Source of the DNA: a bacterium | GTDB lineage: Bacteria; UBA10199; JADFYH01 | Direction: 5' to 3' | Assembly (NCBI GenBank): GCA_046346885.1 | Contig: JAXMHI010000008.1 | Coordinates: 52,049 to 116,048 of the forward strand | DNA length: 64,000 nucleotides | Shown: positions 1 to 64,000 of the stretch, piece after piece | How the letters are laid out: each line of letters begins with the position of its first letter | Position numbering within the stretch: position 1 is the stretch's first letter | Made by a program: the position numbers and the translations under genes | Notes under the pieces: model-generated | The model's database searches: none | The model's input: only the letters and a program-made list of their open reading frames with translations | What the model was told of the DNA's origin: nothing

Positions 1-243
1 AAGGTCGTCATCCAAAAGATCATCAAAGATGAAAGCGAACATTTGAATTATCTCGAACGGATGATCGAGCACTTTCCCGCCGACCTTTCGTTGAAAGATT
101 CCCCGCTTTTCGAGTTTGAAGAAAATTGCTTCATCGACTATATAAAAAGGATGAGGCAATATTTCGAAACGTCGGGGACGAATGACGAAATCAAGCCGGT
201 CAGTCCCCCCAAAGCCTTCGCCGAACGGCGACAGGCGGGATGA
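1..243 (+). CDS. 3' end of an unidentified protein (possible ferritin-like E-x-x-H motif); partial at window edge
   Basis: Open frame from window start to TGA at 241-243; translation ...KDESEHLNYLERMIEHF...; no recognisable family. Confidence 0.3.
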   Translation, partial: KVVIQKIIKDESEHLNYLERMIEHFPADLSLKDSPLFEFEENCFIDYIKRMRQYFETSGTNDEIKPVSPPKAFAERRQAG

Positions 244-253
244 TTCCTCGCTT

Positions 254-2512
254 ATGGTCTTTCAGCAAGATTCTCTGAAGACCCTCTCGAACATCGCCCG
301 CATTCTTCAGAAATCCCATCCTTCGGAAAATCCCCTCGCTCATATCGTGACGATCGTGCGCGATCAGATCGGCGTCGACGTTTGCTCCCTCTACCTCCTC
401 CAAGAAAAAACCTTGGTTTTGGTTGCCACCGACGGGCTCGATCCCGCTTCCGTGGGACAAGTGCGCATGCGGGTGAGCGAAGGTTTGACCGGGCTCGCCG
501 TCGAGAAGCTTCAACCGGTGATCGTCAATGAGGCGAGCCGGCATCCCCGCTTTAAATATTTTCCCAAAACGGGGGAGGAGAAATTCTCTTCTTTCGCCGC
601 CGTTCCTCTTTTGGATCGAGACCAAGTGATCGGCGTGCTCACCCTCCAAACCGCCCAAGCCCGCGAGTTTAGCCCCCACGAGATCGAGATTTTGAAGTTG
701 ATCGCCTTTCAGCTCTCGGGCGTTGTTCAAAATTTGGTTCGACTCGAAGTATTGCAGCAGGAAGGCAAGTCGGAGAAACGCCCGCAACAACTCTCGGGCA
801 TCCCCGTGGCCCCCGGCTTCGGCATCGCGGCGGCTTTTTTCTTAAGGCCCGGCGTTTCTCCCGTGGTGCTCCCTTTCGACCGCACCACGAAGCTGTCTCC
901 GAAAGAGGAATGGAAGAAGCTGAAGACCGCCATGGATAAGGCCTCGAAAGATTTGGCGAGGCTCGAGAAAAAGCTGCAGAAAAAGTTTTCGAAGAAGGAA
1001 TCGGACATTTTTTATTCGCACCGAATGATTCTCTCCGATCCTTCCTTTCAAAAAAAGCTGAAGACCGAGGTTCAGAAGGGCAAAAGCGCCTTCGACACCG
1101 TCGGGCAGGTGATTGGAGACTATATCCGCCATTTCGAGAAGGTGGAAGATCCCCATTTTCGCGAGCGGGCCGCCGATCTGGAAGATTTGCGGCAACGGGT
1201 GCTTGAGCACTTGGTCGGCACTAAAGTCGCCCGCTCGAAGCAGAAACTCGAAGGAATTTTAATCGCCGAAACCTTAGTGCCCTCCGATACGGCCCGGCTC
1301 GACCCCGAGCTCATCAAAGGCATCGTCACTTCCCGGGGCGGGCTCACTTCTCACGCGGCCATCTTGGCGCGTTCCCTCGGCATCCCAGCGGTCATGGGGA
1401 TCGGCGGGGTCGTAAACAAGATACAACCGGGAGATTTGCTCATCGTCGACGGCAACGAGGGAAAAGTTTACGTTCATCCCGAGCGCCCGGTGCTGCGAGA
1501 GTACGAGAAAATCCAAGAACGTTACGCCGACCGCATCGTGCACCTGCAGAAATTCGCCGGGGAGCCGGCCCATACGCGCGACGGGGAGCGCGTGCACGTG
1601 GAGGCCAACGTGGGCCTCATCTCCGATTTGAAGAAGCTCCGCTATTTCGGAGCCGAGGGTGTGGGACTATACCGCACCGAGTTCCCCTTCATGATGCGCA
1701 AGCGCCTGCCCGACGAGGAGGAACAGTTTGTTCTTTACCGCAAGGTGGTGGAAGAGGCGGGGGGACTGCCCATTACCTTCCGCATTTTAGATGCGGGGGG
1801 AGACAAACCCGTCGAGGCTTTGGGTATGACGCCGGAGGCGAATCCTTTCTTGGGTTACCGCTCCATCCGTCTTTTCTTGAACCGGCCGGAAATTTTAGAA
1901 ATTCAATTCCGAGCCCTCTTGCGCGCTTCCCTCGTGGGTCCGGTATTGGTGCTGGTGCCCATGATCTCGGGGTTGGAGGAGCTTCGGGCGATCCGAGACA
2001 TTTTCAAGGGCGCCCAGCAAAATTTGAAGCGGCGGCAAATCGAGTTCGACGCGAAAGTTCCCTTCGGCATCATGATCGAAGTGCCTTCGGCGGTGCAGAT
2101 GGTACGCCGCTTCGCCCCCGAGGTGGATTTTTTCAGCATCGGAACCAACGACCTCACCCAATATACCCTGGCGGTGGACCGAAACAACGAGCGCGTTTCC
2201 TCCTTCTTCGAACCTCTGCATCCGGCCGTGATCCAATCCATCGCCCGCGTCGCGAAGACGGGGAGGGAATTCTTAAAGCCGGTGGGCGTTTGCGGCGAGA
2301 TGGCGGGAGATCCCAAAATGGCCCCGCTGCTCGTCGGCTTGGGCGTTACCCAGCTTTCGATGATTCCCGCCAACATTCCCCTCGTGAAAAAGGTGATCCG
2401 CGAAATTGATTACGCCGAAGTGAAGCAAATGGCCGAGAAGGCCCTTGAAGCCGGCACCGTTGAGGAAGTGAGGGAGTTGTTGAGGCCCTTCGGGCGTTAT
2501 GCGGAGTCTTGA
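254..2512 (+). CDS. ptsP: Phosphoenolpyruvate-protein phosphotransferase PtsP (GAF domain + Enzyme I, nitrogen PTS)
   Basis: N-terminal GAF-like region; PEP-utilizing enzyme motifs GGLTSHAAILARSLGIPAVMG and SIGTNDLTQY. The ORF track starts at 182, but the ATG at 254 (MVFQQDSLKTLSNIARIL) aligns with the PtsP N-terminus. Confidence 0.85.
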   Translation: MVFQQDSLKTLSNIARILQKSHPSENPLAHIVTIVRDQIGVDVCSLYLLQEKTLVLVATDGLDPASVGQVRMRVSEGLTGLAVEKLQPVIVNEASRHPRFKYFPKTGEEKFSSFAAVPLLDRDQVIGVLTLQTAQAREFSPHEIEILKLIAFQLSGVVQNLVRLEVLQQEGKSEKRPQQLSGIPVAPGFGIAAAFFLRPGVSPVVLPFDRTTKLSPKEEWKKLKTAMDKASKDLARLEKKLQKKFSKKESDIFYSHRMILSDPSFQKKLKTEVQKGKSAFDTVGQVIGDYIRHFEKVEDPHFRERAADLEDLRQRVLEHLVGTKVARSKQKLEGILIAETLVPSDTARLDPELIKGIVTSRGGLTSHAAILARSLGIPAVMGIGGVVNKIQPGDLLIVDGNEGKVYVHPERPVLREYEKIQERYADRIVHLQKFAGEPAHTRDGERVHVEANVGLISDLKKLRYFGAEGVGLYRTEFPFMMRKRLPDEEEQFVLYRKVVEEAGGLPITFRILDAGGDKPVEALGMTPEANPFLGYRSIRLFLNRPEILEIQFRALLRASLVGPVLVLVPMISGLEELRAIRDIFKGAQQNLKRRQIEFDAKVPFGIMIEVPSAVQMVRRFAPEVDFFSIGTNDLTQYTLAVDRNNERVSSFFEPLHPAVIQSIARVAKTGREFLKPVGVCGEMAGDPKMAPLLVGLGVTQLSMIPANIPLVKKVIREIDYAEVKQMAEKALEAGTVEEVRELLRPFGRYAES

Positions 2513-3522
2513 GAATCGAGCGCCCGGAGTACTTGGCTTTTTAAGGCTTCGATGAAGAGGGGGCTGTCGTTCAAGGCGGGCATCAGCTCATATTGCTTCA
2601 TGCCAAGGCTCATCGCGAGCTCACCGTATAATTTTTTCAGCTCATACAGGGTTTCCGAGTGGTCGGAAACGAAACTGATGGGGACGGCGATGACGTAACG
2701 GATCCCCTCCTGCGCCATGGCGCCCAGAACGTCCACCGTGGAGGGCTCCAACCATCGTGCGGGCCCCACTTTGCTTTGATAGGCCAGACGGTGAGGCCAC
2801 GAAGGACTCAGTTCGGCCATCACCAGCTCGACACTGCGGCGTATTTGGCGGTCATAGGGGTCCCCCTGGCGGATTTCCTTAAGCGGGATTCCGTGAGCCG
2901 AGAAAAGCAGGTGTACTTCCCTTTGCTCCTCGGACGTGAAACGGTTCTTGGCTTCCCGGATCCGTTCGGCGACCGAACGGATGTAAAGCGGATGGTCGTG
3001 GTAATCATCGATAAAAATTTCTTTTTCGAAGCGAGCCTTCATTTTACGGCACTGCTTCCGCCATTCGCGAAGGGAGGAGCGGGTGGTGGTGTGGGAATAT
3101 TGGGGAAAGAGGGGAAGTAGAATGACTTTGCGGATTCCCTCTTCCTGCAGAAGACGGATGGCGTCTTCGGTAAAGGGCTTCCAATACCGCATCGCGATGA
3201 CGACTTTGAATCGTTTGTCCCCCTCTCCCGTCCGGGAAGAGGGGTAGTTTAATGTTTTTTCCAAAGCGTCCGCTTGTTTTTGCGTGAGTTCGGTAATGGG
3301 TGATTTGCCGCCCATATATTCGAAGTAGACCCGGCTCTTCGGCGCGCGCCGGGAGGAAATCAATTTCGCCAAGGGTTTGCGCAGCAGGGAAGCCAGGGGG
3401 AAAGTGAAGATGTCCGGATCTTGGAAAAGATTGTAGAGGAACGGTTCCACCGCTTCGAGCGAGTCGGGACCACCCAGATTGAAGAGCACCACGCCGATTT
3501 TTTCTGTTTTTGTTCCGGTCAT
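2497..3522 (-). CDS. hemH: Ferrochelatase
   Basis: MTGTKTEKIGVVLFNLGGPDSLEAVEPFLYNLFQDPDIF is a typical ferrochelatase N-terminus. Internal ATG at 3522 chosen; it lies 1 nt downstream of the hemN stop. Confidence 0.85.
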   Translation of the reverse strand: MTGTKTEKIGVVLFNLGGPDSLEAVEPFLYNLFQDPDIFTFPLASLLRKPLAKLISSRRAPKSRVYFEYMGGKSPITELTQKQADALEKTLNYPSSRTGEGDKRFKVVIAMRYWKPFTEDAIRLLQEEGIRKVILLPLFPQYSHTTTRSSLREWRKQCRKMKARFEKEIFIDDYHDHPLYIRSVAERIREAKNRFTSEEQREVHLLFSAHGIPLKEIRQGDPYDRQIRRSVELVMAELSPSWPHRLAYQSKVGPARWLEPSTVDVLGAMAQEGIRYVIAVPISFVSDHSETLYELKKLYGELAMSLGMKQYELMPALNDSPLFIEALKSQVLRALDSQDSA

Positions 3523-3523
3523 A

Positions 3524-4915
3524 TTAGAGCGTTTTGGAGAAAATCGGTTTTTCCTTCGCCATCGATTCAAGGTAGGCATCGAAGACCATTACGACGTTGC
3601 GGATGAGCAGCCGCCCCGTCCCTTCCACCCGGATCTTCCCGTTTTCGCGGATTACGAAACCATCCCGGATAAATTCCTTCAAGCGCTCCAATGAATCCGC
3701 GAAATACTCCCCGAAGTGGATGTTGAATTCCTTCTCAATTTCCTTTTCGTCCAATTCAAAATCGCACATGAGGCGCGTGATGACCTTCCGGCGTATGTGG
3801 TCGTCCGCATTCAGCCGGTAGCCCACGTGGGTCGCGAAGCGGTTTTCCGAGAGGGCGCGGTAATACTCGGGCAAGGTCTTCGCGTTTTGCGCGTAAACGT
3901 TTTCGAGCTGACTGATGGCGCTCATCCCCAAGGCGTAGACGTCGCAGCCCGCCTTGGTGGAATAGCCCTGGAAATTCCGGTAGAGGGTTTTGTTCTTTTG
4001 GGCGACGGCGAGCTCGTCGTCGGGCTTCGCGAAGTGGTCCATGCCGATGTATTCGTAACCGGAGGCGGAAAGTTTCTCGATGGTCATCTTCAAGATCGCG
4101 AGTTTTTGGTCGGGCGTGGGCAGGTCTTCGGCCTTAATCAGGTTCATGTGCTTCTTCAGCCAGGGCACGTGGGCGTAGTTGAAGACGGCCAGGCGTTCCG
4201 GGGAGATATCGAGGATATGGTCTAAGGTTTCCTCGAAGCTCTTCAGGGTTTGTAAGGGGAGGCCGTAGATTAAATCTAAATTGATGCTGCGGAATCCCAA
4301 CTCGCGGCCCCAGTTCACTGCATCACGTGTGATGCTCTCCGGTTGCACGCGGTTCACGGCCTGTTGCACCTTCTCGTTAAAATCCTGCACACCCATGGAG
4401 AGGCGGTTGAAACCGGCCTCTTGCAAGGCCTTCACGTGTTCACGCGTGAGGCCTCGGGGGTCGATTTCGCAACTGGCTTCCAATGCGTCCTCATCGAAGC
4501 GGAATTTTTTTCGGATGGCGCCCCCGAGCCTCAAGATTTCATCGGGGTTCAAGTAAGTCGGCGTTCCCCCGCCCCAATGCATTTGCACTACCGGGCGCGC
4601 GGAGGGTACATAGGCGGCCACGCGGTTAATTTCCTTTTCCAAGTAATCCAAATATTCCGAAATCTTTTGCCGCTCGTGGGTGACGAGCATGTTGCAGCCG
4701 CAGAAGTAGCAGAGCGTGTCGCAGAAGGGGATATGGAAATAGAGGGAGACGGGATTTCTAGAATTGCCCGCATTCGTGCCGCGGATCTCTTCCTCAAAAT
4801 CTTTCGGGCCGAAGTCTTTCGAAAATTTGGGCGCGGTCGGGTAACTTGTGTAGCGGGGGCCCGGCTTGTCGTAGCGCTTTAAGACCGAAAGGTCGATGTC
4901 GGTGAAGGACTTCAT
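3524..4915 (-). CDS. hemN: Oxygen-independent coproporphyrinogen III oxidase (radical SAM, HemN type)
   Basis: 463 aa; N-terminus YPTAPKF; radical-SAM cysteine motif CYFCGCN; sits between hemE and hemH. Confidence 0.85.
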   Translation of the reverse strand: MKSFTDIDLSVLKRYDKPGPRYTSYPTAPKFSKDFGPKDFEEEIRGTNAGNSRNPVSLYFHIPFCDTLCYFCGCNMLVTHERQKISEYLDYLEKEINRVAAYVPSARPVVQMHWGGGTPTYLNPDEILRLGGAIRKKFRFDEDALEASCEIDPRGLTREHVKALQEAGFNRLSMGVQDFNEKVQQAVNRVQPESITRDAVNWGRELGFRSINLDLIYGLPLQTLKSFEETLDHILDISPERLAVFNYAHVPWLKKHMNLIKAEDLPTPDQKLAILKMTIEKLSASGYEYIGMDHFAKPDDELAVAQKNKTLYRNFQGYSTKAGCDVYALGMSAISQLENVYAQNAKTLPEYYRALSENRFATHVGYRLNADDHIRRKVITRLMCDFELDEKEIEKEFNIHFGEYFADSLERLKEFIRDGFVIRENGKIRVEGTGRLLIRNVVMVFDAYLESMAKEKPIFSKTL

Positions 4916-4922
4916 GTTTCAA

Positions 4923-5963
4923 TCAAGAACTTAACTCTTTCACGCATTCCACCAAATACCGGGCGTTCTCCGGCGGGACGTCCGGCAGGATGCCGTGTCC
5001 CAGGTTGAAAACGTGGCCTTTTTTGCCCGCTTTTTTCAAGACCTCTTTCACTCCCTGGCGGATGCGGGAACGGGAGCAATACAGTAAACATGGATCAAGA
5101 TTGCCCTGCAGCGCAACCCGGCCTTTCGCGATTTTTCGCGCCCAGGCCATGTCGACCGTCCAGTCGAGGCTGATCACGTCCGCGCCGCAAGAGGCGATCC
5201 GTTTCAGTTGATGGCCCGTGCCCTTGGCGAAGAAGATGACGGGGACGTCTTTCCGGTTCAGGCGGCCGATCACCCGCTCCGCATAGCTTAAGGAGAATTC
5301 CTGAAACGATTCGGGATCTAAGATCCCGCCCCACGAATCGAAGATCTGCACCGCCTGGGCGCCGCATTCGATCTGGTAATTGAGGGAATCGGCCACCGCG
5401 TCGCTTAAGGTTTTCAAAAGCTGATGGGCCGTTTTTTTCTGGTCGTAGATGAAACGCTTCACTTTCGCGTAGTCCCGGCTGCCGCCGCCTTCCACCATGT
5501 AGACCAGGAGGGTCCATGGGGAGCCGGCGAAGCCGATCAACGGCACTTTTCCCTCCAGCCGTTTTCTAACGAGTTGGATGGCGCGTCCCAGCGAGTCGTA
5601 GGCTTTTTCCACCTTCGGTCGTTTGAGCCTCTTTAAATCGTGCACGGTCTTGACGGTGGGGAAAAGCTTCGGCCCCACTTTTTCCTCGATCGTGAGCCCC
5701 ATTCCCATGGCTTCGGGAATGATGAGGATGTCGGAGAAGATGATCGCCGCATCGACCTTTAAAATGTCGATCGGTTGCAGCGTCACCTGCGCGGCGAGCT
5801 CCGGGGTCTTGCAGAGATTTAGGAAAGTGGTTTTCTCCCGCACCTTGCGGTACTCGGGCAGGTAGCGTCCCGCCTGGCGCATGATCCAGACGGGGGTGCG
5901 CTCGGTGGGTTCGCGAAAACAGGCGCGGATGAAGAGACTTTCGTGTTTAGCGTGTTTGGGCAT
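4923..5963 (-). CDS. hemE: Uroporphyrinogen decarboxylase
   Basis: N-terminus ...PVWIMRQAGRYLPEYR is the hallmark HemE motif; 346 aa. Confidence 0.9.
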   Translation of the reverse strand: MPKHAKHESLFIRACFREPTERTPVWIMRQAGRYLPEYRKVREKTTFLNLCKTPELAAQVTLQPIDILKVDAAIIFSDILIIPEAMGMGLTIEEKVGPKLFPTVKTVHDLKRLKRPKVEKAYDSLGRAIQLVRKRLEGKVPLIGFAGSPWTLLVYMVEGGGSRDYAKVKRFIYDQKKTAHQLLKTLSDAVADSLNYQIECGAQAVQIFDSWGGILDPESFQEFSLSYAERVIGRLNRKDVPVIFFAKGTGHQLKRIASCGADVISLDWTVDMAWARKIAKGRVALQGNLDPCLLYCSRSRIRQGVKEVLKKAGKKGHVFNLGHGILPDVPPENARYLVECVKELSS

Positions 5964-6032
5964 AAAAAATCTCGCAAGAAGGCGCGAGGCTAGAACGGAT
6001 GGAGCACGATTTCAATGGGCTTTTGAAAAGGC

Positions 6033-6503
6033 TTAGTAGGACCCGTTCCCGCGGGTTCGCGACCAACTTTCGAATAACTTCAGGCTTTCTTTTCTGAGAA
6101 GGTCCCCTTCAATCTCAATCGGGCTTTCCCCCCATTTTTTCATCGTCTCGTTGGAAATCGTCAATTCGCTGAAGCCCAAGCCTTTCGCGTCTTCGATGCG
6201 GCTTCCGAAGAAGATCTTCGAGAGTCTGGCCCAATGGCAGGCGGAGAAACACATGGGGCAAGGCTCGCAGGTCGAATAAATCACGGCTCCGCTCAGGTCG
6301 ATCGCTTTCAAGCGGCGGCAGGCCTCGCGAATCGCCGTCACCTCCGCGTGGGCGGTGATGTCTCCGCTTTTCCACACTTGGTTGTGGACGAGCGCCACCA
6401 CTTCGTTGTCCTTTACGATGCAGGCGCCGAAGGGGCTTTGGCCCTGGGCGATTCCTTCCTTCGCTTTCGCGATGGCTTTCCGCATGTAATCTTCGTCGGT
6501 CAT
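6033..6503 (-). CDS. CDA-fold zinc deaminase, guanine deaminase (GuaD)-like or TadA-like
   Basis: 156 aa; HAE...PCPMC zinc-binding motifs; SPFGACIVKDN and TAHAEVTAIREAC resemble Bacillus GuaD. Confidence 0.6.
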   Translation of the reverse strand: MTDEDYMRKAIAKAKEGIAQGQSPFGACIVKDNEVVALVHNQVWKSGDITAHAEVTAIREACRRLKAIDLSGAVIYSTCEPCPMCFSACHWARLSKIFFGSRIEDAKGLGFSELTISNETMKKWGESPIEIEGDLLRKESLKLFESWSRTRGNGSY

Positions 6504-6510
6504 GATCCCC

Positions 6511-8556
6511 TTAGATTTGGTAGACGAATTCGCGCCCCGGCCAGATGGCTCTCAGCTTGATGCTCTTGCCTTGGGGATCCAAAATGCTTCCCCACGAGAT
6601 GGCCAAGCTCTCCATTTGGTTTTCCACGCTCATCTTTCCGGAAAGACCCATCACCACCTCATCCACCTGAAGGTCGTGGGCCACCTTGCCGATGGCGAAG
6701 TAGGGGTCGCGCGCGGGAACCAAGATGGGGATCACCGTTTTACCCGCTTTCTCCGCCAAGTTGACGATGTGGGTTAAAAGCGATTGTTCCTCCGGATAGA
6801 GGGAGCCGTAGTTTCCCTCGATCTGGTAGGGTTTCTCCACTTTCGCCGCCATGACGATGCAGTCGGTCGTGTCGGGGTCCAATTCTTCCAAAACTTTTTT
6901 CACATGGTAGAGGTTGTTGGGGTCGCGGGCGGTCACCAAAATGCGTTTCTCTTTATGCAGTTCGCAGCACTCGGGGGTCAGGTTTTCTTCGAATTCCAGG
7001 TTCACCTTCTCGTGAAACTCCACTCCATGTTCCTCTTTGTGTTTTTGGGCTTTATGCCGGTAAGACCTTTCCGAGAGAGTGAAGAGAACGAAGAAGAGAA
7101 GACTGAAGCCGACGCCCCACTCGGTGGCGATGGGCTTCGTGAAGAAATTGACGACGGCGAAGGCGAATAGAATGACCAAGGTGATGCCCAGTCCCAGGGG
7201 GATTTCCGTGCCGCCGATTTTGAAATTGAGCGGTACTTTCCACTCGCGCGGCGTTTTGTCTTTGAAGCGAAGGATAAGCATGGCTAATGCGACGAAGGTA
7301 AAGCTCCAGATGACTCCGAAGGCATAGGCCTCGCCCAGGGTGTAAATATTGCCCTGGCAAGCGAGTACGGTGAAGATCTGAAGGAGGAGGATCAAGTTGA
7401 GTACTCTCGACGTGGTCCCGAATTTTTTATGGGGTACGCGGAACCAATCGGTGAGGACGCCGTCTTCCGACACCCGGTTGAGGACGCCGTTGGAGCCTAC
7501 CATCGAGGTGTTCACTGCGCCGGAGAGGATGAGGAAGCCGACGAACACTACCAAACCGTGAAGCGCCAAGTGCAGCCACTCGGGGCCCACCACATGCATC
7601 GCGAGTCCCCCCAACAAATTATCCGCGTACTGTTTCACCCGCACCGAGTCGGGGATGATCATGATGGCGAAAAAAGTCGTGAGGGAGGTGAAAAGGAGAC
7701 TGAACGCGGCAATAAGCACTCCCGCGCGCATGAGATTTTTAAGTTTAGGCGCTTCGATCTCGCGATAGACTTGGGCGAGCGATTCCTCGCCGCTCATGGC
7801 GAGCAGCGAGTGGCCCAGGGCGACCATGATTCCAAAGGCGCCCCAGGTTTTCGCCCAGCTAAAATCCTTCAGCCAACCCAAGGCTTCGTCGGTGATGACG
7901 GGTTTGAGCGGGGGCAGCGGTGTGTGGTTCGTCATGAGGGTCGCCACGCTGAAACCGATGAGGATAACGCCGACCACCGTGGTGGCGATCAAGATTTTCA
8001 GCGCCTTGTCGCTCGATTCTTCGATGCCGATCACGTTTTTCCGCCAGAAATAGAAGATGACGAGAAGGGCGAAAATCACCGAGAAGAAATTGTGGGGCAG
8101 ATGGAACGAAAGATGAAAATAACCCGCCAGTTCGTTTAAGAAACTCACCAGGTATTGCCCCGCCGAGACGGCGCTGATGGGGCCGGTTAAGACGTAGTCG
8201 AACATGAGGGCCGAAACGGCGATCTTGGCTAAGGTGCCGCCCATGGCGTGCTTGACCACCTTGTAAACCCCGCCGCGGACGAACATGGAGCAAGACTCGA
8301 CGTAGACCATCCGTACGCAGTTGGAGAAGAGCATGATGCCCAAGATGAACCAGGGGGCAGCCTTCCCGATCGCCTGCTCCGCGATGCCGCCCGCATAAAA
8401 GGCGGAGGACCCCAAGTCGCAAAGGACGATGGCGCCGGCTCTCCAAAAGGAAATGAAGGAGAGCATGGCCGTCGTGCAGAGAATCGCGTTGGGTTTTAGG
8501 CTGCTTCTTATTTTTGAGGAAGGAGAAGATTCGTCCATATGATGAAAGGCAAACAA
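6511..8556 (-). CDS. APC-family amino acid/polyamine permease with C-terminal universal stress protein (USP)-like domain
   Basis: About 12 hydrophobic segments in the N-terminal 480 aa. C-terminal ~160 aa (KRILVTARDPNN...VPARDPYFAIGKVAHD...VVMGLSGK) is a USP-like alpha/beta domain. Confidence 0.6.
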   Translation of the reverse strand: MFAFHHMDESSPSSKIRSSLKPNAILCTTAMLSFISFWRAGAIVLCDLGSSAFYAGGIAEQAIGKAAPWFILGIMLFSNCVRMVYVESCSMFVRGGVYKVVKHAMGGTLAKIAVSALMFDYVLTGPISAVSAGQYLVSFLNELAGYFHLSFHLPHNFFSVIFALLVIFYFWRKNVIGIEESSDKALKILIATTVVGVILIGFSVATLMTNHTPLPPLKPVITDEALGWLKDFSWAKTWGAFGIMVALGHSLLAMSGEESLAQVYREIEAPKLKNLMRAGVLIAAFSLLFTSLTTFFAIMIIPDSVRVKQYADNLLGGLAMHVVGPEWLHLALHGLVVFVGFLILSGAVNTSMVGSNGVLNRVSEDGVLTDWFRVPHKKFGTTSRVLNLILLLQIFTVLACQGNIYTLGEAYAFGVIWSFTFVALAMLILRFKDKTPREWKVPLNFKIGGTEIPLGLGITLVILFAFAVVNFFTKPIATEWGVGFSLLFFVLFTLSERSYRHKAQKHKEEHGVEFHEKVNLEFEENLTPECCELHKEKRILVTARDPNNLYHVKKVLEELDPDTTDCIVMAAKVEKPYQIEGNYGSLYPEEQSLLTHIVNLAEKAGKTVIPILVPARDPYFAIGKVAHDLQVDEVVMGLSGKMSVENQMESLAISWGSILDPQGKSIKLRAIWPGREFVYQI

Positions 8557-8657
8557 TCGCCTTTATTTGGGTTTACAACGTCTCGGCCTAAAAGACAAGT
8601 TGGGGAAATCCGCTTCGTTCATTGACGAAAGGGGCGGGAATCATTAGGGTCTTACCC

Positions 8658-10025
8658 ATGCCGAAAGCCCAAACCGTTTTTTCCTGCCAAAACTGCGGTT
8701 ACCAATCGCCCAAGTGGTTGGGCAAATGCCCCGATTGCAACAAGTGGAACAGTTTCGCCGAGGAGAATTTCCAAGCCGCTCAGCCGACCGCCGCGCGTTT
8801 CTCGGATCCCGGCTTCGTGACGTTGTGTTCCGAAGCGCTTCCCATCACCGAAGTGACCTCCCAATCCGTCGCCCGCTTCACCTCCGGCAACAGCGAGCTG
8901 GATCGCCTTTTGGGGGGCGGCATCGTTCCTTCCTCGCTTACGCTCTTGGGCGGCGATCCCGGTATCGGGAAATCCACACTCGTCCTGCAAATGTTGGGAG
9001 CGGTAACCGAGAATGCACCCGTCCTCTACGTTTCGGGGGAAGAATCGGCGAGCCAGATCAAGCTGCGAGCGGAGCGTTTGGGCGTGCGTTCCGATCGTCT
9101 CTTCGTCCTCTCCGAAAATAATTTGCGCAAGGCCATCCAGGCCGTGGAGAAAATTCAGCCGAGACTCCTTGTCGTCGATTCCATCCAAACCGTTTTTCTT
9201 CCGGAGCTCGAATCGGCCCCCGGCTCCTTAACCCAAGTGAGGGAATGCGCGGGCAAGCTCCTCTACGTCACGAAAAGCCAGCCCATGGCCACTTGGCTCG
9301 TGGGACACATGACGAAGGAGGGAATGATCGCAGGGCCGAAGGTGCTCGAACACTTGGTGGATACCGTCCTTTATTTCGAAGGGGACAAGGGGCAGGCTTA
9401 TCGATTACTCCGGACCAACAAGAACCGCTTCGGTTCCACCAATGAAGTGGGCGTGTTTGAGATGGCGGGGCAGGGCTTGCTGCCCATCCAAAACCCCTCC
9501 GCGCTTTTCCTCTCCGATTCGGCGGAAGCGGCGCCCGGTTCGGTGGTGGTGTCCAGTTTGGAAGGAACGCGGCCTTTCCTCGTCGAAGTGCAGGTGCTGG
9601 TGACTTCTTCCAACTTAGGCATGCCGCGTTGGGTTTCTTTGGGTGTGGATGGCAACCGTTTGTCGCTTTTGGTGGCCATTTTGGAAAAAATCGTCGGTCT
9701 TTCTTTTGCCGGGATGGATATTTTCGTCAACGTGGTGGGTGGTTTGAAACTGAGCGAAACCGGTTGCGATTTGGGCTTGCTCGCCGCCTTGGCTTCGAGC
9801 CATCGAGGAAGGCCCCTTCAACGGGGAACTGTACTGATCGGTGAAGCGGGACTTTCCGGCGAGGTAAGGCCCGTCGCCCAGATCGATCTTCGTTTGGCCG
9901 AGATTGAGCGCTTGGGTTTCAAACGGGTCATTCTTTCGCATAAGACCCCGAAACCGAAAGGAAAAGGGAGTTTGGAGTTGGTTTTCGTGAAAGACGTTCA
10001 AGAAGCGTTGGAAGTCCTCCTTTAA
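8658..10025 (+). CDS. radA: DNA repair protein RadA/Sms
   Basis: N-terminal zinc finger CQNCGY...CPDCNKWNSF; Walker A GGDPGIGKSTL; KNRFG motif; C-terminal Lon-like domain. ATG at 8658 chosen. Confidence 0.9.
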   Translation: MPKAQTVFSCQNCGYQSPKWLGKCPDCNKWNSFAEENFQAAQPTAARFSDPGFVTLCSEALPITEVTSQSVARFTSGNSELDRLLGGGIVPSSLTLLGGDPGIGKSTLVLQMLGAVTENAPVLYVSGEESASQIKLRAERLGVRSDRLFVLSENNLRKAIQAVEKIQPRLLVVDSIQTVFLPELESAPGSLTQVRECAGKLLYVTKSQPMATWLVGHMTKEGMIAGPKVLEHLVDTVLYFEGDKGQAYRLLRTNKNRFGSTNEVGVFEMAGQGLLPIQNPSALFLSDSAEAAPGSVVVSSLEGTRPFLVEVQVLVTSSNLGMPRWVSLGVDGNRLSLLVAILEKIVGLSFAGMDIFVNVVGGLKLSETGCDLGLLAALASSHRGRPLQRGTVLIGEAGLSGEVRPVAQIDLRLAEIERLGFKRVILSHKTPKPKGKGSLELVFVKDVQEALEVLL

Positions 10026-10067
10026 GCTACCTCCCCCATTGGATTTTCTATATAATGATAAATATCT

Positions 10068-10379
10068 ATGAATCTGCAGACGGAACTGCACAAATTAACC
10101 TCGCGTTTTAAGACCTTGTGGGACCGGGTGCGGCAAAAAATTGCCGAAAGATCCAAGGGGAATCAGGAAAATTCTCAAAGAAAATCAGGGCGTTATAAAG
10201 ATCAGTACGCGGGGGTCGGAGTGAAGGACGTCAAAGAGTATTTCTCCGATTTCCAAAAGAAAGACGACATGAAACCGGGCGCGGAAGACCACGAGCTCTC
10301 CAAAGTCATCGACGACGTACTCGATGAAATGCCTCCCAATCCCGATTCGGGCCTTTATGGGGGGCGAAGGCAGAAGTAG
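10068..10379 (+). CDS. Hypothetical small hydrophilic Lys/Asp-rich protein
   Basis: 103-aa ORF; TATAAT at 10051-10056 just upstream; no homology recognised; could be spurious. Confidence 0.25.
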   Translation: MNLQTELHKLTSRFKTLWDRVRQKIAERSKGNQENSQRKSGRYKDQYAGVGVKDVKEYFSDFQKKDDMKPGAEDHELSKVIDDVLDEMPPNPDSGLYGGRRQK

Positions 10380-10398
10380 CCCCCTCTCGACAAAGGCC

Positions 10399-10427
10399 TT
10401 GCCAATTCAATATGATTTCACTATACA
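10399..10427 (+). promoter_or_regulatory. Candidate sigma70 promoter for rpmE (TTGCCA-N17-TATACA)
   Basis: -35 TTGCCA at 10399-10404, 17-nt spacer, -10 TATACA at 10422-10427, 30 nt upstream of the rpmE ATG. Confidence 0.35.
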
Positions 10428-10456
10428 CAGCCTTCCTTTTTTGAAGAGGTATTCCT

Positions 10457-10672
10457 ATGAAAGAAAACATCCATCCGAAATATCACGACATTGGCGTCGT
10501 TTGCGCTTGCGGAAACATCGTTGAAACGTCTTCCACGTCGCCCGCGCTCAACGTCGAAATTTGTTCGAAGTGCCATCCCTTCTTCACCGGCAAACAGAAG
10601 TTCGTCGATACCGAAGGGCGCATCGAGCGTTTCAAGAAGAAATACGAAAAAGTTCAAGCAGCCAAGAAGTAG
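10457..10672 (+). CDS. rpmE: 50S ribosomal protein L31
   Basis: [20 protein letters not shown]...[10 protein letters not shown] is canonical L31 with zinc-ribbon cysteines; SD GAGGT upstream. Confidence 0.9.
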
Positions 10673-10693
10673 CGGTTTTTCGAGACAAAAAAG

Positions 10694-10736
10694 ACCCATC
10701 GCGAGGTTTCTATGCGAACCCCCGATGGGTTTTTTG
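10694..10736 (+). terminator. Putative intrinsic terminator after rpmE
   Basis: Inverted repeat ACCCATCG...CGATGGGT followed by TTTTTT; loop is long (~20 nt). Confidence 0.4.
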
Positions 10737-10757
10737 TTGGGATTTTAAGTTTCCCCT

Positions 10758-11828
10758 ATGTTCGCCAAACTCGACGAAGTCGAAAAAAAATTCGAGAGCC
10801 TGACCGAGCGCCTCGCCGATCCCGGCATTACCGCCAATCCCAAGGAGTATCAGGCGGTGGCGAAGGAGCATTCGTCGCTTACCCCGCTGATCGACACCTA
10901 TCGTCTTTATAAAAAAGCCAATCAGCAAGTGGAAGACAACAAAGCCCTTCTCGCCGAATCGGACGAGGAAATGCGGGCCATGGCGAAGGAGGAGCTCGTC
11001 CATTGGGAGGCGGAGAAGGAGCGCTTGGCCCAAGAGCTGAAGGTGCTTCTCTTGCCCAAAGATCCCAACGACGAGAAAAACATCTTCCTCGAGATCCGCG
11101 CCGGAGCCGGAGGGGATGAAGCGGGTTTATTCGCCGCGGAACTCTTTCGCCTCTACTCCCGCTATGCGGAAAAAAAGCGATGGCGGGTGGAAATCATCGA
11201 TTCGAGCGAGAGCGGCATCGGGGGTTTAAAGGAAATCATCGCCATGATCTCGGGCGAAAACGTCTATAGCGACTTGAAGTACGAAAGCGGCGTCCACCGC
11301 GTGCAGCGCGTGCCCAAGACGGAAACTCAAGGTCGCGTTCACACCTCGACGGTGACGGTGGCCGTGTTGCCCGAGGCGGACGACGTGGAAGTGAACATCC
11401 AAGAGAAAGATTTAAAGATCGACGTGATGCGCGCCTCCGGCCCCGGGGGACAGAGCGTCAACACCACCGACTCGGCCGTGCGCATCACCCATTTGCCCAC
11501 CAATACGGTGGTGATCTGCAAAGACGAAAAATCGCAGCACAAGAACAAGGCGAAGGCCTTGAAGGTGTTGCAGGCGAGGCTCTTGGAAGTGGAGCGCGAG
11601 AAGCAGAACAAGGAGATTACCGACGCGAGGCGCTCCCAAGTAGGCACCGGGGACCGCAGCGAGAAGATTCGCACCTACAATTTCCCCCAAAGCCGCATGA
11701 CAGACCACCGCATCGGCCTGACGCTGCATCAATTGGACACGATCATGGAAGGCGGCATCGACCCGGTGATCCAGGCCCTGCGCGCCCATTACCAGGCGGA
11801 GGCGCTTAAGCAAGAGACGGGATCTTAA
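10758..11828 (+). CDS. prfA: Peptide chain release factor 1
   Basis: GGQ motif in [24 protein letters not shown]; RVQRVP(K)[10 protein letters not shown] domain-2 motif; 356 aa. Confidence 0.9.
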
Positions 11829-11833
11829 GCTTT

Positions 11834-12247
11834 CTACTCCGAATACGGCATTTTCCTCAATTTCTTGATTTTTCCCCGATGATGTTTGGCTTCCAGCATT
11901 TTTTCTTTCGCCCGCTTCGAGCGCTTGCGTTTTTGGCGGCGGATTTTCTCCCGCTTCCGTTCCTCTTCGCTTTTTTTGCCCAAAATTTGACGCTCGATTT
12001 TCTCGCACATCAAGCGACGCGCGAGGAAGCGGTTCATGGCTTGGCTGCGGGTTTTTTGGCATTTCACTTCCGTGCCGCTGGGGAGATGGATTAGATAGAC
12101 GCAGGTCGAGGTTTTGTTGACGTTTTGGCCGCCGGGGCCGGAGGAGCGGATGAAGCTTTCCTCCAAATCCGCCTCGGAAACATGGAGGCGGAGCATCCAG
12201 GCTTCCAATTCGTTTTGTTTCGCTTCTGACACGGGATAGACAGGCAT
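11834..12247 (-). CDS. arfB: ArfB/YaeJ-type peptidyl-tRNA hydrolase (alternative ribosome rescue factor)
   Basis: 137 aa; GGQ domain SSGPGGQNVNKTSTCVYL followed by a highly basic C-terminal tail, typical of ArfB. Confidence 0.75.
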   Translation of the reverse strand: MPVYPVSEAKQNELEAWMLRLHVSEADLEESFIRSSGPGGQNVNKTSTCVYLIHLPSGTEVKCQKTRSQAMNRFLARRLMCEKIERQILGKKSEEERKREKIRRQKRKRSKRAKEKMLEAKHHRGKIKKLRKMPYSE

Positions 12248-12283
12248 GAGTCCATCCTATAAAGAGATTCACGGAAAGATTCA

Positions 12284-13198
12284 ATGACGGAGACTTGGAC
12301 GATCTTAAAACTTCTGCAATGGACCGCAGAATATTTCCAATCCCGCGGCATCGAAAGCGCTCGATTGGACGCGGAGCTCATCCTTGCCCATGCTCTTGGG
12401 CTTAGCCGCATTCAACTCTACACCCAATTTGACCGACCCTTAAATTCGGAGGAACTTCAAAAAGTGAAGGGGCTCGTCAAGCGCCGCGCCCAGCGGGAGC
12501 CTTTGGCGTATTTGCTCGGTTCAAAAGAATTTTATTCGTTGGAATTCAAGGTGAGCCCCGCCGTTCTCATTCCGCGGCCGGAGACCGAATTGTTGGTGGA
12601 GGAGGGGATTCGACTTTTACAAAATCCCACCATCCCCCCTTTTTCAAAGGGGGGGCAGGGGGGATTTGAAATTCTCGATATCGGCACGGGGAGCGGATGC
12701 ATCGCCGTCGCCCTCGCCAAGCACCTGGCGGAGGCCCAAACATGGGCCGTCGACGCCTCCCAAGCGGCGTTGGAGATCGCGGCGGAGAACGCGAGAAAGC
12801 ACGGAGTGGAAGGGCGAATCCACTTTTTAGCTTGGGACGTTTTGAATGGGGATTGGAAAGGCCCCGCCGAGCCTTTCGACCTGATCGTCACCAATCCCCC
12901 TTATGTTTCGAGTACGATCCTTCCCCGACTGGCACCGGAGCTTCAATTCGAGCCGAAAATGGCTTTGGAAGCGGGGCCTAAGGGGCTTGATCTTTATCCG
13001 GCGATCTTAGGTTTCGCGTTCTCCCATCTCAAACCGGGCGGATGGCTTTTGGCGGAAATGGGGGAAGAGCAGGGCGGTGACTTGCTGGAGATCTCACGTC
13101 AAAAGGGTTTCGCGTCCGTCGATATATTAAAGGATTTAGCGGGAAAACCGAGAGTCTTGAGGGCGAAACGCCCCTTCGATTCCCCTATTGATTTTTAG
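12284..13198 (+). CDS. prmC: Release-factor glutamine N5-methyltransferase PrmC/HemK
   Basis: SAM-binding ILDIGTGSGCIA; NPPY motif LIVTNPPYV; located next to prfA. Confidence 0.85.
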   Translation: MTETWTILKLLQWTAEYFQSRGIESARLDAELILAHALGLSRIQLYTQFDRPLNSEELQKVKGLVKRRAQREPLAYLLGSKEFYSLEFKVSPAVLIPRPETELLVEEGIRLLQNPTIPPFSKGGQGGFEILDIGTGSGCIAVALAKHLAEAQTWAVDASQAALEIAAENARKHGVEGRIHFLAWDVLNGDWKGPAEPFDLIVTNPPYVSSTILPRLAPELQFEPKMALEAGPKGLDLYPAILGFAFSHLKPGGWLLAEMGEEQGGDLLEISRQKGFASVDILKDLAGKPRVLRAKRPFDSPIDF

Positions 13199-13263
13199 AC
13201 TTCCCTAGGTAGGATGCGCGGGTTTCCGCATTCACCCGAACCCATAGAAGGATCCCATCCAAA

Positions 13264-14523
13264 ATGGACAAAATCGTCATCAAAGGCGGCGAAAAGCTGA
13301 AGGGAAAAGTAAAAATTTCCGGTTCGAAAAACGCCGCGCTTCCCATCATGGCCGCGACCATACTCTCCAGCGGCTGGAACGACCTGCGAAACATCCCCGA
13401 GTTGCGCGACATCTCCACCATGGGCAAATTGCTCCAAGAGTTGGGCGTGAAGGTGAGCACGGGGAGCCATCGGGTAAAAGTTCACACCAATGGTTTTAAG
13501 AATCACGTTGCTCCTTACGAGCTCGTGAAGACGATGCGCGCCTCTGTGTTGGTGTTGGGCCCGCTTGTTGCCCGGTTGGGAAAGGCCAAGGTTTCCCTCC
13601 CCGGCGGTTGCGCCATCGGCGCGCGCCCCATCGACCTGCATTTGAAGGCGCTCGAGGCCATGGGGGCGGAAATCAAGATTGAACACGGTTACGTGGATGC
13701 CGCCTGCGACAAATTGAAGGGGGCCCACGTCACGTTTCCTTACGTGACGGTGACGGGCACGGAGAACGTGATGATGGCAGCGACGCTCGCCGAAGGGACG
13801 ACGATCCTCGACAACGCGGCGACCGAGCCGGAAGTGGTCGATCTCGCCGACTTCCTCATCAAGATGGGGGCGAAGATCGAAGGCGCCGGCACCCGCACGA
13901 TCAAGATCGAGGGAGTGAAGGAACTGCAGGGCACTCGTCACGAGGTGATGGCCGACCGCATCGAAGCGGGCACCTTCATGATCGGCGCCGCCCTCACGCA
14001 AGGGGAAGTGCTCGTCGACGGCATCAAGCCCGTTTACGTTCAGGCCCTTACCGACAAGCTTAAAGAGGCGGGCGTGAAGGTGGAAGAGATGAACGGCGGC
14101 CTGAAGGTGAGCGCGCCGAAAAAGATCCAGAGCGTAGATATTGAAACCGCCCCGTATCCCGGCTTCGCCACCGACTTCCAAGCGCAATTCATGGCGCTCA
14201 TGACCCGCGCCGAAGGCACTTCGCACATCGTGGAAAACATCTTCGAGAACCGCTTCATGCACGTGGGCGAGCTCATCCGCATGGGGGCCGACATCAAGAT
14301 CGACGGGAATCGCGCGGTGGTGAAGGGCTTGCCTAATTTATCGGCCGCGCCCATCATGGCTACGGACCTACGCGCTTCCGCGAGTCTGGTGCTGGCGGGC
14401 CTGGCTGCCGAGGGGATTACCGAGATCGCCCGCGTCTACCACATCGACCGGGGCTACGAGAAAATCGAGAAGAAGTTCCGCAAACTGGGCGCCAAGGTGA
14501 AACGGGTGAAGGTGAAATATTAA
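13264..14523 (+). CDS. murA: UDP-N-acetylglucosamine 1-carboxyvinyltransferase
   Basis: [31 protein letters not shown] is the canonical MurA N-terminus; 419 aa. Confidence 0.9.
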
Positions 14524-14524
14524 G

Positions 14525-15805
14525 ATGCGTCTTCTCAAAACCACCGACAAAAACTTCAAGAAAGAATTCGAACGAATCACCCGGCGCGGCGAATCCCTCG
14601 CGAGCGGAGCGGAAGAAACCGTCCGAAAGATCCTCGCCGACCTCCGCAAAAAGGGCGATAAAGCTCTCTTTGAGTACACCCGTCGTTTTGACGCCTTCAA
14701 AGTCGGTCCGAAAAACGTTTCCGTCACGAAGAAAGAAATTCAAGAGGCCTACCGAAAAGTCCCCGCCGAGGATTTGAAGGCCCTGAAGGTCGCGGCGGAA
14801 CGGATTCACGCCTTTCATCACCGGGTAAAATTGAAATCTTGGGAATACAAGAAAGACGGCGTGAGCTTGGGCCAGCGGGTGACTCCCCTCGAGCGGGTCG
14901 GCATTTACGTGCCGGGCGGCAAGGCCGCGTATCCTTCAAGCGTGCTCATGAATGCCATCCCCGCCTGCGTGGCAGGGGTCGACGAAATCGTCATGGTTTC
15001 CCCGTTTCTCCGGGGAGAGGCGAATCCTTACGTGCTCGTGGCGGCGGATTTGGCGGGCGTCGACCGTATTTTTAAGGTGGGTGGCGCCCAGGCGGTCGGG
15101 GCTTTGGCTTATGGCACCTTACTCGTGCCGAAGGTCGACAAGATCGTGGGTCCCGGAAACATTTACGTGGCTCTCGCCAAGCGGCAAGTCTTCGGCGAAG
15201 TGGATATCGACATGGTGGCGGGCCCATCGGAGGTGGTCGTCATCTCCGACGGCAAGGTAGACCCCTTCTGGACGGCCGCCGACTTGCTCAGTCAAGCGGA
15301 GCACGACGAAAAGGCCTCGTCGGTGCTGCTCACTTGGAATAAAAAATTCGCGGAGAAAGTCGTGCAGGCCCTTGAAGAGACGCTTAAAGTTTTACCCCGC
15401 GCGGCCATCGCCAGGCGCTCTCTGAAAGACAACGGAGCCCTGATCGTGACGCGAGACGCGTCAGAGGCGGCGGAACTTTCCAACGCCATTGCGCCGGAGC
15501 ATTTGGAACTCTCTGTTGATAATCCCCGAAAATTCATGGAACGCATCCGCCACGCGGGCGCGATTTTCCTCGGCCACCTCACCACCGAATCCTTCGGCGA
15601 TTATTTGGCCGGCCCCAACCACGTACTCCCCACGAGTGGCACGGCGCGCTTCGCCTCGCCGCTTTCCACCTTGGATTTCCTCAAATTCTCCAGCGTGATC
15701 GATTGCGGTCCCCAAGCCGTGAAAAAGCTGGGGGCTACCGTCGTGCGTCTCGCCGAGATGGAAGGGCTTACCGCCCACGCCTTGGCGATGAAGTTGCGCC
15801 TTTGA
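14525..15805 (+). CDS. hisD: Histidinol dehydrogenase
   Basis: 426 aa; typical HisD motifs (GPGNIYVALAKRQVFG, SQAEHDE); start ATG overlaps the murA stop. Confidence 0.9.
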   Translation: MRLLKTTDKNFKKEFERITRRGESLASGAEETVRKILADLRKKGDKALFEYTRRFDAFKVGPKNVSVTKKEIQEAYRKVPAEDLKALKVAAERIHAFHHRVKLKSWEYKKDGVSLGQRVTPLERVGIYVPGGKAAYPSSVLMNAIPACVAGVDEIVMVSPFLRGEANPYVLVAADLAGVDRIFKVGGAQAVGALAYGTLLVPKVDKIVGPGNIYVALAKRQVFGEVDIDMVAGPSEVVVISDGKVDPFWTAADLLSQAEHDEKASSVLLTWNKKFAEKVVQALEETLKVLPRAAIARRSLKDNGALIVTRDASEAAELSNAIAPEHLELSVDNPRKFMERIRHAGAIFLGHLTTESFGDYLAGPNHVLPTSGTARFASPLSTLDFLKFSSVIDCGPQAVKKLGATVVRLAEMEGLTAHALAMKLRL

Positions 15806-16574
15806 CCGACACAGCATCGCCCCGCTCTATTTTGAGGGCTTGAGCGGCGGAACCTTGGTTGACGCTGATTTCCAAAAGATTGGAACTGCCGAAGAGGAGG
15901 AAAGGTTTTTTGCCTTCCCCTTCCGCGTAGTGGGTTTTAAGGGGCGTGATTTTTTTCTTTTTCACGGTGAGGAAAAATTCGAGCGAGGGGAAATGGCGCT
16001 TCAAAAATCCCTTGCTGAAATTCGTGAGCGCGTTGCCGAAGCGGTCTACGTGGAGCACCTTGCCGATGATCTCTCCCTTTTTTACTTCGGGGATTAATCC
16101 TTCCAACCGCGTGTAATCTTCCAGCGAATATCCGAATCGTTCGGGGGCCTCTCCCCGCGAGAGATAGGCAGCGACGGGGGCGAAGAGGTCGCGGCCTTGG
16201 AAGGTGGCGGAGACGGAGGGGAGGAAATATTTTTCTTCCGTCAGGTGGATGATCTTTTCCGGTTTTTCTCCGGAAAAGGCCAGGGTGAAAAGGCCGTTAT
16301 CGGGGCCGACGAAAAAGTAATTCTTGGTTTGGATGAGGATGGGGCGCCGTTCACTCCCCACGCCGGGGTCGACGACGGAAAGGAAGATCGTTCCCTTCGG
16401 AAAGTAGCGATAAGATTGGAAGAGGGCCAAGGCCCCCGCCGTGACGTCGAAGGGCGGGATTTCGTGAGTCAGGTCGATGACCCGCGCCTCCGGCGCCAAT
16501 TGAGCGATGACGCCCTTGAGGACGCCCGCGTAAGGATCTTTCGTCCCGAAATCGGTCAGGAGAACGATGTCCAT
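15768..16574 (-). CDS. SAM hydroxide adenosyltransferase family protein (DUF62, SAM-dependent chlorinase/fluorinase-like)
   Basis: MDIVLLTDFGTKDPYAGVLKGVIAQLAPEARVIDLTHEIPPFDVTAG is the characteristic N-terminus of the DUF62/SalL/FlA family. Confidence 0.7.
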   Translation of the reverse strand: MDIVLLTDFGTKDPYAGVLKGVIAQLAPEARVIDLTHEIPPFDVTAGALALFQSYRYFPKGTIFLSVVDPGVGSERRPILIQTKNYFFVGPDNGLFTLAFSGEKPEKIIHLTEEKYFLPSVSATFQGRDLFAPVAAYLSRGEAPERFGYSLEDYTRLEGLIPEVKKGEIIGKVLHVDRFGNALTNFSKGFLKRHFPSLEFFLTVKKKKITPLKTHYAEGEGKKPFLLFGSSNLLEISVNQGSAAQALKIERGDAVSVKGATSSPRRGR

Positions 16575-16682
16575 ACGGAAGGAATGGGATTTCCCCTAAG
16601 GGGATTTCCTCGGCCTAAGCCTCAGTCACGAACCAGTTAATAAAAATGTGGGTTCTCATCCCACTCTCTATTGAATCAAAAA

Positions 16683-16769
16683 CGGAAGGAGTGGGATTCG
16701 AACCCACGATACCCTTTCAGGTATGCCGGTTTTCAAGACCGGTGCCATCAACCGCTCGGCCATCCTTCC
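16683..16769 (-). tRNA. tRNA-Ser (anticodon TGA)
   Basis: Reverse complement folds as GGAAGGA acceptor, anticodon loop CTTGAAA, long variable arm, and T-arm GTGGGTTCGAATCCCAC. Confidence 0.85.
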
Positions 16770-16797
16770 GATTCGCGATCGCTGGCAAAGCCAGACG

Positions 16798-16834
16798 CTC
16801 GCTAAAGCCAAGGGGAGCACTCCGTAGCTCCCCT
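16798..16834. repeat. Copy 1 of a 37-nt repeated element containing the hairpin GGGGAGC-N8-GCTCCCC
   Basis: CTCGCTAAAGCCAAGGGGAGCACTCCGTAGCTCCCC nearly identical to 36558-36594; followed by CCATTGG; lies upstream of tRNA-Ser on the minus strand. Confidence 0.6.
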
Positions 16835-17077
16835 TTTACCCCATTGGATGAGGAACTTTTATGATTATATAGCCTTATGCCAGTGGGATCTCACTTTTCT
16901 AAAGCACTTGCACTGATTCGTAAAGAATGTTTTAAAAAGACCCCCTTTATCGATAAAATGTAGTTTTCTTTAAAAAGAAAATACCTTATCCGGTGGGGGT
17001 TGAAGGGGGAGACCGGACTTCTCCCCCTGGGTTAGAAGGAGGGTCTGGCTTTGCCAGCCCGAGTGGAATCATCGGAA

Positions 17078-17167
<90 letters not shown>

Positions 17168-17179
17168 TAAAAATTTTTA

Positions 17180-17253
17180 GCGCCCATAGCTCAGTTGGAT
17201 AGAGCGTCGGTCTACGAAACCGAAGGTCGCATGTTCGAATCATGCTGGGCGCG
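17180..17253 (+). tRNA. tRNA-Arg (anticodon ACG)
   Basis: GCGCCCA acceptor, D-arm GCTCAGTTGGATAGAGC, anticodon loop CTACGAA, T-arm GCATGTTCGAATCATGC; 74 nt. Confidence 0.9.
17215..17253 (+). repeat. attL-like 39-bp direct repeat (3' half of tRNA-Arg)
   Basis: CGAAACCGAAGGTCGCATGTTCGAATCATGCTGGGCGCG is identical to 19203-19241. Confidence 0.8.
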
Positions 17254-17264
17254 CTTTAAAATCA

Positions 17265-17303
17265 AGCACTTAGGCCTTTCGGTCTAAGTGCTTTTTCTTT
17301 TTT
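17265..17303. terminator. Bidirectional intrinsic terminator between tRNA-Arg and the convergent beta-helix gene
   Basis: AGCACTTAG-gcctttcgg-CTAAGTGCT stem-loop followed by TTTTCTTTTTTT. Confidence 0.65.
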
Positions 17304-17388
17304 TGCGCTCACCGCTTTCAAGATCTGATTATCCAGTGTTAAATCGGCAAGCCCTTCTTGGTTTGGTTTTACAAAATAGTTTTGAAGA

Positions 17389-19116
17389 CTAAAGAGACGC
17401 TTTCCTTTTTTGGCGGAACAGGAGCGCGAGAGGGAAAAAGAACACGCCAAGCTGAAGAAGATTCCCGTCTTTCACCGAAGGATTCAAACTGCAACCGCCG
17501 CCTCCGGAGACACTATTACTTCCACCATTATTGGTCCCGGCAGCATTCACTGTGGTTGAGGACGAGGCGGTATTGTTGGCGGTATTCGGATCAAAGTCAT
17601 CACTTCTGACATTCACCGTGTTAGAAACGGAGCCGTTTGCACTTGCGGTGACAATGACAGTGACAAGCGCAGACTCTCCTTTGGCCAGGATTCCGAGGGA
17701 ACAGCTAAGCTGGGGTGCTCCCGAGCAGGTGCCTTGATTGCTGAGAGCATTTACAAACGCGACTTGGCTGGGCAAGTTATCCGTAAGCACCACATTCAAC
17801 GCGGCTTCTGGGCCGTTGTTGGTGACGGTCAAAACATAGGTGATGTCTTGTCCAACTTCCACCGCATCGGGAAAAGCCACTTCGGTGATGGCCAAATCGG
17901 CAACGCCTTGGCCGTATTCGATGGCACCAATATCCACTATACCGTTGATGATGCGATTTTTACCTTCGAAGTCAGTGGAAGGTAAGCCGTCGGGAGGATT
18001 GTTGTCGCCTTTGTTGATGAGAGGTGAGTTTGCTTGGAGGCGATAATCGTCCGCTGCAGGATCTACATATAAAGGATCGCTATTGGCGGAACTCAAAACT
18101 GTGTGTGGTCCTGGAGAATACCCTCCAAAAAATTCGTTAGAATTGAAGAAAAAATTATTGTCGTTATTAATAATCAATTGGGGCGTTGCAGCAGAAGGGA
18201 ATACCACTCCTTCCGGAGTGTTCGTAATGGCATTGTTGTATAGGTTAATGGTCGTTTGATCGGTACCAAACGACGAATAGGTAGCAACCCCGAGATGGTA
18301 TATATTATCGATTGTGTTGTTGACAATATTCGCGACTGTAGTCACCGCATTGGGACTTCCAATGATATTGCTATAACCAATAACGATCGCGGCCGGTGGT
18401 CCGGAAGGCAGTTTTGCCAAGGAGTGAAAGATATTATTGTAGATATTGATTTGCGCATTTCCAACACCCGCCCCATTCGTTTCTACACCAAGAGAATTGA
18501 TAGCTGGGTCCGCAGAAGTGATTTCATTGGCAATAATGGTGATAGTGCTGTTGCCCGGGTTAGATAGCCTATAGTTGTAAGTAATTCCTTTGGGTGAAGT
18601 GATAATTTTATTACCTTGGATCAATACATTATTATCGACGGTAGCATCGATGAATATTCCGGCCTGATTGGTGGAAGCATTATTAGTAAGAGTGCAGTTT
18701 GTCACTGTAACTTGGTCTACACCAAGGTGAGGATGGGAAAAATCAAACTCTAAAGAGGCACCGTTAAAATTGATATGATCAAGATTGATACTGACGGCTT
18801 GATTGTCATTAAAAAAGAGCGTCTGGGGGTTATTAATATTTCCGCTTCCGATTTGAGGTTGAAAGCCTGGGGCCGCAGTTAATGTAATGCTGTTTGTGCT
18901 AATAATGCTTTCATTGATTAAGTTATTCGTCGCAATCTGAATCTCGTCCCCTGAATTTGCACCATTGATACAGGCTTGCAAGGTCGTATCACATGGCGCA
19001 GAACCTGGATAAGCGAGGGTAGCCGCATGGGAAGAAGCGGTACAGACTAGGCTTAAGGCCACAAAGCCCGCCGAGACCCATTTTTTTTTGCCCCAAATGG
19101 AAAAACGAGAATTCAT
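17389..19116 (-). CDS. Secreted right-handed parallel beta-helix protein with DUF11 repeat and C-terminal Gly-rich/TM/basic sorting-like tail
   Basis: Signal peptide MNSRFSIWGKKKWVSAGFVALSLVCTASSHAAT. Asn-rich beta-helix repeats. DUF11-like segment LAITEVAFPDAVEVGQDITYVLTVTNNGPEAALNVVLTD. C-terminal SGGGGCSLNPS...LLQLGVFFFPLALLFRQKRKASL. Internal ATG at 19116 has SD GGAGAAG. Confidence 0.6.
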   Translation of the reverse strand: MNSRFSIWGKKKWVSAGFVALSLVCTASSHAATLAYPGSAPCDTTLQACINGANSGDEIQIATNNLINESIISTNSITLTAAPGFQPQIGSGNINNPQTLFFNDNQAVSINLDHINFNGASLEFDFSHPHLGVDQVTVTNCTLTNNASTNQAGIFIDATVDNNVLIQGNKIITSPKGITYNYRLSNPGNSTITIIANEITSADPAINSLGVETNGAGVGNAQINIYNNIFHSLAKLPSGPPAAIVIGYSNIIGSPNAVTTVANIVNNTIDNIYHLGVATYSSFGTDQTTINLYNNAITNTPEGVVFPSAATPQLIINNDNNFFFNSNEFFGGYSPGPHTVLSSANSDPLYVDPAADDYRLQANSPLINKGDNNPPDGLPSTDFEGKNRIINGIVDIGAIEYGQGVADLAITEVAFPDAVEVGQDITYVLTVTNNGPEAALNVVLTDNLPSQVAFVNALSNQGTCSGAPQLSCSLGILAKGESALVTVIVTASANGSVSNTVNVRSDDFDPNTANNTASSSTTVNAAGTNNGGSNSVSGGGGCSLNPSVKDGNLLQLGVFFFPLALLFRQKRKASL

Positions 19117-19202
19117 TTTTGCTTCTCCTTCTATAAAAATTTCATTAAGAAAAACGGTTAGTTGATGATTCAAAGTCGGGCATTTCGATGATTTTCTCCA
19201 CC

Positions 19203-19241
19203 GAAACCGAAGGTCGCATGTTCGAATCATGCTGGGCGCGT
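19203..19241 (+). repeat. attR-like 39-bp direct repeat (copy of the tRNA-Arg 3' half)
   Basis: Identical to 17215-17253. Confidence 0.8.
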
Positions 19242-19267
19242 TCCCAAAAAAACGAGGGAGTTGCGCG

Positions 19268-20020
19268 ATGGAAAAACTCTCCATCATTGTTCCTGTCTAT
19301 AACGAAGCGGCTCAATTGCGCCAAGTGATTGAGACCTTGATGGCTTCTTACTCTCCAATCCCCCGAGAATGGATTTTCGTCGACGACTGCTCGACGGACC
19401 CAAGCCTCTCTATCCTGCGATCTCATGCATCGCGTTATGGTTATCGTATTTTAACCCAAGAAAAGAATCTGGGAAAAGGAATGGCCGTCATTCGGGGAGT
19501 TCGCGAATCCACCGGAGATATAGTCATGGTCCAGGACGCCGATTTTGAATATGACCCGAATGAAATCCCCTCGTTGCTCGAGCCGATTTTAAAAGGGGAG
19601 GCGGATGTCGTTTACGGCAGCCGTTTCAAAAAGAAGACTCCTGCCTCCCGCCGCACTTGCCATTATTTCGCCAATCGCCTTTTGACGGCCTTGAGCAATG
19701 GGATGTCGGGCCTTCATCTCACCGATATGGAAACCTGTTATAAAGTGTTTCGAGCCGACTTGTTGAAGGCGATGAACTTGAAATCCAAACGCTTTGGGAT
19801 CGAGATCGAGATGACGGCGTATGTGACGAAAGTGCGGGCAAGACTGGAAGAGCGGCCCATTTCTTATCGCCCACGCACTCGTTTGCAGGGGAAAAAAATC
19901 AATTGGAAGGACGGTTTTGCCGCTTTCTTCCATCTCGCGCGCTTTTATTGGTTTACCCCTTTAACCGAAGCTTTTCATGAAGTCCCCCCGCCGTATTCCC
20001 ATTTCCCTAAAAAATTCTAA
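19268..20020 (+). CDS. Family 2 glycosyltransferase (polyprenyl-phosphate sugar transferase / GtrB/DPM1-like)
   Basis: LSIIVPVYNEA...FVDDCSTD...VMVQDADFEYDP...VVYGSRF are GT2 DxD-type motifs. ATG at 19268 has SD GAGGGA. Confidence 0.75.
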   Translation: MEKLSIIVPVYNEAAQLRQVIETLMASYSPIPREWIFVDDCSTDPSLSILRSHASRYGYRILTQEKNLGKGMAVIRGVRESTGDIVMVQDADFEYDPNEIPSLLEPILKGEADVVYGSRFKKKTPASRRTCHYFANRLLTALSNGMSGLHLTDMETCYKVFRADLLKAMNLKSKRFGIEIEMTAYVTKVRARLEERPISYRPRTRLQGKKINWKDGFAAFFHLARFYWFTPLTEAFHEVPPPYSHFPKKF

Positions 20021-20060
20021 GGCCGGCCTGTTTTCAACGAGTCCGGGTCCGATTGCTGGG

Positions 20061-21467
20061 TCAATAATACCGGTTCGAAAGCGCAAGGACCGTATCTCCC
20101 AAGAGAACCAAAGTCACGAGGGGGAGAACCCAAGGGAGCAGGAATTTTTCTCCGAACGCGGCTTCAACACGGTGGTTGTAAAGAAGTAGAAACGCGGGGG
20201 GAGCCAAGGGAACGAGATATCGACCGTAAAAGGCGTCGATTCGATCTGATCCCACCGCGTTGAAGGTGAGGTATTGCACGAAGAAAATGAAGAGCAGGTT
20301 CAGGGTGATCACAAAAAAAAGAAGGGCTTTGTCCTTCCAAGAAAAGGAAAAGGAGGGATTTTCGTCGGTCAGCGCGGTGAAAATGAGAAAAAAGAAAAGA
20401 AGGGCCGGAGCAAACCAAGAAAGGCGCACATCCAGCCAACCGAGGCCCCCGACGTATTGTTCCGCCCAAAATTTAAAATCGCTCACGATCGTATTCCCGA
20501 TCGCCGAGAAAAACACGGCGGGATGAGATAGGATCAGATGAAGCTGTTCATCGGGAAAAATGTTGGGAATCGGTCTTAAGGGAATAAAAACGCCTTTTCC
20601 GTGGAGCGACCAGGCAAGACTCGCGAGAAACCCGGGAGTAAATACGAGGACGAAACTTTTGAAGAAGCCGAGGGGGGCTATGAACTTGCGTCTTGGAATC
20701 AGGAAGAACAAGAGCGCGAGACAAAGGTATCCGGGTTTGGAAACCGATAGGAGGAAAGACAAGAGAGCGAGGATTCCGAGTTCCTTCTTCCCGACGGTGT
20801 CCACCGGGTCCGACTTGAGCTTAAGGAGGAAAGAGACGAGCAACAGGGAAATCCCGTTCGTAAAGGTGTCCGCCGAAACGGAGGCCGCTTGAAACAAGGA
20901 CATGGGAGTTAAGGAAAGAAAGGCGAAAAGCCATTTGCCGACCGGTGAAGTTTTGACGGCAATGAAAACAAGCAGCGTCCAAACGGAAAAATTGAACAGC
21001 CTGGCGCCGTACATGAGAATTAAGGGCGAAAGTTGAAAGATCCGGCCGGCGGCGATTCCTATGGCTTGAGGAAGGTAAGTCGGGGGAGGGTATAAGGCGG
21101 TATTCCTAAAATCCAGGAAGGTTCGGTTGTGGGGGGCCAGGGGCAGGTGAAGTAGGGAGAATATTTCTTTCCGATCCGCCTTGTTTTCAGGATGAAAGGG
21201 GATGGCGCCGAATGGTAAGGTCGTTTTGTTGAGGCTTGCCGGTAAGAAATCACCCACTTGGTGGTTCATTTTTCGGGCGAAGAAATTTCCTTCGGAAATT
21301 TGATAAGCCCTGAAGAAATGGGCAAATTCATCCGCGGCTTGGAAGGGGGGCGTTAGAAAAATAAATAAGGTTCCAAAGATAAGGGAGAAAAAAAGAAATA
21401 CGTTTTGGGGTTTAAAGGAAAACATTTCCGATGGGACGTTTCGGGGAGCTTCATTTTCCGGCTTCAA
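20061..21467 (-). CDS. Polytopic membrane protein, DUF2142-like (putative glycosyl/arabinosyl transferase-type)
   Basis: About 11 hydrophobic helices; N-terminal LTPPFQAADEFAHFFRAYQISEG resembles the DUF2142 signature. The ORF track starts at a TTG; alternative ATG at 21425. Confidence 0.45.
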   Translation of the reverse strand: MKPENEAPRNVPSEMFSFKPQNVFLFFSLIFGTLFIFLTPPFQAADEFAHFFRAYQISEGNFFARKMNHQVGDFLPASLNKTTLPFGAIPFHPENKADRKEIFSLLHLPLAPHNRTFLDFRNTALYPPPTYLPQAIGIAAGRIFQLSPLILMYGARLFNFSVWTLLVFIAVKTSPVGKWLFAFLSLTPMSLFQAASVSADTFTNGISLLLVSFLLKLKSDPVDTVGKKELGILALLSFLLSVSKPGYLCLALLFFLIPRRKFIAPLGFFKSFVLVFTPGFLASLAWSLHGKGVFIPLRPIPNIFPDEQLHLILSHPAVFFSAIGNTIVSDFKFWAEQYVGGLGWLDVRLSWFAPALLFFFLIFTALTDENPSFSFSWKDKALLFFVITLNLLFIFFVQYLTFNAVGSDRIDAFYGRYLVPLAPPAFLLLYNHRVEAAFGEKFLLPWVLPLVTLVLLGDTVLALSNRYY

Positions 21468-21571
21468 GTTTCCAGGCGATATAGCATTCTTATTTTTCCC
21501 CGCAACCTTATTTCATAAGAGTCGATTGTTACTTAGGTTTTTTAAATCTCATTCATTTATAGTGGTTTTGC

Positions 21572-24500
21572 ATGGAGCGTGCTCAGCTTAACGGGAGTGG
21601 AGAATTTTCTTTGCCCAGCGGCGAGGAATCTTCCGTCCTTCAAGACTCGGTCCTTTCGCGCCTCTCCGCGACCTCGCTTTCGTCCGTCTCTTCGTTGACG
21701 GAAAGCCAGGCGCAAGTGGACGTGCTTGTCGGCCGTTTCGCGGAAGAGGCCACGAATTGGCGGTCGCTCGCCGCCATGGCGACGGGATCGTTGTTCTACC
21801 GATTCGGCCGTATCGGTGCGCTAGCTTTGGCTTCGCGCTTACCCCAGGCGGCTCCTTTGTTCCAGGCGGCGTCCTACGGCGTCGGCTTGGCGACGGAAGT
21901 GGCGGCTTTCGAAGGCTCAAGCCGTTTCTTGGCGTACGCATCCGGAGACCGGTCGAACGCCAATCTTTGGAACTGGAACGGTCGCGGCGGTTGGCGCGAG
22001 GGACTCGCTCATTCTTTCGTGACCTTCGGCATGCTGAAGAGCGTGGGATTTTTAGCGCGCGAACAAAATGTCGTCTTGCAACACACGGTGAGCGATTTGG
22101 CGATGGTGGGCGGCAATCAGGTGGCGGCCGCGTTCGGGTTTGGTCCCCGTCCGGAAGGGAATTTTGCTTCGCAGATGCTGGAAGCGGAAGTAACCAATCT
22201 CCAGCTGGGCGCGGGGATGAGTTTATTGCACGGCGTTGCTCCAGGACTCGCCGCCTTCGAGAGGGCTTTGGATCTTACCGCATCGTCGGCGACGCCGGAT
22301 TTCCGCGCATCCCTTTCAAGTCTTCCGGATTTTTCTCCTTACCGCCCCGCTTATGCGGAAGGGGTGGAGAACTCGGACTCTTCGGTCCGATCTTTGGAGC
22401 CCCAGCGGGGTCCCACGATTTTGCAGATGACGATCGACGACGGGAAAAAGCCGGGCCGAGGCGTCGATACCTTGGATGCGCCTCCTGGTCTTGATCCAGC
22501 CGCCGGCGTTTCCCAACCCCTGCGCCGCAGCCCCCCTCCTCCTCCTTCTCCTCCGGGGCAGCCCATCGTTTTTCAGCCGGGCAGGAAGTTCGGCCCCGAT
22601 AGCGCTTTCCCCGAGGGGCGTTATGAAGTGATCCGTTGGTACGCCCAAGGCGGCTTCGGTAACATTTACCTTGTTCGCGATCATAAATTGAACCGCGACG
22701 TGGCGACAAAGATCCCCCGGGAGAACTTATACACGCAAGAGCATCTGGACCGCTTTCATCGGGAAATTCAGATTACGTCGCAGCTGGAGCTGGACGGGGA
22801 AAGTCTGGCGACCGTGCTCGACTTGGTGACCTTGCCCGAGGGCATGACCATCCCCATCATGAAATTCCTTCCGGGCGACGACTTGCTCAAATTGCGCACG
22901 CAATATTACCAACGGGATCGGGACGTTCTTCGTTTATACCCCTTGGAGCGCCGCATCGAAATTTTCGCGGAAATTTGCAAGATCGTCGATTCGGCCCACG
23001 AACAAGGAGTCATTCATCGAGATTTGAAGCCGGGCAACATCCGCATTCTTCCCGACGGCCGAGTGGTCCTCCTCGATTGGGGGCGGGCGATCAACATTCA
23101 CGGGGAGGAAGTGGTGCCTGGAGAGGAAGATCCGTCCTCCCACCCGAAAGGCTCCGTGCATTTGACCAGTCCCGGAAAGGTGATGGGAACGCCCGGCTAT
23201 ATTCCGCCGGAAGCGGGTTTGCTTCTTCCTCCGGATTCCTCCCCCCGATCCATCGACGTCTTTGCCTTGGGTGTCATTCTTTATGAGTGGATGACGGGCG
23301 TTCATCCCTTCGCCTTTTTCGAGTCCGGCAATACGGTCAGAGGCCAGGCGGAGAAGATCCCCCGTCGAGATCCTCACGGAGAAACGCAAATGAACGAAGT
23401 GGCGTCGTTCATGCGCTTGCCGAAGAACGAGCCTCCTCCCTTTCGGAGTGTGGTGACCGGCGAGCATCCATCCTATTTTTTCGAAATGGAGACCATCGCC
23501 CGCAAAGCCTTCGCCAATGATCCGAAATCCCGTTATTCGACCGCCCGAGAGTTGCGGGAAGCGGTGCTCATGGCGAGGGCCCAAGTCACCCGCCGCCGCA
23601 TTCATACCATCCAGGAGGAGATCGACCGTCTTCGGGAACAAGCGGAGCACGAGTGGGAAATTCTGCGTCATTCCCCGCAAGTGAAGAACGAAGCCCAGTG
23701 GGCGCGCATGCACGATCCCCTCTACGCGATGGTGGAGCTCCGACAGGAATGGCGCGAGTTGGCCCGCGGCGTCACGAACTACTTAAGTGGGAAACTCCAC
23801 CTGCTTTCCCAGCCGGAAATTGCGCGGGGCCTCATCGCCGAAATGAACTGGCTGCTGCTCATCGACGGCGGCGACCGCATGCCGCAGCAAGTTCGCGAGG
23901 AGCTGATGCAGACCATCCGGGAGAACGATTTGCCCAACGAGCAGGGAAGGGATTTCGGTTTCGCCCGCGCCTTGGAAGGGGATGCCTCGCTGCGTTTGCG
24001 GGTCCGAGATTTTTTTTCGGGGAAGGGTTTGGCCGCCTCCGAACTCAAAGTGAAAATCATTCCGCTGGTTCGGGAAGTGGGGAAGAACGGAAGGGAAACG
24101 CTCAATTTTCGTGAGGGACAAGAGGTCGAATTCGAGGGAGAAGATCTCCGGTCTCTAAGGCTTCCCGCGGGTTATTATATCGCGCAGGTTTCGCGCCCCG
24201 GATATGCGACGGCGAGGGTCCCCTTGGAAGTGACGCTCGATCAAGTCCGGCAGGGCCTTTTCTCCCAAGGGGATCTGCCTTGGGAAGTGGAGATGGTGCC
24301 GGTGGAGGAGGTGCCCGAGGGGTTTCGTTTGATTCACCAAGGAGTCGCCACGCTCGGTTATAATATTTTCCACGGCGAGATGCCCACCGACGTTTATAGT
24401 TCTCCCGAAAGAAAAATGCCCTTCCAATCCTTTTTGGCCAAAGAATTTCCGGAGACGGTTCAAGAGTACGTCACTTATATCGAAGATCGGCTCAACACGA

Positions 24501-25285
24501 TCAACGTGGCTCTGCAAAAGGGAAACATGGAGCGCGTGCGGCGCATCTTAAAAGAGGTGAGGGAGGCGGTGCCCAGGGCCCAGGCGACGGTACCCGACGC
24601 CCTGCCGGAGGACTTGTCCAAGTCTTTCGAAGGATTAAACCTTTACTGGCGCATCCGTTCACGGGGAAGTTTGGAGGAGAGAAATCTAAGATTTTTCATG
24701 GAGGATCCCACGTCTCATCCCGATCCGAACGGCGATCCCATGCGCGCTCGACAACCGATCAACGCGATTTCATATTTGGGAGGCGAGTCTTACGCGCGTT
24801 GGTTGAGCCGCACCCACGGGGTTCGGTATGAAATCGCCTCCGCGGAACAAGAAGAGATCATGGCCCGTAGCGCCCTGCCGTTTCCCTATCCGTGGGGATA
24901 CCGTTTCAATCCCTTTTATGTGGTTTCCCGTTCGGTCTTCTCCGATCTCATCAAAGGCACCTATCCCCAAGACGTGGGAACTCATCCTTTGGGGCAAGGG
25001 CAATATCGGGATTATTCCCTCGTTTACGGCATCCGGGATTTGATCGGCAACGTGCGTCGTTCCACCTCGACCCAGGTGGAGCCGGATACTCCCGCGAGTG
25101 AATCCACTCCCGCTCAACCGGGCACCATCTTCGTGAAAGGGGGATCTTTGCGGGTTCTTTGGGGGCCTTTCTTCCGGGCGGGGGTGGAGGCCCATGTGCG
25201 GAAAAACATCGCCGATGCCAGCATGGGAGGTTTCCGTCTTGTCGTCAATCTGACGGATCGGCGTTATTCTCCAAGAGTTCCTTAA
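21572..25285 (+). CDS. Paralog A: conserved N-module + Pro-rich linker + Ser/Thr protein kinase (DWG variant) + PEGA + FGE-sulfatase-like C-terminal domain
   Basis: 1237 aa. N-module (aa ~45-245) is 80-95% identical to the other two paralogs. Kinase motifs GGFGNIY, VATKI, HRDLKPGN, DWG, GTPGYIPPEA. PEGA-like LRLPAGYYIAQVSRPGYATARVPLEV. C-terminal YPWGY...GNV...KGGS...GFRLV matches the FGE/SUMF1 fold but lacks the catalytic Cys pair. Confidence 0.8.
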   Translation: MERAQLNGSGEFSLPSGEESSVLQDSVLSRLSATSLSSVSSLTESQAQVDVLVGRFAEEATNWRSLAAMATGSLFYRFGRIGALALASRLPQAAPLFQAASYGVGLATEVAAFEGSSRFLAYASGDRSNANLWNWNGRGGWREGLAHSFVTFGMLKSVGFLAREQNVVLQHTVSDLAMVGGNQVAAAFGFGPRPEGNFASQMLEAEVTNLQLGAGMSLLHGVAPGLAAFERALDLTASSATPDFRASLSSLPDFSPYRPAYAEGVENSDSSVRSLEPQRGPTILQMTIDDGKKPGRGVDTLDAPPGLDPAAGVSQPLRRSPPPPPSPPGQPIVFQPGRKFGPDSAFPEGRYEVIRWYAQGGFGNIYLVRDHKLNRDVATKIPRENLYTQEHLDRFHREIQITSQLELDGESLATVLDLVTLPEGMTIPIMKFLPGDDLLKLRTQYYQRDRDVLRLYPLERRIEIFAEICKIVDSAHEQGVIHRDLKPGNIRILPDGRVVLLDWGRAINIHGEEVVPGEEDPSSHPKGSVHLTSPGKVMGTPGYIPPEAGLLLPPDSSPRSIDVFALGVILYEWMTGVHPFAFFESGNTVRGQAEKIPRRDPHGETQMNEVASFMRLPKNEPPPFRSVVTGEHPSYFFEMETIARKAFANDPKSRYSTARELREAVLMARAQVTRRRIHTIQEEIDRLREQAEHEWEILRHSPQVKNEAQWARMHDPLYAMVELRQEWRELARGVTNYLSGKLHLLSQPEIARGLIAEMNWLLLIDGGDRMPQQVREELMQTIRENDLPNEQGRDFGFARALEGDASLRLRVRDFFSGKGLAASELKVKIIPLVREVGKNGRETLNFREGQEVEFEGEDLRSLRLPAGYYIAQVSRPGYATARVPLEVTLDQVRQGLFSQGDLPWEVEMVPVEEVPEGFRLIHQGVATLGYNIFHGEMPTDVYSSPERKMPFQSFLAKEFPETVQEYVTYIEDRLNTINVALQKGNMERVRRILKEVREAVPRAQATVPDALPEDLSKSFEGLNLYWRIRSRGSLEERNLRFFMEDPTSHPDPNGDPMRARQPINAISYLGGESYARWLSRTHGVRYEIASAEQEEIMARSALPFPYPWGYRFNPFYVVSRSVFSDLIKGTYPQDVGTHPLGQGQYRDYSLVYGIRDLIGNVRRSTSTQVEPDTPASESTPAQPGTIFVKGGSLRVLWGPFFRAGVEAHVRKNIADASMGGFRLVVNLTDRRYSPRVP

Positions 25286-25353
25286 TCTTGATTTGCCTGC
25301 CTGAAACGTCAAACTTTCCGATATAAAGCGTCAAAACCCCATTTTTTAAACGT

Positions 25354-25375
25354 AACTAAATAATATTATTTAGTT
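25354..25375. promoter_or_regulatory. Perfect 22-bp AT palindrome in the AT-rich upstream region of the small repeat-protein gene
   Basis: AACTAAATAATATTATTTAGTT is a perfect inverted repeat. It sits in a ~300-bp stretch of about 25% GC, ~210 nt upstream of the ATG at 25586. Confidence 0.35.
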
Positions 25376-25585
25376 ATTTGTTTTTATTTTCTAATAAAGA
25401 AAAAGAGTTTTTCCCCTTTTCTCCGGGTGATTTTTTACTTTTTTTATTCTCTCCTCTCTCTGTGACAAACAATCATAATTATTTGATTTTATTTAATTTT
25501 TTTAAAAATGCCTAAAAGGGCATGGCCTTTGCGTAACAGTCCCCCCGGGTGTGTGATTTTTTTACTCATGAAAAAGGGGGATGGA

Positions 25586-25891
25586 ATGAATAAAAAATCA
25601 ATTATTATCATGGTGTTATTATTCTCATGGATCGGTCTTTCCACTGTCGCCCGGGCGGAAACCATTGCTGAGAGAAATCTCAAATCCACCTTCGGTTCCT
25701 CCGTCATTTATCAAAACCAAGGGCCCCAATTTATGCCGACCGGCTTGGTTCAAAACCAGGGGCCTCAGTTTATGCCGACGAGTACGGTGGAAAATCAGCC
25801 GCCTCAATTCATGCCGGTGGGAACGGTTCAAAATCAGGGGCCCCAGTTTATTCCCGTCAATTGGCGTTATAACCAGCCTCCGCAGTTTTAG
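25586..25891 (+). CDS. Small secreted tandem-repeat protein (QNQGPQFMP repeats)
   Basis: Signal peptide MNKKSIIIMVLLFSWIGLSTVARA. Five imperfect 13-aa repeats (V)QNQGPQFMPTGL. SD AAGGGGGA upstream of the ATG at 25586. Confidence 0.6.
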   Translation: MNKKSIIIMVLLFSWIGLSTVARAETIAERNLKSTFGSSVIYQNQGPQFMPTGLVQNQGPQFMPTSTVENQPPQFMPVGTVQNQGPQFIPVNWRYNQPPQF

Positions 25892-25918
25892 ACCTTGTTT
25901 CTTCTCCGGGTTGTTGCA

Positions 25919-25953
25919 AGGCCCGTATCGGTGTTTTTTTACCGGTGCGGGCC
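25919..25953 (+). terminator. Putative terminator hairpin after the small repeat-protein gene
   Basis: GGCCCG...CGGTGTTTTTTTACCG...CGGGCC nested inverted repeats with a T-run. Confidence 0.35.
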
Positions 25954-26063
25954 TTCTTATTTGCGGAAATTTCTTTGATTTTCTGGCAACCTTCCCCCTT
26001 GCAGGCCGATAGGGCTTAGACTCCACCATTGTTTTTTCCTTAAGGATTGGTTCGGGTTTGTTT

Positions 26064-29000
26064 ATGACCTTTGGCTCCTCCATTTTTCGTTCGGCCCCGG
26101 ATGCCACTTTGCCGGATCATACGGAGACGCTACTCTCCCGTTTCTCTTCCCATTCTTTAGTCAATGATTCTTCCTTGAGTGCTTCCCAAGCGCAGGTGGA
26201 CGGTCTTGTGAGTCGTTTCACGGAAGAGGCGACGAATTGGCGGTCTTTGGCGGCGATGGCGACGGGTTCTTTGTTTTATCGCTTCGGCCGCATCGGTACC
26301 TTGGCCTTGGCCTCGCGCCTGCCTCAAGCGGCGCCTCTGTTTCAAGCGGCGTCCTACGGCATCGGTCTTGGGGCGGAAGTGACGGCTTTCGAAGGATCGA
26401 GCCGTTTCTTGGCGTATGCCTCGGGAGATCGATCGAACGCCAACTTGTGGAGGTGGAGCGGGAGAGGCGGATGGAGCGAGGGTTTGTCTCATTCCCTCGT
26501 CACCTTCGGCATGCTGAAGAGCTTCGGCCATTTGGGGAGCGAGCAGAATGTTGTTTTGCAACACGTGATGTCGGATTTGGGGATGGTGGGAGGGCATCAG
26601 GTTTCCGCCGCGTTGGGATTCACGCCTCGTCCCGAGGGGAGCCTTGCCTCACAATTCCTAGAAGCGGAGATTACCAATCTACAGCTCGGCGCGGGGATGA
26701 GCTTGTTGCACCTGGCGTCGCCCCGTCTGGCCGCTTTCGAACGGGGATTGGATCTTTCCATCCGCGCGCGGGAAACGACGGGCGCCCCGAATCGGAATTT
26801 AGAAAATTTTTTCGGGCCTCAAGAACAGCTTGTGTTCGACGGTGCGCCCGTGAGCCGAGAAACATTTGCGCCGGAGAACCCTTTTGAGGGACCTCAGATT
26901 CTTCTCATGTCTTCGAAAGAAGGCCCTAATAACGGAAAAGGAACGATTCCCGATCCGTCGAAGGTTCAACGCCCCGATTCGGTAATGGAAGTGACTCCTT
27001 CGATGATGGTTCCTCCTTCCGGCGTGGGGGTGGAAGGCCTCTCGAACGGAGAGGAGGTTGCGGATGGAGAAGTGATTCCAGGGGTTCCGATACGGGTGGT
27101 ATCCGAATCGGCATTGGCGCCGACTTCTCCGGCCCCGCCGGCGGTGGCGCCTGTCGTTATTAAACCCGGGGATGCCGATGCCGCGGCTGTGGATGCGGAT
27201 CCGCAGAGTGTGGGCGATCAACGGACCGTCGTGCGTCCCCTCCAACTTCCGCTTCCACCGGCCGTTCCGAACGGCGTCAGGGCGGGGGGCGCGGAAACCT
27301 TGCGCGAACAAGAAGTCGTTTCGAAGCTTTCCATCGCGCCTCCTCCCTCGGGAACCGTGGAAAGCGGAATGATCTTGGCGGGTCGCTACGAAGTGAAGGA
27401 ATTTCTCGGCGCTGGCGGTTTCGGAAACGTCTACAAGGTTCTCGATCAGCGCTTGGGCCGCATCGGCGTGATCAAGGTGCCGAGAGCCGAGATGGATACG
27501 GTCGAGTTCAGGCCGCGCTTCTCGAATGAAATCCGCATTACCGCCGCCCTCGATCCGCGTCGGGTCGTGGGGGTTTACGATTTGATCGAGCTCGCCGACG
27601 GGCGGCTCATCCCCGTGATGGAATACGTGCCCGGGCATGACCTCTCGGACATCGTGGGTCAACTCTCCGTAAGCCGCCGTTTGGAAATCTTCGCCGAGAT
27701 TTGCGAAGGGGTGGCTTCCGCCCATCGGAGAGGTTTCGTTCACCGTGATTTAAAGCCCGCCAACATCCGCATTACCTCCGACGGCCACGTGAAAATCATG
27801 GACTGGGGCCTGGCCAAACCGCTCGACGAAGTGACCGCGGGTGAAGGAGGGGCGGTCCCCACGGACCTTTCCGCGCGACTGAAAAGAAATTTGACCGTAG
27901 GAGGGGGCGGCATGCCCTTCGGGACGCCCGGATACATTGCCCCCGAGGCGTTTTTAGGCGGGAAGATTCCCAACCCGCGCTCTCTCGATAACTTCGCGTT
28001 GGGCGCCATTCTCTATGAGATGATGAGCGGGCGGCATCCTTTCGTGGACGATTGGAGCGAGCAGCGGGCCGTCGCCAATTACATGTCGACCCATCCTTCC
28101 GTGATCAGGCCCGTCTCGGAATTTAAGGATGTCCTCATCGGCGACTATCCGCCCATCGTTTACGAGGTGGAACCCATCGCCCGGCGCAGCCTGGAAAGAG
28201 AGCAGGCGAAACGTTTTCAAAACGCCCTCGAGATCCGCGATGCCGTGTTGATGGCACAGGCCCGCGTCGAGTTTAGGGCCATCGGCGAGGTGCGCACCGA
28301 AATGAAGCGGCTCGCCGCCCGGATGGTGGAGGCCTGGGATCATTTTGATCCTTCCCACCAAATCGACTCGAATTATTGGGATCAAGAAATGTATCAAACC
28401 CTCTACGACGTGAGGGATCGCCGCGCTGCCATGGACCAGCGGGCCATCGACTTGATCGCGCAGCTGGCGGAAATCAAGGTCGTGCTCACCGACCCCAACC
28501 CGGCCAAGAAGATGATCGCGGAGCTCTCTTGGATGCGCTTACTTTATGGGGGAGACCGGATGCCGGAGGGGCAGAGGCGGCTCCTGATCGACGCCATCTC
28601 GAAAAATGACGTCGCTACGGCGGAAGAAAAGATTCCCAGCATGAAGCTCGCGCTGGAAACGCCGCTTGGGATGGAGATCCGAGCGACCGATTGGCGGACC
28701 GGAAAATCCCTTTTTCAAGACGGGAGCTCCTTATATCACATGAACGTCAAGGTGCTTCCCTATGAACGGGACCGTTTGGGGAATTACAGCGAAGGGGCTC
28801 CCCTTTTAGACGGCCCTTTGGCGACCGTGCTTCCGCAGATGCACTTAAAGGCGGGATATTACGTGATCGAGGTTTCTTATCCCGGCTATGCGCCCATGCG
28901 AGTTCCTTTCCACATGAGGCTCAAGGACGTGCGGCGCGGTTTGCTGGAGGAGAAGCCCCATCTTCTGAATTTGGAGTTTATCCCTCAAGACCTCGTCCCT

Positions 29001-29939
29001 TCCGATTTCGACGTCATTCATGGCGGCTACGGCTACATCGGTCACGATTATATTTACGAAGGCGATCCCGCAAACGGTTACAGTCAACCGCTCCGGAAGG
29101 TGCAATACTCGACTTATGCGATTTCCCGGGTGCCCCCGCGGGTCCGTGATTATAAGGTTTTCATCGATTCGGAGTTGAGCATGGCCAACGCCTTGATCCG
29201 CGCCGGAAAGATCCGCGACGCGGGAATCCTGCTCAATCGTCTGAGGAATTTCATTCCGAGAAACCAGGCGGTGCCGCAAATTCCCGAAGACCGGATCACC
29301 GACGATCCGGCGACGCTCGTGCCTCTTTTCGAGAAGACCCCTTATTTGTGCTGGAGAGTGCGCATTCATCAAGAAGACGGTCTTCCCCAATTCTCGCTCA
29401 TCGACCCCTGGACCCACCATGACCGGGAGAACGGAGGGTATCCGATCTTGGAGCACGCCTCCGTGAGCGCGATTCCTTATCAAGCGGTGGAGGCGTTTCG
29501 GGATTGGCGGCGCGACCGGGACAATAGGGATTATGAAATCATGTCCGCAGAGGAAAACGAGATCATGGCCCGCGGTTCGTGGGAGCTCCCCTATCCTTGG
29601 GGCTACCATCCCAATCCCGCCTATTTAGTCTCCCGCTTGGTATTCGAAGATACTTGGAAAGACTCCTATCCCCGTCCTGTGGGTTCCCATCCCATGGGGC
29701 AACACCATTATCGCGATCGTTCGCCGTTCGGTCCCATTGACGTTTTGGGAAATACTCGAAAATGGACCTCGACCGTGATGGAGCCCGACGTCAATGCCAT
29801 GGCGGGTTTGTCCGTGAGGACGGGAACGGGGCCTTACGGGAATCCGGACTCCCGAACCTTAGGATCGACTGATAACTGGGCGGTGGATGCTAATGGTTCC
29901 TTCCGGCTTGTGCTGCGTTTTCCCCGCCGGAATCCATAA
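26064..29939 (+). CDS. Paralog B: conserved N-module + linker + Ser/Thr protein kinase (DWG variant) + PEGA + FGE-sulfatase-like domain
   Basis: 1293 aa. N-module nearly identical to paralog C. Kinase motifs GAGGFGNVY, VIKV, HRDLKPAN, DWG, GTPGYIAPEA. PEGA-like HLKAGYYVIEVSYPGYAPMRVPF. C-terminal YPWGY...GNTRKWTST...GSFRLV. The ATG at 26064 gives an MTF... start like paralog C. Confidence 0.8.
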   Translation: MTFGSSIFRSAPDATLPDHTETLLSRFSSHSLVNDSSLSASQAQVDGLVSRFTEEATNWRSLAAMATGSLFYRFGRIGTLALASRLPQAAPLFQAASYGIGLGAEVTAFEGSSRFLAYASGDRSNANLWRWSGRGGWSEGLSHSLVTFGMLKSFGHLGSEQNVVLQHVMSDLGMVGGHQVSAALGFTPRPEGSLASQFLEAEITNLQLGAGMSLLHLASPRLAAFERGLDLSIRARETTGAPNRNLENFFGPQEQLVFDGAPVSRETFAPENPFEGPQILLMSSKEGPNNGKGTIPDPSKVQRPDSVMEVTPSMMVPPSGVGVEGLSNGEEVADGEVIPGVPIRVVSESALAPTSPAPPAVAPVVIKPGDADAAAVDADPQSVGDQRTVVRPLQLPLPPAVPNGVRAGGAETLREQEVVSKLSIAPPPSGTVESGMILAGRYEVKEFLGAGGFGNVYKVLDQRLGRIGVIKVPRAEMDTVEFRPRFSNEIRITAALDPRRVVGVYDLIELADGRLIPVMEYVPGHDLSDIVGQLSVSRRLEIFAEICEGVASAHRRGFVHRDLKPANIRITSDGHVKIMDWGLAKPLDEVTAGEGGAVPTDLSARLKRNLTVGGGGMPFGTPGYIAPEAFLGGKIPNPRSLDNFALGAILYEMMSGRHPFVDDWSEQRAVANYMSTHPSVIRPVSEFKDVLIGDYPPIVYEVEPIARRSLEREQAKRFQNALEIRDAVLMAQARVEFRAIGEVRTEMKRLAARMVEAWDHFDPSHQIDSNYWDQEMYQTLYDVRDRRAAMDQRAIDLIAQLAEIKVVLTDPNPAKKMIAELSWMRLLYGGDRMPEGQRRLLIDAISKNDVATAEEKIPSMKLALETPLGMEIRATDWRTGKSLFQDGSSLYHMNVKVLPYERDRLGNYSEGAPLLDGPLATVLPQMHLKAGYYVIEVSYPGYAPMRVPFHMRLKDVRRGLLEEKPHLLNLEFIPQDLVPSDFDVIHGGYGYIGHDYIYEGDPANGYSQPLRKVQYSTYAISRVPPRVRDYKVFIDSELSMANALIRAGKIRDAGILLNRLRNFIPRNQAVPQIPEDRITDDPATLVPLFEKTPYLCWRVRIHQEDGLPQFSLIDPWTHHDRENGGYPILEHASVSAIPYQAVEAFRDWRRDRDNRDYEIMSAEENEIMARGSWELPYPWGYHPNPAYLVSRLVFEDTWKDSYPRPVGSHPMGQHHYRDRSPFGPIDVLGNTRKWTSTVMEPDVNAMAGLSVRTGTGPYGNPDSRTLGSTDNWAVDANGSFRLVLRFPRRNP
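26178..26770. repeat. Left arm of a ~590-bp near-identical inverted repeat (N-module coding DNA of paralog B)
   Basis: The same out-of-frame ORF translation (MAVFGGDGDGFFVL...GDELV) appears at 26237-26887(+) and 33435-34130(-). This implies >95% nucleotide identity in inverted orientation. Confidence 0.75.
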
Positions 29940-30166
29940 TTTTCCTCAAATTTTTTAAAGATGGGCTCAATGGACTAAAATGATATTTAATTTTGGTTCC
30001 TAAAGTCCCCACCCGCGTCATTATTTTGACTGGTCCCTAAATCATGCTTAAATTGTTAAAATAATTAACTCTTTTTAAGTAATCCTTCCTTTTTTCATGA
30101 AAAAAATTGGGTGAAAACACCTCACTTTGATCAAGTCTTAACAAGTTTGAAATAACTATAAATATA

Positions 30167-30178
30167 TGATATTTAATT
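30167..30178. promoter_or_regulatory. AT-rich motif TGATATTTAATT, also at 29981-29992 and similar to the 25354-25375 palindrome
   Basis: Two exact copies lie upstream of the second small repeat-protein gene, within a 320-bp AT-rich region; a similar TAATATTATTTAGTT lies upstream of the first. Confidence 0.35.
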
Positions 30179-30258
30179 GAAATCTAAAAAACGCCCCCTA
30201 TGGCATAAGATCTGCTTCATTATCAACGGGTTGGTGATCATAAAAGGAGGATAGATTC

Positions 30259-30711
30259 ATGAGAAAAGGATTTTCGCTTTTTATTTTGGGTGCGGTCTTA
30301 TTGGCTTTCCAATCAGCGGGGTTTACGGAGGAAGTGGCCCACGATATGCAATTTTGCAGTCAGAAGAACGTGGATGAGCTCACCGTTAACGAATTGAAAG
30401 ACTGCGTCACTCACTTCAAAAAAACCATTAGCGCGAAAAACGGAAACATCTTGGAGATGGCTCCCCAAACCTTGACGGAAATGCCGCCTCAAACCTTGAC
30501 GGCGATGCCGCCGCAAACCGTCAATGCGATGCCGCCGCAGACGGTGAATGCCATGCCCCCGCAAACAATCAACGGAATGGCGCCGCAGACGATCACGGCG
30601 ACTCCCGTTTTCATGGCGCCTCAAACGATCAACGCGATGCCTCCCCAGACGATCAACGGGGTGAACTCGGTGATCGAGAAAAAAGGCATGGCCCCCCAAA
30701 CGCTGCGCTAA
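30259..30711 (+). CDS. Small secreted tandem-repeat protein (MPPQTxxA octapeptide repeats)
   Basis: Signal peptide MRKGFSLFILGAVLLAFQSAGF. About 9 tandem repeats of MPPQT(L/V/I)(T/N)(A/G). Strong SD AAAAGGAGGA. Confidence 0.65.
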   Translation: MRKGFSLFILGAVLLAFQSAGFTEEVAHDMQFCSQKNVDELTVNELKDCVTHFKKTISAKNGNILEMAPQTLTEMPPQTLTAMPPQTVNAMPPQTVNAMPPQTINGMAPQTITATPVFMAPQTINAMPPQTINGVNSVIEKKGMAPQTLR

Positions 30712-30736
30712 GAATAAAAAAGGAATCGTGGAAGAA

Positions 30737-30766
30737 AAGGCCCCCTTGTGGGGCCTTTTTTATTTT
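30737..30766. terminator. Bidirectional intrinsic terminator between the repeat-protein gene and corA
   Basis: GGCCCCC-ttgt-GGGGGCC perfect hairpin followed by TTTTTTATTTTT. Confidence 0.7.
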
Positions 30767-30776
30767 TGACGGAAAG

Positions 30777-31769
30777 CTAAAGCCACTTCTTTTTCTTGAA
30801 AAAGAAAATCATGCCTCCCGCCACCCCGATCATGATGAACCAGAGGAGATAATAAAAACCCTTCCAGTGGAATTCGGGCATGTAGTCGAAGTTCATGCCG
30901 TAGACGCCCACGATGAAGGTTAAGGGAAGGAAGATCGTGGCGGCGATGGTCAAGCGCTGCATGACGAAATTCAGATTGTTGGAAGACTCAGTCATCTTGA
31001 TGGAAAGCATGGCGGCATAAACGTCGAAGACCGACGCGGCGTGTTCCTTCAAACTTTCGAGTTCCTGCAGGAGCACCTGCATGTCGTCGAGCACATTCTT
31101 GAAGTAGGGCCGCGCCTCCGCGGAGATGCAAGGCAGGCTCTTTTCGTAGAGCTGCTTGATCACGTCGCGCTCGGGCAAGAGGTTTTTGCGCATGGTGGTG
31201 ACGAGCTTCTTGAATTGCAGAATTTGGTCGAGAATTTTCTCATGGGCACCTTTCAATACCTGGTGCTCGATTTCCTCGAGCATTTCCTGCCACTGTTCGA
31301 TGACGGGTTCGTGGTCTTTTACGGCGAGGTCCAAAAGGTGGAAGAGGACGTAAGGTGTCCCCTTGCCGAGCGTTTCTTGCGGTTCTTCCCGCACCCGTTC
31401 CCTCGCGGTGCCGAACGTGCGCGCCAAGTGGGCCCGGTGGATCGTGACGATGAACTGTTCGGAGAAAAACACTTCGAATTCGCGTCGCTCGCACTCTTCC
31501 CGATCGAAGTGGTAGAAGACCCGGTGCAACACGAGGAAAGCATAGGTCTCATAGAGGTTGATTTTCGGTACTCCCGCCATGCTCTTCACGTCTTCGACGG
31601 CCAGGGGGTGGAAACGGAAGACGGAATCCAGGATTTCCAATTCCGAGTCGGTGGGTTCGTCCAAGTCCACCCACACGCGGCGACGGTCGTTCAACGCTTC
31701 TTCGAGAAGTTTCAGGTCGTGGGTTTCGACGAGTTGTCCCGTTTCGGAAAAAAGCAGGATATGCAGCAT
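30777..31769 (-). CDS. corA: Magnesium/cobalt transporter CorA
   Basis: C-terminal two TM helices with the YGMNF (GMN) motif; 330 aa. Confidence 0.85.
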   Translation of the reverse strand: MLHILLFSETGQLVETHDLKLLEEALNDRRRVWVDLDEPTDSELEILDSVFRFHPLAVEDVKSMAGVPKINLYETYAFLVLHRVFYHFDREECERREFEVFFSEQFIVTIHRAHLARTFGTARERVREEPQETLGKGTPYVLFHLLDLAVKDHEPVIEQWQEMLEEIEHQVLKGAHEKILDQILQFKKLVTTMRKNLLPERDVIKQLYEKSLPCISAEARPYFKNVLDDMQVLLQELESLKEHAASVFDVYAAMLSIKMTESSNNLNFVMQRLTIAATIFLPLTFIVGVYGMNFDYMPEFHWKGFYYLLWFIMIGVAGGMIFFFKKKKWL

Positions 31770-31828
31770 GCGTTTTCGCTCCCTTTACGGGGCACTATAG
31801 CATGCCGGTTTAAAATCCCTCATTCATT

Positions 31829-34285
31829 TTATGGAAGGCGTCCCAGCTCGGTTGGCAAGAGTGATTCATGTCCCTTCCTTCGCAAGGCACGGCGAAGAAC
31901 GGCCCAGCCGGGATATGAATCTTGGAGGAGGAAGAGGGATTCCCAGTAAGGGTGAATTTCCAAGAAGAAGTCTTTCCCAAGCTCGCTTCCGTCTTCACCG
32001 GTCAAGGCGAGCAGTTCCCAAGAGTAGCCGGCTTGAGAAAGTTCCCGCTCCTTTTCCGGCGAGAGGGTAATCCTTCGTTGGGCAAGGTAGGCTCGGAAAG
32101 AGTTTTTTAATTCTTCGCCTATTTCGGGAAGGACGTAGTCGAATCCCATCTTGGGCCAGAAAGCCCCCCCTTGTTTTCCAACGGGCACTTCATAGTTGGC
32201 GATTCCCATTCTTTTGAGGAAGAGAAGTTCGTTGGCCACGATGACGCCGCCGATGCCTTGTTGCTTGAATTCCGGCCGCACGTCCAATCCTCTGCCCTTG
32301 GCATAGGGACGGAAATTTTTTTGGGGGGAAAAATGGATTTCGCGATGGAAATCGGCCACGTCTCTGCCTGTTTCTTCCGTCACGACCAGGCCCGAGAAAG
32401 AGACTCGGTCGCTGAAGGTGTTGAAGGAGAGTCTTCCGATTTTATAACCGGAGGGAAGGCGGTAAAAAAGGGCGAGAGCTTCTTCTACGGAGGGGGCCGA
32501 AAGGGGAAAGGCGCGTTGCAGACGCGCGAGAGGGGTTGTGCTTCTTTCCGTGACCTTCTTGTGATTGATGACGAGCGTGCCGCGGCGTTCCTCCGCGATT
32601 CTTAGGGAGCTCGCGATCTCCTCCGGGAAAGGGTAGGGCGCTTCCGTGGAATCGAGCGCCTCCCGAAGCAATCTCCAACCCGGATATCCCGCGTCCAAAT
32701 CGAAACTGGTGAGCCACGAGCAGGGTTCATAACGGCTTAAAAATTCGCGGCCCACCTCGCGGTTGTTGCGCATCTTGAAGTGCGCCAACTCCCAACTGTG
32801 TTCGATGAGTGTAAGCCTCGCGTCTTCCCGGGGGGAAAGGGAGATGCGTTGTTCGGCCAGGTATTCACGGAATTGCATGAGTTTCTTTTCCCGCGTTGCT
32901 GCATCCACGAAATCGAAGCCGCGTGTGGCCCAGAAGTGGCCGCCGTTTCTCCCCGCAGGGACGAAGAACGTGGAAACCCCGAGCTCCCGGAAGAAGAGGA
33001 GGTCCGAAAGGGTGAGATGAGTTCCCAAACCCTTGCCGCGCTCATGTTCTCCGAATACCTCCAGGCCGTCCCCCATCGCGACGAGTAGCGGCCGGGTGGC
33101 ATCCACGTTCATTTGGATGACGCGGCGATAGGTGGCCTTGCCGAGTCCGTTCTCGCCCAAGAAATCCCCTTCAATTTTCAAAGCTCCGTTGCTCATTTCT
33201 TGGAAACTGATGTGGCGGACGGGAAAACGGGGATGCGTATGGGTGAGCCATGAAAGAATTTTTTCCAAGTCGATTCTTCTGCCCGCCCTTCGCGATAAGA
33301 CGCGTTGCAAGGGGCCTAAATCGCCTTCGAGAAGCCGGCCGTTTACCACCAGCCGCGTGCCGGGCGGGAGAGAGGCTGTCGGGGGATTCGGGAGACGCTC
33401 GACCGGAGGTAGGGGCTCTAAGCGCGAGGAGCTTTTACCCGTTTCTCCCTCCGAGGGACGAATCATAATGGCGGCCAGGGGGCGGGAAAGCGTTTCCGAT
33501 AAAGACGCGGGTTCTATCGCTGCGTGTGGAACTCCTTCCACAGCGGCTTCCATCCGCCAAGCATTTTGGAAGTGGCGCGTGCTGGGAGGGGTTTCGTTTG
33601 CGGCGATGGAAAGATCCAATCCCCGTTCGAAAGCGGCCAGACGGGGCGACGCCATGTGTAACAAGCTCATCCCCGCGCCGAGCTGTAGATTGGTAATCTC
33701 CGCTTCTAGGAATTGTGAGGCAAGGCTCCCCTCGGGACGAGGCGTGAATCCCAACGCGGCGGAAACCTGATGCCCTCCCACCATCCCCAAATCCGACATC
33801 ACGTGTTGCAAAACAACATTCTGCTCGCTCCCCAAATGGCCGAAGCTCTTCAGCATGCCGAAGGTGACGAGGGAATGAGACAAACCCTCGCTCCATCCCC
33901 CTCTCCCGCTCCACCTCCACAAGTTGGCGTTCGATCGATCTCCCGAGGCATACGCCAAGAAACGGCTCGATCCTTCGAAAGCCGTCACTTCCACCCCAAG
34001 ACCGATGCCGTAAGAGGCCACTTGAAAGAGCGGTGCCGCCTGAGGCAGGCGCGAGGCCAAGGCCAAGGTGCCGATACGGCCGAAGCGGTAGAACAAAGAA
34101 CCCGTCGCCATCGCCGCCAAAGACCGCCAATTCGTCGCCTCTTCCGTGAAACGACTCACAAGACCGTCCACCTGCGCTTGAGCGGCGCTTAGGGGCCGGG
34201 TGCGTTCGTTTTCCAGGGACGAAGCGGTAATGCGATCCAAAACCGAGGGGCTTGAGGATCCGTCGAAAGTAAATGAAAAAGTCAT
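31829..34285 (-). CDS. Paralog C: conserved N-module fused to two tandem GNAT-like acyltransferase domains
   Basis: 818 aa. N-module ~98% identical to paralog B. Two repeats containing GNAT motif A-like ERGKGLGTHL / KQQGIGGVIV and motif B-like GGHFWATRGFDFV / GGAFWPKMGFDYV. Confidence 0.75.
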   Translation of the reverse strand: MTFSFTFDGSSSPSVLDRITASSLENERTRPLSAAQAQVDGLVSRFTEEATNWRSLAAMATGSLFYRFGRIGTLALASRLPQAAPLFQVASYGIGLGVEVTAFEGSSRFLAYASGDRSNANLWRWSGRGGWSEGLSHSLVTFGMLKSFGHLGSEQNVVLQHVMSDLGMVGGHQVSAALGFTPRPEGSLASQFLEAEITNLQLGAGMSLLHMASPRLAAFERGLDLSIAANETPPSTRHFQNAWRMEAAVEGVPHAAIEPASLSETLSRPLAAIMIRPSEGETGKSSSRLEPLPPVERLPNPPTASLPPGTRLVVNGRLLEGDLGPLQRVLSRRAGRRIDLEKILSWLTHTHPRFPVRHISFQEMSNGALKIEGDFLGENGLGKATYRRVIQMNVDATRPLLVAMGDGLEVFGEHERGKGLGTHLTLSDLLFFRELGVSTFFVPAGRNGGHFWATRGFDFVDAATREKKLMQFREYLAEQRISLSPREDARLTLIEHSWELAHFKMRNNREVGREFLSRYEPCSWLTSFDLDAGYPGWRLLREALDSTEAPYPFPEEIASSLRIAEERRGTLVINHKKVTERSTTPLARLQRAFPLSAPSVEEALALFYRLPSGYKIGRLSFNTFSDRVSFSGLVVTEETGRDVADFHREIHFSPQKNFRPYAKGRGLDVRPEFKQQGIGGVIVANELLFLKRMGIANYEVPVGKQGGAFWPKMGFDYVLPEIGEELKNSFRAYLAQRRITLSPEKERELSQAGYSWELLALTGEDGSELGKDFFLEIHPYWESLFLLQDSYPGWAVLRRALRRKGHESLLPTELGRLP
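33600..34190. repeat. Right arm of the ~590-bp inverted repeat (N-module coding DNA of paralog C)
   Basis: See the left arm at 26178-26770. Confidence 0.75.
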
Positions 34286-34342
34286 AAATTCCCGTTACTT
34301 ATCCTGCAAGGATTCTTATCGAACGGGGGCTTGAAGAGTTGT

Positions 34343-35272
34343 CTATTCGGGACGAACTTCGAATTCGTTGGAGAGGATCGAATCGGGCATCTTGGTCCAC
34401 TGCTTTTCGCAGAAAGTGACGGAGATTCGGTAGCGGCCGGGGGCGAGGGATTTTTTTGGCTTGAAGGAAAGGTTCTTGATTTGTCGCCTTTCCCCCAATT
34501 TGACGCAGGTTTCCTGAGAAGATTTCTTATCGGCGAAGGCGATTTCCCCCTCGTCGATTTTTTTCCATTGGTCTTTTTCTTGTTTTTCCAAACTCATGGC
34601 GGAAGGAACGCCGATGGGGAAATCGGAAGCGCGGGCGAAGTCGAAATCGACGGCTTCTCCCGGTGAATAAATATCCTTCTTGGTGAGCAGGATGATCTTT
34701 TCGTTTTCTTGGGGTTCCTTTTTCTCGGTGCCGCTCGTCTTCTCATCCCACCAGCGCTTGGGGCCCGTGTCGAGATGGATGTGCCGCCCGTGATAATAGC
34801 CGACGCCGCAGCAAGGGAGCTCCATCGCGTAATCCTTCACTTTCGTGATCTCCACGCCTTCCAAGCGGATATCCGCCGCCGACGCCTCGATGTGCATGCT
34901 CGATTGGGCGGCCATTTTGCCTTGGTTTCGCAGGCCCTGGTTCACGCTCGAACTGCGGAAGCCGGAAAGGATCTGGATTTGAGCTCCGTTGAAGTGGTCT
35001 TGCAGGTAGGAAAGAAGCTCCAGAAAACGCAGAGACATGCGGTTGACGGGGTCGTCATAAGAGCTTCCGTAAACTTGATTGATCTTCTTTAAAGCGGTGA
35101 CGTCGTAATCCTTCTCGCCCTTCCGGTAGCGGATCTTTACGCTGCCGCCCTTGTTCACGTTCTGCAGGTTGATCTCTCCCGACCCCATGATGAAAAAATC
35201 CGGATGGGCGAAGACACCTGAAGGAAGCAGGAGAAGGGCGAACGAGACGAGAAGGGGAAGTCGTTTTCTCAT
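34343..35272 (-). CDS. Secreted peptidase M15-like protein (DUF882/YcbK/MepK-type murein endopeptidase)
   Basis: Signal peptide; motifs SGFRSSSVN, SMHIEASAADIR and GRHIHLD match the zinc-binding H/D residues of the M15/DUF882 family. Confidence 0.65.
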   Translation of the reverse strand: MRKRLPLLVSFALLLLPSGVFAHPDFFIMGSGEINLQNVNKGGSVKIRYRKGEKDYDVTALKKINQVYGSSYDDPVNRMSLRFLELLSYLQDHFNGAQIQILSGFRSSSVNQGLRNQGKMAAQSSMHIEASAADIRLEGVEITKVKDYAMELPCCGVGYYHGRHIHLDTGPKRWWDEKTSGTEKKEPQENEKIILLTKKDIYSPGEAVDFDFARASDFPIGVPSAMSLEKQEKDQWKKIDEGEIAFADKKSSQETCVKLGERRQIKNLSFKPKKSLAPGRYRISVTFCEKQWTKMPDSILSNEFEVRPE

Positions 35273-35278
35273 AGAGAA

Positions 35279-35902
35279 TTATTTGATTTCCGAAAATGAC
35301 TTGAGGATTCGAAGGCCCACCTCTTGGCTTTTTTCTGGGTGGAACTGGGTGGCGTGAATATTGTCTTTCTGCAGGCTCGAGGCGAACTCCACTCCGTAAT
35401 CGGTGGTGGTCGCGATCACCTTGGGGTCTTTCGGAACGACGTAGTACGAATGGACGAAATAAACGTAGCTTCCCTCCGAAACTCCCTTCAGCAGTGGGGA
35501 CGCTTTTTTCTTTTTGAGTTGGTTCCATCCGATCTGGGGAACTTGCAGCTTTTCCTCCGCATCCGGCTCAGCTTCCGGGAAACGGATCACCTTGCCGGGG
35601 ATCACGTTCAACCCCTCGTGCCTCCCGAACTCCTCGCTCTCGGTCATGAGCAGCTGCATCCCTAAGCAAATGCCCAAGAACGGCTTGCCCGAGCGGATCG
35701 ATTGAAGGAGGGGATCGACGAGTCCCAGCTCGGTTAAATTCTTCATGCAATCCTTGAAAGCGCCTACCCCGGGCAGAACGATCTTAGAAGCCGCCGCGAT
35801 TTTCTTGGGGGCCCGGGTGACCTCCGCTTTTACGTCCAAGTGTTCGAAGGCTTTGTGGACGCTCCTTAAATTTCCCATTCCGTAATCGATGATGGCGATC
35901 AT
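35279..35902 (-). CDS. hisH: Imidazole glycerol phosphate synthase, glutamine amidotransferase subunit
   Basis: MIAIIDYGMGNLRSV...GICLGMQLL...HPEKS is the class I GATase triad; 207 aa. Confidence 0.9.
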   Translation of the reverse strand: MIAIIDYGMGNLRSVHKAFEHLDVKAEVTRAPKKIAAASKIVLPGVGAFKDCMKNLTELGLVDPLLQSIRSGKPFLGICLGMQLLMTESEEFGRHEGLNVIPGKVIRFPEAEPDAEEKLQVPQIGWNQLKKKKASPLLKGVSEGSYVYFVHSYYVVPKDPKVIATTTDYGVEFASSLQKDNIHATQFHPEKSQEVGLRILKSFSEIK

Positions 35903-35905
35903 AAA

Positions 35906-36492
35906 CTACAAAGTCCCCTTGGTCGATTGCACGCCCTTAATCCTAGGGTCGATTTGCGTGGCCATGTCGCAGGCCTTGGCGAAAGCCTTGAAGATGGATT
36001 CCACGATGTGGTGCTTGTTTCTCCCATAATGCACCTGGATGTGCAGGTTGATCAAGGCCGCGTTGGTGAAGCCTTGGAAGAACTCGGGTACGAGCTCCGC
36101 GTCAAAGTTGCCGATGCGGCCTTTCTTGAGCAGGCTGCGGTAGATCATGCAGGGCCGTCCCGAAAAATCGAGGGCCACGGTGGTGAGCACCTCGTCCATG
36201 GGCAGTACGCAGAAACCGTAGCGACGGATGCCTTCCTTTTTCCCCAACGCTTCTTTGAAGGCCTGGCCCAAGGTGATGCCGATGTCTTCCACCGTGTGAT
36301 GAAAGTCGATGTGCACGTCGCCTTTGGCTTTTAAGTGGATGTCGAAGAGCCCGTGTTTGGTGAAGAGCTCCAGCATGTGGTTTAAGAAAGGGATGGGGGT
36401 GTCGATCTTGTATTTGCCCGAACCGTCGAGTTTCAGGTCGCAAGCGATCTGGGTTTCGGTGGTATTTCTAACGACTTTGGCGCTGCGTTTCA
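35906..36492 (-). CDS. hisB: Imidazoleglycerol-phosphate dehydratase
   Basis: [16 protein letters not shown]...[11 protein letters not shown]...[10 protein letters not shown]. Internal ATG chosen (the ORF track extends to 36607). The start coordinate is +/-1 nt because of a counting ambiguity in the printed sequence. Confidence 0.8.
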
Positions 36493-36557
36493 TAGGAGGC
36501 CGAAAGTAGGGGATTTGTCTGGGGATGTCAATTCGCTCGGACCGGCGAAGCCGGATC

Positions 36558-36594
36558 CTCGCTAAAGTCAAGGGGAGCACTCCGTAGCTCCCCC
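36558..36594. repeat. Copy 2 of the 37-nt repeated element with GGGGAGC-N8-GCTCCCC hairpin
   Basis: CTCGCTAAAGTCAAGGGGAGCACTCCGTAGCTCCCC; lies upstream of hisB on the minus strand, in the hisB/bioB divergent region. Confidence 0.6.
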
Positions 36595-36616
36595 TGACAA
36601 CCCCCATTGGTATGAA

Positions 36617-36650
36617 TTGTCAACCTTTTGCCAATTTTGAAGGTTGACAA
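36617..36650. promoter_or_regulatory. BirA operator (bioO) in the hisB-bioB divergent region
   Basis: TTGTCAACC-N16-GGTTGACAA has perfect 9-bp inverted arms matching the BirA-box pattern TTGT(A/T)AACC-N14-16-GGTT(A/T)ACAA; 58 nt upstream of bioB. Confidence 0.6.
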
Positions 36651-36707
36651 TCCCTCTATCCTTATGAAAACGTTGCCCGTTCTGAAAATTTACCGGGAGA
36701 ATGCCTT

Positions 36708-37745
36708 ATGTTTCCGACCGATTTAAAAGCTGAAATCCTTTTTCCCGACGGGGCGGGGGAAGAGATCATCCGTGCCGTCATCTACGCCGAAGAGGGGGAG
36801 TTTTTCCGCGCCGTCCTGCCGCTCGCGAACCGCCTTCGGGAGATGGCTTTTGAAAACGAGATCAGCTTCTGCTCCATCGTCAACGCCAAGAGCGGTGCCT
36901 GCGTGGAGACCTGTAATTTCTGCTCTCAATCGGCTTCGTTCAAGGGCGCTCAGGCGCCCCTTTATCCCTTGATGAGTTCCGACGAAATTTTAAAGAGCGC
37001 CAAAGAAGCCGAAGCCTTGGGGGGGACCGAGTTTTCCATCGTCACCAGCGGTCGTGGGATGACGAAACAGAAAGAGCTTGATGCGATGGTGGATGCCATC
37101 ACCCGCATCCGCGAACAAACGGACCTGGAAACCTGCGCTTCTTTAGGCCTCATGAAACGCGAAGATTTGCTCAAACTGAAAGAAGCCGGCATGCGCCACT
37201 ACCACCACAACATCGAGACGGCCCGCTCTTACTTTCCCAATATCGTCCAGAGCCATACGTGGGAGGAAGAGGTCGAGACGATCCGTACGGCAAAAGAGCT
37301 CGGTTTCGAGACCTGCTGCGGCGGCATCATGGGCATGGGGGAGAGCGCGGAGCAGCGGGTGGAGTTCGTCATGCAGCTGAAAGACATCGATCCTCATTCG
37401 ATCCCCATCAATTTTTTAAATCCCCGCCCGGGCACGCCGCTGGCGGACAAGCACGATCTGAATCCCCTCGATTGTCTGAAGATCATCGCCGCCTTGCGCC
37501 TCGCCATGCCCACCAAAGACATTTTCGTGTGCGGCGGCCGCGAGGTGAACCTGAAGGAATACCAAGATAAGATGTTCGAGGCCGGCGCCTCGGGCACCAT
37601 GCTCGGCAACTACCTCACCACGAAAGGCCGAGCCGCCGAGGAAGACCGCGCCATGATCGAGCGGTTGGGCATGAAAGTCGTCGCGCCCCACCGAAGGGCC
37701 AAGAAGTCGAAGGAAAGAAATGCGCTCGCTGAATCAAGAGATTGA
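36708..37745 (+). CDS. bioB: Biotin synthase
   Basis: Radical-SAM CxxxCxxC (CVETCNFC); YHHNIETA and CCGGIMGMGES match the BioB YNHNLDT/CSGGI motifs. Confidence 0.9.
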   Translation: MFPTDLKAEILFPDGAGEEIIRAVIYAEEGEFFRAVLPLANRLREMAFENEISFCSIVNAKSGACVETCNFCSQSASFKGAQAPLYPLMSSDEILKSAKEAEALGGTEFSIVTSGRGMTKQKELDAMVDAITRIREQTDLETCASLGLMKREDLLKLKEAGMRHYHHNIETARSYFPNIVQSHTWEEEVETIRTAKELGFETCCGGIMGMGESAEQRVEFVMQLKDIDPHSIPINFLNPRPGTPLADKHDLNPLDCLKIIAALRLAMPTKDIFVCGGREVNLKEYQDKMFEAGASGTMLGNYLTTKGRAAEEDRAMIERLGMKVVAPHRRAKKSKERNALAESRD

Positions 37746-38868
37746 AGAGATTCGGCAGGCCCATCTCTTCAGGCGGATCACTCCGGTCGAGTTCGAGGCC
37801 GATGGGGTGATGCGCATCGACGGGAAAGACTACGTTAATTTTTCCTCCAACAATTACTTGGCAATCGCCCAAGATCCCCGATTGAAAGAGGCCGCCAATG
37901 CGGCCACCCAAGAGTTCGGCGCGGGCAGCGGCGCGTCCCGGCTAGTGACCGGCTCGCTTCAAATTCATCATCGGCTCGAAAATAAAATCGCGGAATTCAA
38001 AGGAACGGAGGCGGCGCTCCTTTTCAACTCGGGCTATCACGCGAACTTGGGCATTCTTACCGCCATGCTTCGGGAAGGCGACGAGGTTTATTCCGACGCG
38101 CTCAATCACGCCTCCATCGTCGACGGTTGCCGTCTTTCGCGGGCGACGGTGAAGGTTTACCGGCATTCGGACGCCTCCCACTTGGAATCGTTGCTCCGAG
38201 AGAGTAACGGAGTTTCTCGTCGTTTGATCGTCACCGATTCGATCTTCAGCATGGACGGGGATGCGGCGCCCTTAAGAGATTTGGCGGATCTTGCCGAAAA
38301 ATACGAGACATGGCTCTTCGTGGACGAAGCTCATGCGACCGGAGTATGCGGTCCGAACGGCAAGGGACTCGTCGAGGAGGTTTGGCCGGGGGAAAGGCCC
38401 GCTTATTTGCGCGAGCGCCTCATTCAAATGGGAACTTTGGGAAAGGCCTTGGGTTCTTTCGGCGCCTATGCGGCGGGAAGTCGGGAGCTGGTTGAATTCC
38501 TCGTGAACCTCTCTCGCCCCTTCATCTACACGACGGCGCTCCCTCCGGGAGTTTCCGCGGCCTCGCTGGCCGCACTTCAAATCGTGGAGAAAGAACCGGA
38601 GCGAAGGCGAAAACTTTGGGGGAATATCCGGTTCTTAAGGGAAAAACTTTTTCCCGACGCCGTTGCGGCGGCAAGCCCCATTTTTCCTTTCATCGTCGGC
38701 GATTCCCAAAAGGCCTTGGATATAAGCCAACGGTTGAAGGAATCGGGGTTTTGGGTGACGGCCATCCGTCATCCGACGGTGGCCCGCGGCACGGAGCGCC
38801 TGCGCATCACCTTGACGGCGGCGCATACGAAGGAGCAGATCGAATCGTTGATCGGGCATTTAAGATGA
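37720..38868 (+). CDS. bioF: 8-amino-7-oxononanoate synthase
   Basis: Class II aminotransferase; PLP-lysine context FSMDGD; GYHANLG; overlaps the bioB end. Confidence 0.85.
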   Translation: MRSLNQEIEEIRQAHLFRRITPVEFEADGVMRIDGKDYVNFSSNNYLAIAQDPRLKEAANAATQEFGAGSGASRLVTGSLQIHHRLENKIAEFKGTEAALLFNSGYHANLGILTAMLREGDEVYSDALNHASIVDGCRLSRATVKVYRHSDASHLESLLRESNGVSRRLIVTDSIFSMDGDAAPLRDLADLAEKYETWLFVDEAHATGVCGPNGKGLVEEVWPGERPAYLRERLIQMGTLGKALGSFGAYAAGSRELVEFLVNLSRPFIYTTALPPGVSAASLAALQIVEKEPERRRKLWGNIRFLREKLFPDAVAAASPIFPFIVGDSQKALDISQRLKESGFWVTAIRHPTVARGTERLRITLTAAHTKEQIESLIGHLR

Positions 38869-40181
38869 ATTCGGACGAAATTAAAAAATTAAAGACTCTC
38901 GACCGGGAACTTCTCTGGCACCCCTTTACCCAAATGAAAGAGTACGAAGGCGAAGAACCGCTTATCGTCGAACGCGGGGAGGGAAACTATCTCGTCGACG
39001 TGGAGGGAAAGAAATATCTCGACGGAATTTCCTCTCTTTGGGTGACCGTGCACGGTCACCGCAAAAAGGAAATCGACGAGGCGGTGAAGAGGCAGATTGA
39101 CCGGGTCGCCCACAGTACCCTGCTCGGCCTCTCGAACGTGCCGGCGATTCAGCTTGCGGAAAAACTGCTCCGGATCGTTCCCCAAAACCTCAAGAAAGTT
39201 TTTTATTCCGACTCCGGTTCCACCTCGGTGGAGATCGCGCTGAAGATCGCCTTCCAATATTTTCACAATCGGGGAAATCAAAAGAAACAAAAGTTCGTCA
39301 CCTTGGAAAACGCCTACCACGGCGACACGATCGGGTCGGTGAGCGTGGGGGGGATGGATCTTTTCCATTCCATTTACCGTCCCTTGCTCTTCGATGCGTA
39401 CAAGATTCCCCGTTTCGATTTGGAGTGGCTGGAAAAATTACTCCAAGACAAGCACGAAGAAATCGCGGGCGTCATCGTCGAGCCCCACATCCAGGGGGCG
39501 GCGGGGATGCTCTTGCAACCGTCCGGATTCTTGACGAAGCTGCGCGCGCTCACCCGGAAATACGAGACCCTCCTCATCGTCGACGAAGTGGCCACCGGCT
39601 TCGGCCGGACGGGCAAGATGTTCGCCTGCGAACACGAAGGGGTCGAGCCCGATCTTCTTTGTCTCGCCAAGGGGATCACGGGCGGTTATTTGCCGCTCGC
39701 CGCCACGCTCGCGACCCAAGCGGTCTATGACGGATTTTATGCGGATTACGCCGCTCTTAAGACCTTCTTCCACGGCCACACTTACACGGGCAATCCCCTC
39801 GCCTGCGCCGCGGCGATCGCCAATTTGGAGATCTTCGAAGAGGAGCCGGTGATCGAGCAGGTTCAAAAGAAGGCCCGTTTGTTTCAAGAACTTCTTATCC
39901 CCCTCTCCAAGCATCCCCATGTGAAGGAAGTGCGGCAGTTGGGCCTCATGGTGGGAATTGAGCTTGTCAAAGACAAGAAAAACGGGGTGGAATATCCCCT
40001 CGAAGCGCGCATCGGCCACCGGGTGACCTGGGCGGCGCGGCGGAGGGGAATCATCCTCCGTCCCTTAGGTTCTGTCATCGTTCTCATGCCGCCCCTCTCC
40101 ATTTCGGAGGAAGAACTAAAAATTTTGGCCGAGGGGGCCGCCCGGTCGATCGAGGAAGCGACTTCGTCATTCGAGGGATAG
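38865..40181 (+). CDS. bioA: Adenosylmethionine-8-amino-7-oxononanoate aminotransferase
   Basis: Class III aminotransferase motifs (LLWHPFTQ, DEVATGFGRTGKMFA). ATG overlaps the bioF stop (ATGA). The ORF track start at 38616 is an upstream read-through. Confidence 0.9.
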   Translation: MNSDEIKKLKTLDRELLWHPFTQMKEYEGEEPLIVERGEGNYLVDVEGKKYLDGISSLWVTVHGHRKKEIDEAVKRQIDRVAHSTLLGLSNVPAIQLAEKLLRIVPQNLKKVFYSDSGSTSVEIALKIAFQYFHNRGNQKKQKFVTLENAYHGDTIGSVSVGGMDLFHSIYRPLLFDAYKIPRFDLEWLEKLLQDKHEEIAGVIVEPHIQGAAGMLLQPSGFLTKLRALTRKYETLLIVDEVATGFGRTGKMFACEHEGVEPDLLCLAKGITGGYLPLAATLATQAVYDGFYADYAALKTFFHGHTYTGNPLACAAAIANLEIFEEEPVIEQVQKKARLFQELLIPLSKHPHVKEVRQLGLMVGIELVKDKKNGVEYPLEARIGHRVTWAARRRGIILRPLGSVIVLMPPLSISEEELKILAEGAARSIEEATSSFEG

Positions 40182-40907
<726 letters not shown>

Positions 40908-40908
40908 G

Positions 40909-40956
40909 GAAATAGGAGGCAAGGAGTTTCCTCCTGTTTTGAATGCCTCCTATTTC
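40909..40956. terminator. Putative bidirectional terminator between bioD and nrdJ
   Basis: 13-bp perfect inverted repeat GAAATAGGAGGCA...TGCCTCCTATTTC enclosing a smaller GGAGG/CCTCC hairpin, with T-runs. Confidence 0.45.
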
Positions 40957-41030
40957 CGAGGGAAAATTTTTAATAATGAACTTGTCATTCCCGCCTTGAG
41001 TGTTCACGGAGAGTAGGGGGCGAAGATTCT

Positions 41031-43847
41031 TTAGTGCCCTTCCTTACACTCCGGGCACGACCAGCTTCCGTTCAATTTCTTAAAAGGTTTCCCGCAATCC
41101 GCGCAGGCGGCAATGGGGGCCGATTCCGCGGAGAGATGATTTTCCCCCGAAGGAGCGTCTTTTGTCTCCACCGACTTCCTTTCGTCTTTCAACGTCGGCT
41201 CCTCCGGTTGGGGGAGGATGGCGGGGGCGGGCGCTTCCATTTGTTTTTGAGGCGCCATGCGGTTTCCGTCGATGCCCAGGTGCAGGCAGATCGCCTGGGC
41301 GATGGCGTCCGTGCAGGAGGGAAGCGTTTCCGGGCCGCGTGCGGCGCCGGAGCAGGAAATGCCGTGGAGTTGGTCGAAGACCTCCCGCGGGTCGATGCCG
41401 CAACGGAAGGCCAACGTGATCATCCGCGAGACCGCCTCGTTTTGGCTCGCCGTGCAACCGCCCGATTTTCCCAGTTGGGCGAAGAGTTCGAAGGGGCCCT
41501 GGGGGTCGTCGTTGATCGTCACGTAAAGGTTGCCGCAGGTGGTTTTCACCTTATAGGTGCTTCCCGTCAGGCGGTCCGGGCGAAGGCGGGGAACGAGATA
41601 AGAACTTTCACGGGAACTCTTCGTCTCCGGCGCGGAAGCGGCGGCGGGAGAGAGGCCTGTTTGGGTTGTTTCTTCCTCTTGCCGAGCTTCCGTTTTTTCT
41701 GCGGGAAGGTTCTGAGCTTCCTCGGACGTTTTTTGGGGAACGGCTTCTCCGACGCGCTTCAGGCAAAGACTTTTCAAATTCAAGTCCACGGCCTTTTGAA
41801 CCATGTCGGCCAATAGTTCTTCCTCAAGGGTGGCGGGCACGGGGCAGAATTTCGTGACGCCTTGGTCGAAGTGCCTCTCGAAGGCGTTCGCCATGCGCAG
41901 GTGCCATTCCCATTCGATGTCTTGCGCCCCCACGAAAACTTTCCTTACGTCTTTCGGGATTTCCAAGACCTCCTGAAGCGATCCGCTCTCGACGATCTTC
42001 CGGTAAACCGCCTCATGCGAGAAATTCCGCTGTTTGGCCACTTCCGCCAAAAAGGGGTGCACGAGGTATTGCGCCTTTCCGTTCGCTCCCGGCGCCTGCG
42101 CGACCAGGATGGAGTGGGGCTCGATGCCCGGCGCCACCTGGGCGATATTGGAAGGGACGGGATCCCACAAGAGCGAGGTTAAGTGGGCGTTGCGGACGGG
42201 AATCCCCCGCTTTTGCCAGAGGCTGCCGATGTAGTTGGGAAAGACGCCGCGCGTTTTGGCGAGCTCCGAGGAGGCGGCCACCGCCTCCTCTTGGATGAAC
42301 TGCGCCAGCCGCGAGGCAAGGTCGAGGGCCTCGTCGCTGTTGTAGGGGATTCTCAAAATGTAGAGCAGATCGGCCCAGCCCATGACCCCCAAGCTTAAAG
42401 ATCGGTTGGATTTGGTGATCCTCTCCGATGCTTCGCTGGGGTAAGAGATGAAATCGATGGCGTTGTCCAAGAAATGGACGGCGTGCCTCACGGCCCGCCG
42501 CAATCGATCCCAACTGATGTCCTCGTCGTCCACCATGGCCACCAGGTTCAAGGCTGCCGAAGGAACCCATTGGCCGGAGTAGAGAAGGGAAGGGCTTACC
42601 GGGCTGGGAACCCGATCGGCTCTCATTTGAGGCGTTAAGTCTTGCTCCTGGGATCGCTCCAAGAAAAAGAGCCTTAAGGTGCTCGCGGCCAGCAGGCACT
42701 GGCGCAAGACCCGAACGAGAGAATCACGGCCCCCCAAGGCCGGTTCGGGTGATCCCGTGAGAGCGGAAGGCGGGTCGAAGGGTCTTCCTGACACCCCTAA
42801 AGAGAGGGCGAAATAAGAACGGTTTTCTTCTTTTTGCAGCCATTGAAGGAAAGAGGAGGAAACAGAAGCGTCTTTATCTTCCGTGCTTTCTCCCGTTTTG
42901 AGCAGCGTCTCCAAGTTGAGGTAGAGATCTTGCCGGGGCGCCGCTTTCGAGCTTCGAACGCCGTGCTCCAAGGTCGTCTTGAGCAGGTTGAGCAATAAGA
43001 TCTCCGCATCGGCGCTTTCGGAAAGATCCAACCCCAGGCATAGCGCAAGCGATTCCTTTTGGGCGCTTTCGATCGTCTGCAGGGTTTCGTAGAGATTTTC
43101 CGTTTTCGGTTTCACCGAAAGACCCCACATCATGCCGGGGGATTTTTGCGTCGCCAGGTCCGCGCGAAGCAGGGCGGCGCCGGGGAGGAAGGAGAGCGTC
43201 GCCCATTCGTTGTAAAAATGAACGGAGCCGGCTTCCAAATCCGCGGTTGCATCGTAGAACGCGTCGCCTTGGGCGATTTTTTGGCTGAAGCGCTCGAGAA
43301 ACTCCTCCGCCTTTTGCGGCGCGTTTTCGCCTCCGATCGATGTTAAGTCGTCGAGCGCTTTCCGTCCTTCTTCCGACCATAAGAGATCTTCCCGAATGGG
43401 CCGTGACTTGACGGGTTTCAGCTCGAAACGAAGGGAGGGCTGCGAGGGGGCGAAAGGTTGTGTGGCTTTCATAGTCTTTCCCGGTAAATTTTTGGGGGAT
43501 TCGGCGGGTGCCTTTCCGGAAGCCGTTTTGAGGGAGCTCACTTTTTTTGGCAAGGGAGGTGCTTCTTGGTTGCGGGGGGAACGGATTTCGATGAGGCCTA
43601 ATTCTTCCAGCTTAAACCGTACGAGTTCGGAAACGAGCTCGGCGGTGACGTTTTCCGGATTTTGCTCGCGAAGTTCCATTTCCACTTCGAGGGCGATAAG
43701 CTCCGCGATCGGTTTTGTTATTTTGGGATTGCAGAGGCTTAAGAGTTCTTCCACCAAACGGGCGCCGTTGAAATGAAGAAGAGGGGCGGCAGGGGGATGC
43801 TTTTCATCGGCAGCGAAATTTTCTCGAGCGGATGATCCCTGACTCAT
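41031..43847 (-). CDS. nrdJ: Class II (adenosylcobalamin-dependent) ribonucleotide reductase, NrdJ-like
   Basis: C-terminal region TCGNLYVTIN...SGGCTASQ...FRCGIDP and the terminal CxxC...CPEC zinc-ribbon tail are typical of NrdJ; N-terminal ATP-cone-like region. ATG at 43847 has SD GGAGG. Confidence 0.75.
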   Translation of the reverse strand: MSQGSSARENFAADEKHPPAAPLLHFNGARLVEELLSLCNPKITKPIAELIALEVEMELREQNPENVTAELVSELVRFKLEELGLIEIRSPRNQEAPPLPKKVSSLKTASGKAPAESPKNLPGKTMKATQPFAPSQPSLRFELKPVKSRPIREDLLWSEEGRKALDDLTSIGGENAPQKAEEFLERFSQKIAQGDAFYDATADLEAGSVHFYNEWATLSFLPGAALLRADLATQKSPGMMWGLSVKPKTENLYETLQTIESAQKESLALCLGLDLSESADAEILLLNLLKTTLEHGVRSSKAAPRQDLYLNLETLLKTGESTEDKDASVSSSFLQWLQKEENRSYFALSLGVSGRPFDPPSALTGSPEPALGGRDSLVRVLRQCLLAASTLRLFFLERSQEQDLTPQMRADRVPSPVSPSLLYSGQWVPSAALNLVAMVDDEDISWDRLRRAVRHAVHFLDNAIDFISYPSEASERITKSNRSLSLGVMGWADLLYILRIPYNSDEALDLASRLAQFIQEEAVAASSELAKTRGVFPNYIGSLWQKRGIPVRNAHLTSLLWDPVPSNIAQVAPGIEPHSILVAQAPGANGKAQYLVHPFLAEVAKQRNFSHEAVYRKIVESGSLQEVLEIPKDVRKVFVGAQDIEWEWHLRMANAFERHFDQGVTKFCPVPATLEEELLADMVQKAVDLNLKSLCLKRVGEAVPQKTSEEAQNLPAEKTEARQEEETTQTGLSPAAASAPETKSSRESSYLVPRLRPDRLTGSTYKVKTTCGNLYVTINDDPQGPFELFAQLGKSGGCTASQNEAVSRMITLAFRCGIDPREVFDQLHGISCSGAARGPETLPSCTDAIAQAICLHLGIDGNRMAPQKQMEAPAPAILPQPEEPTLKDERKSVETKDAPSGENHLSAESAPIAACADCGKPFKKLNGSWSCPECKEGH

Positions 43848-43952
43848 AAAGGTCGCCTCCAAGAAGATTGTTGTGAACAAGTCTTAAATGTATGTTGCAT
43901 CGATTCTTTTAAGATCTTATCCCCAGCTAATCCACATTAATTCACAAGAAAT

Positions 43953-43999
43953 CCACAACATAATGTGGTTAACTTAAATTGAACCACAACATATTGTGG
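43953..43999. promoter_or_regulatory. Tandem NrdR boxes upstream of nrdJ
   Basis: CCACAACATAATGTGG (43953-43968) and CCACAACATATTGTGG (43984-43999) are palindromic 16-mers spaced 31 bp apart; they match the NrdR-box consensus acaCwAtATaTwGtgt. Confidence 0.65.
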
Positions 44000-44573
44000 T
44001 GTCTGGGGTCGGTCAAGGAGATTGAGTGGCGGAGAAGTGAAGTTTTTATAAAAACTAAAAAATTATCATGAGTTAAAGCAGAATAAAAAAATGAAGAGAG
44101 AAAGGAACGAAAAAGCTCCTTGTGGAAGTATTTTTACAAGTGCCTAGAATGACAGACGAAAAAAAAGATTTTTTGAAAAGCACAAAGAGATCGATGGAAA
44201 AGGATGAAGCAAGAGGTTTTTTTCGGAAGAAGCCCTCCTTATTTATTGAAGAAGAACTCGGGGAAATAAAAAATCAAAGACCCGCTTTTTCCATCTACCA
44301 AAGATTTGGGATCGTGATAGAGGTGTTAGAACTTTTTTTACTCATTTGAGGTTTTGACACGAACCAACGCGAGAGAAAGTAACGATAATAAAAGAAAGCA
44401 ATCACGGCCCAAAGTATTGACACTGCTCGGAGCATTCAATATACTTCTGAAAAATCAAATCTTTGGGTCAGGTTTTCAATTAAAAAAGAAGTCCTAAATT
44501 ACGAATCATTTTGAAACTCATGCGGGTGAGCCCGTGAAGCAAGAAGGCTTCCCGCGTTGCTTTTGAGGTTGTA

Positions 44574-46719
44574 GTGGTCAAGAAGATCCTTTTGCTATTG
44601 GTGGGTGCGAGTTTGCTGGCTTCATGCGGCGAGCTGCCCGCTCCCCGCAGCGCTTCCAATAAAGGATCCCACAGCAGCAAGTCGAAAGCCCCCGCCAAAA
44701 AATACGCCTATTACGACCAGAACGTCGATCCCGCCAATCAAGATTCCATCGAAGACCTCATCTACTCCGAGCTTTCCAAGAGACAACAAGGATTGCTGAA
44801 AAAATACAGCGTGCCCACGAGCATTCATTCGCTGGCCGGGGTGAAGTTCGACATTCCCATGACGATGAATGAAAAGGTGCGAGTGGATCGACTATTTCGC
44901 CAACGGGAGCGGCCGAAAACATTTCGAGCGTTATCTTTCCCGTTCCACTCGCTTCGTTCCCACCGAGCTGCGCATTTTGAAGGAAAACCGGGTGCCGAAA
45001 GATTTGATCTTTCTTTCCATGATCGAGAGCGGTTTCAACACGCACGCTTACTCGAGCGCCGCGGCGTCCGGCTTATGGCAGTTCATCCGCTCCACGGGAC
45101 GTCTGTATGGTTTGGATTCGGATTATTGGGTCGACGAGAGGCGAGATCCAGAGAAGGCGACCCTCGCCGCGGCCCGGCATTTGCGCGATCTGTACGAAGA
45201 GTTCGGCGATTGGTACCTAGCCTTCGCCGCATATAACGCCGGCGCCGGAAAGGTGCGGCGTGCCATCGAGGCCGTCGGTTCGCGCAATTTCTGGGAATTG
45301 GCTTCCACCAGCTATTTGAGGCAAGAGACGAAAGATTACGTGCCGAAAATCCTGGCCGCCGCGATCATCTCGAAATCCCCCGAAAAGTACGGTTTCCGTG
45401 ACGTGTCCTACCAGGATCCGATTGCCACCGAAACGGTGACGGTTTCTTCCTCCACCGACTTGGATGTTGTCGCCGATTGCGCGGGAGTCGATACCGACCT
45501 GATCCGACTCATCAATCCGGAGCTCATCCGAAACGTGACGCCGCCCAATCGGCCAGAGTATCGGGTTTTCTTGCCGCGCGGCACGCGCTCCAATTTCGAG
45601 AGAAAATATGCCCACCTCGATTCGGGCCAGCGCTTGAAAAACGTCCGCTACGTGGCTCAACGAGGAGATACGCTCCGTTCCATCGCCCAAGACCACGGTG
45701 TGAGTGTTTCCAGTTTGATCAACGCGAACCCTTCGCTTGAGGGGCGCAATAGCGTTCCTTCCGGCACGACCTTGGTCGTGCCGAAGGCCTTCGATTCCCC
45801 TCCGCCGGTGCCGGTGGCTTCGGCATATCCTTCTACTTCCCGCGGAAAACGTCTCATCGATTTGATCGCCGACAAGGACGAAAACGAGATCAAAACTTCG
45901 AAGAAGGATAAGAAGGTTAAGAATCAAAAAGTGAAGTCGCCCGTCGAAGAAGAAAGCGGCAACGACGGCGAGATGAAGGTGGTGTGGAAGGATAAAGAAA
46001 AGAGCGCCGAACCGAAGCCCGCGCCGGCAGTGAAAAAAGTGGAAGAAGAAAAAGCGGATACGGTAACCGCGAAAAACGAAAATGCGGCCGAACCGGCCGC
46101 CAAACCGGAAGGTGAGAGCGGAAACAAAGCCTCCGACACGGATCAAAAAATCGCGGAAGCTTTGGATAAAGTCGGCACAGGCGATTCACAAAATGCCGAT
46201 GAGGCCGCTCAAGAGAACGGCGCCATCCGAGTGAAGCCTTCCGGCGAAGATCCCCGCGTGGCCTTGAAGGCCAAAACGAAGAAAGCCGAAAAAGAACCGG
46301 CCGAGACGAAGGTGTCTTATAAGGTGAAGCGGGGAGAAAGTCTCGCTACGATCGCCGAAAAGTACGACGTGACCGTTTCCGAATTGAAGGAATGGAACCA
46401 CCTGAAGGGCAAGAAAGGGCTTCTCGCCAACCAGAGGCTGGTCATTTATAAGGAAGCCCCCGCTAAAGAAACTTCTTCCCGAGCCCCCGCGAAGCTCGCC
46501 GAGCAAGACGGGAAGGGTAAGCGCAAGGCCGCGGAGAAGGCCAAGCCGAAAGTGATCGCCTATAAAGTGCGGCCCGGCGACACGATCAACAAGATCGCCA
46601 AGCGTTATGAATTAACTCCTTCCGAAATCATTACCTTTAATGGTCTCTCCAAAAAGACGGCTTTGAAACCCGGCCTCGTTTTGAGAATTCCCGCTAAATC
46701 GTCCACTTCGCGCGGTTAA
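44574..46719 (+). CDS. mltD: Membrane-bound lytic murein transglycosylase D-like (lipoprotein, SLT domain, 3x LysM), with an apparent frameshift near 44880
   Basis: Lipobox LLASCG in the ORF at 44574. The SLT motif IESGFNTHAYSSAAASGLWQF and three LysM repeats are in the ORF at 44869. The two ORFs join across one frame change (…NEKVRV / WIDYFANG…). Confidence 0.7.
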
Positions 46720-46941
46720 GTTGCTTACAAGCTTCCCCATTCAAAAGATGAAAGAAGTGCGTGGAATTGCGTAAAAGCGAAAGCGGACCTTTTTCTTTTT
46801 TCTAAAAAAATCCGTGAAATTCCCGTCAGGTGTAATTCTCAATTTAACTTGCCGCACATCCACGCGTCATTTGGACACCTTTGAGGGAAGGACGCACGCA
46901 TAGGGCGAGCGATTGGCATCGGTGGAAAAAAAGGAGGCTTT

Positions 46942-47868
46942 ATGCGTATAGGGAAAGCACTCGTTTTCCTGTGTCTTTTGTGGATGACCGCCTGCGGTTC
47001 TTCCACCTCCGGCCAGCCCGCGCCGGCTCTCTTATCACCGGGCGATTACAATCAAACCCTTTTTGCAGGCGGCGTTCAGCGCCGGTACATCCTTCACGTT
47101 CCTTCCGGCTATGACGGCTCGAAGGCCTTGCCCCTCTTGTTCGTTTTGCACGGTCACGGTGGGTCGGCGGAAGCGATGAGGCAGAGCACGGGCTTCAACC
47201 AAAAAGCGGATGAGGAAAGTTTTTTTGTTGCCTATCTTCAGGGAACGCTCGGGTCAGACGGTGTGCCCGGATGGAATACCGGGATCAGCCCGGGTCTCGA
47301 TATCAACGTGGATGACGTGGATTTCGTGCGGATGGTGGCCTCGCAACTGCAAGGGCAAGTAATCGTGGATGCGAACCGTATCTATGCCGCCGGCTTCTCC
47401 AACGGGGGTATGATGTCCCACCGGCTCGGAGCGGAGCTCTCCGACCTACTGGCCGGTGTCGCCGTCGTGGAGGGCACGATCGGAGTTCGTCAGCCCGACG
47501 GGACGTTTTTAACGACCTCGATTCCGATGGGGCCGATTCCCGTGCTGATGATTCATGGGAAGCAAGACGCCACTCTTCCCTATGAGGGAGGCCCGTCGGG
47601 AGTGGGTGAGCATCTCGAAGTGAAATCGGCCGCGGATGCCGTCGCTTTTTGGAACCAAGCCGATGTTTGTGCGGGATCCGCTCAGACGCAAACCAGCGTG
47701 GACGGGAACACGATCACCGCCGACTACGCGGCTTGCGCTTTCGGCAGCGAAGTGGAGTTGATTACTTTGGTGAATGGAATTCACCAGTGGCCCAATCCGG
47801 GGAATCCGGGAGAAATCTCGGGGAGTGATGCGGTTTGGGATTTCTTCGCGCGGCATTCGAAGAGCTGA
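46942..47868 (+). CDS. Lipoprotein alpha/beta-hydrolase, esterase / PHB-depolymerase-like family
   Basis: Lipobox LWMTACG; PLLFVLHGHGGS and nucleophile-elbow GFSNGG motifs. Confidence 0.65.
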   Translation: MRIGKALVFLCLLWMTACGSSTSGQPAPALLSPGDYNQTLFAGGVQRRYILHVPSGYDGSKALPLLFVLHGHGGSAEAMRQSTGFNQKADEESFFVAYLQGTLGSDGVPGWNTGISPGLDINVDDVDFVRMVASQLQGQVIVDANRIYAAGFSNGGMMSHRLGAELSDLLAGVAVVEGTIGVRQPDGTFLTTSIPMGPIPVLMIHGKQDATLPYEGGPSGVGEHLEVKSAADAVAFWNQADVCAGSAQTQTSVDGNTITADYAACAFGSEVELITLVNGIHQWPNPGNPGEISGSDAVWDFFARHSKS

Positions 47869-47902
47869 TCTGTGAATTATTATCGAGCTTTTCGTATTCG
47901 AA

Positions 47903-47929
47903 CCCCCTCCCGGGAAGGGAGGGGGTTTT
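47903..47929. terminator. Bidirectional intrinsic terminator between the esterase gene and the giant kinase-EBP gene
   Basis: CCCCCTCCC-gggaa-GGGAGGGGG followed by TTTT. Confidence 0.65.
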
Positions 47930-47977
47930 AAAATGGACGATTAGGATGAGAAAATGGGACGCGACTTAAACCGTTTC

Positions 47978-50900
47978 TCACGCCGACTGCTTGAGTTCCT
48001 TTAAAATCTTATAAAAGTATCCCTGAGAAACCCCCAGCCATTTGATGGCGGTGTAAGGCTTCGCCCCTGAATATTCGTGGGCTGCCTGAAAGACTTTCTT
48101 CACGTAGTCTTGCAGGGTGAGGTTCGCGTCGTAGAGGAAGGGGTTTTGGAAGAGCGCGTTGTTGGCGTTGGCAAGGTCGAATTCTTTGATGCGCTTGTAG
48201 ACGGTGGCCAGCGAGAGGTCGAGTACTTCCGCCGTCTTGGAGGGATTGGATCCCTGAGTTTGATACGCTTTTGCGGTAATCAATTTTTCGTAGTCGTTCC
48301 AAGTCATGTTGGGGTCGTAGAGGTTTTGCCCGTCGATGAGCACCCTCACGCCCGGCGCAGCCCCTTTGCTTATTACCGGCGGCGTCGCGCTTTCGCCTAC
48401 GGCGGCCGCCGCAGGAGACGCGGCGGCTTTCGCGCCCGAATCGATGTTTCGCCGAATTCCGTAGCTGGTCGGGAGCGATTCGTAGGTGAGTTCGTCGTGG
48501 TCGGCCAGGGCGGTGGCCACCGAGATGATGTTTTCCAACTCGCGCACGTTGCCCGGCCAATCGTACTCCAATAATTTTTTCATGAAAGAAGGAGCCAGCT
48601 TCAGATCCCTCTCGATGCCGTGCTGCTTGCGGTACATCGACATGAATTTCTCCGCCAAGAGAGGGATGTCTTCCTTGCGGTTGCGCAGGGGAGGCAGGTC
48701 AATCTTGATTTGGCAGATGCGGTAGAAAAGATCTTCGCGGAAACGCCCCGTCTTGATTTCTTCCTCTAAATTCTTATGGCTCGCCGCGACGATGCGCACG
48801 TCGACGTTGTAGGTTTTCGTGTCGCCCACGGGCGTGATTTCCGCCTCTTCCAACACGCGAAGCAGCTTTACCTGCAGGTTCATGTCGAGCTCTGCCACCT
48901 CGTCTAAAAAGAGCGTGCCGCCGTCGGCCTCGACGAAGAGGCCTTTCTTGTCCTTCGTCGCCCCCGTGAAGGAGCCGGCCTTATGGCCGAAGAGCTCGCT
49001 TTCCATGAGGTTCGCCGGGATCGCTCCGCAGTTGATGGCGACGAAGCGCTTATCTTTTCGGATTTTGTTGTTGTAGTGAAGGGCCTTCGCGATGAGTTCC
49101 TTTCCGGTTCCCGTCTCGCCGTTGATGAAGACGGCCAGCGAGGTTTCGGTGATTTTGTCCAAGAGACGGAAGATGTCGTACATCGCCTTGCTCTTGGCGA
49201 TGATCTTCTCGTAGGAGTATTTCGTCGGGATGTTGATCGACTCTTCCTCCATGATCGCTTGGTAGGCCGACACTTCGTTTTCCGCTTCCTCCAATTTTTT
49301 CCTCAGCTCGAGCTCCGCCTGCTGGTACTGATTGATCAATTTCGCGTTTTCGATCGCGATCCCCACCTGGTCGCAGAAGGCCATGAGCACCTTGAAGTTG
49401 ACCCTCTTGAAGGCGCCGGGGCGATAGCGGTTATCCAAGTAGAGTACGCCCACCGTCTTGTTGCGCGACTGGATGGGCAGGCAGAGGATGGAGCGCAGCT
49501 TCAAGATCATCACCGATTGATATTCATTAAAGCGGTTGTCCCCCGAGGCGTCGTCCGTTTGCACCGGCTCGCCCGAATTCAAGACGCGTTCGGCGATGCT
49601 CGTCGAGATCTGGGCTAAGTTGGGGGAGAGCTCGGCGTTGAGGCAGGCCTTCACTTCGAGCGTGCCCTTTTCGTCCACGAGGAGGATGAGGCCGCGTTCC
49701 GCATGCGAAAGTTCCAGGGCGTTGTGCAAGATCGTCTTCAAGAGAAAGTCGAGGTTGTGCTCCGAGTTCAAATATTTGTTGAGGGTGAGGATATACTCGT
49801 ATTCCTTCTCGAGAGTCGCCAGCCCGCTGCCTGAGTCTTCGTGCACCTCCACGGGGGCGGCCACCTGCTTTTTCACCTCCGGCTTGGGGGAGGGAACCAC
49901 CATGGTCACTCCACCCATCATCTTTTCGATTTCCTTCAAATCTTCTTTCTGTTCCGGCTCCGTGGCGAGTTCGCGGGTTTTCTCCAAGCTTTCCTGGGCC
50001 TCTTCCACCCGCAGTTGGTCGATGTAGAGTCGCGTGAAGGCCCCGTGCACCCAGTAGAGTTGACCTTTGAGGCTGGTATTCTGCTCGATGAGCCCCAGCG
50101 CGTCCCGCAGGGCGTCGCGGGAGACCTCGAATTTCTTCTGCTTGCGCAATACGTCGCCCATCTCGAGCTTGGCGCGGGCGAGAAAGTAAAGTTGGTAGGC
50201 GGTTTTCTGGGGGATGCGCTCTAAGAGGAAGATCGCGTTCACCAAATGGGGGTGCGAGTCTTCGTAGTGTCCCGACTCGTTGTAGATGATGCCCATGTTG
50301 GCGGCGATGGCCGCCTGCGAGTTGATGTCTTGGATCTTCTGGCTGATAGCCAAGGCTCGTCCGTAATAGTGGAGCGAGTTCTCGATGTCGCGGTTCACGT
50401 TGTATACGTTGCCCAAGCCGTTATAGGCGCGCAACAGCAGCTCGTAATAGCGGTGGGCCTTCGAGATTTCCACGCAGGCCTTATATTGCTCGATCGTGTG
50501 GTTTAAATCCTTCAGCGCATAATACACTTCCCCCAAATGATAATGGGTACGGGCGGTGAGGAAGTGGTGATGGATCGACTTGTAGAAATCCAGATCTTTC
50601 TGGAATTGGGCCAGGGCCTTCGGATAGTCGTGCTTCAAATGGTAGACGGTGGCCAGATCGTTATTGAGCACTTCCTTGCGTTCATTTTCCTTTAGTTCTT
50701 CTTCCCACACCTTGTGGGTGTTTTCGAAAATTTTCAGGGCCTCGTCGAGTTTCCCCTCCACGATGCGTGCTCGTCCCATGTAGTTTTCGATGATGAGGCG
50801 CTTGCCCGTACTCAAATCGAATTCTTCCAGAAGGGCGATCGCCGACGAGAAAATCTCTTTCGCCTTGTCCGGTTCGTGGCGCTTTAAGTAAATGACGCCC

Positions 50901-52987
50901 AATTTCTCGTAGACGTCGATCTTCCAGTGGATGTTGTCGCCCAGGTTCTTCACTTCCTTCAGGCGGTTGCGGATCGTGTCGAAGAGTTCGCCCGCCTTGT
51001 TGAGGTCTCCTTCCTTCAGTAAGGCGTCTCCCAGTTTGAGCGCCACATTCATCTGGGTGGTGAGGTCGAGCGAGCCGGATTTTTCGTATGCTTTCTCCAA
51101 AAAATCTTTCGCTTCCCCCGTTCTTCCTTCGCTTAAGGACTTCTCCCCCAGTTCGATGAGCGCCTCCAACGATTCCTTGCCTTGGTCGCTCGATCCCAAA
51201 TGATAGAGGTATTCGCTTTGCCTTAAAGGTTGGTCCTTCAATACTGCGGCAATTTTTTTGTGCAGCGTGTTTTTCTCCGTGGCCTTCAGGTTGGCCACGA
51301 TCGCCTTGCGAAGCAGGGGGTTCTTGAAATCGTAGGATTGGGTGCGGTCTTCCCGCTCCAAAATGCCTTCCTGCGCCAGGTGCGCCACCGTCTCGGGCAC
51401 GGCCTCGGCGCCGGTGAATTTGACGAGTTCCTCGAGGGAAGTCTCGCGGCCCACCAGGCTTAGGGTCTTGAGCACTTTCTTTTCCAAGTCGTTGCGGGTC
51501 TCGAATTGGTGCAGCAAAAACTCTTCGATGGTGGAAGGGACTTGGATCTTCGAGAAATCGATGCCCAAATCCTCATAGGTGGAGGCCTTCCAGCGGCCGT
51601 GACTGTCGAAGAGCAGGCCGCGGCTGATGAGCGCCTTGAGGAGTTCGGAGACGAAGAGGGGGTTGCCTTGGGTGCGTTGATAGAGTTCGTCGATGAGCAC
51701 CGGCGGAGGCGATTCCAAGCCCGTCATGGACGCGACGTAATCGCGCAGCTCCATCTTATTGAAGGGTTCGAGAGGCCAGGCCGCCGTGTCGGGCCCCGTT
51801 TTGAAATCTTCCGTCGTGGCCGCCAAGATCAGAAGGGAAGCGGGAAAGCTCACGAGAAAAGTCTGCAGTTTCTCGTAGTCTTCCCCGTTCAAGTCGTCCG
51901 CCACCACAACGTGGCCCGTTTGAAACTCAAGCGAGACCCCTCGACGGAAAATAAAGACCGGCGCGTTGTTGAGTTGGGCGTGAAAGCGGAACTCCTTGAG
52001 CAAACGGCTCTTGCCGATGCCGCTCGGGCCTTTGAGCAGCAAGATCTTCTTCTCCATGGGGTTGCTTAAGTTCTGCGTGAATTGCCCGAAGATCTCCTTG
52101 AATTGATCCAACTCCTTCTTGCGGCCGATGAGCTGGCCTTCGCCGGGCAGGTAAGAGAGGAGGGTGTCGGTGGTTTCGATGTCGTAATTTTTACCGGAGA
52201 GTTGGTTGAGTTCTCGGATTACCGAGGCCGCGCTCGTGTAACGGTCCGACGGATTTTTCGCCAAGAGTTTTTTGAGGATCGTGTCGAGGTATTTGGGAAT
52301 CTCTTTTCTTAGCTGCGTCGCGGGCGGGGGCGTGAGCGTCTGTTGGCGGTTGAGCGTTTCGGTCAACTGCTCGCTGCGGAAAGGATTCGTGCCCGTCAGG
52401 CACTCGTAGAGCACGACGCCCAATGAATAAAGATCGGCGCGGCCGTCGGGACGGTCGCCCAAGATAATTTCGGGGGCCATATAAGAAGGCGTCCCGGCCA
52501 TCTTTCCTTTTGGTTTGTAGCCAGCCAAGCCGAAGTCGATGATTTTGACGATCTTCTCCGACTTCGCGTCTTTACCCACGAGCATGTTCTGCGGCTTTAA
52601 GTCGAAATGATAGATGGCATGGGCGTGCAGATATTCGAGGGCGCGCAGCGACTGCACGAAGAGGTTCTCGATGGTTTCGACGGATTGATCTCGGCATGCT
52701 TCTAAAAGGTTTGGACCGTCGATGAATTCGGTGGTGAAATAATATTGATCTTGGTTCGCCTCGTAACCGAAGTCGTGAATGCGGGCCACATGGGGATGGT
52801 TCAGCTCTTTGAGCAGCGTGAACTCGTTTTTGAAATTGGCGATGGCTTCTTCTTTCGAAAAACTGATTTGAGAACTTTTGAGAAATTTGAGGGCGTAAAG
52901 GCCGGTAGGATCCTTGGCTAAGAGGACTTCCCCAGAAAAACCGCTCCCCAGTTTCTTGACCACTTCGTATTTGCCGTCAATATTCAC
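47978..52987 (-). CDS. Giant multidomain regulator: non-RD Ser/Thr kinase + P-loop NTPase + TPR repeats + GAF + sigma54-interaction AAA+ domain + two Fis-type HTH
   Basis: 1669 aa. Kinase motifs LGSGFSGEV, ALKFLK, HFDLKPQN, DFGLA, GTPSYMAPE. P-loop LLLKGPSGIGKS. TPR-rich middle. EBP motifs GETGTGKE, GSFTGA, GTLFLDEV, FREDLFYRI, PPLRNRKEDI. C-terminal HTHs. Confidence 0.8.
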   Translation of the reverse strand: MNIDGKYEVVKKLGSGFSGEVLLAKDPTGLYALKFLKSSQISFSKEEAIANFKNEFTLLKELNHPHVARIHDFGYEANQDQYYFTTEFIDGPNLLEACRDQSVETIENLFVQSLRALEYLHAHAIYHFDLKPQNMLVGKDAKSEKIVKIIDFGLAGYKPKGKMAGTPSYMAPEIILGDRPDGRADLYSLGVVLYECLTGTNPFRSEQLTETLNRQQTLTPPPATQLRKEIPKYLDTILKKLLAKNPSDRYTSAASVIRELNQLSGKNYDIETTDTLLSYLPGEGQLIGRKKELDQFKEIFGQFTQNLSNPMEKKILLLKGPSGIGKSRLLKEFRFHAQLNNAPVFIFRRGVSLEFQTGHVVVADDLNGEDYEKLQTFLVSFPASLLILAATTEDFKTGPDTAAWPLEPFNKMELRDYVASMTGLESPPPVLIDELYQRTQGNPLFVSELLKALISRGLLFDSHGRWKASTYEDLGIDFSKIQVPSTIEEFLLHQFETRNDLEKKVLKTLSLVGRETSLEELVKFTGAEAVPETVAHLAQEGILEREDRTQSYDFKNPLLRKAIVANLKATEKNTLHKKIAAVLKDQPLRQSEYLYHLGSSDQGKESLEALIELGEKSLSEGRTGEAKDFLEKAYEKSGSLDLTTQMNVALKLGDALLKEGDLNKAGELFDTIRNRLKEVKNLGDNIHWKIDVYEKLGVIYLKRHEPDKAKEIFSSAIALLEEFDLSTGKRLIIENYMGRARIVEGKLDEALKIFENTHKVWEEELKENERKEVLNNDLATVYHLKHDYPKALAQFQKDLDFYKSIHHHFLTARTHYHLGEVYYALKDLNHTIEQYKACVEISKAHRYYELLLRAYNGLGNVYNVNRDIENSLHYYGRALAISQKIQDINSQAAIAANMGIIYNESGHYEDSHPHLVNAIFLLERIPQKTAYQLYFLARAKLEMGDVLRKQKKFEVSRDALRDALGLIEQNTSLKGQLYWVHGAFTRLYIDQLRVEEAQESLEKTRELATEPEQKEDLKEIEKMMGGVTMVVPSPKPEVKKQVAAPVEVHEDSGSGLATLEKEYEYILTLNKYLNSEHNLDFLLKTILHNALELSHAERGLILLVDEKGTLEVKACLNAELSPNLAQISTSIAERVLNSGEPVQTDDASGDNRFNEYQSVMILKLRSILCLPIQSRNKTVGVLYLDNRYRPGAFKRVNFKVLMAFCDQVGIAIENAKLINQYQQAELELRKKLEEAENEVSAYQAIMEEESINIPTKYSYEKIIAKSKAMYDIFRLLDKITETSLAVFINGETGTGKELIAKALHYNNKIRKDKRFVAINCGAIPANLMESELFGHKAGSFTGATKDKKGLFVEADGGTLFLDEVAELDMNLQVKLLRVLEEAEITPVGDTKTYNVDVRIVAASHKNLEEEIKTGRFREDLFYRICQIKIDLPPLRNRKEDIPLLAEKFMSMYRKQHGIERDLKLAPSFMKKLLEYDWPGNVRELENIISVATALADHDELTYESLPTSYGIRRNIDSGAKAAASPAAAAVGESATPPVISKGAAPGVRVLIDGQNLYDPNMTWNDYEKLITAKAYQTQGSNPSKTAEVLDLSLATVYKRIKEFDLANANNALFQNPFLYDANLTLQDYVKKVFQAAHEYSGAKPYTAIKWLGVSQGYFYKILKELKQSA

Positions 52988-53125
52988 CGTTTTGTCTCCT
53001 CAATAAGGGTGGAATGGCTTATTTTGGACTAAAATATGAGTATATACAAATTAAAATATGTGGTGTCTCTATTCTCCAGAATAAAGAAACGTATTCTAAA
53101 TTTTAAGCCTTTCCCAACTGCATAA

Positions 53126-53154
53126 TTTTAAAATCTTTTAAAATCATATAGTTG
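53126..53154. promoter_or_regulatory. AT-rich upstream element: 2x10-bp tandem repeat TTTTAAAATC plus IHF-like site AATCATATAGTTG
   Basis: Direct repeat at 53126-53145, overlapping a near-match to the IHF consensus WATCAANNNNTTR; located 35-70 nt upstream of the sigma54 promoter. Confidence 0.3.
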
Positions 53155-53179
53155 CTGATTTTAATCAAAATAAAAAGCT

Positions 53180-53195
53180 TGGTACGTGCTTTGCT
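53180..53195 (+). promoter_or_regulatory. Sigma54 (-24/-12) promoter
   Basis: TGGTACGTGCTTTGCT versus consensus TGGCACG-N4-TTGCW has one mismatch and correct GG/GC spacing. It lies 45 nt upstream of the small ORF at 53240 and is divergent from the sigma54-activator gene. Confidence 0.55.
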
Positions 53196-53239
53196 TTATT
53201 GAAAGGGCAATGGTGGGGGCTCTTTAAAAGGAGCAAAAA

Positions 53240-53386
53240 ATGGGTATGGCCCTTCAAGAAATGGATCAAATGATTTTATGCGAGCTCGAAGAGTTGCTCG
53301 AGCATCAGATCAGCCAAAGCAATTTGGAGTTGCAAGAACTCCTCAAAATGAATCCTCAAATTCCTCCTCCCCCCGAAGAGTTATAA
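53240..53386 (+). CDS. Small acidic 48-aa peptide (unannotated in the ORF track)
   Basis: ATG with strong SD AAAAGGAG 7 nt upstream; MGMALQEMDQMILCELEELLEHQISQSNLELQELLKMNPQIPPPPEEL; sits downstream of the sigma54 promoter. Confidence 0.35.
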   Translation: MGMALQEMDQMILCELEELLEHQISQSNLELQELLKMNPQIPPPPEEL

Positions 53387-53582
53387 TTGTTAAAAGTTGC
53401 TCATAGGTCTCCCTTTTCGGGGAAAATAAAGGGGCTTGAGAAGCATTTTATTCGAAGAAAGACTCAACTTTACTCTCCCCCTCTCCGATAAACCTTATAA
53501 GGGACACACGCTTGGGGACGGCTGAAAGTCTATCTTTTTAGGCTTTTGACATCCCCATTCAGAATAAGGTGTAATAGAGATC

Positions 53583-55394
53583 ATGCGGCACACTTTTCTC
53601 CCTTCCAGTCTTATTTCTCCAAAAAAGAACGGAAAGAATTCTTTTATCCAAGGCTTAGGCCGTTTTCTTTTGCTTTTCGCCCTCACGGCTTGTGCCGGGG
53701 CGGGGGCTCCGGGAGGCGGCGCCACGCCGGTGGGTGGGGGAGAAGGTTTAAGCAATGCGGGCGCACCGCCCATTTCGCTTCCCGGACCGGAGGCCCTCAA
53801 TATGAACGGCGTCTCCGTTTCGAGCGACGGCAGCGGCACGGCCACGGTCACCACGGCCCCGGGAACGGGATCGCCGGGCAACTACACGGGCGTGCGCAAT
53901 ATCGGCGACGTGGCATGGTATCAACCGGTGAGAGAATTTTTCATCCGCTCCGCCTATGCGGTGGGGGAAAGCGTCAACCTCCCCATCGGGCCCAACGGTT
54001 CCACCGTGCCTTCGCCTTTTACCATTCCCGCCAAGATCGGCGATTGGCTTGAGTTCAAGCAGTGCTTGAAAGCGAATCCCAATATCTGCAGCGCGGGGTT
54101 CCGCATCGAAGTCATCTTGGGCACGAATAACGGCGGCACCGCCGTGTTCTCCTCGCCCCCCACGAAGTTCTCGATCGATCCGGGCAAGGGTCAGATTTAT
54201 TACATGATGAAGGAACCCAAAAAGGGTTGGGATTGGAAGACCCTGTTCGTCTCCACCGCCTACGCCCAAGAGGCCCACGGGCCCGGCCCCCTCAACGTTG
54301 ATTTAAGCGATTTTACCGCCGCCACCTGCGGCTTGCCTGCTTTTGCTTCCACCCCCGCGCCGACTCCCAAGGATGAAGGCAACGTATGCACGGTGAAGGG
54401 GAATAACCACAACCCGGGCGTCATTGAAGAAGTCGCGAAGATCAACTGCAATCCCCAAGGGGAAAACCGCGGCGTTTATGCCTATGACGACGTGGGAATG
54501 CCTCGGTTGGCCGTTTGGTCGGCCAACAAGCTTATCGTGCTTTCCCATTTGGATTCTCCCACGATCACCCTCGAGAAAAAATGGGTGTATCCCGCGGATA
54601 TTTCCCACGTGCAAAGCATCGGGGGCCATTTGATCGTCTTCCTCGACCGCAAAGGAAACGATTCGCTTCCCCACTTTTACGTCGACACGGCTTGCGCGTC
54701 GAATCCCGTCATCGACAACGTCGAGCAATTCATCGGATTCGACAATAACGGCAGCACTCCCAGCTTCGGTCGGGGAGGCGAGTTCGTGGCCACGGTGAAG
54801 AATCCCCGCGGCTATTGCGCCATCGTGGGCACTTCCACCCGCGACAACCCCGTCGCCTCGGTGAGCGAGGAGTATTGCCAAAGCCTGCCTCTGACCGTCG
54901 TCCAGATCCTTCCGCGGGCGGATGATTCCGTGCCGGTGTGCGGCCTTAATTACGTAGTGTTAAGCCCCAACCGGGGAGAATTGATTTATACGTTCCATCC
55001 TTTTGATTCCGTCCGCGATCCCCGCTGCGTCGCGGAGCCGGCCGGGGAGGCGCGGTCGAAGCATTTTACCATTCCCGGCGCCGTAGCCCCGGTGAGCTTC
55101 GTCTTGGGGAACTCGAGCGCGGAGCGTAACGATCCCGTTTTAGTGGTGCTCGATTCTCCCGCGGATAAGAAATCGAAATTGATTCCGTTCAAGTTGGAAG
55201 CGGTCGGCTACAAGTTCAACCTGGCGGCCGACCCCACGAAGGTGCAGGAGCTCCCGATACGGGGAGCCGCGGTGGGGTACGACCACAATAGTTTCATTTC
55301 CTACCCCTCCGATCTGACGGCGAGCCCGGAGCCTCATAGAACCCGTGGCACGATTTTCGGTTCGGATGCCGAACCAGGGACGTTGATGCGATGA
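53583..55394 (+). CDS. Lipoprotein of unknown function, paralog 1 (Gly/Ala/Pro-rich N-terminal stalk, Cys-containing globular region)
   Basis: Lipobox LTACAG; 603 aa; shares N-terminal ~70 aa and scattered blocks (FTAATC...CNP...LAVWS.NKL) with the next gene. Confidence 0.6.
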   Translation: MRHTFLPSSLISPKKNGKNSFIQGLGRFLLLFALTACAGAGAPGGGATPVGGGEGLSNAGAPPISLPGPEALNMNGVSVSSDGSGTATVTTAPGTGSPGNYTGVRNIGDVAWYQPVREFFIRSAYAVGESVNLPIGPNGSTVPSPFTIPAKIGDWLEFKQCLKANPNICSAGFRIEVILGTNNGGTAVFSSPPTKFSIDPGKGQIYYMMKEPKKGWDWKTLFVSTAYAQEAHGPGPLNVDLSDFTAATCGLPAFASTPAPTPKDEGNVCTVKGNNHNPGVIEEVAKINCNPQGENRGVYAYDDVGMPRLAVWSANKLIVLSHLDSPTITLEKKWVYPADISHVQSIGGHLIVFLDRKGNDSLPHFYVDTACASNPVIDNVEQFIGFDNNGSTPSFGRGGEFVATVKNPRGYCAIVGTSTRDNPVASVSEEYCQSLPLTVVQILPRADDSVPVCGLNYVVLSPNRGELIYTFHPFDSVRDPRCVAEPAGEARSKHFTIPGAVAPVSFVLGNSSAERNDPVLVVLDSPADKKSKLIPFKLEAVGYKFNLAADPTKVQELPIRGAAVGYDHNSFISYPSDLTASPEPHRTRGTIFGSDAEPGTLMR

Positions 55395-57298
55395 AAAAAC
55401 ACCCCCTCCATCTTTTAAGTTTTTTATTCTTCGTTTTAAGCCTGATCGCTTGCGCGGGCGCGGGTGCGCCCGGAGGAGGGGCGTCGCCGGTCGGGGGCGG
55501 CGAGAGCGGCATCGGTACCGGCAATGCGGGCGCCCCACCCATCTCGATTCCCGGGCCCGAGGCTTTGAACATGGACGCCGTCACCGTGAGCGCTCCGGAT
55601 TCCGCGGGCAACGTGACGGTGACGGGGATGACGGGCGCGGGCACTCCCGGCCAAGAAGCGCGGTTGCGCGACATCGGCAGCGTGACGAGCCGCCGATGGC
55701 CCAACAAGATCGAGAAACTCTTTATCCCCAACGCCGTGGCGGCGGCCGGGGGAAGCTGCAACATCAAGGTGCTGCCGGACGGAGCTTTCAAATGCATCAT
55801 CTCCGGAGCGGCCGTGGGCGACTTCATCGCCATGAAGCAATGCGATTTCAGGGGCAACTGCAGCGCCGAGCTCGCCAAGCAAGTGCTCGCCGTCGACAAT
55901 ACTTCGGGTCCCGCGACCATCGTCACGCCCCCGACGGTGAAGGGTATGACGGTCGATTCGAAGGGGAACATCTTTACGAACAGTTCCAATAAATCGTGGA
56001 AGTGGACCGATCTTTTCATCTCAAACGCCTACGGGGCGGATGAAGGTCATGATTCGGAACCTACTCCCCACGTTTCGACGACCGTCTTAACGCCGACCCC
56101 TTCCGTTGTAGGCACCGCTCCCATAAATTTGGAGGGGCGCCTGAACCCTTTACAGGGCTTCACGGCGGCCACTTGCGCCGATCTCCCCGCCGATTATTCC
56201 CCGGCCCCGGCGGCGTCTCCCGCGGGTAAAACCTGTACGCTCAAGAAGACGGGCAGCGACGGGAACGCGGAGGTGCTGGCGACCCTTACGAATTGCAATC
56301 CCGAAGCGGGCGGCATCTACTATTTCGAGCAATCGGCGCAGCAAAAACTCGCCGTTTGGTCGGAGAACAAGCTTTGGGTGATCAACACCAACCAGAAAGG
56401 CCCCTCGGCCGTCGAGGAAAAGCGCGTTTATTGGTCGAACATCAGCGGCGTGCAGGCGATCAACGACGGGGTGGGGTCCGATAACCTTTTCGTCGTGTTG
56501 GAGCAAAAAACCGGCGCCAATTACCCCCTCCTGGCGATCAACCACGATTGCATCGGTTTCGGCTATGTCCGCGAACTTGCGCCGGCCCGCAAAGTGACCG
56601 GTTTCACTTCGTTCGGCAGTTCGTTCATGATGTCCGTCGATTTCGGGCGCGAGTCGTGTCTGGTCTTCGGTTCTTCCGGGGAAATCACGATCGGGGCCTT
56701 AAATAAAGACCCCGTGACCTGCCAGGCCGCCCCCTTCACCGACGTGGGGATCTTGAAGGCGGAGATTTGCGGTCTTCAATACGTCGCGCTCAGCCCCGAT
56801 ACCAAGGAGTTGATCCAGGGTTTCCATGCGACCAATTTGGGTTACGGGGGATGCAATACGCCCAGCTATATCATCTCAAAGAGGTCGATCCAGGATTCCG
56901 GCAAGCCCGTGAGCCTCGCTGTCGGACGGGACCGACATTCCCGGGGAGATAAGGTAGTCGTGCTGGTGACTCCCACCGGCGAAAACGAGCATGCAAAATT
57001 GTTCCCCTTTCAAGTGAACGACCGAGACAATCGCGTCACTCTTCAATCGATGATGCCGGTCGATTTGGGGGTCATGAAGCCGACTCTTCTGCGCTATAGC
57101 TCGAACGGCACGTCGGAAGACGGGCAATTCGTCACCAACGTCGTTGACACGACTGCTTCTTCCAATCGTTCCTCCTACGTGTATCAGCGGTCTTCCGATT
57201 TCAAGACCTTCAACCTGCCGACGGTCAACAGCGATGCCCTGAAGGCTATCGATAAAAATGCCATCGAGCGATCTCCCAATCCTCCCCGCATCCGTTAG
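55391..57298 (+). CDS. Lipoprotein of unknown function, paralog 2
   Basis: Lipobox LIACAG; 635 aa; its ATG overlaps the stop of paralog 1 (ATGA). Confidence 0.6.
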   Translation: MKKHPLHLLSFLFFVLSLIACAGAGAPGGGASPVGGGESGIGTGNAGAPPISIPGPEALNMDAVTVSAPDSAGNVTVTGMTGAGTPGQEARLRDIGSVTSRRWPNKIEKLFIPNAVAAAGGSCNIKVLPDGAFKCIISGAAVGDFIAMKQCDFRGNCSAELAKQVLAVDNTSGPATIVTPPTVKGMTVDSKGNIFTNSSNKSWKWTDLFISNAYGADEGHDSEPTPHVSTTVLTPTPSVVGTAPINLEGRLNPLQGFTAATCADLPADYSPAPAASPAGKTCTLKKTGSDGNAEVLATLTNCNPEAGGIYYFEQSAQQKLAVWSENKLWVINTNQKGPSAVEEKRVYWSNISGVQAINDGVGSDNLFVVLEQKTGANYPLLAINHDCIGFGYVRELAPARKVTGFTSFGSSFMMSVDFGRESCLVFGSSGEITIGALNKDPVTCQAAPFTDVGILKAEICGLQYVALSPDTKELIQGFHATNLGYGGCNTPSYIISKRSIQDSGKPVSLAVGRDRHSRGDKVVVLVTPTGENEHAKLFPFQVNDRDNRVTLQSMMPVDLGVMKPTLLRYSSNGTSEDGQFVTNVVDTTASSNRSSYVYQRSSDFKTFNLPTVNSDALKAIDKNAIERSPNPPRIR

Positions 57299-57350
57299 TT
57301 CGCCCGTGGCGATTGACACCTTTCTCCCTACCCCCTAAAGTGCGGCCCCT

Positions 57351-57818
57351 ATGGCAGAAGGCGAAAAAGTCATTGCGACTAACCGCAAGGCCCACTTCAA
57401 CTACGAAATTGTCGAGAAGTTGGAAGCCGGGATCGCCCTCGTGGGCTCCGAGGTGAAGTCGCTTCGAGAAGGCAAGGCGAACCTCTCCGACGCCTATGCG
57501 ATGATCGAGAAGGGGGAGGCCTATCTCTACCACTGCCACATCAGCCCCTACGACAACGCGGGACCCTTCAACCACGAGCCCTTAAGGGTGCGGAAGCTCC
57601 TCTTGCACCGCCGGGAGATCGAAAAGCTCATCGGCAAGACACAGGAAAAGGGTTTCACCCTGGTGCCGACCAAACTTTATTTCAAAAAAGGCCGCGCGAA
57701 AGTGGAGATCGGGCTCGCAAAAGGAAAAAAACTTTACGACAAACGCGAGACGATTAAACGACGCGAACAAGACCGTGAAATGAGCAAAGCGATCAAGCGC
57801 GGGCGCGAACGGGGATAA
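57351..57818 (+). CDS. smpB: SsrA-binding protein SmpB
   Basis: KVIATNRKAHFNYEIVEKLEAGIALVGSEVKSLR is canonical SmpB; 155 aa. Confidence 0.9.
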   Translation: MAEGEKVIATNRKAHFNYEIVEKLEAGIALVGSEVKSLREGKANLSDAYAMIEKGEAYLYHCHISPYDNAGPFNHEPLRVRKLLLHRREIEKLIGKTQEKGFTLVPTKLYFKKGRAKVEIGLAKGKKLYDKRETIKRREQDREMSKAIKRGRERG

Positions 57819-58052
57819 AAAAATATCCTCATAAACCTTTTAAAAACGGACGTTTACTTTTTCTCCTTTCTTTTTTTCTTCCCCAATTTTTCCCGAAGCG
57901 CTCCCGCGATTTTTGACGCGCATGACGGCAAATATCGATGAAATTTGCCTCCGCCGTTTGACACGTCGCATTAATTCGTTGACAACTTTATCCAACTCTG
58001 GTCGAAAATAAATACAGATAGGGGAATAGACTTGAGCAAGGGGGTTAGCCGG

Positions 58053-60608
58053 ATGACGGGCCCAACTAGCTTAGAGTCTAGTCAGGTAGCGCAGATCTTT
58101 AGTCAGTTCCATCTTTACGACGACGGTCCGACCAGTGTTCTTGACCGTTCGGCGGGGATTGGTTCCTCTACTTCTTCCTTCCATAATCCTCTCGGGGAAA
58201 TCGCGGAAAAGCTTAATCAAACCGGTGCCGTGCTTGGTTTGGCCAGCGTCGTTTGTTCGTTCATTCCCCCTCTAAGGCCCATCGGGGTATTAGGCATTAA
58301 TTTCCTTTCCGCTCCCCCCGTGGCCGCCGCGCTTTTGGCGTCCGGTGCTTATTCCATTTACCATCAAATTCCCCAAACCTCCGCGGCCTTCGGGCGCCTC
58401 TTCACTTCCTATTCGAATTCTTCCCATTCCCGTTTCGAAGATCTCCTCCAAGTCTGCGGTTTCGGGGTCGGCGCTTTAGGCATTTGGGTGGGGGCGAGCT
58501 CTTTCACTTTGGGCGGCAAGACCTATCTGGCCACCCGCCGACAACTTCTCGCGGAAGGCTTCGCTCCTCTCGAAGCGTCGCGCACCGCCTATTTACGGGC
58601 CGATGCGGTGAGGCGCGCGGTGCAAGATCCGGAGATCTGGACCCAGTTCGCCCGGGGAAACGTGGCATTAAGTACCGCTCAAAGGGAGTTTTTGTTGAGA
58701 TCCGGCCATGTGTCGGAAGCGATTTTAGTGGGCGGTTCGACCTTGGTGGGAGTGGGAAAATTCGGTTATGGCATAAGCCACCTTTACGATCGTTATCGAC
58801 GTGGAAGCCGGGTCAACGCGGGAGACGTGGGCAATCTGTTGCTGGGTTTTGCCTTGGACGTTTATCCCGGGGTGACCACCTATTTGTATCGGGCCGGCCG
58901 GGGAAATCGCCGTTTCAATCTGGAACCCGCCATGAGCCAAGAGTTGACGAATGAATCCTATCGAAATCCCTCTTTAAGAACCTGGGTTCTCGAAAAATTG
59001 GAGAAAGGTTTGCCGCGGCTTTCTCCGCAGCAAGAGAGGGATTATGTCTCCCAAAGTCAGAGCGATTTGTCGCGCGTGGAGGCCATGCTCGACCGGGCCG
59101 AGGCCCTCCCCATTCTTTCTCAGGACTTGCTGGCATTAAATGAAAGGGGATTTCCCGGCGCCTTGCCGACTTCGATCGTGCCGGCTCCACGCCGCTTTTC
59201 GAGTTCTTCCACGGCCCCGGGGGCGCCTCGCGAGCCGATTTCCCGTCAAGAATTAGGCAATTTTAGCGTCGAACAATTTTATCAGGCTTACTCGGAAGGT
59301 CGGGTGACTCCGACGGAAGTCTTGAAAATGATCCTCGATCATCCCGTCACCCAGAACGGCAGTATTTTTCCGCGTCCCTTGCAGGGCGGAAGATTGAACG
59401 CCCTATTGAGGCGGTCTGCGGAGGAAAGCACGCGGCGCTTCCAACTGGGAACCCCTCGACCCTTGGAGGGGATTTTCGTCGCGGTGAAGGATATTTTTCC
59501 CGGTTTGGACGGCGTCATGCAGGTGGGTTCCAAGACCTCCCGCATTACCGGCATCGATCCGAGTCCGGTGGTGGAAATCCTCAAGGAAATGGGGGCCATC
59601 CCCGTGCCCGTGGGCATGACGGCTGCCGCCAATGGAGGCTCCGGGCTTCACTCGGGATTCGGTTACATTCCCCATCCCACCCGCGAAGGTTATGACCCCG
59701 CCGGTTCTTCTTCGGCGACGGCCCATGTGGTCGGTCTGACGGATTTCCCCATCAACATCGGGATCGGGACCGACACGGGTGGTTCGATCACCGCCCCCGC
59801 CGGCGCAGTGGGGCTCTTCGGCTTCGTGCCTCCCTCGGGCGTCATTTCGACGCGCAACATGGTGCCCTTCGCCACTTTCCTAGACCGGGTGGGCGTTATC
59901 GCCCGCCACGCCCAGGACGGAATGATGCTCGCACGCACCCTCTCGCGTACGGTCGGGGACGACCCGCACATGCGTTTCCAAAACCCCGGTATGCTCTACC
60001 AGCCTTCCACCCAAAAGCCCGTGCTCCTCTATTTGGAGAAGTTGATCACCGAAGCCTCCGAGCAGGCCCGTTATAATTTCGTGCGGCAGCTGGAATACTA
60101 TCGTCGCCACGGCTACGCGGTGATCGGGCTCGACGCGAACTGGAATTTCATCGCTGAGGCGCCCATGCTGCTCTATCCTTTCGACGCCTATTCGGCCGCC
60201 GCCTTTACCCATACCAATCCCCTGCGGCCGACCTTCATGGAACCCCCCCGCAGAACGTTGGACTATAACCTGTTACTTCGCCTGCCTAAGGGAGGAATAG
60301 CGCTTCGTTTCGGGCTTTTCGATCGGGCTCGCCAGCTGTCGTCCCGTTTCCAGGATATCTTGCACCAAAAGATCGGCGGTGATTTCGTGCTTATGTCTCC
60401 TTCGGCCGAGGCAATCACCACCCAAGAGATTTTAAACGGACAAGCGGGAGCCAAACTCGACCATCACGACTTGATCACCATGCAGAAAAACCGGGTTCCC
60501 GATTGGGGCCAGCTCAACTTGCCCACGACCCCCGGTTCACCCGTTGGCGTCGTCTTGACCGGTTCGCTTCCGAATCTGCTTCATTTTACCACGCCTCCTC
60601 CCCAGTGA
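58053..60608 (+). CDS. Amidase-signature family enzyme with a ~400-aa N-terminal membrane-associated extension of unknown function
   Basis: C-terminal half has GSSSATAHVVG...GTDTGGSITAPAG (AS-family cis-Ser/nucleophile-Ser motifs). N-terminal half has 3-4 hydrophobic helices. ATG at 58053 has SD AAGGGGG. Confidence 0.65.
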   Translation: MTGPTSLESSQVAQIFSQFHLYDDGPTSVLDRSAGIGSSTSSFHNPLGEIAEKLNQTGAVLGLASVVCSFIPPLRPIGVLGINFLSAPPVAAALLASGAYSIYHQIPQTSAAFGRLFTSYSNSSHSRFEDLLQVCGFGVGALGIWVGASSFTLGGKTYLATRRQLLAEGFAPLEASRTAYLRADAVRRAVQDPEIWTQFARGNVALSTAQREFLLRSGHVSEAILVGGSTLVGVGKFGYGISHLYDRYRRGSRVNAGDVGNLLLGFALDVYPGVTTYLYRAGRGNRRFNLEPAMSQELTNESYRNPSLRTWVLEKLEKGLPRLSPQQERDYVSQSQSDLSRVEAMLDRAEALPILSQDLLALNERGFPGALPTSIVPAPRRFSSSSTAPGAPREPISRQELGNFSVEQFYQAYSEGRVTPTEVLKMILDHPVTQNGSIFPRPLQGGRLNALLRRSAEESTRRFQLGTPRPLEGIFVAVKDIFPGLDGVMQVGSKTSRITGIDPSPVVEILKEMGAIPVPVGMTAAANGGSGLHSGFGYIPHPTREGYDPAGSSSATAHVVGLTDFPINIGIGTDTGGSITAPAGAVGLFGFVPPSGVISTRNMVPFATFLDRVGVIARHAQDGMMLARTLSRTVGDDPHMRFQNPGMLYQPSTQKPVLLYLEKLITEASEQARYNFVRQLEYYRRHGYAVIGLDANWNFIAEAPMLLYPFDAYSAAAFTHTNPLRPTFMEPPRRTLDYNLLLRLPKGGIALRFGLFDRARQLSSRFQDILHQKIGGDFVLMSPSAEAITTQEILNGQAGAKLDHHDLITMQKNRVPDWGQLNLPTTPGSPVGVVLTGSLPNLLHFTTPPPQ

Positions 60609-60652
60609 AATTCGTCGACAGGGAGCGAAGGTTTCGTTTAGGCTTCTCCGTC

Positions 60653-61168
60653 ATGAGGGCGGATCAGATCATCGAACTTCTCGGTTTGAAGCCGCTGCCC
60701 CAAGAGGGCGGTTTTTTCCGGGAGACCCACCGTGCCTCCGAGGCCCTGGCCGAAGAGGCGCTCGGCGGCCGACACTCGGGAGACCGTCATCTTTCCACCG
60801 CTATCTACTTCCTCATCACCGCGGAACACTTCTCCGCCTTCCATCGCATCGTTCAAGACGAGGTCTTCCATTTTTACTTGGGCGACGCGGTGGAGTTGGT
60901 ACAACTGGACGAAGCGGGCCATTTACAAACAGGGCCTAAACTTTTAGAAGGGCAACGTCCTGGACGATTGTACCCGCGGGAACGTGGCAAGGCTTGCGCG
61001 TGGTCGAGAGTGGGCCCTCTTGGGCACCGTCCGCTTTGCCACAAAGCTTCCGGGATTTTCGAGATCGGAAAGGAAGAACTTCTTGCCCGCTACCCCCAAT
61101 ACCGTGCGGAATCCTCCCGCTTCACTCGGGAGGATAATGGAACAAAGAGCGAAAGCAGTTCTCTGTAA
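60653..61168 (+). CDS. Cupin-fold protein (DUF985-like)
   Basis: MRADQIIELLGLKPLPQEGGFFRETHR...TAIYFLI...FHFYLGD; the distal part of the ORF may be read-through. Confidence 0.45.
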   Translation: MRADQIIELLGLKPLPQEGGFFRETHRASEALAEEALGGRHSGDRHLSTAIYFLITAEHFSAFHRIVQDEVFHFYLGDAVELVQLDEAGHLQTGPKLLEGQRPGRLYPRERGKACAWSRVGPLGHRPLCHKASGIFEIGKEELLARYPQYRAESSRFTREDNGTKSESSSL

Positions 61169-61860
61169 TTTTCACCCTGTCCCATTATTGCGAGAAGGCC
61201 CGTTGGGCGCTCGATTACAAAGGCGTGCCCTACGAGCTGCGCAACCTTATCCCGGTCCGCGCTTTGCTCACCGTCGGCGTAGCTCACAAACGAGCGTTCC
61301 CGTTTGGAAGTACACGAAGGGAGTGGTTCAAGACTCGACGAAATCATTCATTACCTCGACCGGAAGTTTCCCGAGAAACGCTGACTCCCGTTTCGGAAAA
61401 CCTTGAGAAAAAGAAGCGATCGAGCTGGAGATGTTCGACCAGAGGCGGGGTCCATCTCAGGCGCTTCCTCTATCATTTCGTTTTGGAAGATCGCGCTTTG
61501 GCCTCCTTCCTGCTTTTGCAGGATGGCCCTTGGTATGGAAGGGCTTGTATGCCGTCGCTTTCCCCCTGCTTAAGCGCTTGATGCAGAAAACGGATGCGGA
61601 TCAGCGACGAATCCGCCCGTCGTTCTCAGGCCCGCTTGGAAGAAGTTCTGAAAAACTTGGTGAGCAGTGAAGAAAAAGAATTCTTAGTCGGCAATTCTTT
61701 CACCCGCGCCGATCTCACCGCCGCCTCGCTCTTGGCGCCGTTGCGTGCATCCCCGCCGTTTCATGATTTCACCAGCCCGAGGTGCAAGCAATGCTGGGCC
61801 CCTCGCCGAATTCCAAAAGGCCCATCAGGCGGATCCCTTCTTTGATTGGGTTTTGAAAAT
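61137..61860 (+). pseudogene. Glutathione S-transferase-like gene interrupted by at least 3 frameshifts
   Basis: Thioredoxin-like GST N-terminus (MEQRAKAVL / NFTLSHYCEKARWALDYKGVPYELRNL / VQDSTKSFI.YLDRKFPEK) and GST C-terminus (FLVGNSFTRADLTAASLL) lie in three different frames. Confidence 0.45.
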
Positions 61861-61869
61861 GTACCGTGA

Positions 61870-63254
61870 ACATCGCCGTTAGGAGCTTGCTTTTCCCGAA
61901 AAGCTCGGAATTCAGGGAAATCAAAAAAACTCTTTTGTTTTGCTTGCCACCCCTTTGGGGCAGGGCTTATCATTGCCGCCGGGAAATACCTCATGCGGAT
62001 CCGGTATTCGGGGGAATGCGATCGGATTCATGGCATCTCCCCGCGAGGTTCTGCGGAGAAATTTTCGGAAGTGAGACGACGGAGCGAGGCGATCACCACG
62101 GCCGCTTCAGGCGGATGATTACGTCATCCAATCGATGCCGGACGCCCAAATGGCGACGGCGCACCACCTGGTTTTCAGACTTTTCTGCTGATCCCCCATC
62201 TTCCGTCGTATGGTCTACCGCAGTTAATGCCTGTTCGTTCTATTATGGTTTGAGCCAGCATCACCCCCGCGGCGACCGCGGCTTTATCTCGGCCGACGGT
62301 GGAAAAGTATACGTTGGCGCGCGGTGGACCAGGCGATGGAACGGCGATCTCCGGAAGCCAGGAAAAGGAAGGATTTGTTGCCGTCAGCAGGACGCATACC
62401 ATGAGGAGCAGCATCAAAACTGCCCATAGCCGGTCATCACTATCTGTCTTTCCAATCCGCTGCCAGTTTATCAAACTTAAAAGGTTTTCCCCTCTCCGCG
62501 AGAGAAGGAGAAAATCTCTGTTGCATTGGTTTGAATATCCGGAAGGAGTGGTGAAAATTGGGCACGAAGGTTTCGATTTTCCTTCGATAACGAAACGCTA
62601 CGGCATCGCGTCTTCCTCGAAAATTACCGCCTGGCCTCGCGATTGGTGACGAACGGGAATACCTGCGAGTTCATGGAAGAAGGAGGTTATCGCGACGCGC
62701 CCGCATTGGCTTTCCAACAGCGAAGACAGGATGCGGTGCAGCAAAACCGTTGGGAAGCGCCGTTTTATTGGGAGAAGCGGACGGCCAGTGGTGGCGAGAT
62801 GAGCCTTTCCGGCATGCGGCCGGTTGTTCATGAAGAACCGGTGAGTCACGTGAGTTTTTTCGAGGCGGACGCCTATGCCCGCTGGGCGGGAAAGCGCCTG
62901 CCGACGGAGGCGGAATGGGAGAACGCGGTCTTTCCCTTGAAGATTGAGGGAAATTTCTACGAATCCGGTTTTTTAAGCCCTCAAGCGCTTGCGCGCCCTC
63001 GTGAAGGGCATCCCTCCCAGATGTTCGGCGACGTTTGGGAATGGACGGCGAGCCCCTACGTCGCTTATCCCCGCTTCAAGCCCCTTCAAGGGAGCTTCGG
63101 CGAATACAACGGCAAGTTCATGTGCGACCAATGGGTGCTGCGGGGCGGTTGCTGTTTCACGCCCGAATCGCACTTCCGGAAAACGTACCGAAACTTCTTT
63201 CCCTCACACACCCGATGGCAATGCTCGGGCATTCGACTGGCGGAGGACTTATGA
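61870..63254 (+). pseudogene. egtB: Ergothioneine sulfoxide synthase EgtB-like (DinB_2 + FGE-sulfatase), with an intact C-terminal half and frameshifted N-terminal half
   Basis: FDNETLRHRVFLENYRLASRLVTNGNTCEFMEEGGYRD...WEWTASPY...VLRGGCCFT is the EgtB C-terminal FGE domain. Upstream DinB-like fragments (AHH..TTWFSDF) are split across frames. The stop overlaps the egtD ATG (ATGA). Confidence 0.55.
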
Positions 63255-64000
63255 GATCGGCGTTTCAACCGACGGGACTGTGCAAATCCCAAGCGACCTT
63301 CGACTTTCACGATTATCACCCCGCGTTGGACGATTTTTACGGGGAGGTGATGGAAGGCTTAGGCAAAACACCCAAGGCGATCCCTCCCAAATTTTTCTAC
63401 GACGAGCGGGGTTCAGATCTCTTTTTCGCCATCACGAAGGTGCCGGAATATTATCTCACCCGCACCGAGGTGGCGCTCCTCGAGTTGATCACGCCCGAGC
63501 TCGCCGATTTGCTCGAGCGAGGCTGCAACCTCATCGAATACGGCTGTGGCAGCTCGCGCAAGATCCGCATCCTCCTCGACGCGCTCTACCAACCGAGCGC
63601 CTATCTGGCGATCGACATCTCGAAGGAGCACCTGCTCGATCTCTGCCGCTCTTTAGGCTCCCGTTACTCGAATCTCGCCATCAAGGCCATCTGCGCCGAC
63701 TTCACCCGGGCGCTCAAGCTCCCTATCGATTCCCGAGAGCGCAACGTCGCCTTTTTTCCCGGCTCTTCCATCGGTAATTTCGAGCCCGCCGAGGCCCTGT
63801 TGTTTTTGAGAAACGTGAAACAATCGGTGGGAAGGGGAGGGGGAATGATCGTCGGCGTCGATTTGAAGAAAGACCCTCGAATCCTGCACGCCGCCTACAA
63901 CGACTCCCAAGGCGTTACGCGTGATTTCAACCTCAACCTGCTTGAGCGCATCAACCGCGAGTGCGAAGGCACCTTCAACCTCGATGCTTTCGAACACCGA
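63251..64000 (+). CDS. egtD: L-histidine N-alpha-methyltransferase EgtD (partial, runs off the window end)
   Basis: KFFYDERGSDLFFAITKVPEYYLTRTE...IEYGCGSSRKIRILLDAL matches EgtD family motifs (YFYD, PEYY.TR.E, GxG SAM site). Confidence 0.8.
   Translation, partial: MRSAFQPTGLCKSQATFDFHDYHPALDDFYGEVMEGLGKTPKAIPPKFFYDERGSDLFFAITKVPEYYLTRTEVALLELITPELADLLERGCNLIEYGCGSSRKIRILLDALYQPSAYLAIDISKEHLLDLCRSLGSRYSNLAIKAICADFTRALKLPIDSRERNVAFFPGSSIGNFEPAEALLFLRNVKQSVGRGGGMIVGVDLKKDPRILHAAYNDSQGVTRDFNLNLLERINRECEGTFNLDAFEHR

Follow-up and report, generated by a model that had tools for sequence, protein, structure and literature searches.

A two-kilobase islet with one surface-protein gene at a tRNA-Arg(ACG) gene, probably the decayed footprint of site-specific integration

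The locus described here raises the question of how the 3' half of a tRNA gene came to stand twice on one contig, and of what was brought in with the DNA that separates the two copies. The window, that is, the whole stretch of 64,000 nucleotides (64 kb) that was analysed, carries an intact tRNA-Arg(ACG) gene, called at 17180-17254 by ARAGORN and at 17180-17253 by Rfam (70.7 bits). The last 39 nt of this gene, CGAAACCGAAGGTCGCATGTTCGAATCATGCTGGGCGCG, are found again about 2 kb downstream. Based on the results below, we consider, with a probability of roughly 0.7, that the DNA between the copies is a small genomic islet that arose by site-specific integration into the anticodon-loop site of tRNA-Arg(ACG) and is now decayed, in the manner of a CIME. 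The islet sequence comes from a single MAG contig, and the coordinates of its features are collected in Table 1.

An earlier note, made from the sequence alone, had claimed that the end of the tRNA gene recurs exactly and had taken this as the attL/attR signature of an islet without an integrase. Indeed, when up to three mismatches were allowed, the 39-mer was found at exactly two sites of the window, both on the + strand, which are identical at 39/39 nt and have a start-to-start spacing of 1987 nt; none is expected by chance, and 100 shuffles gave 0 matches. The second copy, placed by the note at 19203-19241, lies one base earlier, at 19202-19240. The repeat spans tRNA positions 35 (second anticodon base) to 73 (discriminator base), and the bases that border it differ between copy 1 and copy 2. 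Anticodon-centred blocks of this extent are typical of the att sites used by tyrosine integrases. Copy 2 has no 5' half, begins no tRNA that ARAGORN or Rfam would call, and ends 27 nt upstream of the start codon of the GT2 gene. The geometry is that of a displaced target, namely a 3' fragment, downstream of the complete gene, in the same orientation and with its boundary in the anticodon loop.

Table 1. Positions of the tRNA gene, the repeat copies, the islet and the neighbouring genes in the window
Feature	Position	Strand	Basis
tRNA-Arg(ACG), intact	17180..17253	+	ARAGORN; Rfam; sequence identical in relatives L083 and L103
Repeat copy 1, tRNA positions 35-73	17215..17253	+	exact 39-mer match
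Bracketed islet DNA, 1,948 bp (1,987 bp with one repeat copy)	17254..19201		repeat spacing; GC dips; absence in syntenic relatives
Hairpin terminator directly 3' of the tRNA	17264..17303	+	13-bp stem, 4-nt loop, T-run; inverted repeat I6
Sole islet gene, 575-aa secreted or surface protein	17389..19116	-	ORF reading; identical to P0001
Three-part tail, aa 535-575: GGGGC motif, hydrophobic helix, RQKRK	17392..17514	-	sequence reading
DUF11/CLIPPER Ig-like domain, aa 407-520	17557..17898	-	Pfam PF01345, E=1.2e-28
Choice-of-anchor Q domain, aa 357-401	17914..18048	-	NCBIfam NF041518, 36.6 bits (cutoff 25)
Asn-rich right-handed beta-helix, about aa 45-325	18142..18984	-	AlphaFold model; Foldseek
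Predicted signal peptide, aa 1-31, MNSRFSIWGKKKWVSAGFVALSLVCTASSHA then cut before ATL	19024..19116	-	read from sequence; conserved in P0002
Repeat copy 2, displaced 3' fragment of tRNA-Arg, attR side	19202..19240	+	exact 39-mer match
GtrB-like GT2	19268..20020	+	phrog_841 'GtrB-like', E=5e-29
DUF2142	20061..21467	-	outside repeats

The earlier note had regarded a widespread repeat as incompatible with an att origin. A third copy of the 39-mer, exact or degenerate, was absent from the window, where only chance matches of 8-11 nt were seen; this search included a degenerate third att copy that could bound a larger island containing the GT2 and DUF2142 genes. The GTDB representative genomes, which do not include the source MAG, gave 0 matches to the exact 39-mer. 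Three scans of IMG/VR, with the 39-mer, with its degenerate form and with a 28-mer, also gave 0 matches each and no phage attP. In the 17 metagenome contigs where the 39-mer occurs, it is the tRNA-Arg gene itself, except for a few att-like cases. With two copies in the window and none in these representatives or in IMG/VR, the 39-mer is not a dispersed repeat.

The content of the islet is simple, consisting of one hairpin terminator and, as the earlier note had described, one minus-strand gene, with non-coding stretches of 135 and 85 bp. With its 13-bp stem and the TTTCTTTTTT that comes after it, the hairpin (17264-17293) forms a strong terminator on the + strand; it lies 95 nt past the stop codon of the convergent islet gene. 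The note had called this terminator strong and bidirectional, which holds for the + strand and in part for the other, where the T-run is only TTTT. The GC content of the islet falls to 0.40-0.46. More specifically, the islet gene has a GC3 of 0.469, against 0.707±0.043 in 32 other genes of the window (z=-5.5), and its synonymous codon preferences are reversed, the Asn codon AAT being used at 66% versus 35% elsewhere. The gene is compositionally foreign. The homologue P0007 resembles the genome it comes from in GC3, and no tRNA gene lies close to it. The absence of an integrase was confirmed, as a Pfam scan of about 45 large ORFs of the 64-kb window found no PF00589 and tblastn of the window with the integrases of contigs L097 and L104 (described below) revealed neither a gene nor a remnant.

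The product of the islet gene is identical to P0001, which carries the NCBI label 'MAG: DUF11 domain-containing protein [bacterium]'. We placed the real start codon at the ATG at 19116, giving 575 aa, because the signal peptide is conserved in P0002, the closest homologue, and the protein so read matches NCBI protein P0001. A 632-aa ORF overlapping the repeat was rejected as a mechanical extension, the ATG at 19116 giving a canonical signal peptide. The earlier note had proposed a signal peptide, an Asn-rich beta-helix and a DUF11 repeat, and all three were recovered, by sequence reading, by AlphaFold and Foldseek, and by PF01345, respectively. The putative signal peptide is followed by a beta-helix region modelled as a solenoid of all-beta rungs with a pLDDT of 80-95, which Foldseek matches to phage tailspike and depolymerase beta-helices; the model as a whole was built from only 6 sequences, has a mean pLDDT of 68 and is of low confidence except in the beta-helix and DUF11 regions. 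The beta-helix is also where the protein diverges most, with about 30% identity to P0002, and where GC3 reaches its minimum of 0.41. Towards the C-terminus, the protein scores above the curated HMM cutoffs for choice-of-anchor Q and DUF11 (CLIPPER) surface proteins, with 100.1 bits for PF01345 (cutoff 24.6) and 46.1 bits for TIGR01451 (cutoff 24) in addition to the NF041518 match of Table 1. Consistent with this, Foldseek matches the C-terminal domain to CLIPPER and integrin Ig-like domains, including 9ifr (CLIPPER). A PDB sequence search with the whole protein gave nothing significant, a PHROGs search gave no match, and in exact-protein look-ups neither the islet protein (575 aa; 613-aa edge version) nor P0002 was on record. 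The cargo product is probably a secreted protein anchored at the cell surface.

The putative anchor is the C-terminal tail, SGGGGCSLNPSVKDGNLLQLGVFFFPLALLFRQKRKASL, which is present as the earlier note had described it and is conserved in P0002, P0007 and P0008, with the pattern GGGC[SA]LNPS-TM-RxxRK and a Cys that is invariant in P0001, P0002, P0007 and P0008. The note had likened it to sorting signals of the exosortase/rhombosortase type; the tripartite architecture stands, and the GlyGly-CTERM, PEP-CTERM and MYXO-CTERM assignments do not. Indeed, the tail scanned alone against MYXO-CTERM (TIGR03901) gave no match even at E<=10, and NCBIfam gave no match to GlyGly-CTERM (rhombosortase) or PEP-CTERM (exosortase), a PEP motif being absent as well. 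Its sole model match is a weak one to JDVT-CTERM (NF033191), with 13.2-13.6 bits against a cutoff of 27 and over the first 14 residues only, and the JDVT DP motif nine residues after the Cys is absent, positions +8/+9 being D-G in P0001 and R-G in P0002. The tail fails every described CTERM model, and its architecture is closest to the Cys-type MYXO/JDVT class. With that class it shares a Gly-rich motif with an invariant Cys, a hydrophobic helix and a C-terminal Arg/Lys cluster, as well as a secreted host protein that also has a 'choice-of-anchor' domain. Unlike members of that class, it stays below all model thresholds, lacks the JDVT DP motif, is found only on one small protein family and has no CPBP protease in the window. 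The Pfam-scanned ORFs of the window include no exosortase or rhombosortase, and no other ORF of the window ends in such a tail. A tail profile run against 1.84 billion representative proteins returned only the three query-family proteins that it represents.

Six relatives (L083, L084/L101, L085/L091, L088, L099 and L103) are syntenic with the window for murA-hisD-SAM hydrolase and three tRNAs, and their tRNA-Arg loci were compared. The islet gene is absent from 6/6 of them, so that the earlier note's own counter-case, the same gene at this position in all relatives, was not what we found, and the second tRNA copy is absent from all but L103. The DNA 3' of tRNA-Arg is different in each relative, even though the tRNA-Arg of L083 and L103 is identical to that of the window. 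These relatives are only 60-74% identical in the flanking proteins and their right flanks differ. An exact empty site, with tRNA-Arg joined to the GT2 flank, was not recovered among them because the right flank is itself accessory and not conserved in the relatives. The comparison proposed in the earlier note thus gave the absence of the gene and, L103 apart, of the second copy, and not a clean empty site. A scan of genome contigs anchored on hisD reached a best identity of 57%, spread over many phyla, and was of no use for synteny.

Integrases were observed at the same part of the same tRNA in related metagenome contigs that come from other genomes than the window's. In L097, a tyrosine integrase gene (PF00589, E=1e-16) is convergent with a complete tRNA-Arg(ACG) and lies about 80 nt away on its 3' side. 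In L104, a homologous full-length integrase gene (29% identity, E=2e-47) is convergent with a 47-nt 3' tRNA fragment without a 5' half, and a hairpin terminator comes after the fragment, an attP-like layout. In L089, a 47-nt fragment marks the end of phage terminase and portal genes. L097 and L104 differ from the window in tRNA variant and in block start. The layout of the window is that of L104, with a tRNA part, a terminator and a convergent gene, and the succession of tRNA part and terminator is also present at the native tRNA-Arg loci of the relatives. Taken with the geometry of the repeat, the composition of the islet and the comparison of relatives, these integrases support the attL/attR reading of an integrase-less islet put forward in the earlier note.

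Some features of the site count against integration. The presumed native flank of the right copy is without a terminator and leads straight into GT2, and the sequence that follows the complete tRNA looks like the native 3' flank of the relatives. The identity block also differs in its start, which lies 8 nt later than that of L104, L089 and L103; integration would therefore call for another element or another integrase specificity.

To the right of copy 2, the GT2 and DUF2142 genes are also atypical in GC3 (0.558, z -3.5, and 0.584, z -2.8, respectively). The best non-self homologue of DUF2142 is 43% identical, and a search with it, aimed at an empty site from the right side, gave nothing above 43% identity. 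These observations fit the suggestion of the earlier note that both genes belong to a larger accessory region. They lie outside the repeats and may represent an older accreted accessory segment.

The observations can be brought together in the following mechanism. A tyrosine integrase would have recombined an attP borne by the element with the chromosomal tRNA gene, and this attP would have held its own version of tRNA positions 35-73 and, after it, a terminator. The tRNA gene now seen, on the attL side, would have been regenerated by the element's copy, its 5' part up to about position 34 being host DNA and positions 35-73 inserted DNA, and the native 3' part would have been pushed 1,987 bp downstream to its present place. 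Between the att copies, the terminator and a single cargo gene of horizontal origin would be left. Any transfer genes, like the integrase itself, would have been lost, or were perhaps never on this piece, leaving an islet that would be unable to move by itself. We infer that an integrase made this insertion and was later lost, as neither the islet nor the 64 kb contains an integrase gene or fragment.

Such a history has well-described counterparts. In the Islander survey, whose authors map tRNA islands by the regenerated tDNA and the displaced fragment, 3760/3919 islands have a 3' fragment and 2083 an anticodon-centred attP (PMC4383910), and the PYG1 island of Pyrococcus yayanosii is bounded by 44-bp tRNA-Gln repeats (PMC9897764). 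The locus shares with Islander-type islands the intact tRNA gene with an exact 3' copy downstream, in the same orientation and with an anticodon-centred boundary, the atypical DNA between the copies and the variability of the locus between relatives. It differs from them in being only about 2 kb long, with one gene and no integrase gene. As Islander asks, the tRNA and the fragment are on the same replicon, the 3' fragment lies downstream in the same orientation and the identity block begins at one of the known crossover sublocations (anticodon-centred or T-stem), here the former; the tyrosine integrase that Islander also asks for inside the island is not there, the sole gene being that of the DUF11 protein, so its filters would reject the islet. 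CIMEs, which are catalogued in ICEberg 2.0 (PMC6323972), are decayed ICEs or IMEs in which attL and attR remain and the integration and transfer genes are lost (PMC5704250). The islet likewise retains attL and attR, and its integration and transfer genes are gone. Further likenesses are the position at the 3' end of a tRNA gene and an adjoining accessory segment, compatible with tandem accretion. Unlike CIMEs, the islet has no related autonomous element in the part of the same genome that the window covers, and its host is an uncultured deep-branching bacterium and not a Firmicute. Described CIMEs are far larger than this islet of about 2 kb. As to mechanism, the islet would be an ordinary footprint of a mobile element inserted in a tRNA gene, with nothing new.

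The same facts were weighed against other histories. It is unlikely that the 1,987-bp unit is a minimal single-gene cassette that is still mobile and never had an integrase of its own, being moved in trans by a tyrosine integrase supplied by another part of the genome or by a co-resident element that targets tRNA-Arg. Such a cassette would suit the perfect att copies (39/39 nt), the short non-coding DNA (only 135 + 85 bp), which leaves no room for pseudogene debris, and the existence of integrases targeting tRNA-Arg in related bacteria, and in a k=31 graph the integrated unit looks the same as a circle together with an empty site. However, the 64 kb contain no integrase, neither an empty site nor a circular junction was seen, and the collections searched gave no further copy of the cassette. 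The att identity block is also not that of the integrase-linked fragments, and the plain decay of a larger island accounts for the same facts. A bolder version, in which a functional single-gene 'att cassette' is moved in trans by integrases like those of L097 and L104 and the tail may define an undescribed Cys-type signal with its own myxosortase-like protease, is a long shot; if it were true, the tRNA hot spot would act somewhat like an integron platform for surface-protein genes.

In L103, a 48-nt partial copy lies 103 nt from the full tRNA-Arg, with a tRNA-Ser leader and no cargo between them, which leaves room for other routes of duplication, and the tRNA cluster is rearranged between relatives. 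These observations favour an origin without any integrase, in which the tRNA gene or operon was duplicated in tandem and a 5' half was later deleted, the DUF11 gene being native or having arrived by an unrelated route. We hold this origin to be improbable, as the fragment has its boundary in the anticodon loop, the region of integrase crossover sites, and the DNA between the copies has a foreign composition and no tRNA-operon sequence. In addition, an old neutral fragment would not remain 39/39 identical, and integrase-linked fragments of the same tRNA exist. Even less probable is an assembly artefact, in which unrelated contigs were joined through the shared 39-mer and the islet is not truly beside the tRNA. 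The MAG origin of the contig would allow it, as would the k=31 Logan contigs, which break at the repeat and within tRNA-Ser(tga). But typical reads are longer than 39 nt, as are the final k-mers that metagenome assemblers use, and the exact orientation and polarity of an island are not favoured by a random mis-join. Moreover, the Logan contig L087, from an independent k=31 assembly of run SRR26348421 (the only Logan run in which the exact GT2 and SAM hydrolase proteins were found), begins exactly 30 nt inside the right copy; an assembly that breaks k-1 bases inside this copy implies that the repeat exists in the reads. L087 joins the partial tRNA copy to GT2, so the partial copy must exist in the population in any case.

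In conclusion, our preferred reading remains that of a decayed integration footprint, and it has direct consequences for annotation: the islet gene should start at 19116, no tRNA should be annotated on the 39-nt fragment at 19202-19240, and positions 17254-21500 are best marked as accessory. Islets without an integrase are discarded by island finders that depend on one, and this locus indicates that they can still be mapped to the nucleotide. The tail of the cargo protein hints at a Cys-type C-terminal anchor that may not have been described before. The islet would thus be a clean, minimal example of tRNA genes as landing pads for foreign DNA, in this case one through which an uncultured, deep-branching bacterium probably acquired a single gene for a surface protein.

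The 39-nt sequence CGAAACCGAAGGTCGCATGTTCGAATCATGCTGGGCGCG occurs exactly twice in the window, in the same orientation and with up to 3 mismatches allowed, while shuffled sequence gave no match (0 in 100 shuffles). The two copies are 1,987 nt apart, and the bases adjoining them differ on both the left and the right. The duplication that the earlier note had reported as exact is therefore confirmed, although the second copy had been placed one base off. Counted by hand on tRNA-Arg(ACG), the repeat runs from position 35, the second anticodon base, to position 73, the discriminator base. The downstream copy lacks the 5' half, and neither ARAGORN, with three tRNA genes called in the window, nor Rfam recognises it as a tRNA; no third copy, degenerate ones included, is present within the window. 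tRNA islands have been mapped at single-nucleotide precision by this signature: an intact tRNA gene and, downstream in the same orientation, a 3' fragment whose start lies in the anticodon loop. Of the 3919 islands surveyed in this way, 3760 carried a 3' fragment and 2083 were anticodon-centred (PMC4383910). Fragments of this sort are widely left behind when elements integrate (PMC9897764).

Upstream of both tRNA-Ser genes we also observed a conserved leader of ~85 nt, with the hairpins AGGGGGAG...CTCCCCCT and CTGGC-TTT-GCCAG and no family match in Rfam; within the window its core, TCTGGCTTTGCCAG, is confined to these two places, and it also precedes tRNA-Ser genes in two related contigs, L102 and L103.

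The islet, the 1,948 bp between the repeat copies, contains a hairpin terminator and a single minus-strand gene. A 632-aa ORF crossing the repeat is mechanical and was rejected as a gene. The composition of the islet gene is foreign: its GC3 is 0.469, compared with 0.707±0.043 in 32 other window genes (z=-5.5), and its synonymous codon preferences are reversed, for example AAT encoding 66% of Asn against 35% elsewhere. GC3 is lowest (0.41) in the beta-helix part, which is also the part diverging most from the closest homologue, P0002 (~30% identity, as opposed to ~80% at either end). P0007, which is more distantly related (43% identity), has host-like GC3 in its own genome, where it adjoins a kinase/sigma-54 activator gene with no tRNA within 10 kb.

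Features of the tRNA-Arg region, of the islet protein and of the rest of the window
Feature	Position	Strand	Remarks
tRNA-Ser(tga)	16682-16770	-	ARAGORN
tRNA-Ser leaders	16771-16850; 16990-17077	-; +	
tRNA-Ser(gct)	17078-17167	+	ARAGORN
tRNA-Arg(acg)	17180-17254 (ARAGORN); 17180-17253 (Rfam)	+	Rfam 70.7 bits
39-nt repeat	17215-17253; 19202-19240	+; +	
Hairpin	17264-17303		13-bp stem and T-run, directly 3' of tRNA-Arg
Islet gene	17389-19116	-	ATG at 19116; 575 aa, identical to NCBI MAG protein P0001
Islet protein, signal peptide	N-terminus		Classical
Islet protein, beta-rich solenoid	residues ~45-325		AlphaFold pLDDT 80-95; Foldseek matches to tailspike and depolymerase beta-helices
Islet protein, choice-of-anchor Q domain	residues 357-401		36.6 bits (cutoff 25)
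Islet protein, DUF11/CLIPPER domain	residues 407-520		E=1e-28
Islet protein, tail	C-terminus		GGGGCSLNPSVKDGNLLQLGVFFFPLALLFRQKRKASL
GT2, GtrB-like	19268-20020		Right of second copy; phrog_841, E=5e-29; GC3 0.56, atypical
DUF2142 membrane protein	20061-21467		Right of second copy; GC3 0.58, atypical
Genes sharing an N-terminal module	21572-25285; 26058-29939; 31829-34285 (-)		
AT-rich intergenic stretches	25300-26060; 30000-30780; 44000-44870; 53000-53580		GC 0.44-0.47 vs ~0.56
Small ORFs in AT-rich stretches	25508-25891; 30259-30711		GC3 0.55 (first)
Putative lipoprotein genes	53583-55394; 55391-57298		Tandem, overlapping

Sampling of the source organism is poor: a search of 185,579 representative genomes gave no match to the 39-mer, and the best match of hisD among them reaches 57%. 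Relatives were found via SAM-hydrolase homologues and by scanning JGI metagenomes with a degenerate form of the 39-mer. Six distinct loci (L083, L084/L101, L085/L086/L091, L088, L099 and L103) carry murA-hisD-SAM hydrolase beside the same three tRNAs; L083 and L103 share the exact tRNA-Arg sequence of the window. The islet gene is absent from all six, and all but L103 have just one tRNA-Arg, unaccompanied by a further fragment. The DNA 3' of tRNA-Arg differs in each genome compared, being the SAM hydrolase immediately in L099, four small genes in L083, three genes, one with a Bro-N domain, in L084, a toxin-antitoxin pair in L098, and a 122-aa ORF plus a peptidase in L085, which makes the site a variable hot spot. 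No exact empty site was recovered among the relatives, since the window's own right flank consists of accessory DNA. In L103 (Ga0187892_10039093, 392-933, minus strand), 48 nt of the tRNA-Arg 3' part, beginning at the anticodon stem, are duplicated 103 nt downstream, across DNA corresponding to the tRNA-Ser(tga) leader; 12 nt further on come tRNA-Ser(tga) and a gene like PK1, a kinase gene of the window. Candidate origins of this fragment are an excision scar, an inversion or an operon duplication.

Related metagenome contigs show a tyrosine integrase family adjoining tRNA-Arg(ACG) or its 3' fragment. In L097 (46-1233), a tyrosine integrase (PF00589, E=1e-16) is convergent with a complete tRNA-Arg(ACG) ~80 nt away. 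Its full-length homologue in L104 (15-1157; 29% identity, E=2e-47; PF00589 E=1e-20) is convergent with a 47-nt tRNA 3' fragment without 5' half, followed by a hairpin terminator, with HTH and sigma-70 region 4 genes on the far side; this layout is attP-like. The window has the same order of tRNA part, terminator and convergent gene, the DUF11 gene standing where L097 and L104 have the integrase. Neither the islet nor the remainder of the 64-kb window yielded an integrase gene or fragment. In L089 (52-1371), phage genes for terminase, portal and VRR-NUC proteins run up to a 47-nt tRNA fragment; this fragment overlaps a serine-recombinase-type ORF, an unusual combination, since only tyrosine integrases are reported to target tRNA genes (PMC4383910).

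We consider it most likely, with a probability of roughly 0.7, that the islet is an integrase-less remnant of an integration into tRNA-Arg. An element would have integrated into the gene, the tRNA would have been regenerated by the element's own copy with displacement of the native 3' part, and the recombination module would have been lost afterwards. Like cis-mobilizable elements (CIMEs), defined as integrase-less with both att sites kept (PMC5704250), the islet has no integrase and still carries both sites. The footprint of tRNA integration proposed by the earlier note is indeed supported by the geometry of the 3' fragment, the atypical GC3 and the absence of the gene from relatives. With both att sites in place, a cassette still mobile and served in trans is conceivable, and we judge it unlikely.

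A duplication arising without any integrase is suggested by L103, whose fragment is separated from the gene by the tRNA-Ser leader; we regard this origin as improbable for the islet. An assembly mis-join is more improbable still. L087, a contig of an independent k=31 Logan assembly (SRR26348421), opens exactly 30 nt (k-1) before the end of the right copy and reads on through GT2 and DUF2142 to the kinase. This shows the repeat to be present in the reads themselves, where it produces the expected branch. In a k=31 graph the integrated form is indistinguishable from an empty site plus a circle, and connectivity therefore rests on the MAG assembly.

Beyond the right copy, the GT2 and DUF2142 genes directly adjoin the att fragment. 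Apart from itself, DUF2142 has no homologue closer than 43% identity, in contrast to 70-74% for hisD of the relatives, and its closest homologues are mostly cyanobacterial. This atypical segment is compatible with tandem accretion at the hot spot; no att copy of its own was found in the window. The pair recalls the gtr-type glycosylation modules found beside the att site in temperate phages.

Further along, three genes have a paralogous N-terminal module in common, also present near tRNA-Arg in L085 and L103. Its identity is 66% over 276 aa between PK1 and PK2, Ser/Thr kinases with C-terminal FGE-sulfatase-like domains, and 91% over 219 aa between PK2 and an 818-aa ORF. The small ORFs of the AT-rich stretches have no family match. 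Two paralogous putative lipoproteins (33% identity over 530 aa), without Pfam match, share an N-terminal ACAGAGAPGGGA...GAPPIS-PGPEALNM segment.

The sorting-like tail described by the earlier note does have a three-part design, namely a Gly-rich motif with an invariant Cys, a TM helix and a basic cluster. This design matches that of the Cys-type class of Haft (MYXO-, JDVT-, Synerg- and CGP-CTERM), processed by CPBP myxosortases (bioRxiv 10.1101/2023.06.07.544157; PMC11980579), and on paper the tail would act as a Cys-type anchor. The likeness is one of design, but membership fails on testing: MYXO-, GlyGly- and PEP-CTERM, the families that the earlier note had evoked, do not match the tail, and JDVT-CTERM, whose DP motif it lacks, stays at 13 bits, below its cutoff of 27. 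A four-tail profile searched against 1.84 billion proteins retrieved this protein family only, no other window ORF has such a C-terminus, and no CPBP, exosortase or rhombosortase gene is present in the window. These searches gave no support for a shared sorting tag.

In conclusion, the islet is of an ordinary kind, a tRNA-associated genomic islet, probably decayed and CIME-like, in an unusual organism, and its only notable traits are its minimal content of one gene and its clean boundaries.

Follow-up and report, generated by a model that had tools for sequence, protein, structure and literature searches.

Three large open reading frames (ORFs), here called A, B and C, were all present where the first-pass annotation had placed them in the window, which is the whole 64-kb stretch of DNA that was analyzed. 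They share an N-terminal module (N-module), unlike their C-termini, which are divergent or unrelated. ORF A is represented in NCBI by a 1224-aa version (MFO1519406.1). The start of ORF B was taken as the ATG at 26064, and the program-made ORF list opens at the TTG at 26058. The features of the locus, in window coordinates, are as follows.

21572-25285, plus strand: ORF A, 1237 aa, with N-module, linker, Ser/Thr kinase and FGE-sulfatase-like domain
21647-21670, plus strand: conserved N-terminal motif of A, SVLSRLSA (family consensus M-T-[DE]-[ST]-V-L-S-R-L-S)
21701-22279, plus strand: helical bundle of the A N-module, aa 44-236, with 7 predicted helices
22289-22645, plus strand: low-complexity, Pro-rich linker of A, aa 240-358
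22409-22462, plus strand: conserved short motif GPTILQMTIDDGKKPGRG inside the A linker
22646-23542, plus strand: protein kinase domain of A (Pfam Pkinase, E 2.3e-25)
24395-25243, plus strand: FGE-sulfatase-like domain of A (32 bits, cut-off 23.3)
26064-29939, plus strand: ORF B, 1291 aa (MFO1519408.1), with N-module, long linker, kinase and FGE-sulfatase-like domain
26181-26759, plus strand: helical bundle of the B N-module, aa 40-232
26187-26762, plus strand: B side of the putative gene-conversion or module-transfer tract between B and C, 576 nt
26889-26942, plus strand: short motif of B, GPQILLMSS
27387-28088, plus strand: Ser/Thr kinase domain of B
29013-29798, plus strand: FGE-sulfatase-like domain of B
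31829-34285, minus strand: ORF C, 818 aa (MFO1519411.1, U1F57_07120), with N-module, linker and two tandem repeats
33608-34186, minus strand: helical bundle of the C N-module, aa 34-226
33605-34180, minus strand: C side of the same tract
33431-33484, minus strand: short motif of C, RPLAAIMIRPSEG
32648-33355 and 31832-32602, minus strand: tandem ~240-aa repeats of C, with weak GNAT similarity

The claim that an almost identical module heads A, B and C was borne out, with 61-62% identity over 300 residues and near-invariance over ~190 residues; the modules themselves are mutually 80-98% identical. A tblastn search of the window with the A module returned exactly three copies (100%, 82% and 79% identity, E 1e-103 to 1e-135). 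The conserved unit is real, but it is larger than the ~200 aa first described, since an N-terminal motif, [ST][VIL]L[ST]R[LF]S, also belongs to it, as does a second motif, P-x-[IV]-[LA]-x-M-S...G-x-G, which lies ~35-45 residues past the helical bundle (median 38 residues after the module). The strict pattern of this second motif fits ~30% of members, and the motif is recognizable in most or all of the examined paralogs of the same MAG. An internal translation start at its conserved Met was judged unlikely by codon-position reasoning, because the flanking residues on both sides are conserved as protein and because the conserved Gly-Pro codons are too far upstream for a ribosome-binding site. 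The leader preceding the module is Ser/Thr-rich. Strong purifying selection acts on the module (dN/dS 0.08-0.11), in which E, H, N, Q, R, W and Gly positions vary little or not at all.

The AlphaFold2 model of the module (pLDDT 89.7, pTM 0.80) comprises five helices of 21-33 residues, whose hydrophobic moment is low and which contain conserved Gly, and two flanking amphipathic helices, together with a conserved Trp/Gly loop (NLWNWNGRGGW at ~aa 131-141 of A). Gly, Ala and Ser make up 33-37% of the module, and charged residues 13-14%, versus 27% of the rest of A. The conserved polar residues E109, H171, E206, N209 and Q211 (A numbering) lie in the otherwise apolar bundle, and conserved Arg residues lie within its putative core helices. 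As first reported, none of the three proteins has a signal peptide. The maximal 19-residue Kyte-Doolittle mean of the module is 1.08 in A, and 1.6 is reached by only 5 of 136 relatives; no window of transmembrane (TM)-grade hydrophobicity was found anywhere in A, B or C, which rules out a classical membrane anchor.

The module had been assigned to no known domain family, and it has no Pfam, NCBIfam or PDB sequence match and no clear structural relative. Searches of Pfam and NCBIfam with 40 module-only sequences at E <= 5 gave no match, and Pfam matches to PE/PPE, LXG, MIX, WXG100, PAAR or Rhs were found neither with these sequences nor with full proteins at E <= 0.1. Structure searches with the model described above returned weak, non-specific helical-bundle matches at most, and an earlier model built from a shallow alignment (pLDDT 59.9) returned none. 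A literature search on the motif string and descriptive terms retrieved nothing relevant to the module. The module is novel.

Beyond the module, identity between A and B falls to 35%, and C shows no relationship to either of them. The kinase and FGE-like assignments made for A and B were upheld, with Pkinase and FGE-sulfatase scoring 89.9 and 32.0 bits in A and 126.7 and 26.8 bits in B, above the Pfam gathering cut-offs of 31.7 and 23.3; the NCBI protein names agree with a bifunctional kinase/FGE-sulfatase-domain assignment. The PEGA domain proposed for both proteins (PF08308) was not detected by Pfam at E <= 0.1. Of the two tandem GNAT-like folds proposed for C, the tandem duplication is real (31% identity over 235 aa, E 2e-31), but the GNAT similarity amounts to one sub-threshold match to Acetyltransf_7 (14.9 bits versus a cut-off of 27, E 0.036), and the C-terminal part of C had no NCBIfam or PDB sequence match. 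Ser/Thr kinases of bacteria, including those linked to FGE-sulfatase domains, usually carry a TM segment C-terminal to the kinase (bioRxiv 10.1101/2025.01.12.632604); this segment is missing in A and B, neither of which has a hydrophobic window >= 1.6 anywhere. When full-length A, B and C and small ORFs were analyzed with PADLOC, the kinase domains alone matched, to generic kinase models (PD-T4-6, mad6), with no match on the module, C or the small ORFs. The FGE-like domains were also considered as targets of a diversity-generating retroelement and rejected as such, as no template/variable repeat pair was found in 21-35 kb.

The three-member family recognized at first is complete within the window, but the same MAG (locus tags U1F57_) encodes at least 14 members. 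Conservation beyond these genes was confirmed by an exhaustive profile search, in which 889 cluster representatives from many samples (~900 clusters at 50% identity) carried the module. In all 150 best of the 889 representatives the match begins at or before residue 55, in proteins of 166-3930 aa, and in the ORFs of 72 metagenome loci the module is likewise N-terminal. The module occurs in single copy per protein, and 76 unrelated C-terminal classes were distinguished among 121 representatives. The proposed architecture of one N-terminal module on different C-termini extends across the family. The module was absent from viral contigs (IMG/VR) and plasmids (PLSDB), and a phage or plasmid origin was rejected on these grounds. 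Of two scans of GTDB genomes, the first found no member and the second found only two MAGs, labeled 'uncultured Pseudomonadota bacterium'. The relatives of the PrfA encoded in the window are labeled 'Deltaproteobacteria bacterium' at 77% and Bdellovibrionota/Bacteriovoracia at 64-66%, and by this marker the host looks like a deltaproteobacterium or a member of the Bdellovibrionota rather than an actinobacterium.

Within the MAG, similarity between modules does not track C-terminal type. B and C share a tract of 576 nt that is 97.4% identical (15 of 576 nt differ, mostly synonymously; dS 0.09, versus 1.2 for A and B). The edges of the tract are very sharp, with identity random immediately outside. 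As read from its sequence, the tract is the product of gene conversion or module transfer between B and C, and it is a clear-cut natural case of gene conversion acting at the level of a module, between genes of unrelated function. The same 97% identity across 576 nt could be taken for an assembly duplication, about which the first-pass annotation had cautioned, or the module for a non-functional lineage-specific repeat. These readings are refuted by the 15 substitutions, the unique and unrelated flanks, an independent Logan assembly that contains an identical 1237-aa A protein, the size of the family, the module dN/dS of ~0.1 and the confident structure prediction.

The proteins headed by the module (clients) in this MAG include three kinase/FGE proteins, the tandem-repeat protein C, a PlsC-like acyltransferase, a 2504-aa single-chain acetyl-CoA carboxylase (ACC) with ACC_central, a protein with FHA plus two AAA_5 domains and a LuxR HTH protein. 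Elsewhere, clients contain GGDEF, HisKA/HATPase_c, PAS, HPr, HTH_3 or sigma70_r4 domains of signaling and transcription, or are aminotransferase, malic enzyme, amine oxidase, HEAT/LRV, phosphatidylserine (PS) decarboxylase or CDP-alcohol phosphatidyltransferase proteins. In one relative the module heads a 3930-aa type I fatty acid synthase (FAS), with acpS and two further module genes downstream; the FAS-acpS order is a housekeeping operon layout, that of the mycobacterial fas-acpS operon. Enzymes of lipid synthesis (FAS, ACC, PlsC-like, PS decarboxylase and CDP-alcohol transferase) recur as clients. A Pfam census of 110 diverse members (47 + 63) listed signaling, transcription, metabolic and repeat domains and no toxin domain; the majority of client C-termini are without a Pfam domain, and the client list is thus known in part. 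Disordered linkers of 100-700 residues lie between the module and the first catalytic domain.

Module genes are surrounded by housekeeping genes, among them obg, proB/A, rsfS, mutL, miaA and enolase, and tandem arrays of two or three module genes are common. All-against-all clustering of the neighbors at 72 loci and the window revealed no recurrent family tied to the module; the sole cluster present in more than two loci consisted of generic kinase/sigma-54-type proteins. The association with secretion-system genes envisaged in the first-pass annotation was not observed, as no such genes occur in the window or in the flanks of ~80 loci, and no chaperone, protease, adaptor or immunity-like genes tied to the module were found in the flanks examined. 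Downstream of C and of most loci lie housekeeping genes or another module gene. Signal-peptide repeat proteins, unlike cytoplasmic immunity proteins, lie downstream of A, B and the ortholog at locus L002.

Given the observed conservation, position, fold class, composition, client list, genomic context and concerted evolution of the module, the reading preferred in this study, held with middling confidence, is that the module is an intracellular address or tether domain that gathers its clients at one common site, most probably the membrane. As proposed here, a lineage-specific, strictly N-terminal 7-helix domain of ~200 aa heads many otherwise unrelated cytoplasmic proteins via a long disordered Pro/Ser-rich linker and would bring them to one site in the producing cell. 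The likeliest site would be the membrane, on its cytoplasmic face, or some other lipid surface; a close alternative would be a protein scaffold that the clients have in common, or assembly of the modules with one another. We infer the co-localization of the clients from their architecture alone. A membrane or lipid surface as the site is a weaker suggestion: it is hinted at by the low charge and the high Gly, Ala and Ser content of the module, by its long helices of low hydrophobic moment, the flanking amphipathic pair and the Trp/Gly loop, and by the missing TM segment of A and B, whereas the lack of any TM-grade hydrophobic window in the module and the conserved Arg residues in its putative core helices speak against it. 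The partners are ordinary cytoplasmic enzymes and regulators, and the module is therefore better regarded as an internal localization or tethering tag than as a delivery signal for toxins or effectors. Of the two alternatives offered in the first-pass annotation, the evidence favors the one in which the proteins are directed to a shared scaffold or compartment. Gene conversion and module transfer between paralogs, such as B and C, would keep the copies of one genome alike, as is expected if all of them must recognize the same partner or surface.

The other alternative, by analogy with delivered effectors and polymorphic toxins, was that the module directs export or inserts into the membrane of a target cell, where the C-termini act as effectors or toxins. 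A conserved N-terminus with highly variable C-termini, the many paralogs per genome, the tandem arrays and the swapping of modules between B and C would all suit such a role, and most C-termini defy annotation, as is typical of effectors. Secreted membrane-inserting proteins have marginally hydrophobic helices, which those of the module may resemble, and the PrfA relatives are labeled Deltaproteobacteria or Bdellovibrionota, a grouping with predatory members. However, the analogy was rejected as the main explanation once C-terminal domains and genomic context had been surveyed: no toxin domain is among the families listed for the 110 members; the type I FAS with adjacent acpS, the 2504-aa ACC, HPr, aminotransferases, GGDEF/histidine kinase proteins and HTH/sigma-like regulators are cytoplasmic, housekeeping or bacterial-internal clients; the flanks contain no secretion, chaperone or immunity genes and no recurrent module-linked neighbor family; module genes sit among core genes; the phage and plasmid collections lack the module; and LXG, MIX, PAAR, Rhs and PE/PPE give no Pfam match. 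Export or delivery into another cell is considered very unlikely.

It is unlikely that the module is a regulatory or sensor input, in which the bundle would bind a ligand, such as a lipid or acyl-CoA, or serve as a modification target and thereby control the fused outputs. Many clients are signaling outputs (Ser/Thr kinase, GGDEF, histidine kinase and HTH), those of lipid synthesis could have common feedback by a lipid ligand, the five polar residues named above could form a ligand site, and the Ser/Thr-rich leader is accompanied by kinase and FHA domains among the clients. Direct allosteric coupling, however, does not fit linkers of 100-700 residues, small-molecule sensor domains are rarely so strictly N-terminal or confined to one copy per protein, and several conserved His positions of the family are substituted in the window's own copies. 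The module might instead be a handle for stability, turnover or assembly, that is, a degron, an adaptor-recognition domain or a pro-domain removed at P-x-I-L-x-M-S, through which a single protease or chaperone would govern the levels or maturation of many proteins. A conserved linear motif at a fixed distance after a strictly N-terminal module would suit this role, which is nonetheless highly improbable, as no protease or adaptor gene is linked, no sign of cleavage was seen and the domain, with its 200 residues under strong purifying selection, is large for a degron.

Returning to the intracellular address or tether, a further and rather doubtful possibility is that a defined sub-proteome is sent to one subcellular structure by a folded N-terminal address domain of novel fold in an uncultured soil and groundwater lineage resembling deltaproteobacteria or Bdellovibrionota. 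This sub-proteome would consist of a dozen or more proteins per genome, including FAS, ACC, phospholipid enzymes, Ser/Thr kinases, c-di-GMP enzymes and transcription factors, and the target could be a specialized membrane domain, a lipid body or a compartment not yet seen. Sorting would use a domain instead of a short signal peptide, and the match between tags and receptor would be maintained by gene conversion. If the module does sort or tether, it marks proteins that are placed together, among them a whole lipid-synthesis line (ACC, FAS I, acyltransferases and head-group enzymes) and many signaling proteins, and it points to unrecognized subcellular organization in uncultivated bacteria. At minimum, a large domain family with a confidently predicted fold is described here that is in no existing domain or structure library, and the module therefore deserves a family definition and a localization experiment.

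The module was compared with several known systems, including the Tim17/Tim22/Tim23-OEP16 (PRAT) proteins and other marginally hydrophobic membrane helix bundles. Like MASE1-4, MHYT and 7TMR-DISM sensors, it is an N-terminal multi-helix unit that precedes GGDEF, histidine-kinase or Ser/Thr-kinase outputs; those sensors have genuine TM hydrophobicity and signaling outputs only, whereas the module lacks such hydrophobicity and is found on FAS, ACC, aminotransferases and other enzymes as well. With the trafficking domains of polymorphic toxins (LXG, MIX, PAAR/Rhs and CdiA) it shares one N-terminal domain, many C-termini and recombination at the junction, but not toxin C-termini, immunity genes, secretion linkage or a family match. 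The PE/PPE proteins of mycobacteria, substrates of type VII secretion with an N-terminal helical PE (~110 aa) or PPE (~180 aa) domain and variable C-termini, are similar in being a large, lineage-restricted paralog family with an all-helical, Ala/Gly-rich N-terminal domain, heterogeneous and in part enzymatic C-termini, tandem arrays, gene conversion and a W-x-G-containing turn between helices. Unlike them, the module has no PE/PPE Pfam match, its clients are cytoplasmic housekeeping and signaling enzymes, no ESX-like genes were seen nearby and the host, by its PrfA, does not look like an actinobacterium. Dockerin-cohesin pairs of cellulosomes, microcompartment encapsulation peptides and encapsulin cargo-loading peptides are short peptides or 70-aa Ca-binding modules, often C-terminal and encoded beside scaffold or shell genes, unlike the 200-aa, apolar, strictly N-terminal helical bundle, for which no receptor was found; in joining a common tag through a flexible linker to enzymatically unrelated clients, they are the systems closest to the module in functional logic.

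The three large open reading frames (ORFs) reported by the first-pass annotation were present as claimed:

21572-25285, + strand, ORF A, 1237 aa
26064-29939, + strand, ORF B, 1291 aa counted from ATG
31829-34285, - strand, ORF C, 818 aa

Alignment of their first 300 residues confirmed a common N-terminal module, a nearly invariant block of ~190 residues, and a tblastn search with the module of A found exactly three copies in the 64-kb window (100, 82 and 79% identity, E 1e-103 or better). Past the module, identity between A and B falls to only 35%, and C has no relation to either. The kinase and FGE-like domains assigned to A and B were recovered by Pfam above curated thresholds (Pkinase, FGE-sulfatase), while the PEGA domain also assigned to them was not found in Pfam searches. 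The C-terminal half of C, described as two tandem GNAT-like folds, is indeed duplicated in tandem (the repeats are 31% identical over 235 aa, E 2e-31), and its match to GNAT is sub-threshold only. Signal-peptide or transmembrane hydrophobicity was reached nowhere in A, B or C, in agreement with the reported lack of a signal peptide. NCBI starts A at a non-ATG codon at 21611, 13 codons 3' of the ATG at 21572 (1224 aa); since the motif M-T-x-x-V-L-S-R-L-S sits at the very N-terminus in other paralogs, the true start may be further downstream than 21611.

The family, thought to have three members, proved to be much larger. The source metagenome-assembled genome (MAG; locus tags U1F57_), in which the window lies on a 125-kb contig, encodes at least 14 module proteins, the further ones including MFO1519042, MFO1518466, MFO1518467, MFO1518297, MFO1518175, MFO1518625, MFO1519467, a LuxR-type protein, U1F57_01490, U1F57_08720 and the fragment U1F57_01485. 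When 1.84 billion cluster representatives were searched exhaustively with a profile, 889 proteins matched at E ≤ 1e-3, of which 388 reached E ≤ 1e-30; in the best 150 of the 889, which are 166-3930 aa long, the match occurs once per protein and starts within the first 55 residues. A metagenome scan yielded 72 module loci, in which the module likewise heads ORFs of about 500-2560 aa; a small number of soil metagenomes contributed most of these loci. Among GTDB species genomes the family is nearly absent (two MAGs only), and none was found in IMG/VR or in plasmids. An identical copy of protein A was present in an independent Logan assembly. The PrfA of the window shares 77% identity with a protein of a 'Deltaproteobacteria bacterium' MAG and 64-66% with proteins that carry the label Bdellovibrionota or Bacteriovoracia.

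The claim that the module is novel was borne out by searches at several levels. No Pfam or NCBIfam match to the module was found in the full proteins, nor with 40 module-only sequences at E ≤ 5, and PDB sequences gave no match. AlphaFold2 modeling from a 75-sequence alignment was confident (pLDDT 89.7, pTM 0.80) and predicted a short helix at the N-terminal motif, followed by seven helices of 16-33 residues each (A residues 44-239); a Foldseek search of PDB with this model returned no match below E 0.6. The module is a genuinely novel, undescribed domain family without a solved structural relative. Its conserved unit is extended N-terminally by the motif M-T-[DE]-[ST]-V-L-S-R-L-S, and a second added motif, P-x-[IV]-[LA]-x-M-S...G-x-G, lies in the disordered linker, a median of 38 residues past the bundle. 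For a soluble domain, the module has an uncommon make-up, with 13-14% charged residues (versus 27% in the rest of A) and 33-37% Gly+Ala+Ser. In the five central helices the hydrophobic moment is low and glycines within the helices are conserved. Both ends have amphipathic helices, and a Trp/Gly loop (NLWxWxGxGG) is conserved; no stretch of the module approaches transmembrane hydrophobicity.

The proteins headed by the module (clients) are highly diverse: BLAST sorted the C-termini of 121 representatives into 76 classes unrelated to each other. In Pfam censuses covering 47 and 63 diverse members, most C-termini lacked a known domain. Those identified included Pkinase, FGE-sulfatase, GGDEF, HisKA/HATPase_c, PAS, FHA, HPr, HTH_3/HTH_19, GerE, sigma70 region 4, HEAT/LRV repeats, AAA_5, aminotransferase, malic enzyme, amine oxidase, biotin carboxylase, PS decarboxylase and CDP-alcohol phosphatidyltransferase. 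Individual scans added three clients from the MAG of the window: a PlsC-like acyltransferase (1803 aa), an FHA and double AAA_5 protein (2575 aa) and a single-chain acetyl-CoA carboxylase (ACC) of 2504 aa with an ACC_central region. In a related assembly (Logan SRR26348421, 38-kb contig, L073 1-12335), the module heads a 3930-aa type I fatty-acid synthase (FAS), directly followed 3' by acpS and then by two more module genes. Lipid-synthesis enzymes recur among the clients, and none of the families listed in the censuses is a toxin domain. The FAS is fungal/actinobacterial in style and the ACC_central region is eukaryote-type; together, the two enzymes point to lipid synthesis of a eukaryote- or actinobacteria-like kind in a lineage that resembles deltaproteobacteria. 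Module and client are joined by low-complexity linkers of 100-700 residues.

Strong purifying selection acts on the module (dN/dS 0.11 for A-B, with dS 1.2, and 0.08 for B-C). B and C, whose C-termini are unrelated, are 97.4% identical over a 576-nt tract (dS 0.09), at the edges of which identity drops to random within one 30-nt window. This high identity, the sharp edges and the low dS indicate that gene conversion or module transfer took place recently and was limited to the module. Module similarity within the MAG (60-81%, and 98% for B-C) does not track C-terminal type, and the module of a third kinase/FGE paralog is less like those of A and B than are the modules of several unrelated proteins.

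The genomic context is that of ordinary cellular genes: glycosyltransferase, corA, hisBH, bioB and DUF882 peptidase genes in the window, and obg, proB/A, rsfS, rlmH, iPGM, mutL, miaA, enolase and cytochrome-c assembly genes (Pfam) flanking the relatives. Two- or three-gene module arrays are frequent. Clustering of all neighbours from the 72 loci and the window identified no recurrent module-linked partner family, the sole cluster in more than two loci being generic kinase/sigma-54-type proteins. PADLOC models matched kinase domains and nothing else, and no diversity-generating-retroelement repeat pair was found. A small ORF lies 3' of each of three kinase/FGE genes, namely A, B and a soil-metagenome ortholog (L002):

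25508-25891 (likely start 25586), + strand, small ORF 3' of A
30259-30711, + strand, small ORF 3' of B
L002 7893-8540, small ORF 3' of the ortholog

These small ORFs have a signal-peptide or lipoprotein-like N-terminus and Pro/Met-rich tandem repeats of 8-13 residues (QNQGPQFMP ~5 times, MPPQT[LVI]NA ~10 times, SDPIMG ~10 times), and matched nothing in Pfam or PADLOC. The synteny is conserved, and the kinase/FGE-like proteins might have these products as a partner or substrate.

Several other genes were observed in the window:

16682-17254, tRNA cluster Ser(tga), Ser(gct), Arg(acg), ~4.3 kb upstream of ORF A
41031-43880, - strand, ribonucleotide-reductase-like protein with barrel and TSCPD domains, ~440 N-terminal residues without an assigned domain
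47978-52987, - strand, 1669 aa without the module: N-terminal Ser/Thr kinase, AAA_16/STAND-like NTPase, TPR repeats, GAF, sigma-54 activator AAA+ domain, C-terminal HTH; four loci (L017, L038, L070, L072) have relatives close to module genes
53583-55394 and 55391-57298, + strand, adjacent paralogs of ~600 aa, lipoprotein-like N-termini, no Pfam match; homolog near a module gene in L017
58032-60608, + strand, 858 aa, ~450 residues without a Pfam match, then an Amidase domain (residues 460-649); module absent, 'TSVLDRS' in a Ser-rich near-start segment resembling the N-terminal motif of the family

Deoxyhypusine synthase, typical of archaea and eukaryotes, has a homolog (PF01916) near a module gene in the bacterial MAG GCA_964470915.1 (L077 9245-10219 and L078 6519-7520).

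Delivery of effectors or polymorphic toxins, the function favoured by the first-pass annotation, is disfavoured: three of its four defining features fail, and neither a fas-acpS operon nor a full-length ACC makes plausible cargo. The long, disordered linkers likewise speak against a sensor or an allosteric function, while a degron or pro-domain, with which the conserved post-module motif is consistent, is possible. What fits best at present is the second suggestion of that annotation, targeting to a common scaffold or compartment. A strictly N-terminal, folded and strongly conserved domain, long linkers, arbitrary cytoplasmic enzymes and regulators as clients, and copies homogenised within a genome suggest, with about even odds, that the module is an intracellular address or tether, which would gather its clients at one place in the producing cell.

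If the module is such an address, a membrane or lipid surface is suggested by the apolar Gly-rich helices, the Trp loop, the membrane-protein-like structural neighbours and the over-representation of lipid-synthesis clients. It is also suggested by A and B, which lack the transmembrane segment that bacterial Ser/Thr kinases linked to FGE-sulfatase domains usually carry (bioRxiv 10.1101/2025.01.12.632604). The case for a membrane site is weak, at less than even odds, because hydrophobicity is under any insertion threshold and the structural matches score low. It would be just as simple for the modules to dock to a protein scaffold or to assemble with each other.

In conclusion, profile matches placed the module in none of the known systems that it resembles. 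In architecture it comes closest to PE/PPE proteins and to the trafficking domains at the N-terminus of polymorphic toxins, and in logic to dockerins, encapsulation peptides and cargo-loading peptides. The general mode, one tag on diverse clients, is familiar, while the tag itself and its client set are unprecedented.

Follow-up and report, generated by a model that had tools for sequence, protein, structure and literature searches.

Kinase genes with FGE-like domains followed by genes for exported tandem-repeat proteins: a probable two-gene cassette in an apparently uncultured bacterial lineage

Two kinase genes and two small repeat-protein genes

Our study examined a 64 000-nucleotide stretch of bacterial DNA (the window), in which two paralogous kinase genes, A and B, are each followed by a small gene, here called pepA and pepB. 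The main features of this region lie on the forward strand:

21572..25285, +, kinase A, ORF (Pfam Pkinase 2.3e-25, FGE-sulfatase 1.3e-7)
25286..25585, +, AT-rich spacer between kinase A and pepA, 300 nt, GC 0.32
25353-25376, +, perfect 24-nt palindrome in the pepA spacer, candidate activator-binding site
25519..25532, +, sigma-54-type -24/-12 promoter core GGCATggcctTTGC, 67 nt upstream of the pepA ATG
25575-25581, +, Shine-Dalgarno AGGGGGA of pepA, 5 nt before the ATG
25586-25891, +, pepA, 101-aa ORF (signal peptide 25586-25657, repeat array 25712-25888)
25918..25955, +, terminator-like hairpin after pepA, 16 pairs, 9 of them G-C, with a T-rich tail
26058..29939, +, kinase B, ORF (Pfam Pkinase 1.4e-36, FGE-sulfatase 4.9e-6)
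29940..30258, +, AT-rich spacer between kinase B and pepB, 319 nt, GC 0.31
30020-30030 / 30055-30065, +, inverted repeat in the pepB spacer
30202..30215, +, sigma-54-type -24/-12 promoter core GGCATaagatCTGC, 57 nt upstream of the pepB ATG
30244-30250, +, Shine-Dalgarno AAGGAGG of pepB, 9 nt before the ATG
30259-30711, +, pepB, 150-aa ORF (signal peptide 30259-30321)
30457-30660 and terminal unit 30688-30708, +, pepB octapeptide repeats
30733..30761, +, intrinsic terminator after pepB, 12 pairs, then a T-run

Kinase A comprises an N-module (approximately residues 25-245), a Pro-rich linker, a Ser/Thr kinase domain, a coiled region and a C-terminal FGE-sulfatase-like domain. Kinase B, which probably starts at the ATG at 26064, has the same architecture and shares 35 % identity with kinase A from the kinase domain to the C-terminus. 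The Pfam domains found in both bear out the Ser/Thr kinase and FGE-like identity proposed in a preliminary description of this DNA; across A, B and the corresponding kinase of a soil metagenome contig (L008), Pkinase scored 90-144 bits and FGE-sulfatase 27-33 bits, all above the gathering cut-offs (23.3 bits for FGE-sulfatase). Pfam and NCBIfam returned only Pkinase-type families and FGE-sulfatase for these three proteins, with no TPR domain. The three FGE-like regions are only 35-39 % identical to one another, and a different repeat unit is encoded beside each. Both catalytic FGE cysteines are absent from all three: kinase A has a cysteine at position 469 only, the L008 kinase at 515 only and kinase B at 549 and 1098, leaving none within the FGE-like region of A and L008 and one in that of B. 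No signal peptide or membrane helix was predicted in kinases A and B, and kinase and exported peptide are therefore predicted to occupy different compartments.

The two small ORFs lie where the preliminary description had placed them. A heuristic scan gave the signal peptide of pepA, which starts 300 nt past the kinase A stop (25285), as MNKKSIIIMVLLFSWIGLSTVARA, cleaved before E, and that of pepB, which starts 319 nt past the kinase B stop (29939), as MRKGFSLFILGAVLLAFQSAG, cleaved before F and followed by a 45-aa helical segment with two Cys. The pepB array had been described as about nine octapeptides, and it does consist of eight M[AP]PQT[LVI][TN][AGE] octads and a terminal MAPQTLR, interrupted by TPVF and by VNSVIEKKG (Tandem Repeats Finder: 24 nt x ~6). 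The five repeats given for pepA come instead to about 4.5, namely four full 13-aa units of the QNQGPQFMPTGLV type and a terminal NQPPQF (39 nt x 3.6). That the regions upstream are AT-rich holds for both genes (GC 0.32 and 0.31, against 0.55 window-wide), whereas a strong Shine-Dalgarno site for each gene holds for pepB but overstates that of pepA. Both peptides are of low-complexity, Pro/Gln/Thr-rich composition. Their supposed intrinsic disorder receives weak support from a single-sequence AF2 model of pepB, which shows no secondary structure across the repeats and a pLDDT of 44-61.

Evidence for genuine, separately transcribed peptide genes

Repeat copies within each gene differ mostly at third codon positions, and the repeats are for this reason more than chance. 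Variable positions number 10/13 at the third codon position vs 6/13 and 5/13 at the others in pepA, and 7/8 vs 2/8 and 2/8 in pepB. Synonymous divergence among copies (pS 0.64-0.67) exceeds non-synonymous divergence (pN 0.17-0.24), with pN/pS of 0.37 for pepA and 0.25 for pepB, a pattern that indicates purifying selection on the repeats of both genes. That the peptides are genuine and exported, as had been suggested, agrees with this third-position variation, with the Shine-Dalgarno sites and with the n/h/c organization of the signal peptides in the heuristic scan. In a crude six-frame scan of the window, pepA and pepB were the only intergenic small ORFs to join a signal peptide to tandem repeats.

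It could be argued that both are spurious ORFs in AT-rich intergenic DNA. A search of 5.8 billion proteins for relatives of either returned only self-matches, neither matched Pfam, NCBIfam or PADLOC, and pepA with the start at 25586 is uncalled in the gene collection searched. However, the selection signature described above, an ORF GC of 48-53 % that is unlike the ~31 % of the spacers, a Shine-Dalgarno site, signal peptide, promoter and terminator all in register, and an L008 repeat gene of the same layout leave this explanation strongly disfavoured and, in our judgement, scarcely credible. In public assemblies pepA is mis-started or uncalled. One assembly uses a start at 25508, giving 127 aa, which is unlikely because 25508 lies upstream of the promoter. 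pepB has already been called as a gene in an NCBI MAG (U1F57_07110) and in a Logan assembly, and its convergent neighbour corA ends at 30777.

Each peptide gene follows the same order of an AT-rich spacer of ~300 nt, a sigma-54-type promoter, the ORF and a terminator. Since each has its own promoter of this type and its own terminator, pepA and pepB are both predicted to be separately regulated transcription units outside the kinase operon, and co-expression with the kinase is accordingly not implied. The promoters carry GG and GC doublets 10 nt apart (TGGCAC-N5-TTGCW type), as does that of the L008 peptide gene; the full pepB match, TGGCATAAGATCTGCT, has one mismatch to TGGCAY-N5-TTGCW. The extended sites read GGGCATggcctTTGCG at 25518 before pepA, TGGCATaagatCTGCT at 30201 before pepB and TGGCAAttagaTTGCT at 7854 in L008. 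Within the window the core occurs only three times on both strands (~2e-5 per strand-nt). Over ~1 Mb of strand sequence the core GGCA[ACT]N5[CT]TGC has 20 matches, three of them 57-68 nt ahead of the pepA, pepB and L008 peptide-gene start codons. Farther upstream, at 140-170 nt from the promoters, are palindromes that differ from one another in sequence, and no significant DNA similarity was detected between pepA and pepB beyond short promoter and Shine-Dalgarno motifs. The window has no rpoN. It does encode a kinase-fused sigma-54 activator (Sigma54_activat domain, 47978-52987). Further sigma-54-like sites were seen in AT-rich DNA near N-module genes of related loci.

Recurrence and specificity of the pairing

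Synteny of kinase and repeat ORF in another genome had been set in advance as a test of the pairing, and it was found in L008, the only complete kinase-FGE ortholog with downstream sequence, together with a different repeat unit. Behind the gene for the L008 kinase (1253 aa; N-module, Pkinase and FGE-sulfatase) come, in order, 316 nt of AT-rich spacer (GC 0.31), a promoter reading GGCAAttagaTTGC, the sequence AAGGAGA, a 205-aa ORF with a lipoprotein signal (lipobox LLGC) and ~9 SDPIM(G) repeats, and a terminator-like hairpin. Its SDPIM units (n=8) differ at third codon positions only, and the genes flanking the cassette are unlike those in the window. Spacer length is thus similar in pepA, pepB and L008 (300/319/316 nt). 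The repeat unit varies between cassettes and stays conserved among the copies inside one protein, with short P-Q/N cores common to the units (PPQF/GPQF, PPQT, DPQ/DPIM).

The specific association of repeat ORFs with kinase-FGE-like genes also held in a survey of the window and 64 loci (~500 kb, dozens of N-module genes), where ORFs combining a signal peptide with repeats were confined to the positions behind the kinase-FGE genes of A, B and L008, apart from one ambiguous case, L058. None was present after the N-module proteins lacking the FGE-like domain, among them paralog C and L055, the latter comprising an N-module, a kinase and a membrane helix. Comparative support is nonetheless thin, as two of the three pairs are tandem paralogs in one genome, leaving effectively two independent observations. 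The preliminary description had called such a combination of kinase and exported repeat peptide undescribed, and we found neither a matching family in Pfam, NCBIfam or PADLOC nor a report of it, the literature search retrieving only unrelated eukaryotic papers.

Taken together, it is very probable that pepA and pepB are genuine monocistronic genes, each equipped from promoter to terminator and placed ~300 nt past a gene for a cytoplasmic N-module/kinase/FGE protein, and that kinase and peptide form a two-gene cassette, tandemly duplicated in the window and found once more in a distant relative. The pairing of the genes is real and undescribed, and we infer its function.

Possible roles and comparison with known systems

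Our preferred though tentative reading, to which we give rather less than even weight, is that the repeat protein is a cognate exported partner, or ligand precursor, of the lectin-like C-terminal domain of the kinase. The protein would be exported by Sec, with lipid anchoring of the L008 version, and its array would present many copies of one short linear motif or be cut into them. The neighbouring kinase might then recognize the motif, or a re-imported fragment of it, through its lectin-like, non-catalytic FGE-fold domain and change its output accordingly, while sigma-54 control would make production of the partner conditional. The apparent joint divergence of repeat unit and FGE-like region across A, B and L008 argues for such a partnership. 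Against it, contact would need re-import of the peptide or export of the kinase, because the peptides are exported whereas the kinases lack both a signal peptide and a membrane helix. No peptide transporter or processing protease gene lies beside the cassettes, and neither spacers nor obvious cleavage sites separate the repeat units. The host appears to come from an uncultured lineage with relatives annotated as Deltaproteobacteria or Pseudomonadota; to our knowledge, peptide re-import signalling of this kind has not been established in such lineages. Ser/Thr kinases with C-terminal C-type-lectin/FGE-fold domains have been described and proposed to bind ligands (PMC7517822), and tandemly duplicated pheromone propeptides are known beside their receptors (PMC11343458; PMC5199041). 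More speculatively, and with greater doubt, the cassettes could represent a new class of bacterial peptide signalling outside Bacillota, in which a sigma-54-controlled, Sec-exported polyprotein with 4-9 copies of a P-Q-core signal would be read by a cytoplasmic Ser/Thr kinase through its FGE/C-type-lectin-fold domain, the two co-diversifying.

A serious though somewhat unlikely alternative sees in the repeat protein a regulated component of the envelope or matrix (a surface or periplasmic disordered spacer, an adhesin or part of a matrix) made on demand from its sigma-54 promoter, with the kinase serving the same physiological programme, for example by acting on an enhancer-binding protein bound upstream of the promoter, without binding the peptide; the L008 version would be lipid-anchored. 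The Sec or lipoprotein signals, the Pro/Gln/Thr-rich low-complexity repeats without predicted structure and the palindromes upstream of the promoters would all fit. So would the activator encoded in the window, whose fusion to a kinase shows that this organism joins Ser/Thr kinase signalling to sigma-54, and the additional sigma-54-like sites near N-module genes. This leaves unexplained, however, why the partner is restricted to kinases with an FGE domain and why the repeat unit is specific to each cassette; moreover, kinases A and B carry no DNA-binding or sigma-54-interaction domain, and no sigma-54 activator gene adjoins either cassette in the window. Another serious rival, though a rather improbable one in our view, is linkage by descent alone, whereby a fast-evolving orphan secreted gene has been carried along with an ancestral kinase without functional coupling. 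The peptides are indeed orphans, kinase and peptide genes are separate units with their own promoters and terminators, and only two independent genomes are available. Yet the pair has outlasted both the divergence of the kinases (35-52 % identity) and a complete turnover of the flanking genes, spacer length and promoter placement are conserved, and the repeats show purifying selection.

An effector-immunity arrangement, with N-module proteins as polymorphic exported effectors and the small protein as a periplasmic antidote for the kinase-FGE cargo, seems very improbable. It would account for a small variable orphan gene downstream and for an N-module that occurs on many proteins with unrelated C-termini, often in arrays, with the modules of B and paralog C 97 % identical in DNA and the remainder of the two genes unrelated. 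However, other N-module genes lack a small downstream partner, a 300-nt spacer and a conditional sigma-54 promoter are the opposite of the tight co-expression expected, and a disordered repeat array is unlikely as an immunity fold; a kinase needs ATP, so that periplasmic action is not expected, and no solved structure, known delivery domains included, is detectably similar to the N-module. We consider it more improbable still that the repeat protein is a multi-core RiPP precursor phosphorylated by the adjacent kinase on the Ser or Thr of each unit, as in class III/IV lanthipeptide synthetases, even though the units resemble repeated cores, a Thr or Ser is invariant in those of pepB, L008 and L058, and the kinases match LanL and LanKC weakly in NCBIfam. 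Those matches are confined to the kinase domain and, at 35-76 bits, fall far below the cut-offs (575-650), no lyase or cyclase domain is present and the repeats have no Cys. A modified-peptide precursor, one of the roles initially suggested, is weakened because the N-termini are classical Sec or lipoprotein signals rather than RiPP leaders and no known RiPP enzyme domain was found; a substrate role for pepA is likewise weakened because the conserved core of its unit, NQ[GP]PQF[MI]P, lacks Ser and Thr.

Ser/Thr kinases with FGE/C-type-lectin-fold domains are widespread in complex bacteria, and we found no report of their natural ligand in the literature. If the partner reading is correct, such kinases would gain a concrete candidate partner in the exported repeat peptide that is genetically linked to them and diverges along with them. 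The reading would also mean that homology-based annotation misses small, fast-evolving secreted genes such as pepA, which the cassette architecture of AT-rich spacer, sigma-54 promoter, signal peptide, repeats and terminator still reveals. Were the pairing merely regulatory or historical, the genes would still define a new family of orphan proteins, exported, repetitive and driven by sigma-54, in a soil lineage not yet cultured.

Among known systems, polymorphic toxin/immunity pairs differ from the cassettes in the 300-nt spacer, the separate sigma-54 promoter and terminator and the lack of a general partner across N-module genes, and class III/IV lanthipeptide synthetases differ in that our kinases have no lyase or cyclase and the peptides a Sec signal rather than a leader. 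The formylglycine-generating enzyme (SUMF1/FGE) acts on CxPxR motifs of sulfatases. The cassettes recall it in the Pfam FGE-sulfatase fold and a candidate partner with a short Pro-containing linear motif, but CxPxR occurs in none of the units (QNQGPQFMPTGLV, M[AP]PQTxxx, SDPIMG), the repeats have no Cys and the two catalytic cysteines, which in the enzyme lie towards the C-terminal end of the domain, are missing. The lectin/FGE-fold Ser/Thr kinases, in which Pkinase is likewise followed by a C-terminal domain that is not FGE-active, are familiar chiefly from diversity-generating retroelements, whose targets they are in cyanobacteria and other multicellular bacteria; their FGE-fold domain is thought to bind ligand or select substrates, and no partner peptide gene is described in these papers (PMC7517822, PMC10907252, PMC7159879). 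Kinases A and B add to this a helical N-module and a long middle region, and a repeat search of the window (seed 12, ≥45 nt) detected no template/variable repeat pair, only N-module copies and two unrelated short repeats. The yeast alpha-factor precursor also consists of a signal peptide followed by several tandem units of ~13 aa rich in Pro, Gln, Gly and Met, although its units are separated by Kex2/Ste13 sites, for which there are no counterpart spacers here, and its receptor is of a different type.

In Rap-Phr, which the partner reading would resemble in function, the small peptide gene sits directly behind that of its receptor and can be expressed from a promoter of its own. Rap-Phr, NprR-NprX, PlcR-PapR and AimR-AimP, the RRNPP(A) cassettes of Bacillota and phages, differ from ours in having a TPR protein as receptor rather than a Hanks-type Ser/Thr kinase with an FGE/C-type-lectin fold; our peptides carry 4-9 spacerless copies of 8-13-aa units behind a sigma-54-type promoter in a non-Bacillota host, and their processing and re-import are only hypothetical. 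They nevertheless resemble our cassettes in several respects, the tandem-pheromone Phr included (PMC11343458, PMC5199041): in both, a small ORF with a Sec signal comes directly after the gene of a cytoplasmic signalling protein (here 300-319 nt downstream, with AXA-like or lipobox sites), cassettes are paralogous, the peptide diverges fast together with the ligand-binding part of the receptor, and some propeptides hold several tandem copies of the active unit.

Kinases A and B and the genes that follow them

The two paralogous genes of the window that encode an N-module, a Ser/Thr kinase and an FGE-sulfatase-like region (kinases A and B) are each followed by a small ORF for a signal peptide and tandem repeats (pepA and pepB, respectively). 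A kinase-FGE gene together with its downstream repeat-peptide gene is referred to here as a cassette, and the following features were located in the two cassettes.

Features of the two cassettes in the window
21572-25285, + strand: kinase A, with Pkinase and FGE-sulfatase Pfam domains above gathering scores
25353-25376: perfect palindrome of 24 nt in the spacer between kinase A and pepA
25518, + strand: sigma-54-type -24/-12 element GGGCATggcctTTGCG, 67 nt before the pepA ATG
25586-25891, + strand: pepA, 101 aa
25918-25955: terminator-like hairpin 3' of the pepA stop
26058-29939, + strand: kinase B, with Pkinase and FGE-sulfatase Pfam domains above gathering scores
30020-30065: palindrome in the spacer between kinase B and pepB
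30201, + strand: sigma-54-type -24/-12 element TGGCATaagatCTGCT, 57 nt before the pepB ATG
30259-30711, + strand: pepB, 150 aa
30733-30761: terminator-like hairpin 3' of the pepB stop

No signal peptide was found in either kinase, nor any segment hydrophobic enough to form a membrane helix. The FGE-like region contains no Cys in A and one in B, which is too few for an active formylglycine-generating enzyme to be possible, and from the kinase domain to the C-terminus the two proteins share only 35% identity. Both fit a class, already described (PMC7517822), in which a Ser/Thr kinase carries a C-terminal ligand-binding domain of the C-type-lectin/FGE fold, and a search for repeats in the window found no DGR-type repeat pair. 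Matches to PADLOC and NCBIfam kinase models (PD-T4-6, MAD6, PglW, LanL and others) scored far under the NCBIfam cut-offs and were rejected as reflecting the generic kinase domain only. In the kinases of this group, A (~23040), B (~27830) and that of L008, a soil contig with a kinase-FGE ortholog, DWG replaces the canonical DFG (LDWGRA, MDWGLAK), and neither HRDLKPxN nor the APE motif is disrupted. The start of kinase B is more likely to be the ATG at 26064 (MTFGSS, as in paralog C, the third N-module gene of the window) than the TTG at 26058.

Both small ORFs lie exactly where the preliminary description had placed them. In pepA, the predicted signal peptide (MNKKSIIIMVLLFSWIGLSTVARA, cleavage before E) is followed by an 18-aa linker and an array of four 13-aa units (QNQGPQFMPTGLV, ...TSTV, ENQPPQFMPVGTV and QNQGPQFIPVNWR) with a terminal NQPPQF, so that the signal peptide reported earlier stands and the count of five repeats does not. 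In pepB (locus tag U1F57_07110 in an NCBI MAG), the predicted signal peptide (MRKGFSLFILGAVLLAFQSAG, cleavage before F) precedes a 45-aa segment with two Cys and an array of eight M[AP]PQT[LVI][TN][AGE] octads with a terminal MAPQTLR, in keeping with the nine or so octapeptides described. The intrinsic disorder that had been ascribed to the repeats is compatible with a single-sequence AF2 model of pepB, in which helices occur only in the signal peptide and N-terminal segment and the repeats have low confidence and no secondary structure, although the model does not prove it. A 127-aa version of pepA in a Logan assembly starts at 25508, upstream of the predicted promoter, and is therefore probably wrong.

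Tandem Repeats Finder detected both arrays in the DNA, with matches of only 74-90%. Among the unit copies, third codon positions were variable in 7/8 cases in pepB, against 2 and 2 at the other two positions, and in 10/13 cases in pepA, against 6 and 5. Nei-Gojobori comparison of the repeat copies gave a pS of 0.64 and a pN of 0.24 for pepA, and 0.67 and 0.17, respectively, for pepB. This third-position bias and the excess of pS over pN indicate that the repeats are old, that they are translated in the frame of these ORFs and that their motif is under selection; we give next to no credence to the view that pepA and pepB are spurious ORFs. A crude six-frame signal-peptide scan of the window found a signal peptide combined with tandem repeats in no small intergenic ORFs other than these two.

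Predicted promoters and terminators of the peptide genes

The spacer between kinase stop and peptide ATG measures 300 nt for A/pepA and 319 nt for B/pepB and has a GC content of 31-32% (pepA and pepB ORFs, 48-53%; window, 55%), which bears out the AT-rich upstream regions noted previously. A strong Shine-Dalgarno sequence had been attributed to each gene; this holds for AAGGAGG before the pepB ATG, while AGGGGGA before the pepA ATG is weaker. The sigma-54 core pattern GGCA[ACT]N5[CT]TGC, searched on both strands, has only three matches in the 64-kb window, two of which are the pepA and pepB sites, and 20 in ~1 Mb of strand sequence (window and related loci), a frequency of 2e-5 per nt or ~0.002 per 100-nt upstream region. 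A loose pattern with 2 mismatches gave 24 matches across the window versus 37 expected, without enrichment; for sigma-54 it is the position-specific core pattern, and not the loose whole-window count, that carries information. The spacer palindromes lie 140-170 nt upstream of the sigma-54-type elements and differ in sequence between pepA and pepB; they are of the kind usual for an enhancer-binding activator, and are candidate sites only. The presence of a promoter and a terminator of their own suggests that pepA and pepB are separately regulated monocistronic units, rather than the tail of a kinase operon. Comparison of the spacers with Rfam returned no known RNA. No significant DNA similarity was found between the pepA and pepB cassettes, and it is solely from their layout and their short promoter and Shine-Dalgarno motifs that we infer the two peptide genes to share an ancestor.

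Use of sigma-54 by this organism is suggested by a sigma-54 activator domain encoded in the window, within a 1669-aa protein (47978-52987, - strand) with the domain order kinase-STAND-TPR-GAF-AAA+-HTH (Ser/Thr kinase; STAND-like NTPase). Divergent from this gene, a near-consensus sigma-54 site (TGGTACGTGCTTTGCT, 53180-53195, + strand) was seen in AT-rich DNA, and downstream of it lies a pair of paralogous ORFs (603 and 635 aa; 53583-57298, + strand) with no Pfam match.

A 63-nt direct repeat of 83% identity (16771-16833 and 36531-36593), which ends in a GGGGAGC...GCTCCCC hairpin, brackets 19.7 kb containing the entire kinase cluster, with no integrase evident. The first copy abuts a tRNA-Ser gene (16682-16770, - strand). 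These repeats could be island borders or merely a dispersed element.

The cassette of L008 and the N-module family

Related loci were recovered by a broadened N-module alignment alone, which yielded 59 metagenome and 2 MAG loci (61 in all); scanning a genome collection with patterns specific to this genome, and metagenomes with an FGE-region alignment, returned nothing. A profile search of 5.8 billion proteins had the N-module as a small unannotated family of 38 proteins. Outside the window, an N-module gene with a kinase domain occurs in only three loci. The gene in L019 is cut by the contig end, and that in L055 encodes an N-module, a kinase and a membrane helix, with no FGE-like domain, and is followed by an ordinary membrane-protein gene. 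The third, in L008, encodes a complete N-module, Pkinase and FGE-sulfatase protein of 1253 aa, with a kinase domain 52% identical to that of B and an FGE-like region 38-39% identical to those of A and B.

The L008 kinase gene is followed by a 316-nt spacer (GC 0.31) with palindromes, a sigma-54 core (TGGCAAttagaTTGCT) 68 nt before the ATG, which is the only match on that contig strand, a Shine-Dalgarno AAGGAGA, a peptide ORF and a terminator-like hairpin. The ORF, of 205 aa, encodes a lipoprotein-type signal (LLG/C), approximately nine SDPIM(G) units and several DPQ variants, and eight SDPIM units differ at third codon positions only. Its flanks, a fumarase-like gene and two paralogs of a 626-aa protein of unknown function, are absent from the window, and the kinase-peptide pair is all that the two neighbourhoods have in common. 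The unannotated 626-aa-protein paralogs (1874-3754 and 8712-9647; 39% identity) bracket the L008 cassette. The preliminary description had made its proposal depend on synteny in other genomes, and L008 supplies it, though the sample is small: there are three cassettes, and the two in the window are tandem paralogs.

Across ~500 kb (window and loci), signal-peptide and repeat ORFs were found only after the three kinase-FGE genes, with the exception of a 101-aa ORF in L058 (1184-1489, - strand) with a signal peptide (...AYA/G) and [AD]PNTGMTxNT repeats. This ORF converges with a queA-like gene and diverges from an N-module gene that the contig end truncates, and neither an AT-rich spacer nor a sigma-54 core accompanies it. 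For these reasons it was not counted as a fourth cassette, although its product may belong to the peptide class as a fourth member.

N-modules and paralog C in the window
21572-22300, 26058-26780 and 33590-34285: helical N-module segments of ~230 aa
26173-26776 (+ strand) and 33591-34194 (- strand): near-identical N-module DNA of B and C, in inverted orientation
31829-34285, - strand: paralog C, 818 aa, N-module and two copies of an unannotated domain

The N-modules of A and B share 66% protein identity, while those of B and C share 85-91% protein identity and 96-97% DNA identity over ~600 bp, the remainder of the two genes being unrelated. The N-module DNA of A (21707-22279) is 77-78% identical to B and to C. 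The B/C identity has the appearance of a recent event between paralogs, either gene conversion or module shuffling. AF2 predicts the N-module to be a helical bundle (pLDDT 81), and a PDB search gave no significant match for it; the first ~40 aa of the model are Ser-rich and of low confidence. Many loci hold several N-module genes with differing C-termini, and tandem arrays are common (four copies in L003, several in L063). Paralog C, which lacks the kinase-FGE architecture, has no Pfam, NCBIfam or PADLOC match and no small partner gene, corA lying 60 nt downstream. By eye, an acetyltransferase-like G-x-G motif can be seen in its repeated part, and L003 has a similar ORF standing alone (12303-13004). 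In L042, ~100 nt upstream of an N-module gene, lies an ORF (8743-9039, + strand) for a small secreted protein that carries two EF-hand-like loops (DxNHNGRIGPxE).

Proposed function of the cassette and comparison with known systems

Our study thus revealed a conserved two-gene cassette, in which a predicted cytoplasmic Ser/Thr kinase with a non-catalytic FGE/lectin-fold domain is paired with a gene for an exported repeat protein that has a sigma-54-type promoter, predicted Sec export and repeats with a P-Q core. The cassette is tandemly duplicated and has been kept across deep divergence in different neighbourhoods, and the repeat unit is swapped between cassettes and conserved inside each protein. 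The units measure 13 aa in pepA, 8 aa in pepB and ~6 aa with variable spacers in L008, and all contain a short Pro-Gln/Asn-type core ([GP]PQF, [PA]PQT, DPQx/DPIM, [AD]PNT), usually with one Met; Pro, Gln/Asn and Thr/Ser are abundant in the units, and charged residues are few. A word-indexed search of 5.8 billion proteins returned only pepA and pepB themselves, and the peptides had no match in Pfam, NCBIfam or PADLOC. When pepB was compared with 1.8 billion representatives by exhaustive phmmer, 33 other matches were returned; the eight inspected, a eukaryote-like BTB protein among them, were rejected as repeat proteins that resemble pepB through compositional convergence. The match that looked closest, the exported-looking P0048 (L065, 2665-3594; M[VE]P[QR]TFT[KR] octapeptides), was taken as convergence, since its locus has no Ser/Thr kinase and it adjoins a PAS/HWE histidine kinase gene.

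Functionally, the most economical reading, which we hold tentatively, makes the repeat protein the cognate partner of the kinase's variable C-terminal domain. The repeat protein would then act as a multivalent ligand or as the polyprotein precursor of a short signal, and production of the partner would be conditional. The main obstacle is topology, as export is predicted for the peptide but not for the kinase. It is possible, if somewhat doubtful, that the repeat protein instead belongs to the envelope or matrix and is regulated as part of the programme in which the kinase acts, and inherited linkage alone appears an unlikely account of the pairing. An effector-immunity pair is improbable, given that other N-module genes have no partners and that a conditional promoter is wrong for immunity. 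Lower still stands a RiPP precursor, which we consider highly improbable: the N-terminus is a Sec signal, no RiPP enzyme domains were found, Cys is absent from the repeats and the pepA core has no Ser or Thr.

The cassette might represent a new type of peptide-signalling module read by a kinase through its FGE-fold domain, a proposal that we regard as doubtful. Its components are known, namely kinases with a lectin fold, Sec-exported repeat proteins and sigma-54 promoters; the conserved pairing and the peptide family are undescribed in the libraries and literature searched, as had been proposed for the pairing. Although the receptor of the kinase cassette is not a TPR protein and the cassette is not a member of the Rap-Phr family, it may follow the logic of Rap-Phr and similar receptor/propeptide cassettes, in which tandemly duplicated pheromone units are documented (PMC11343458, PMC5199041).
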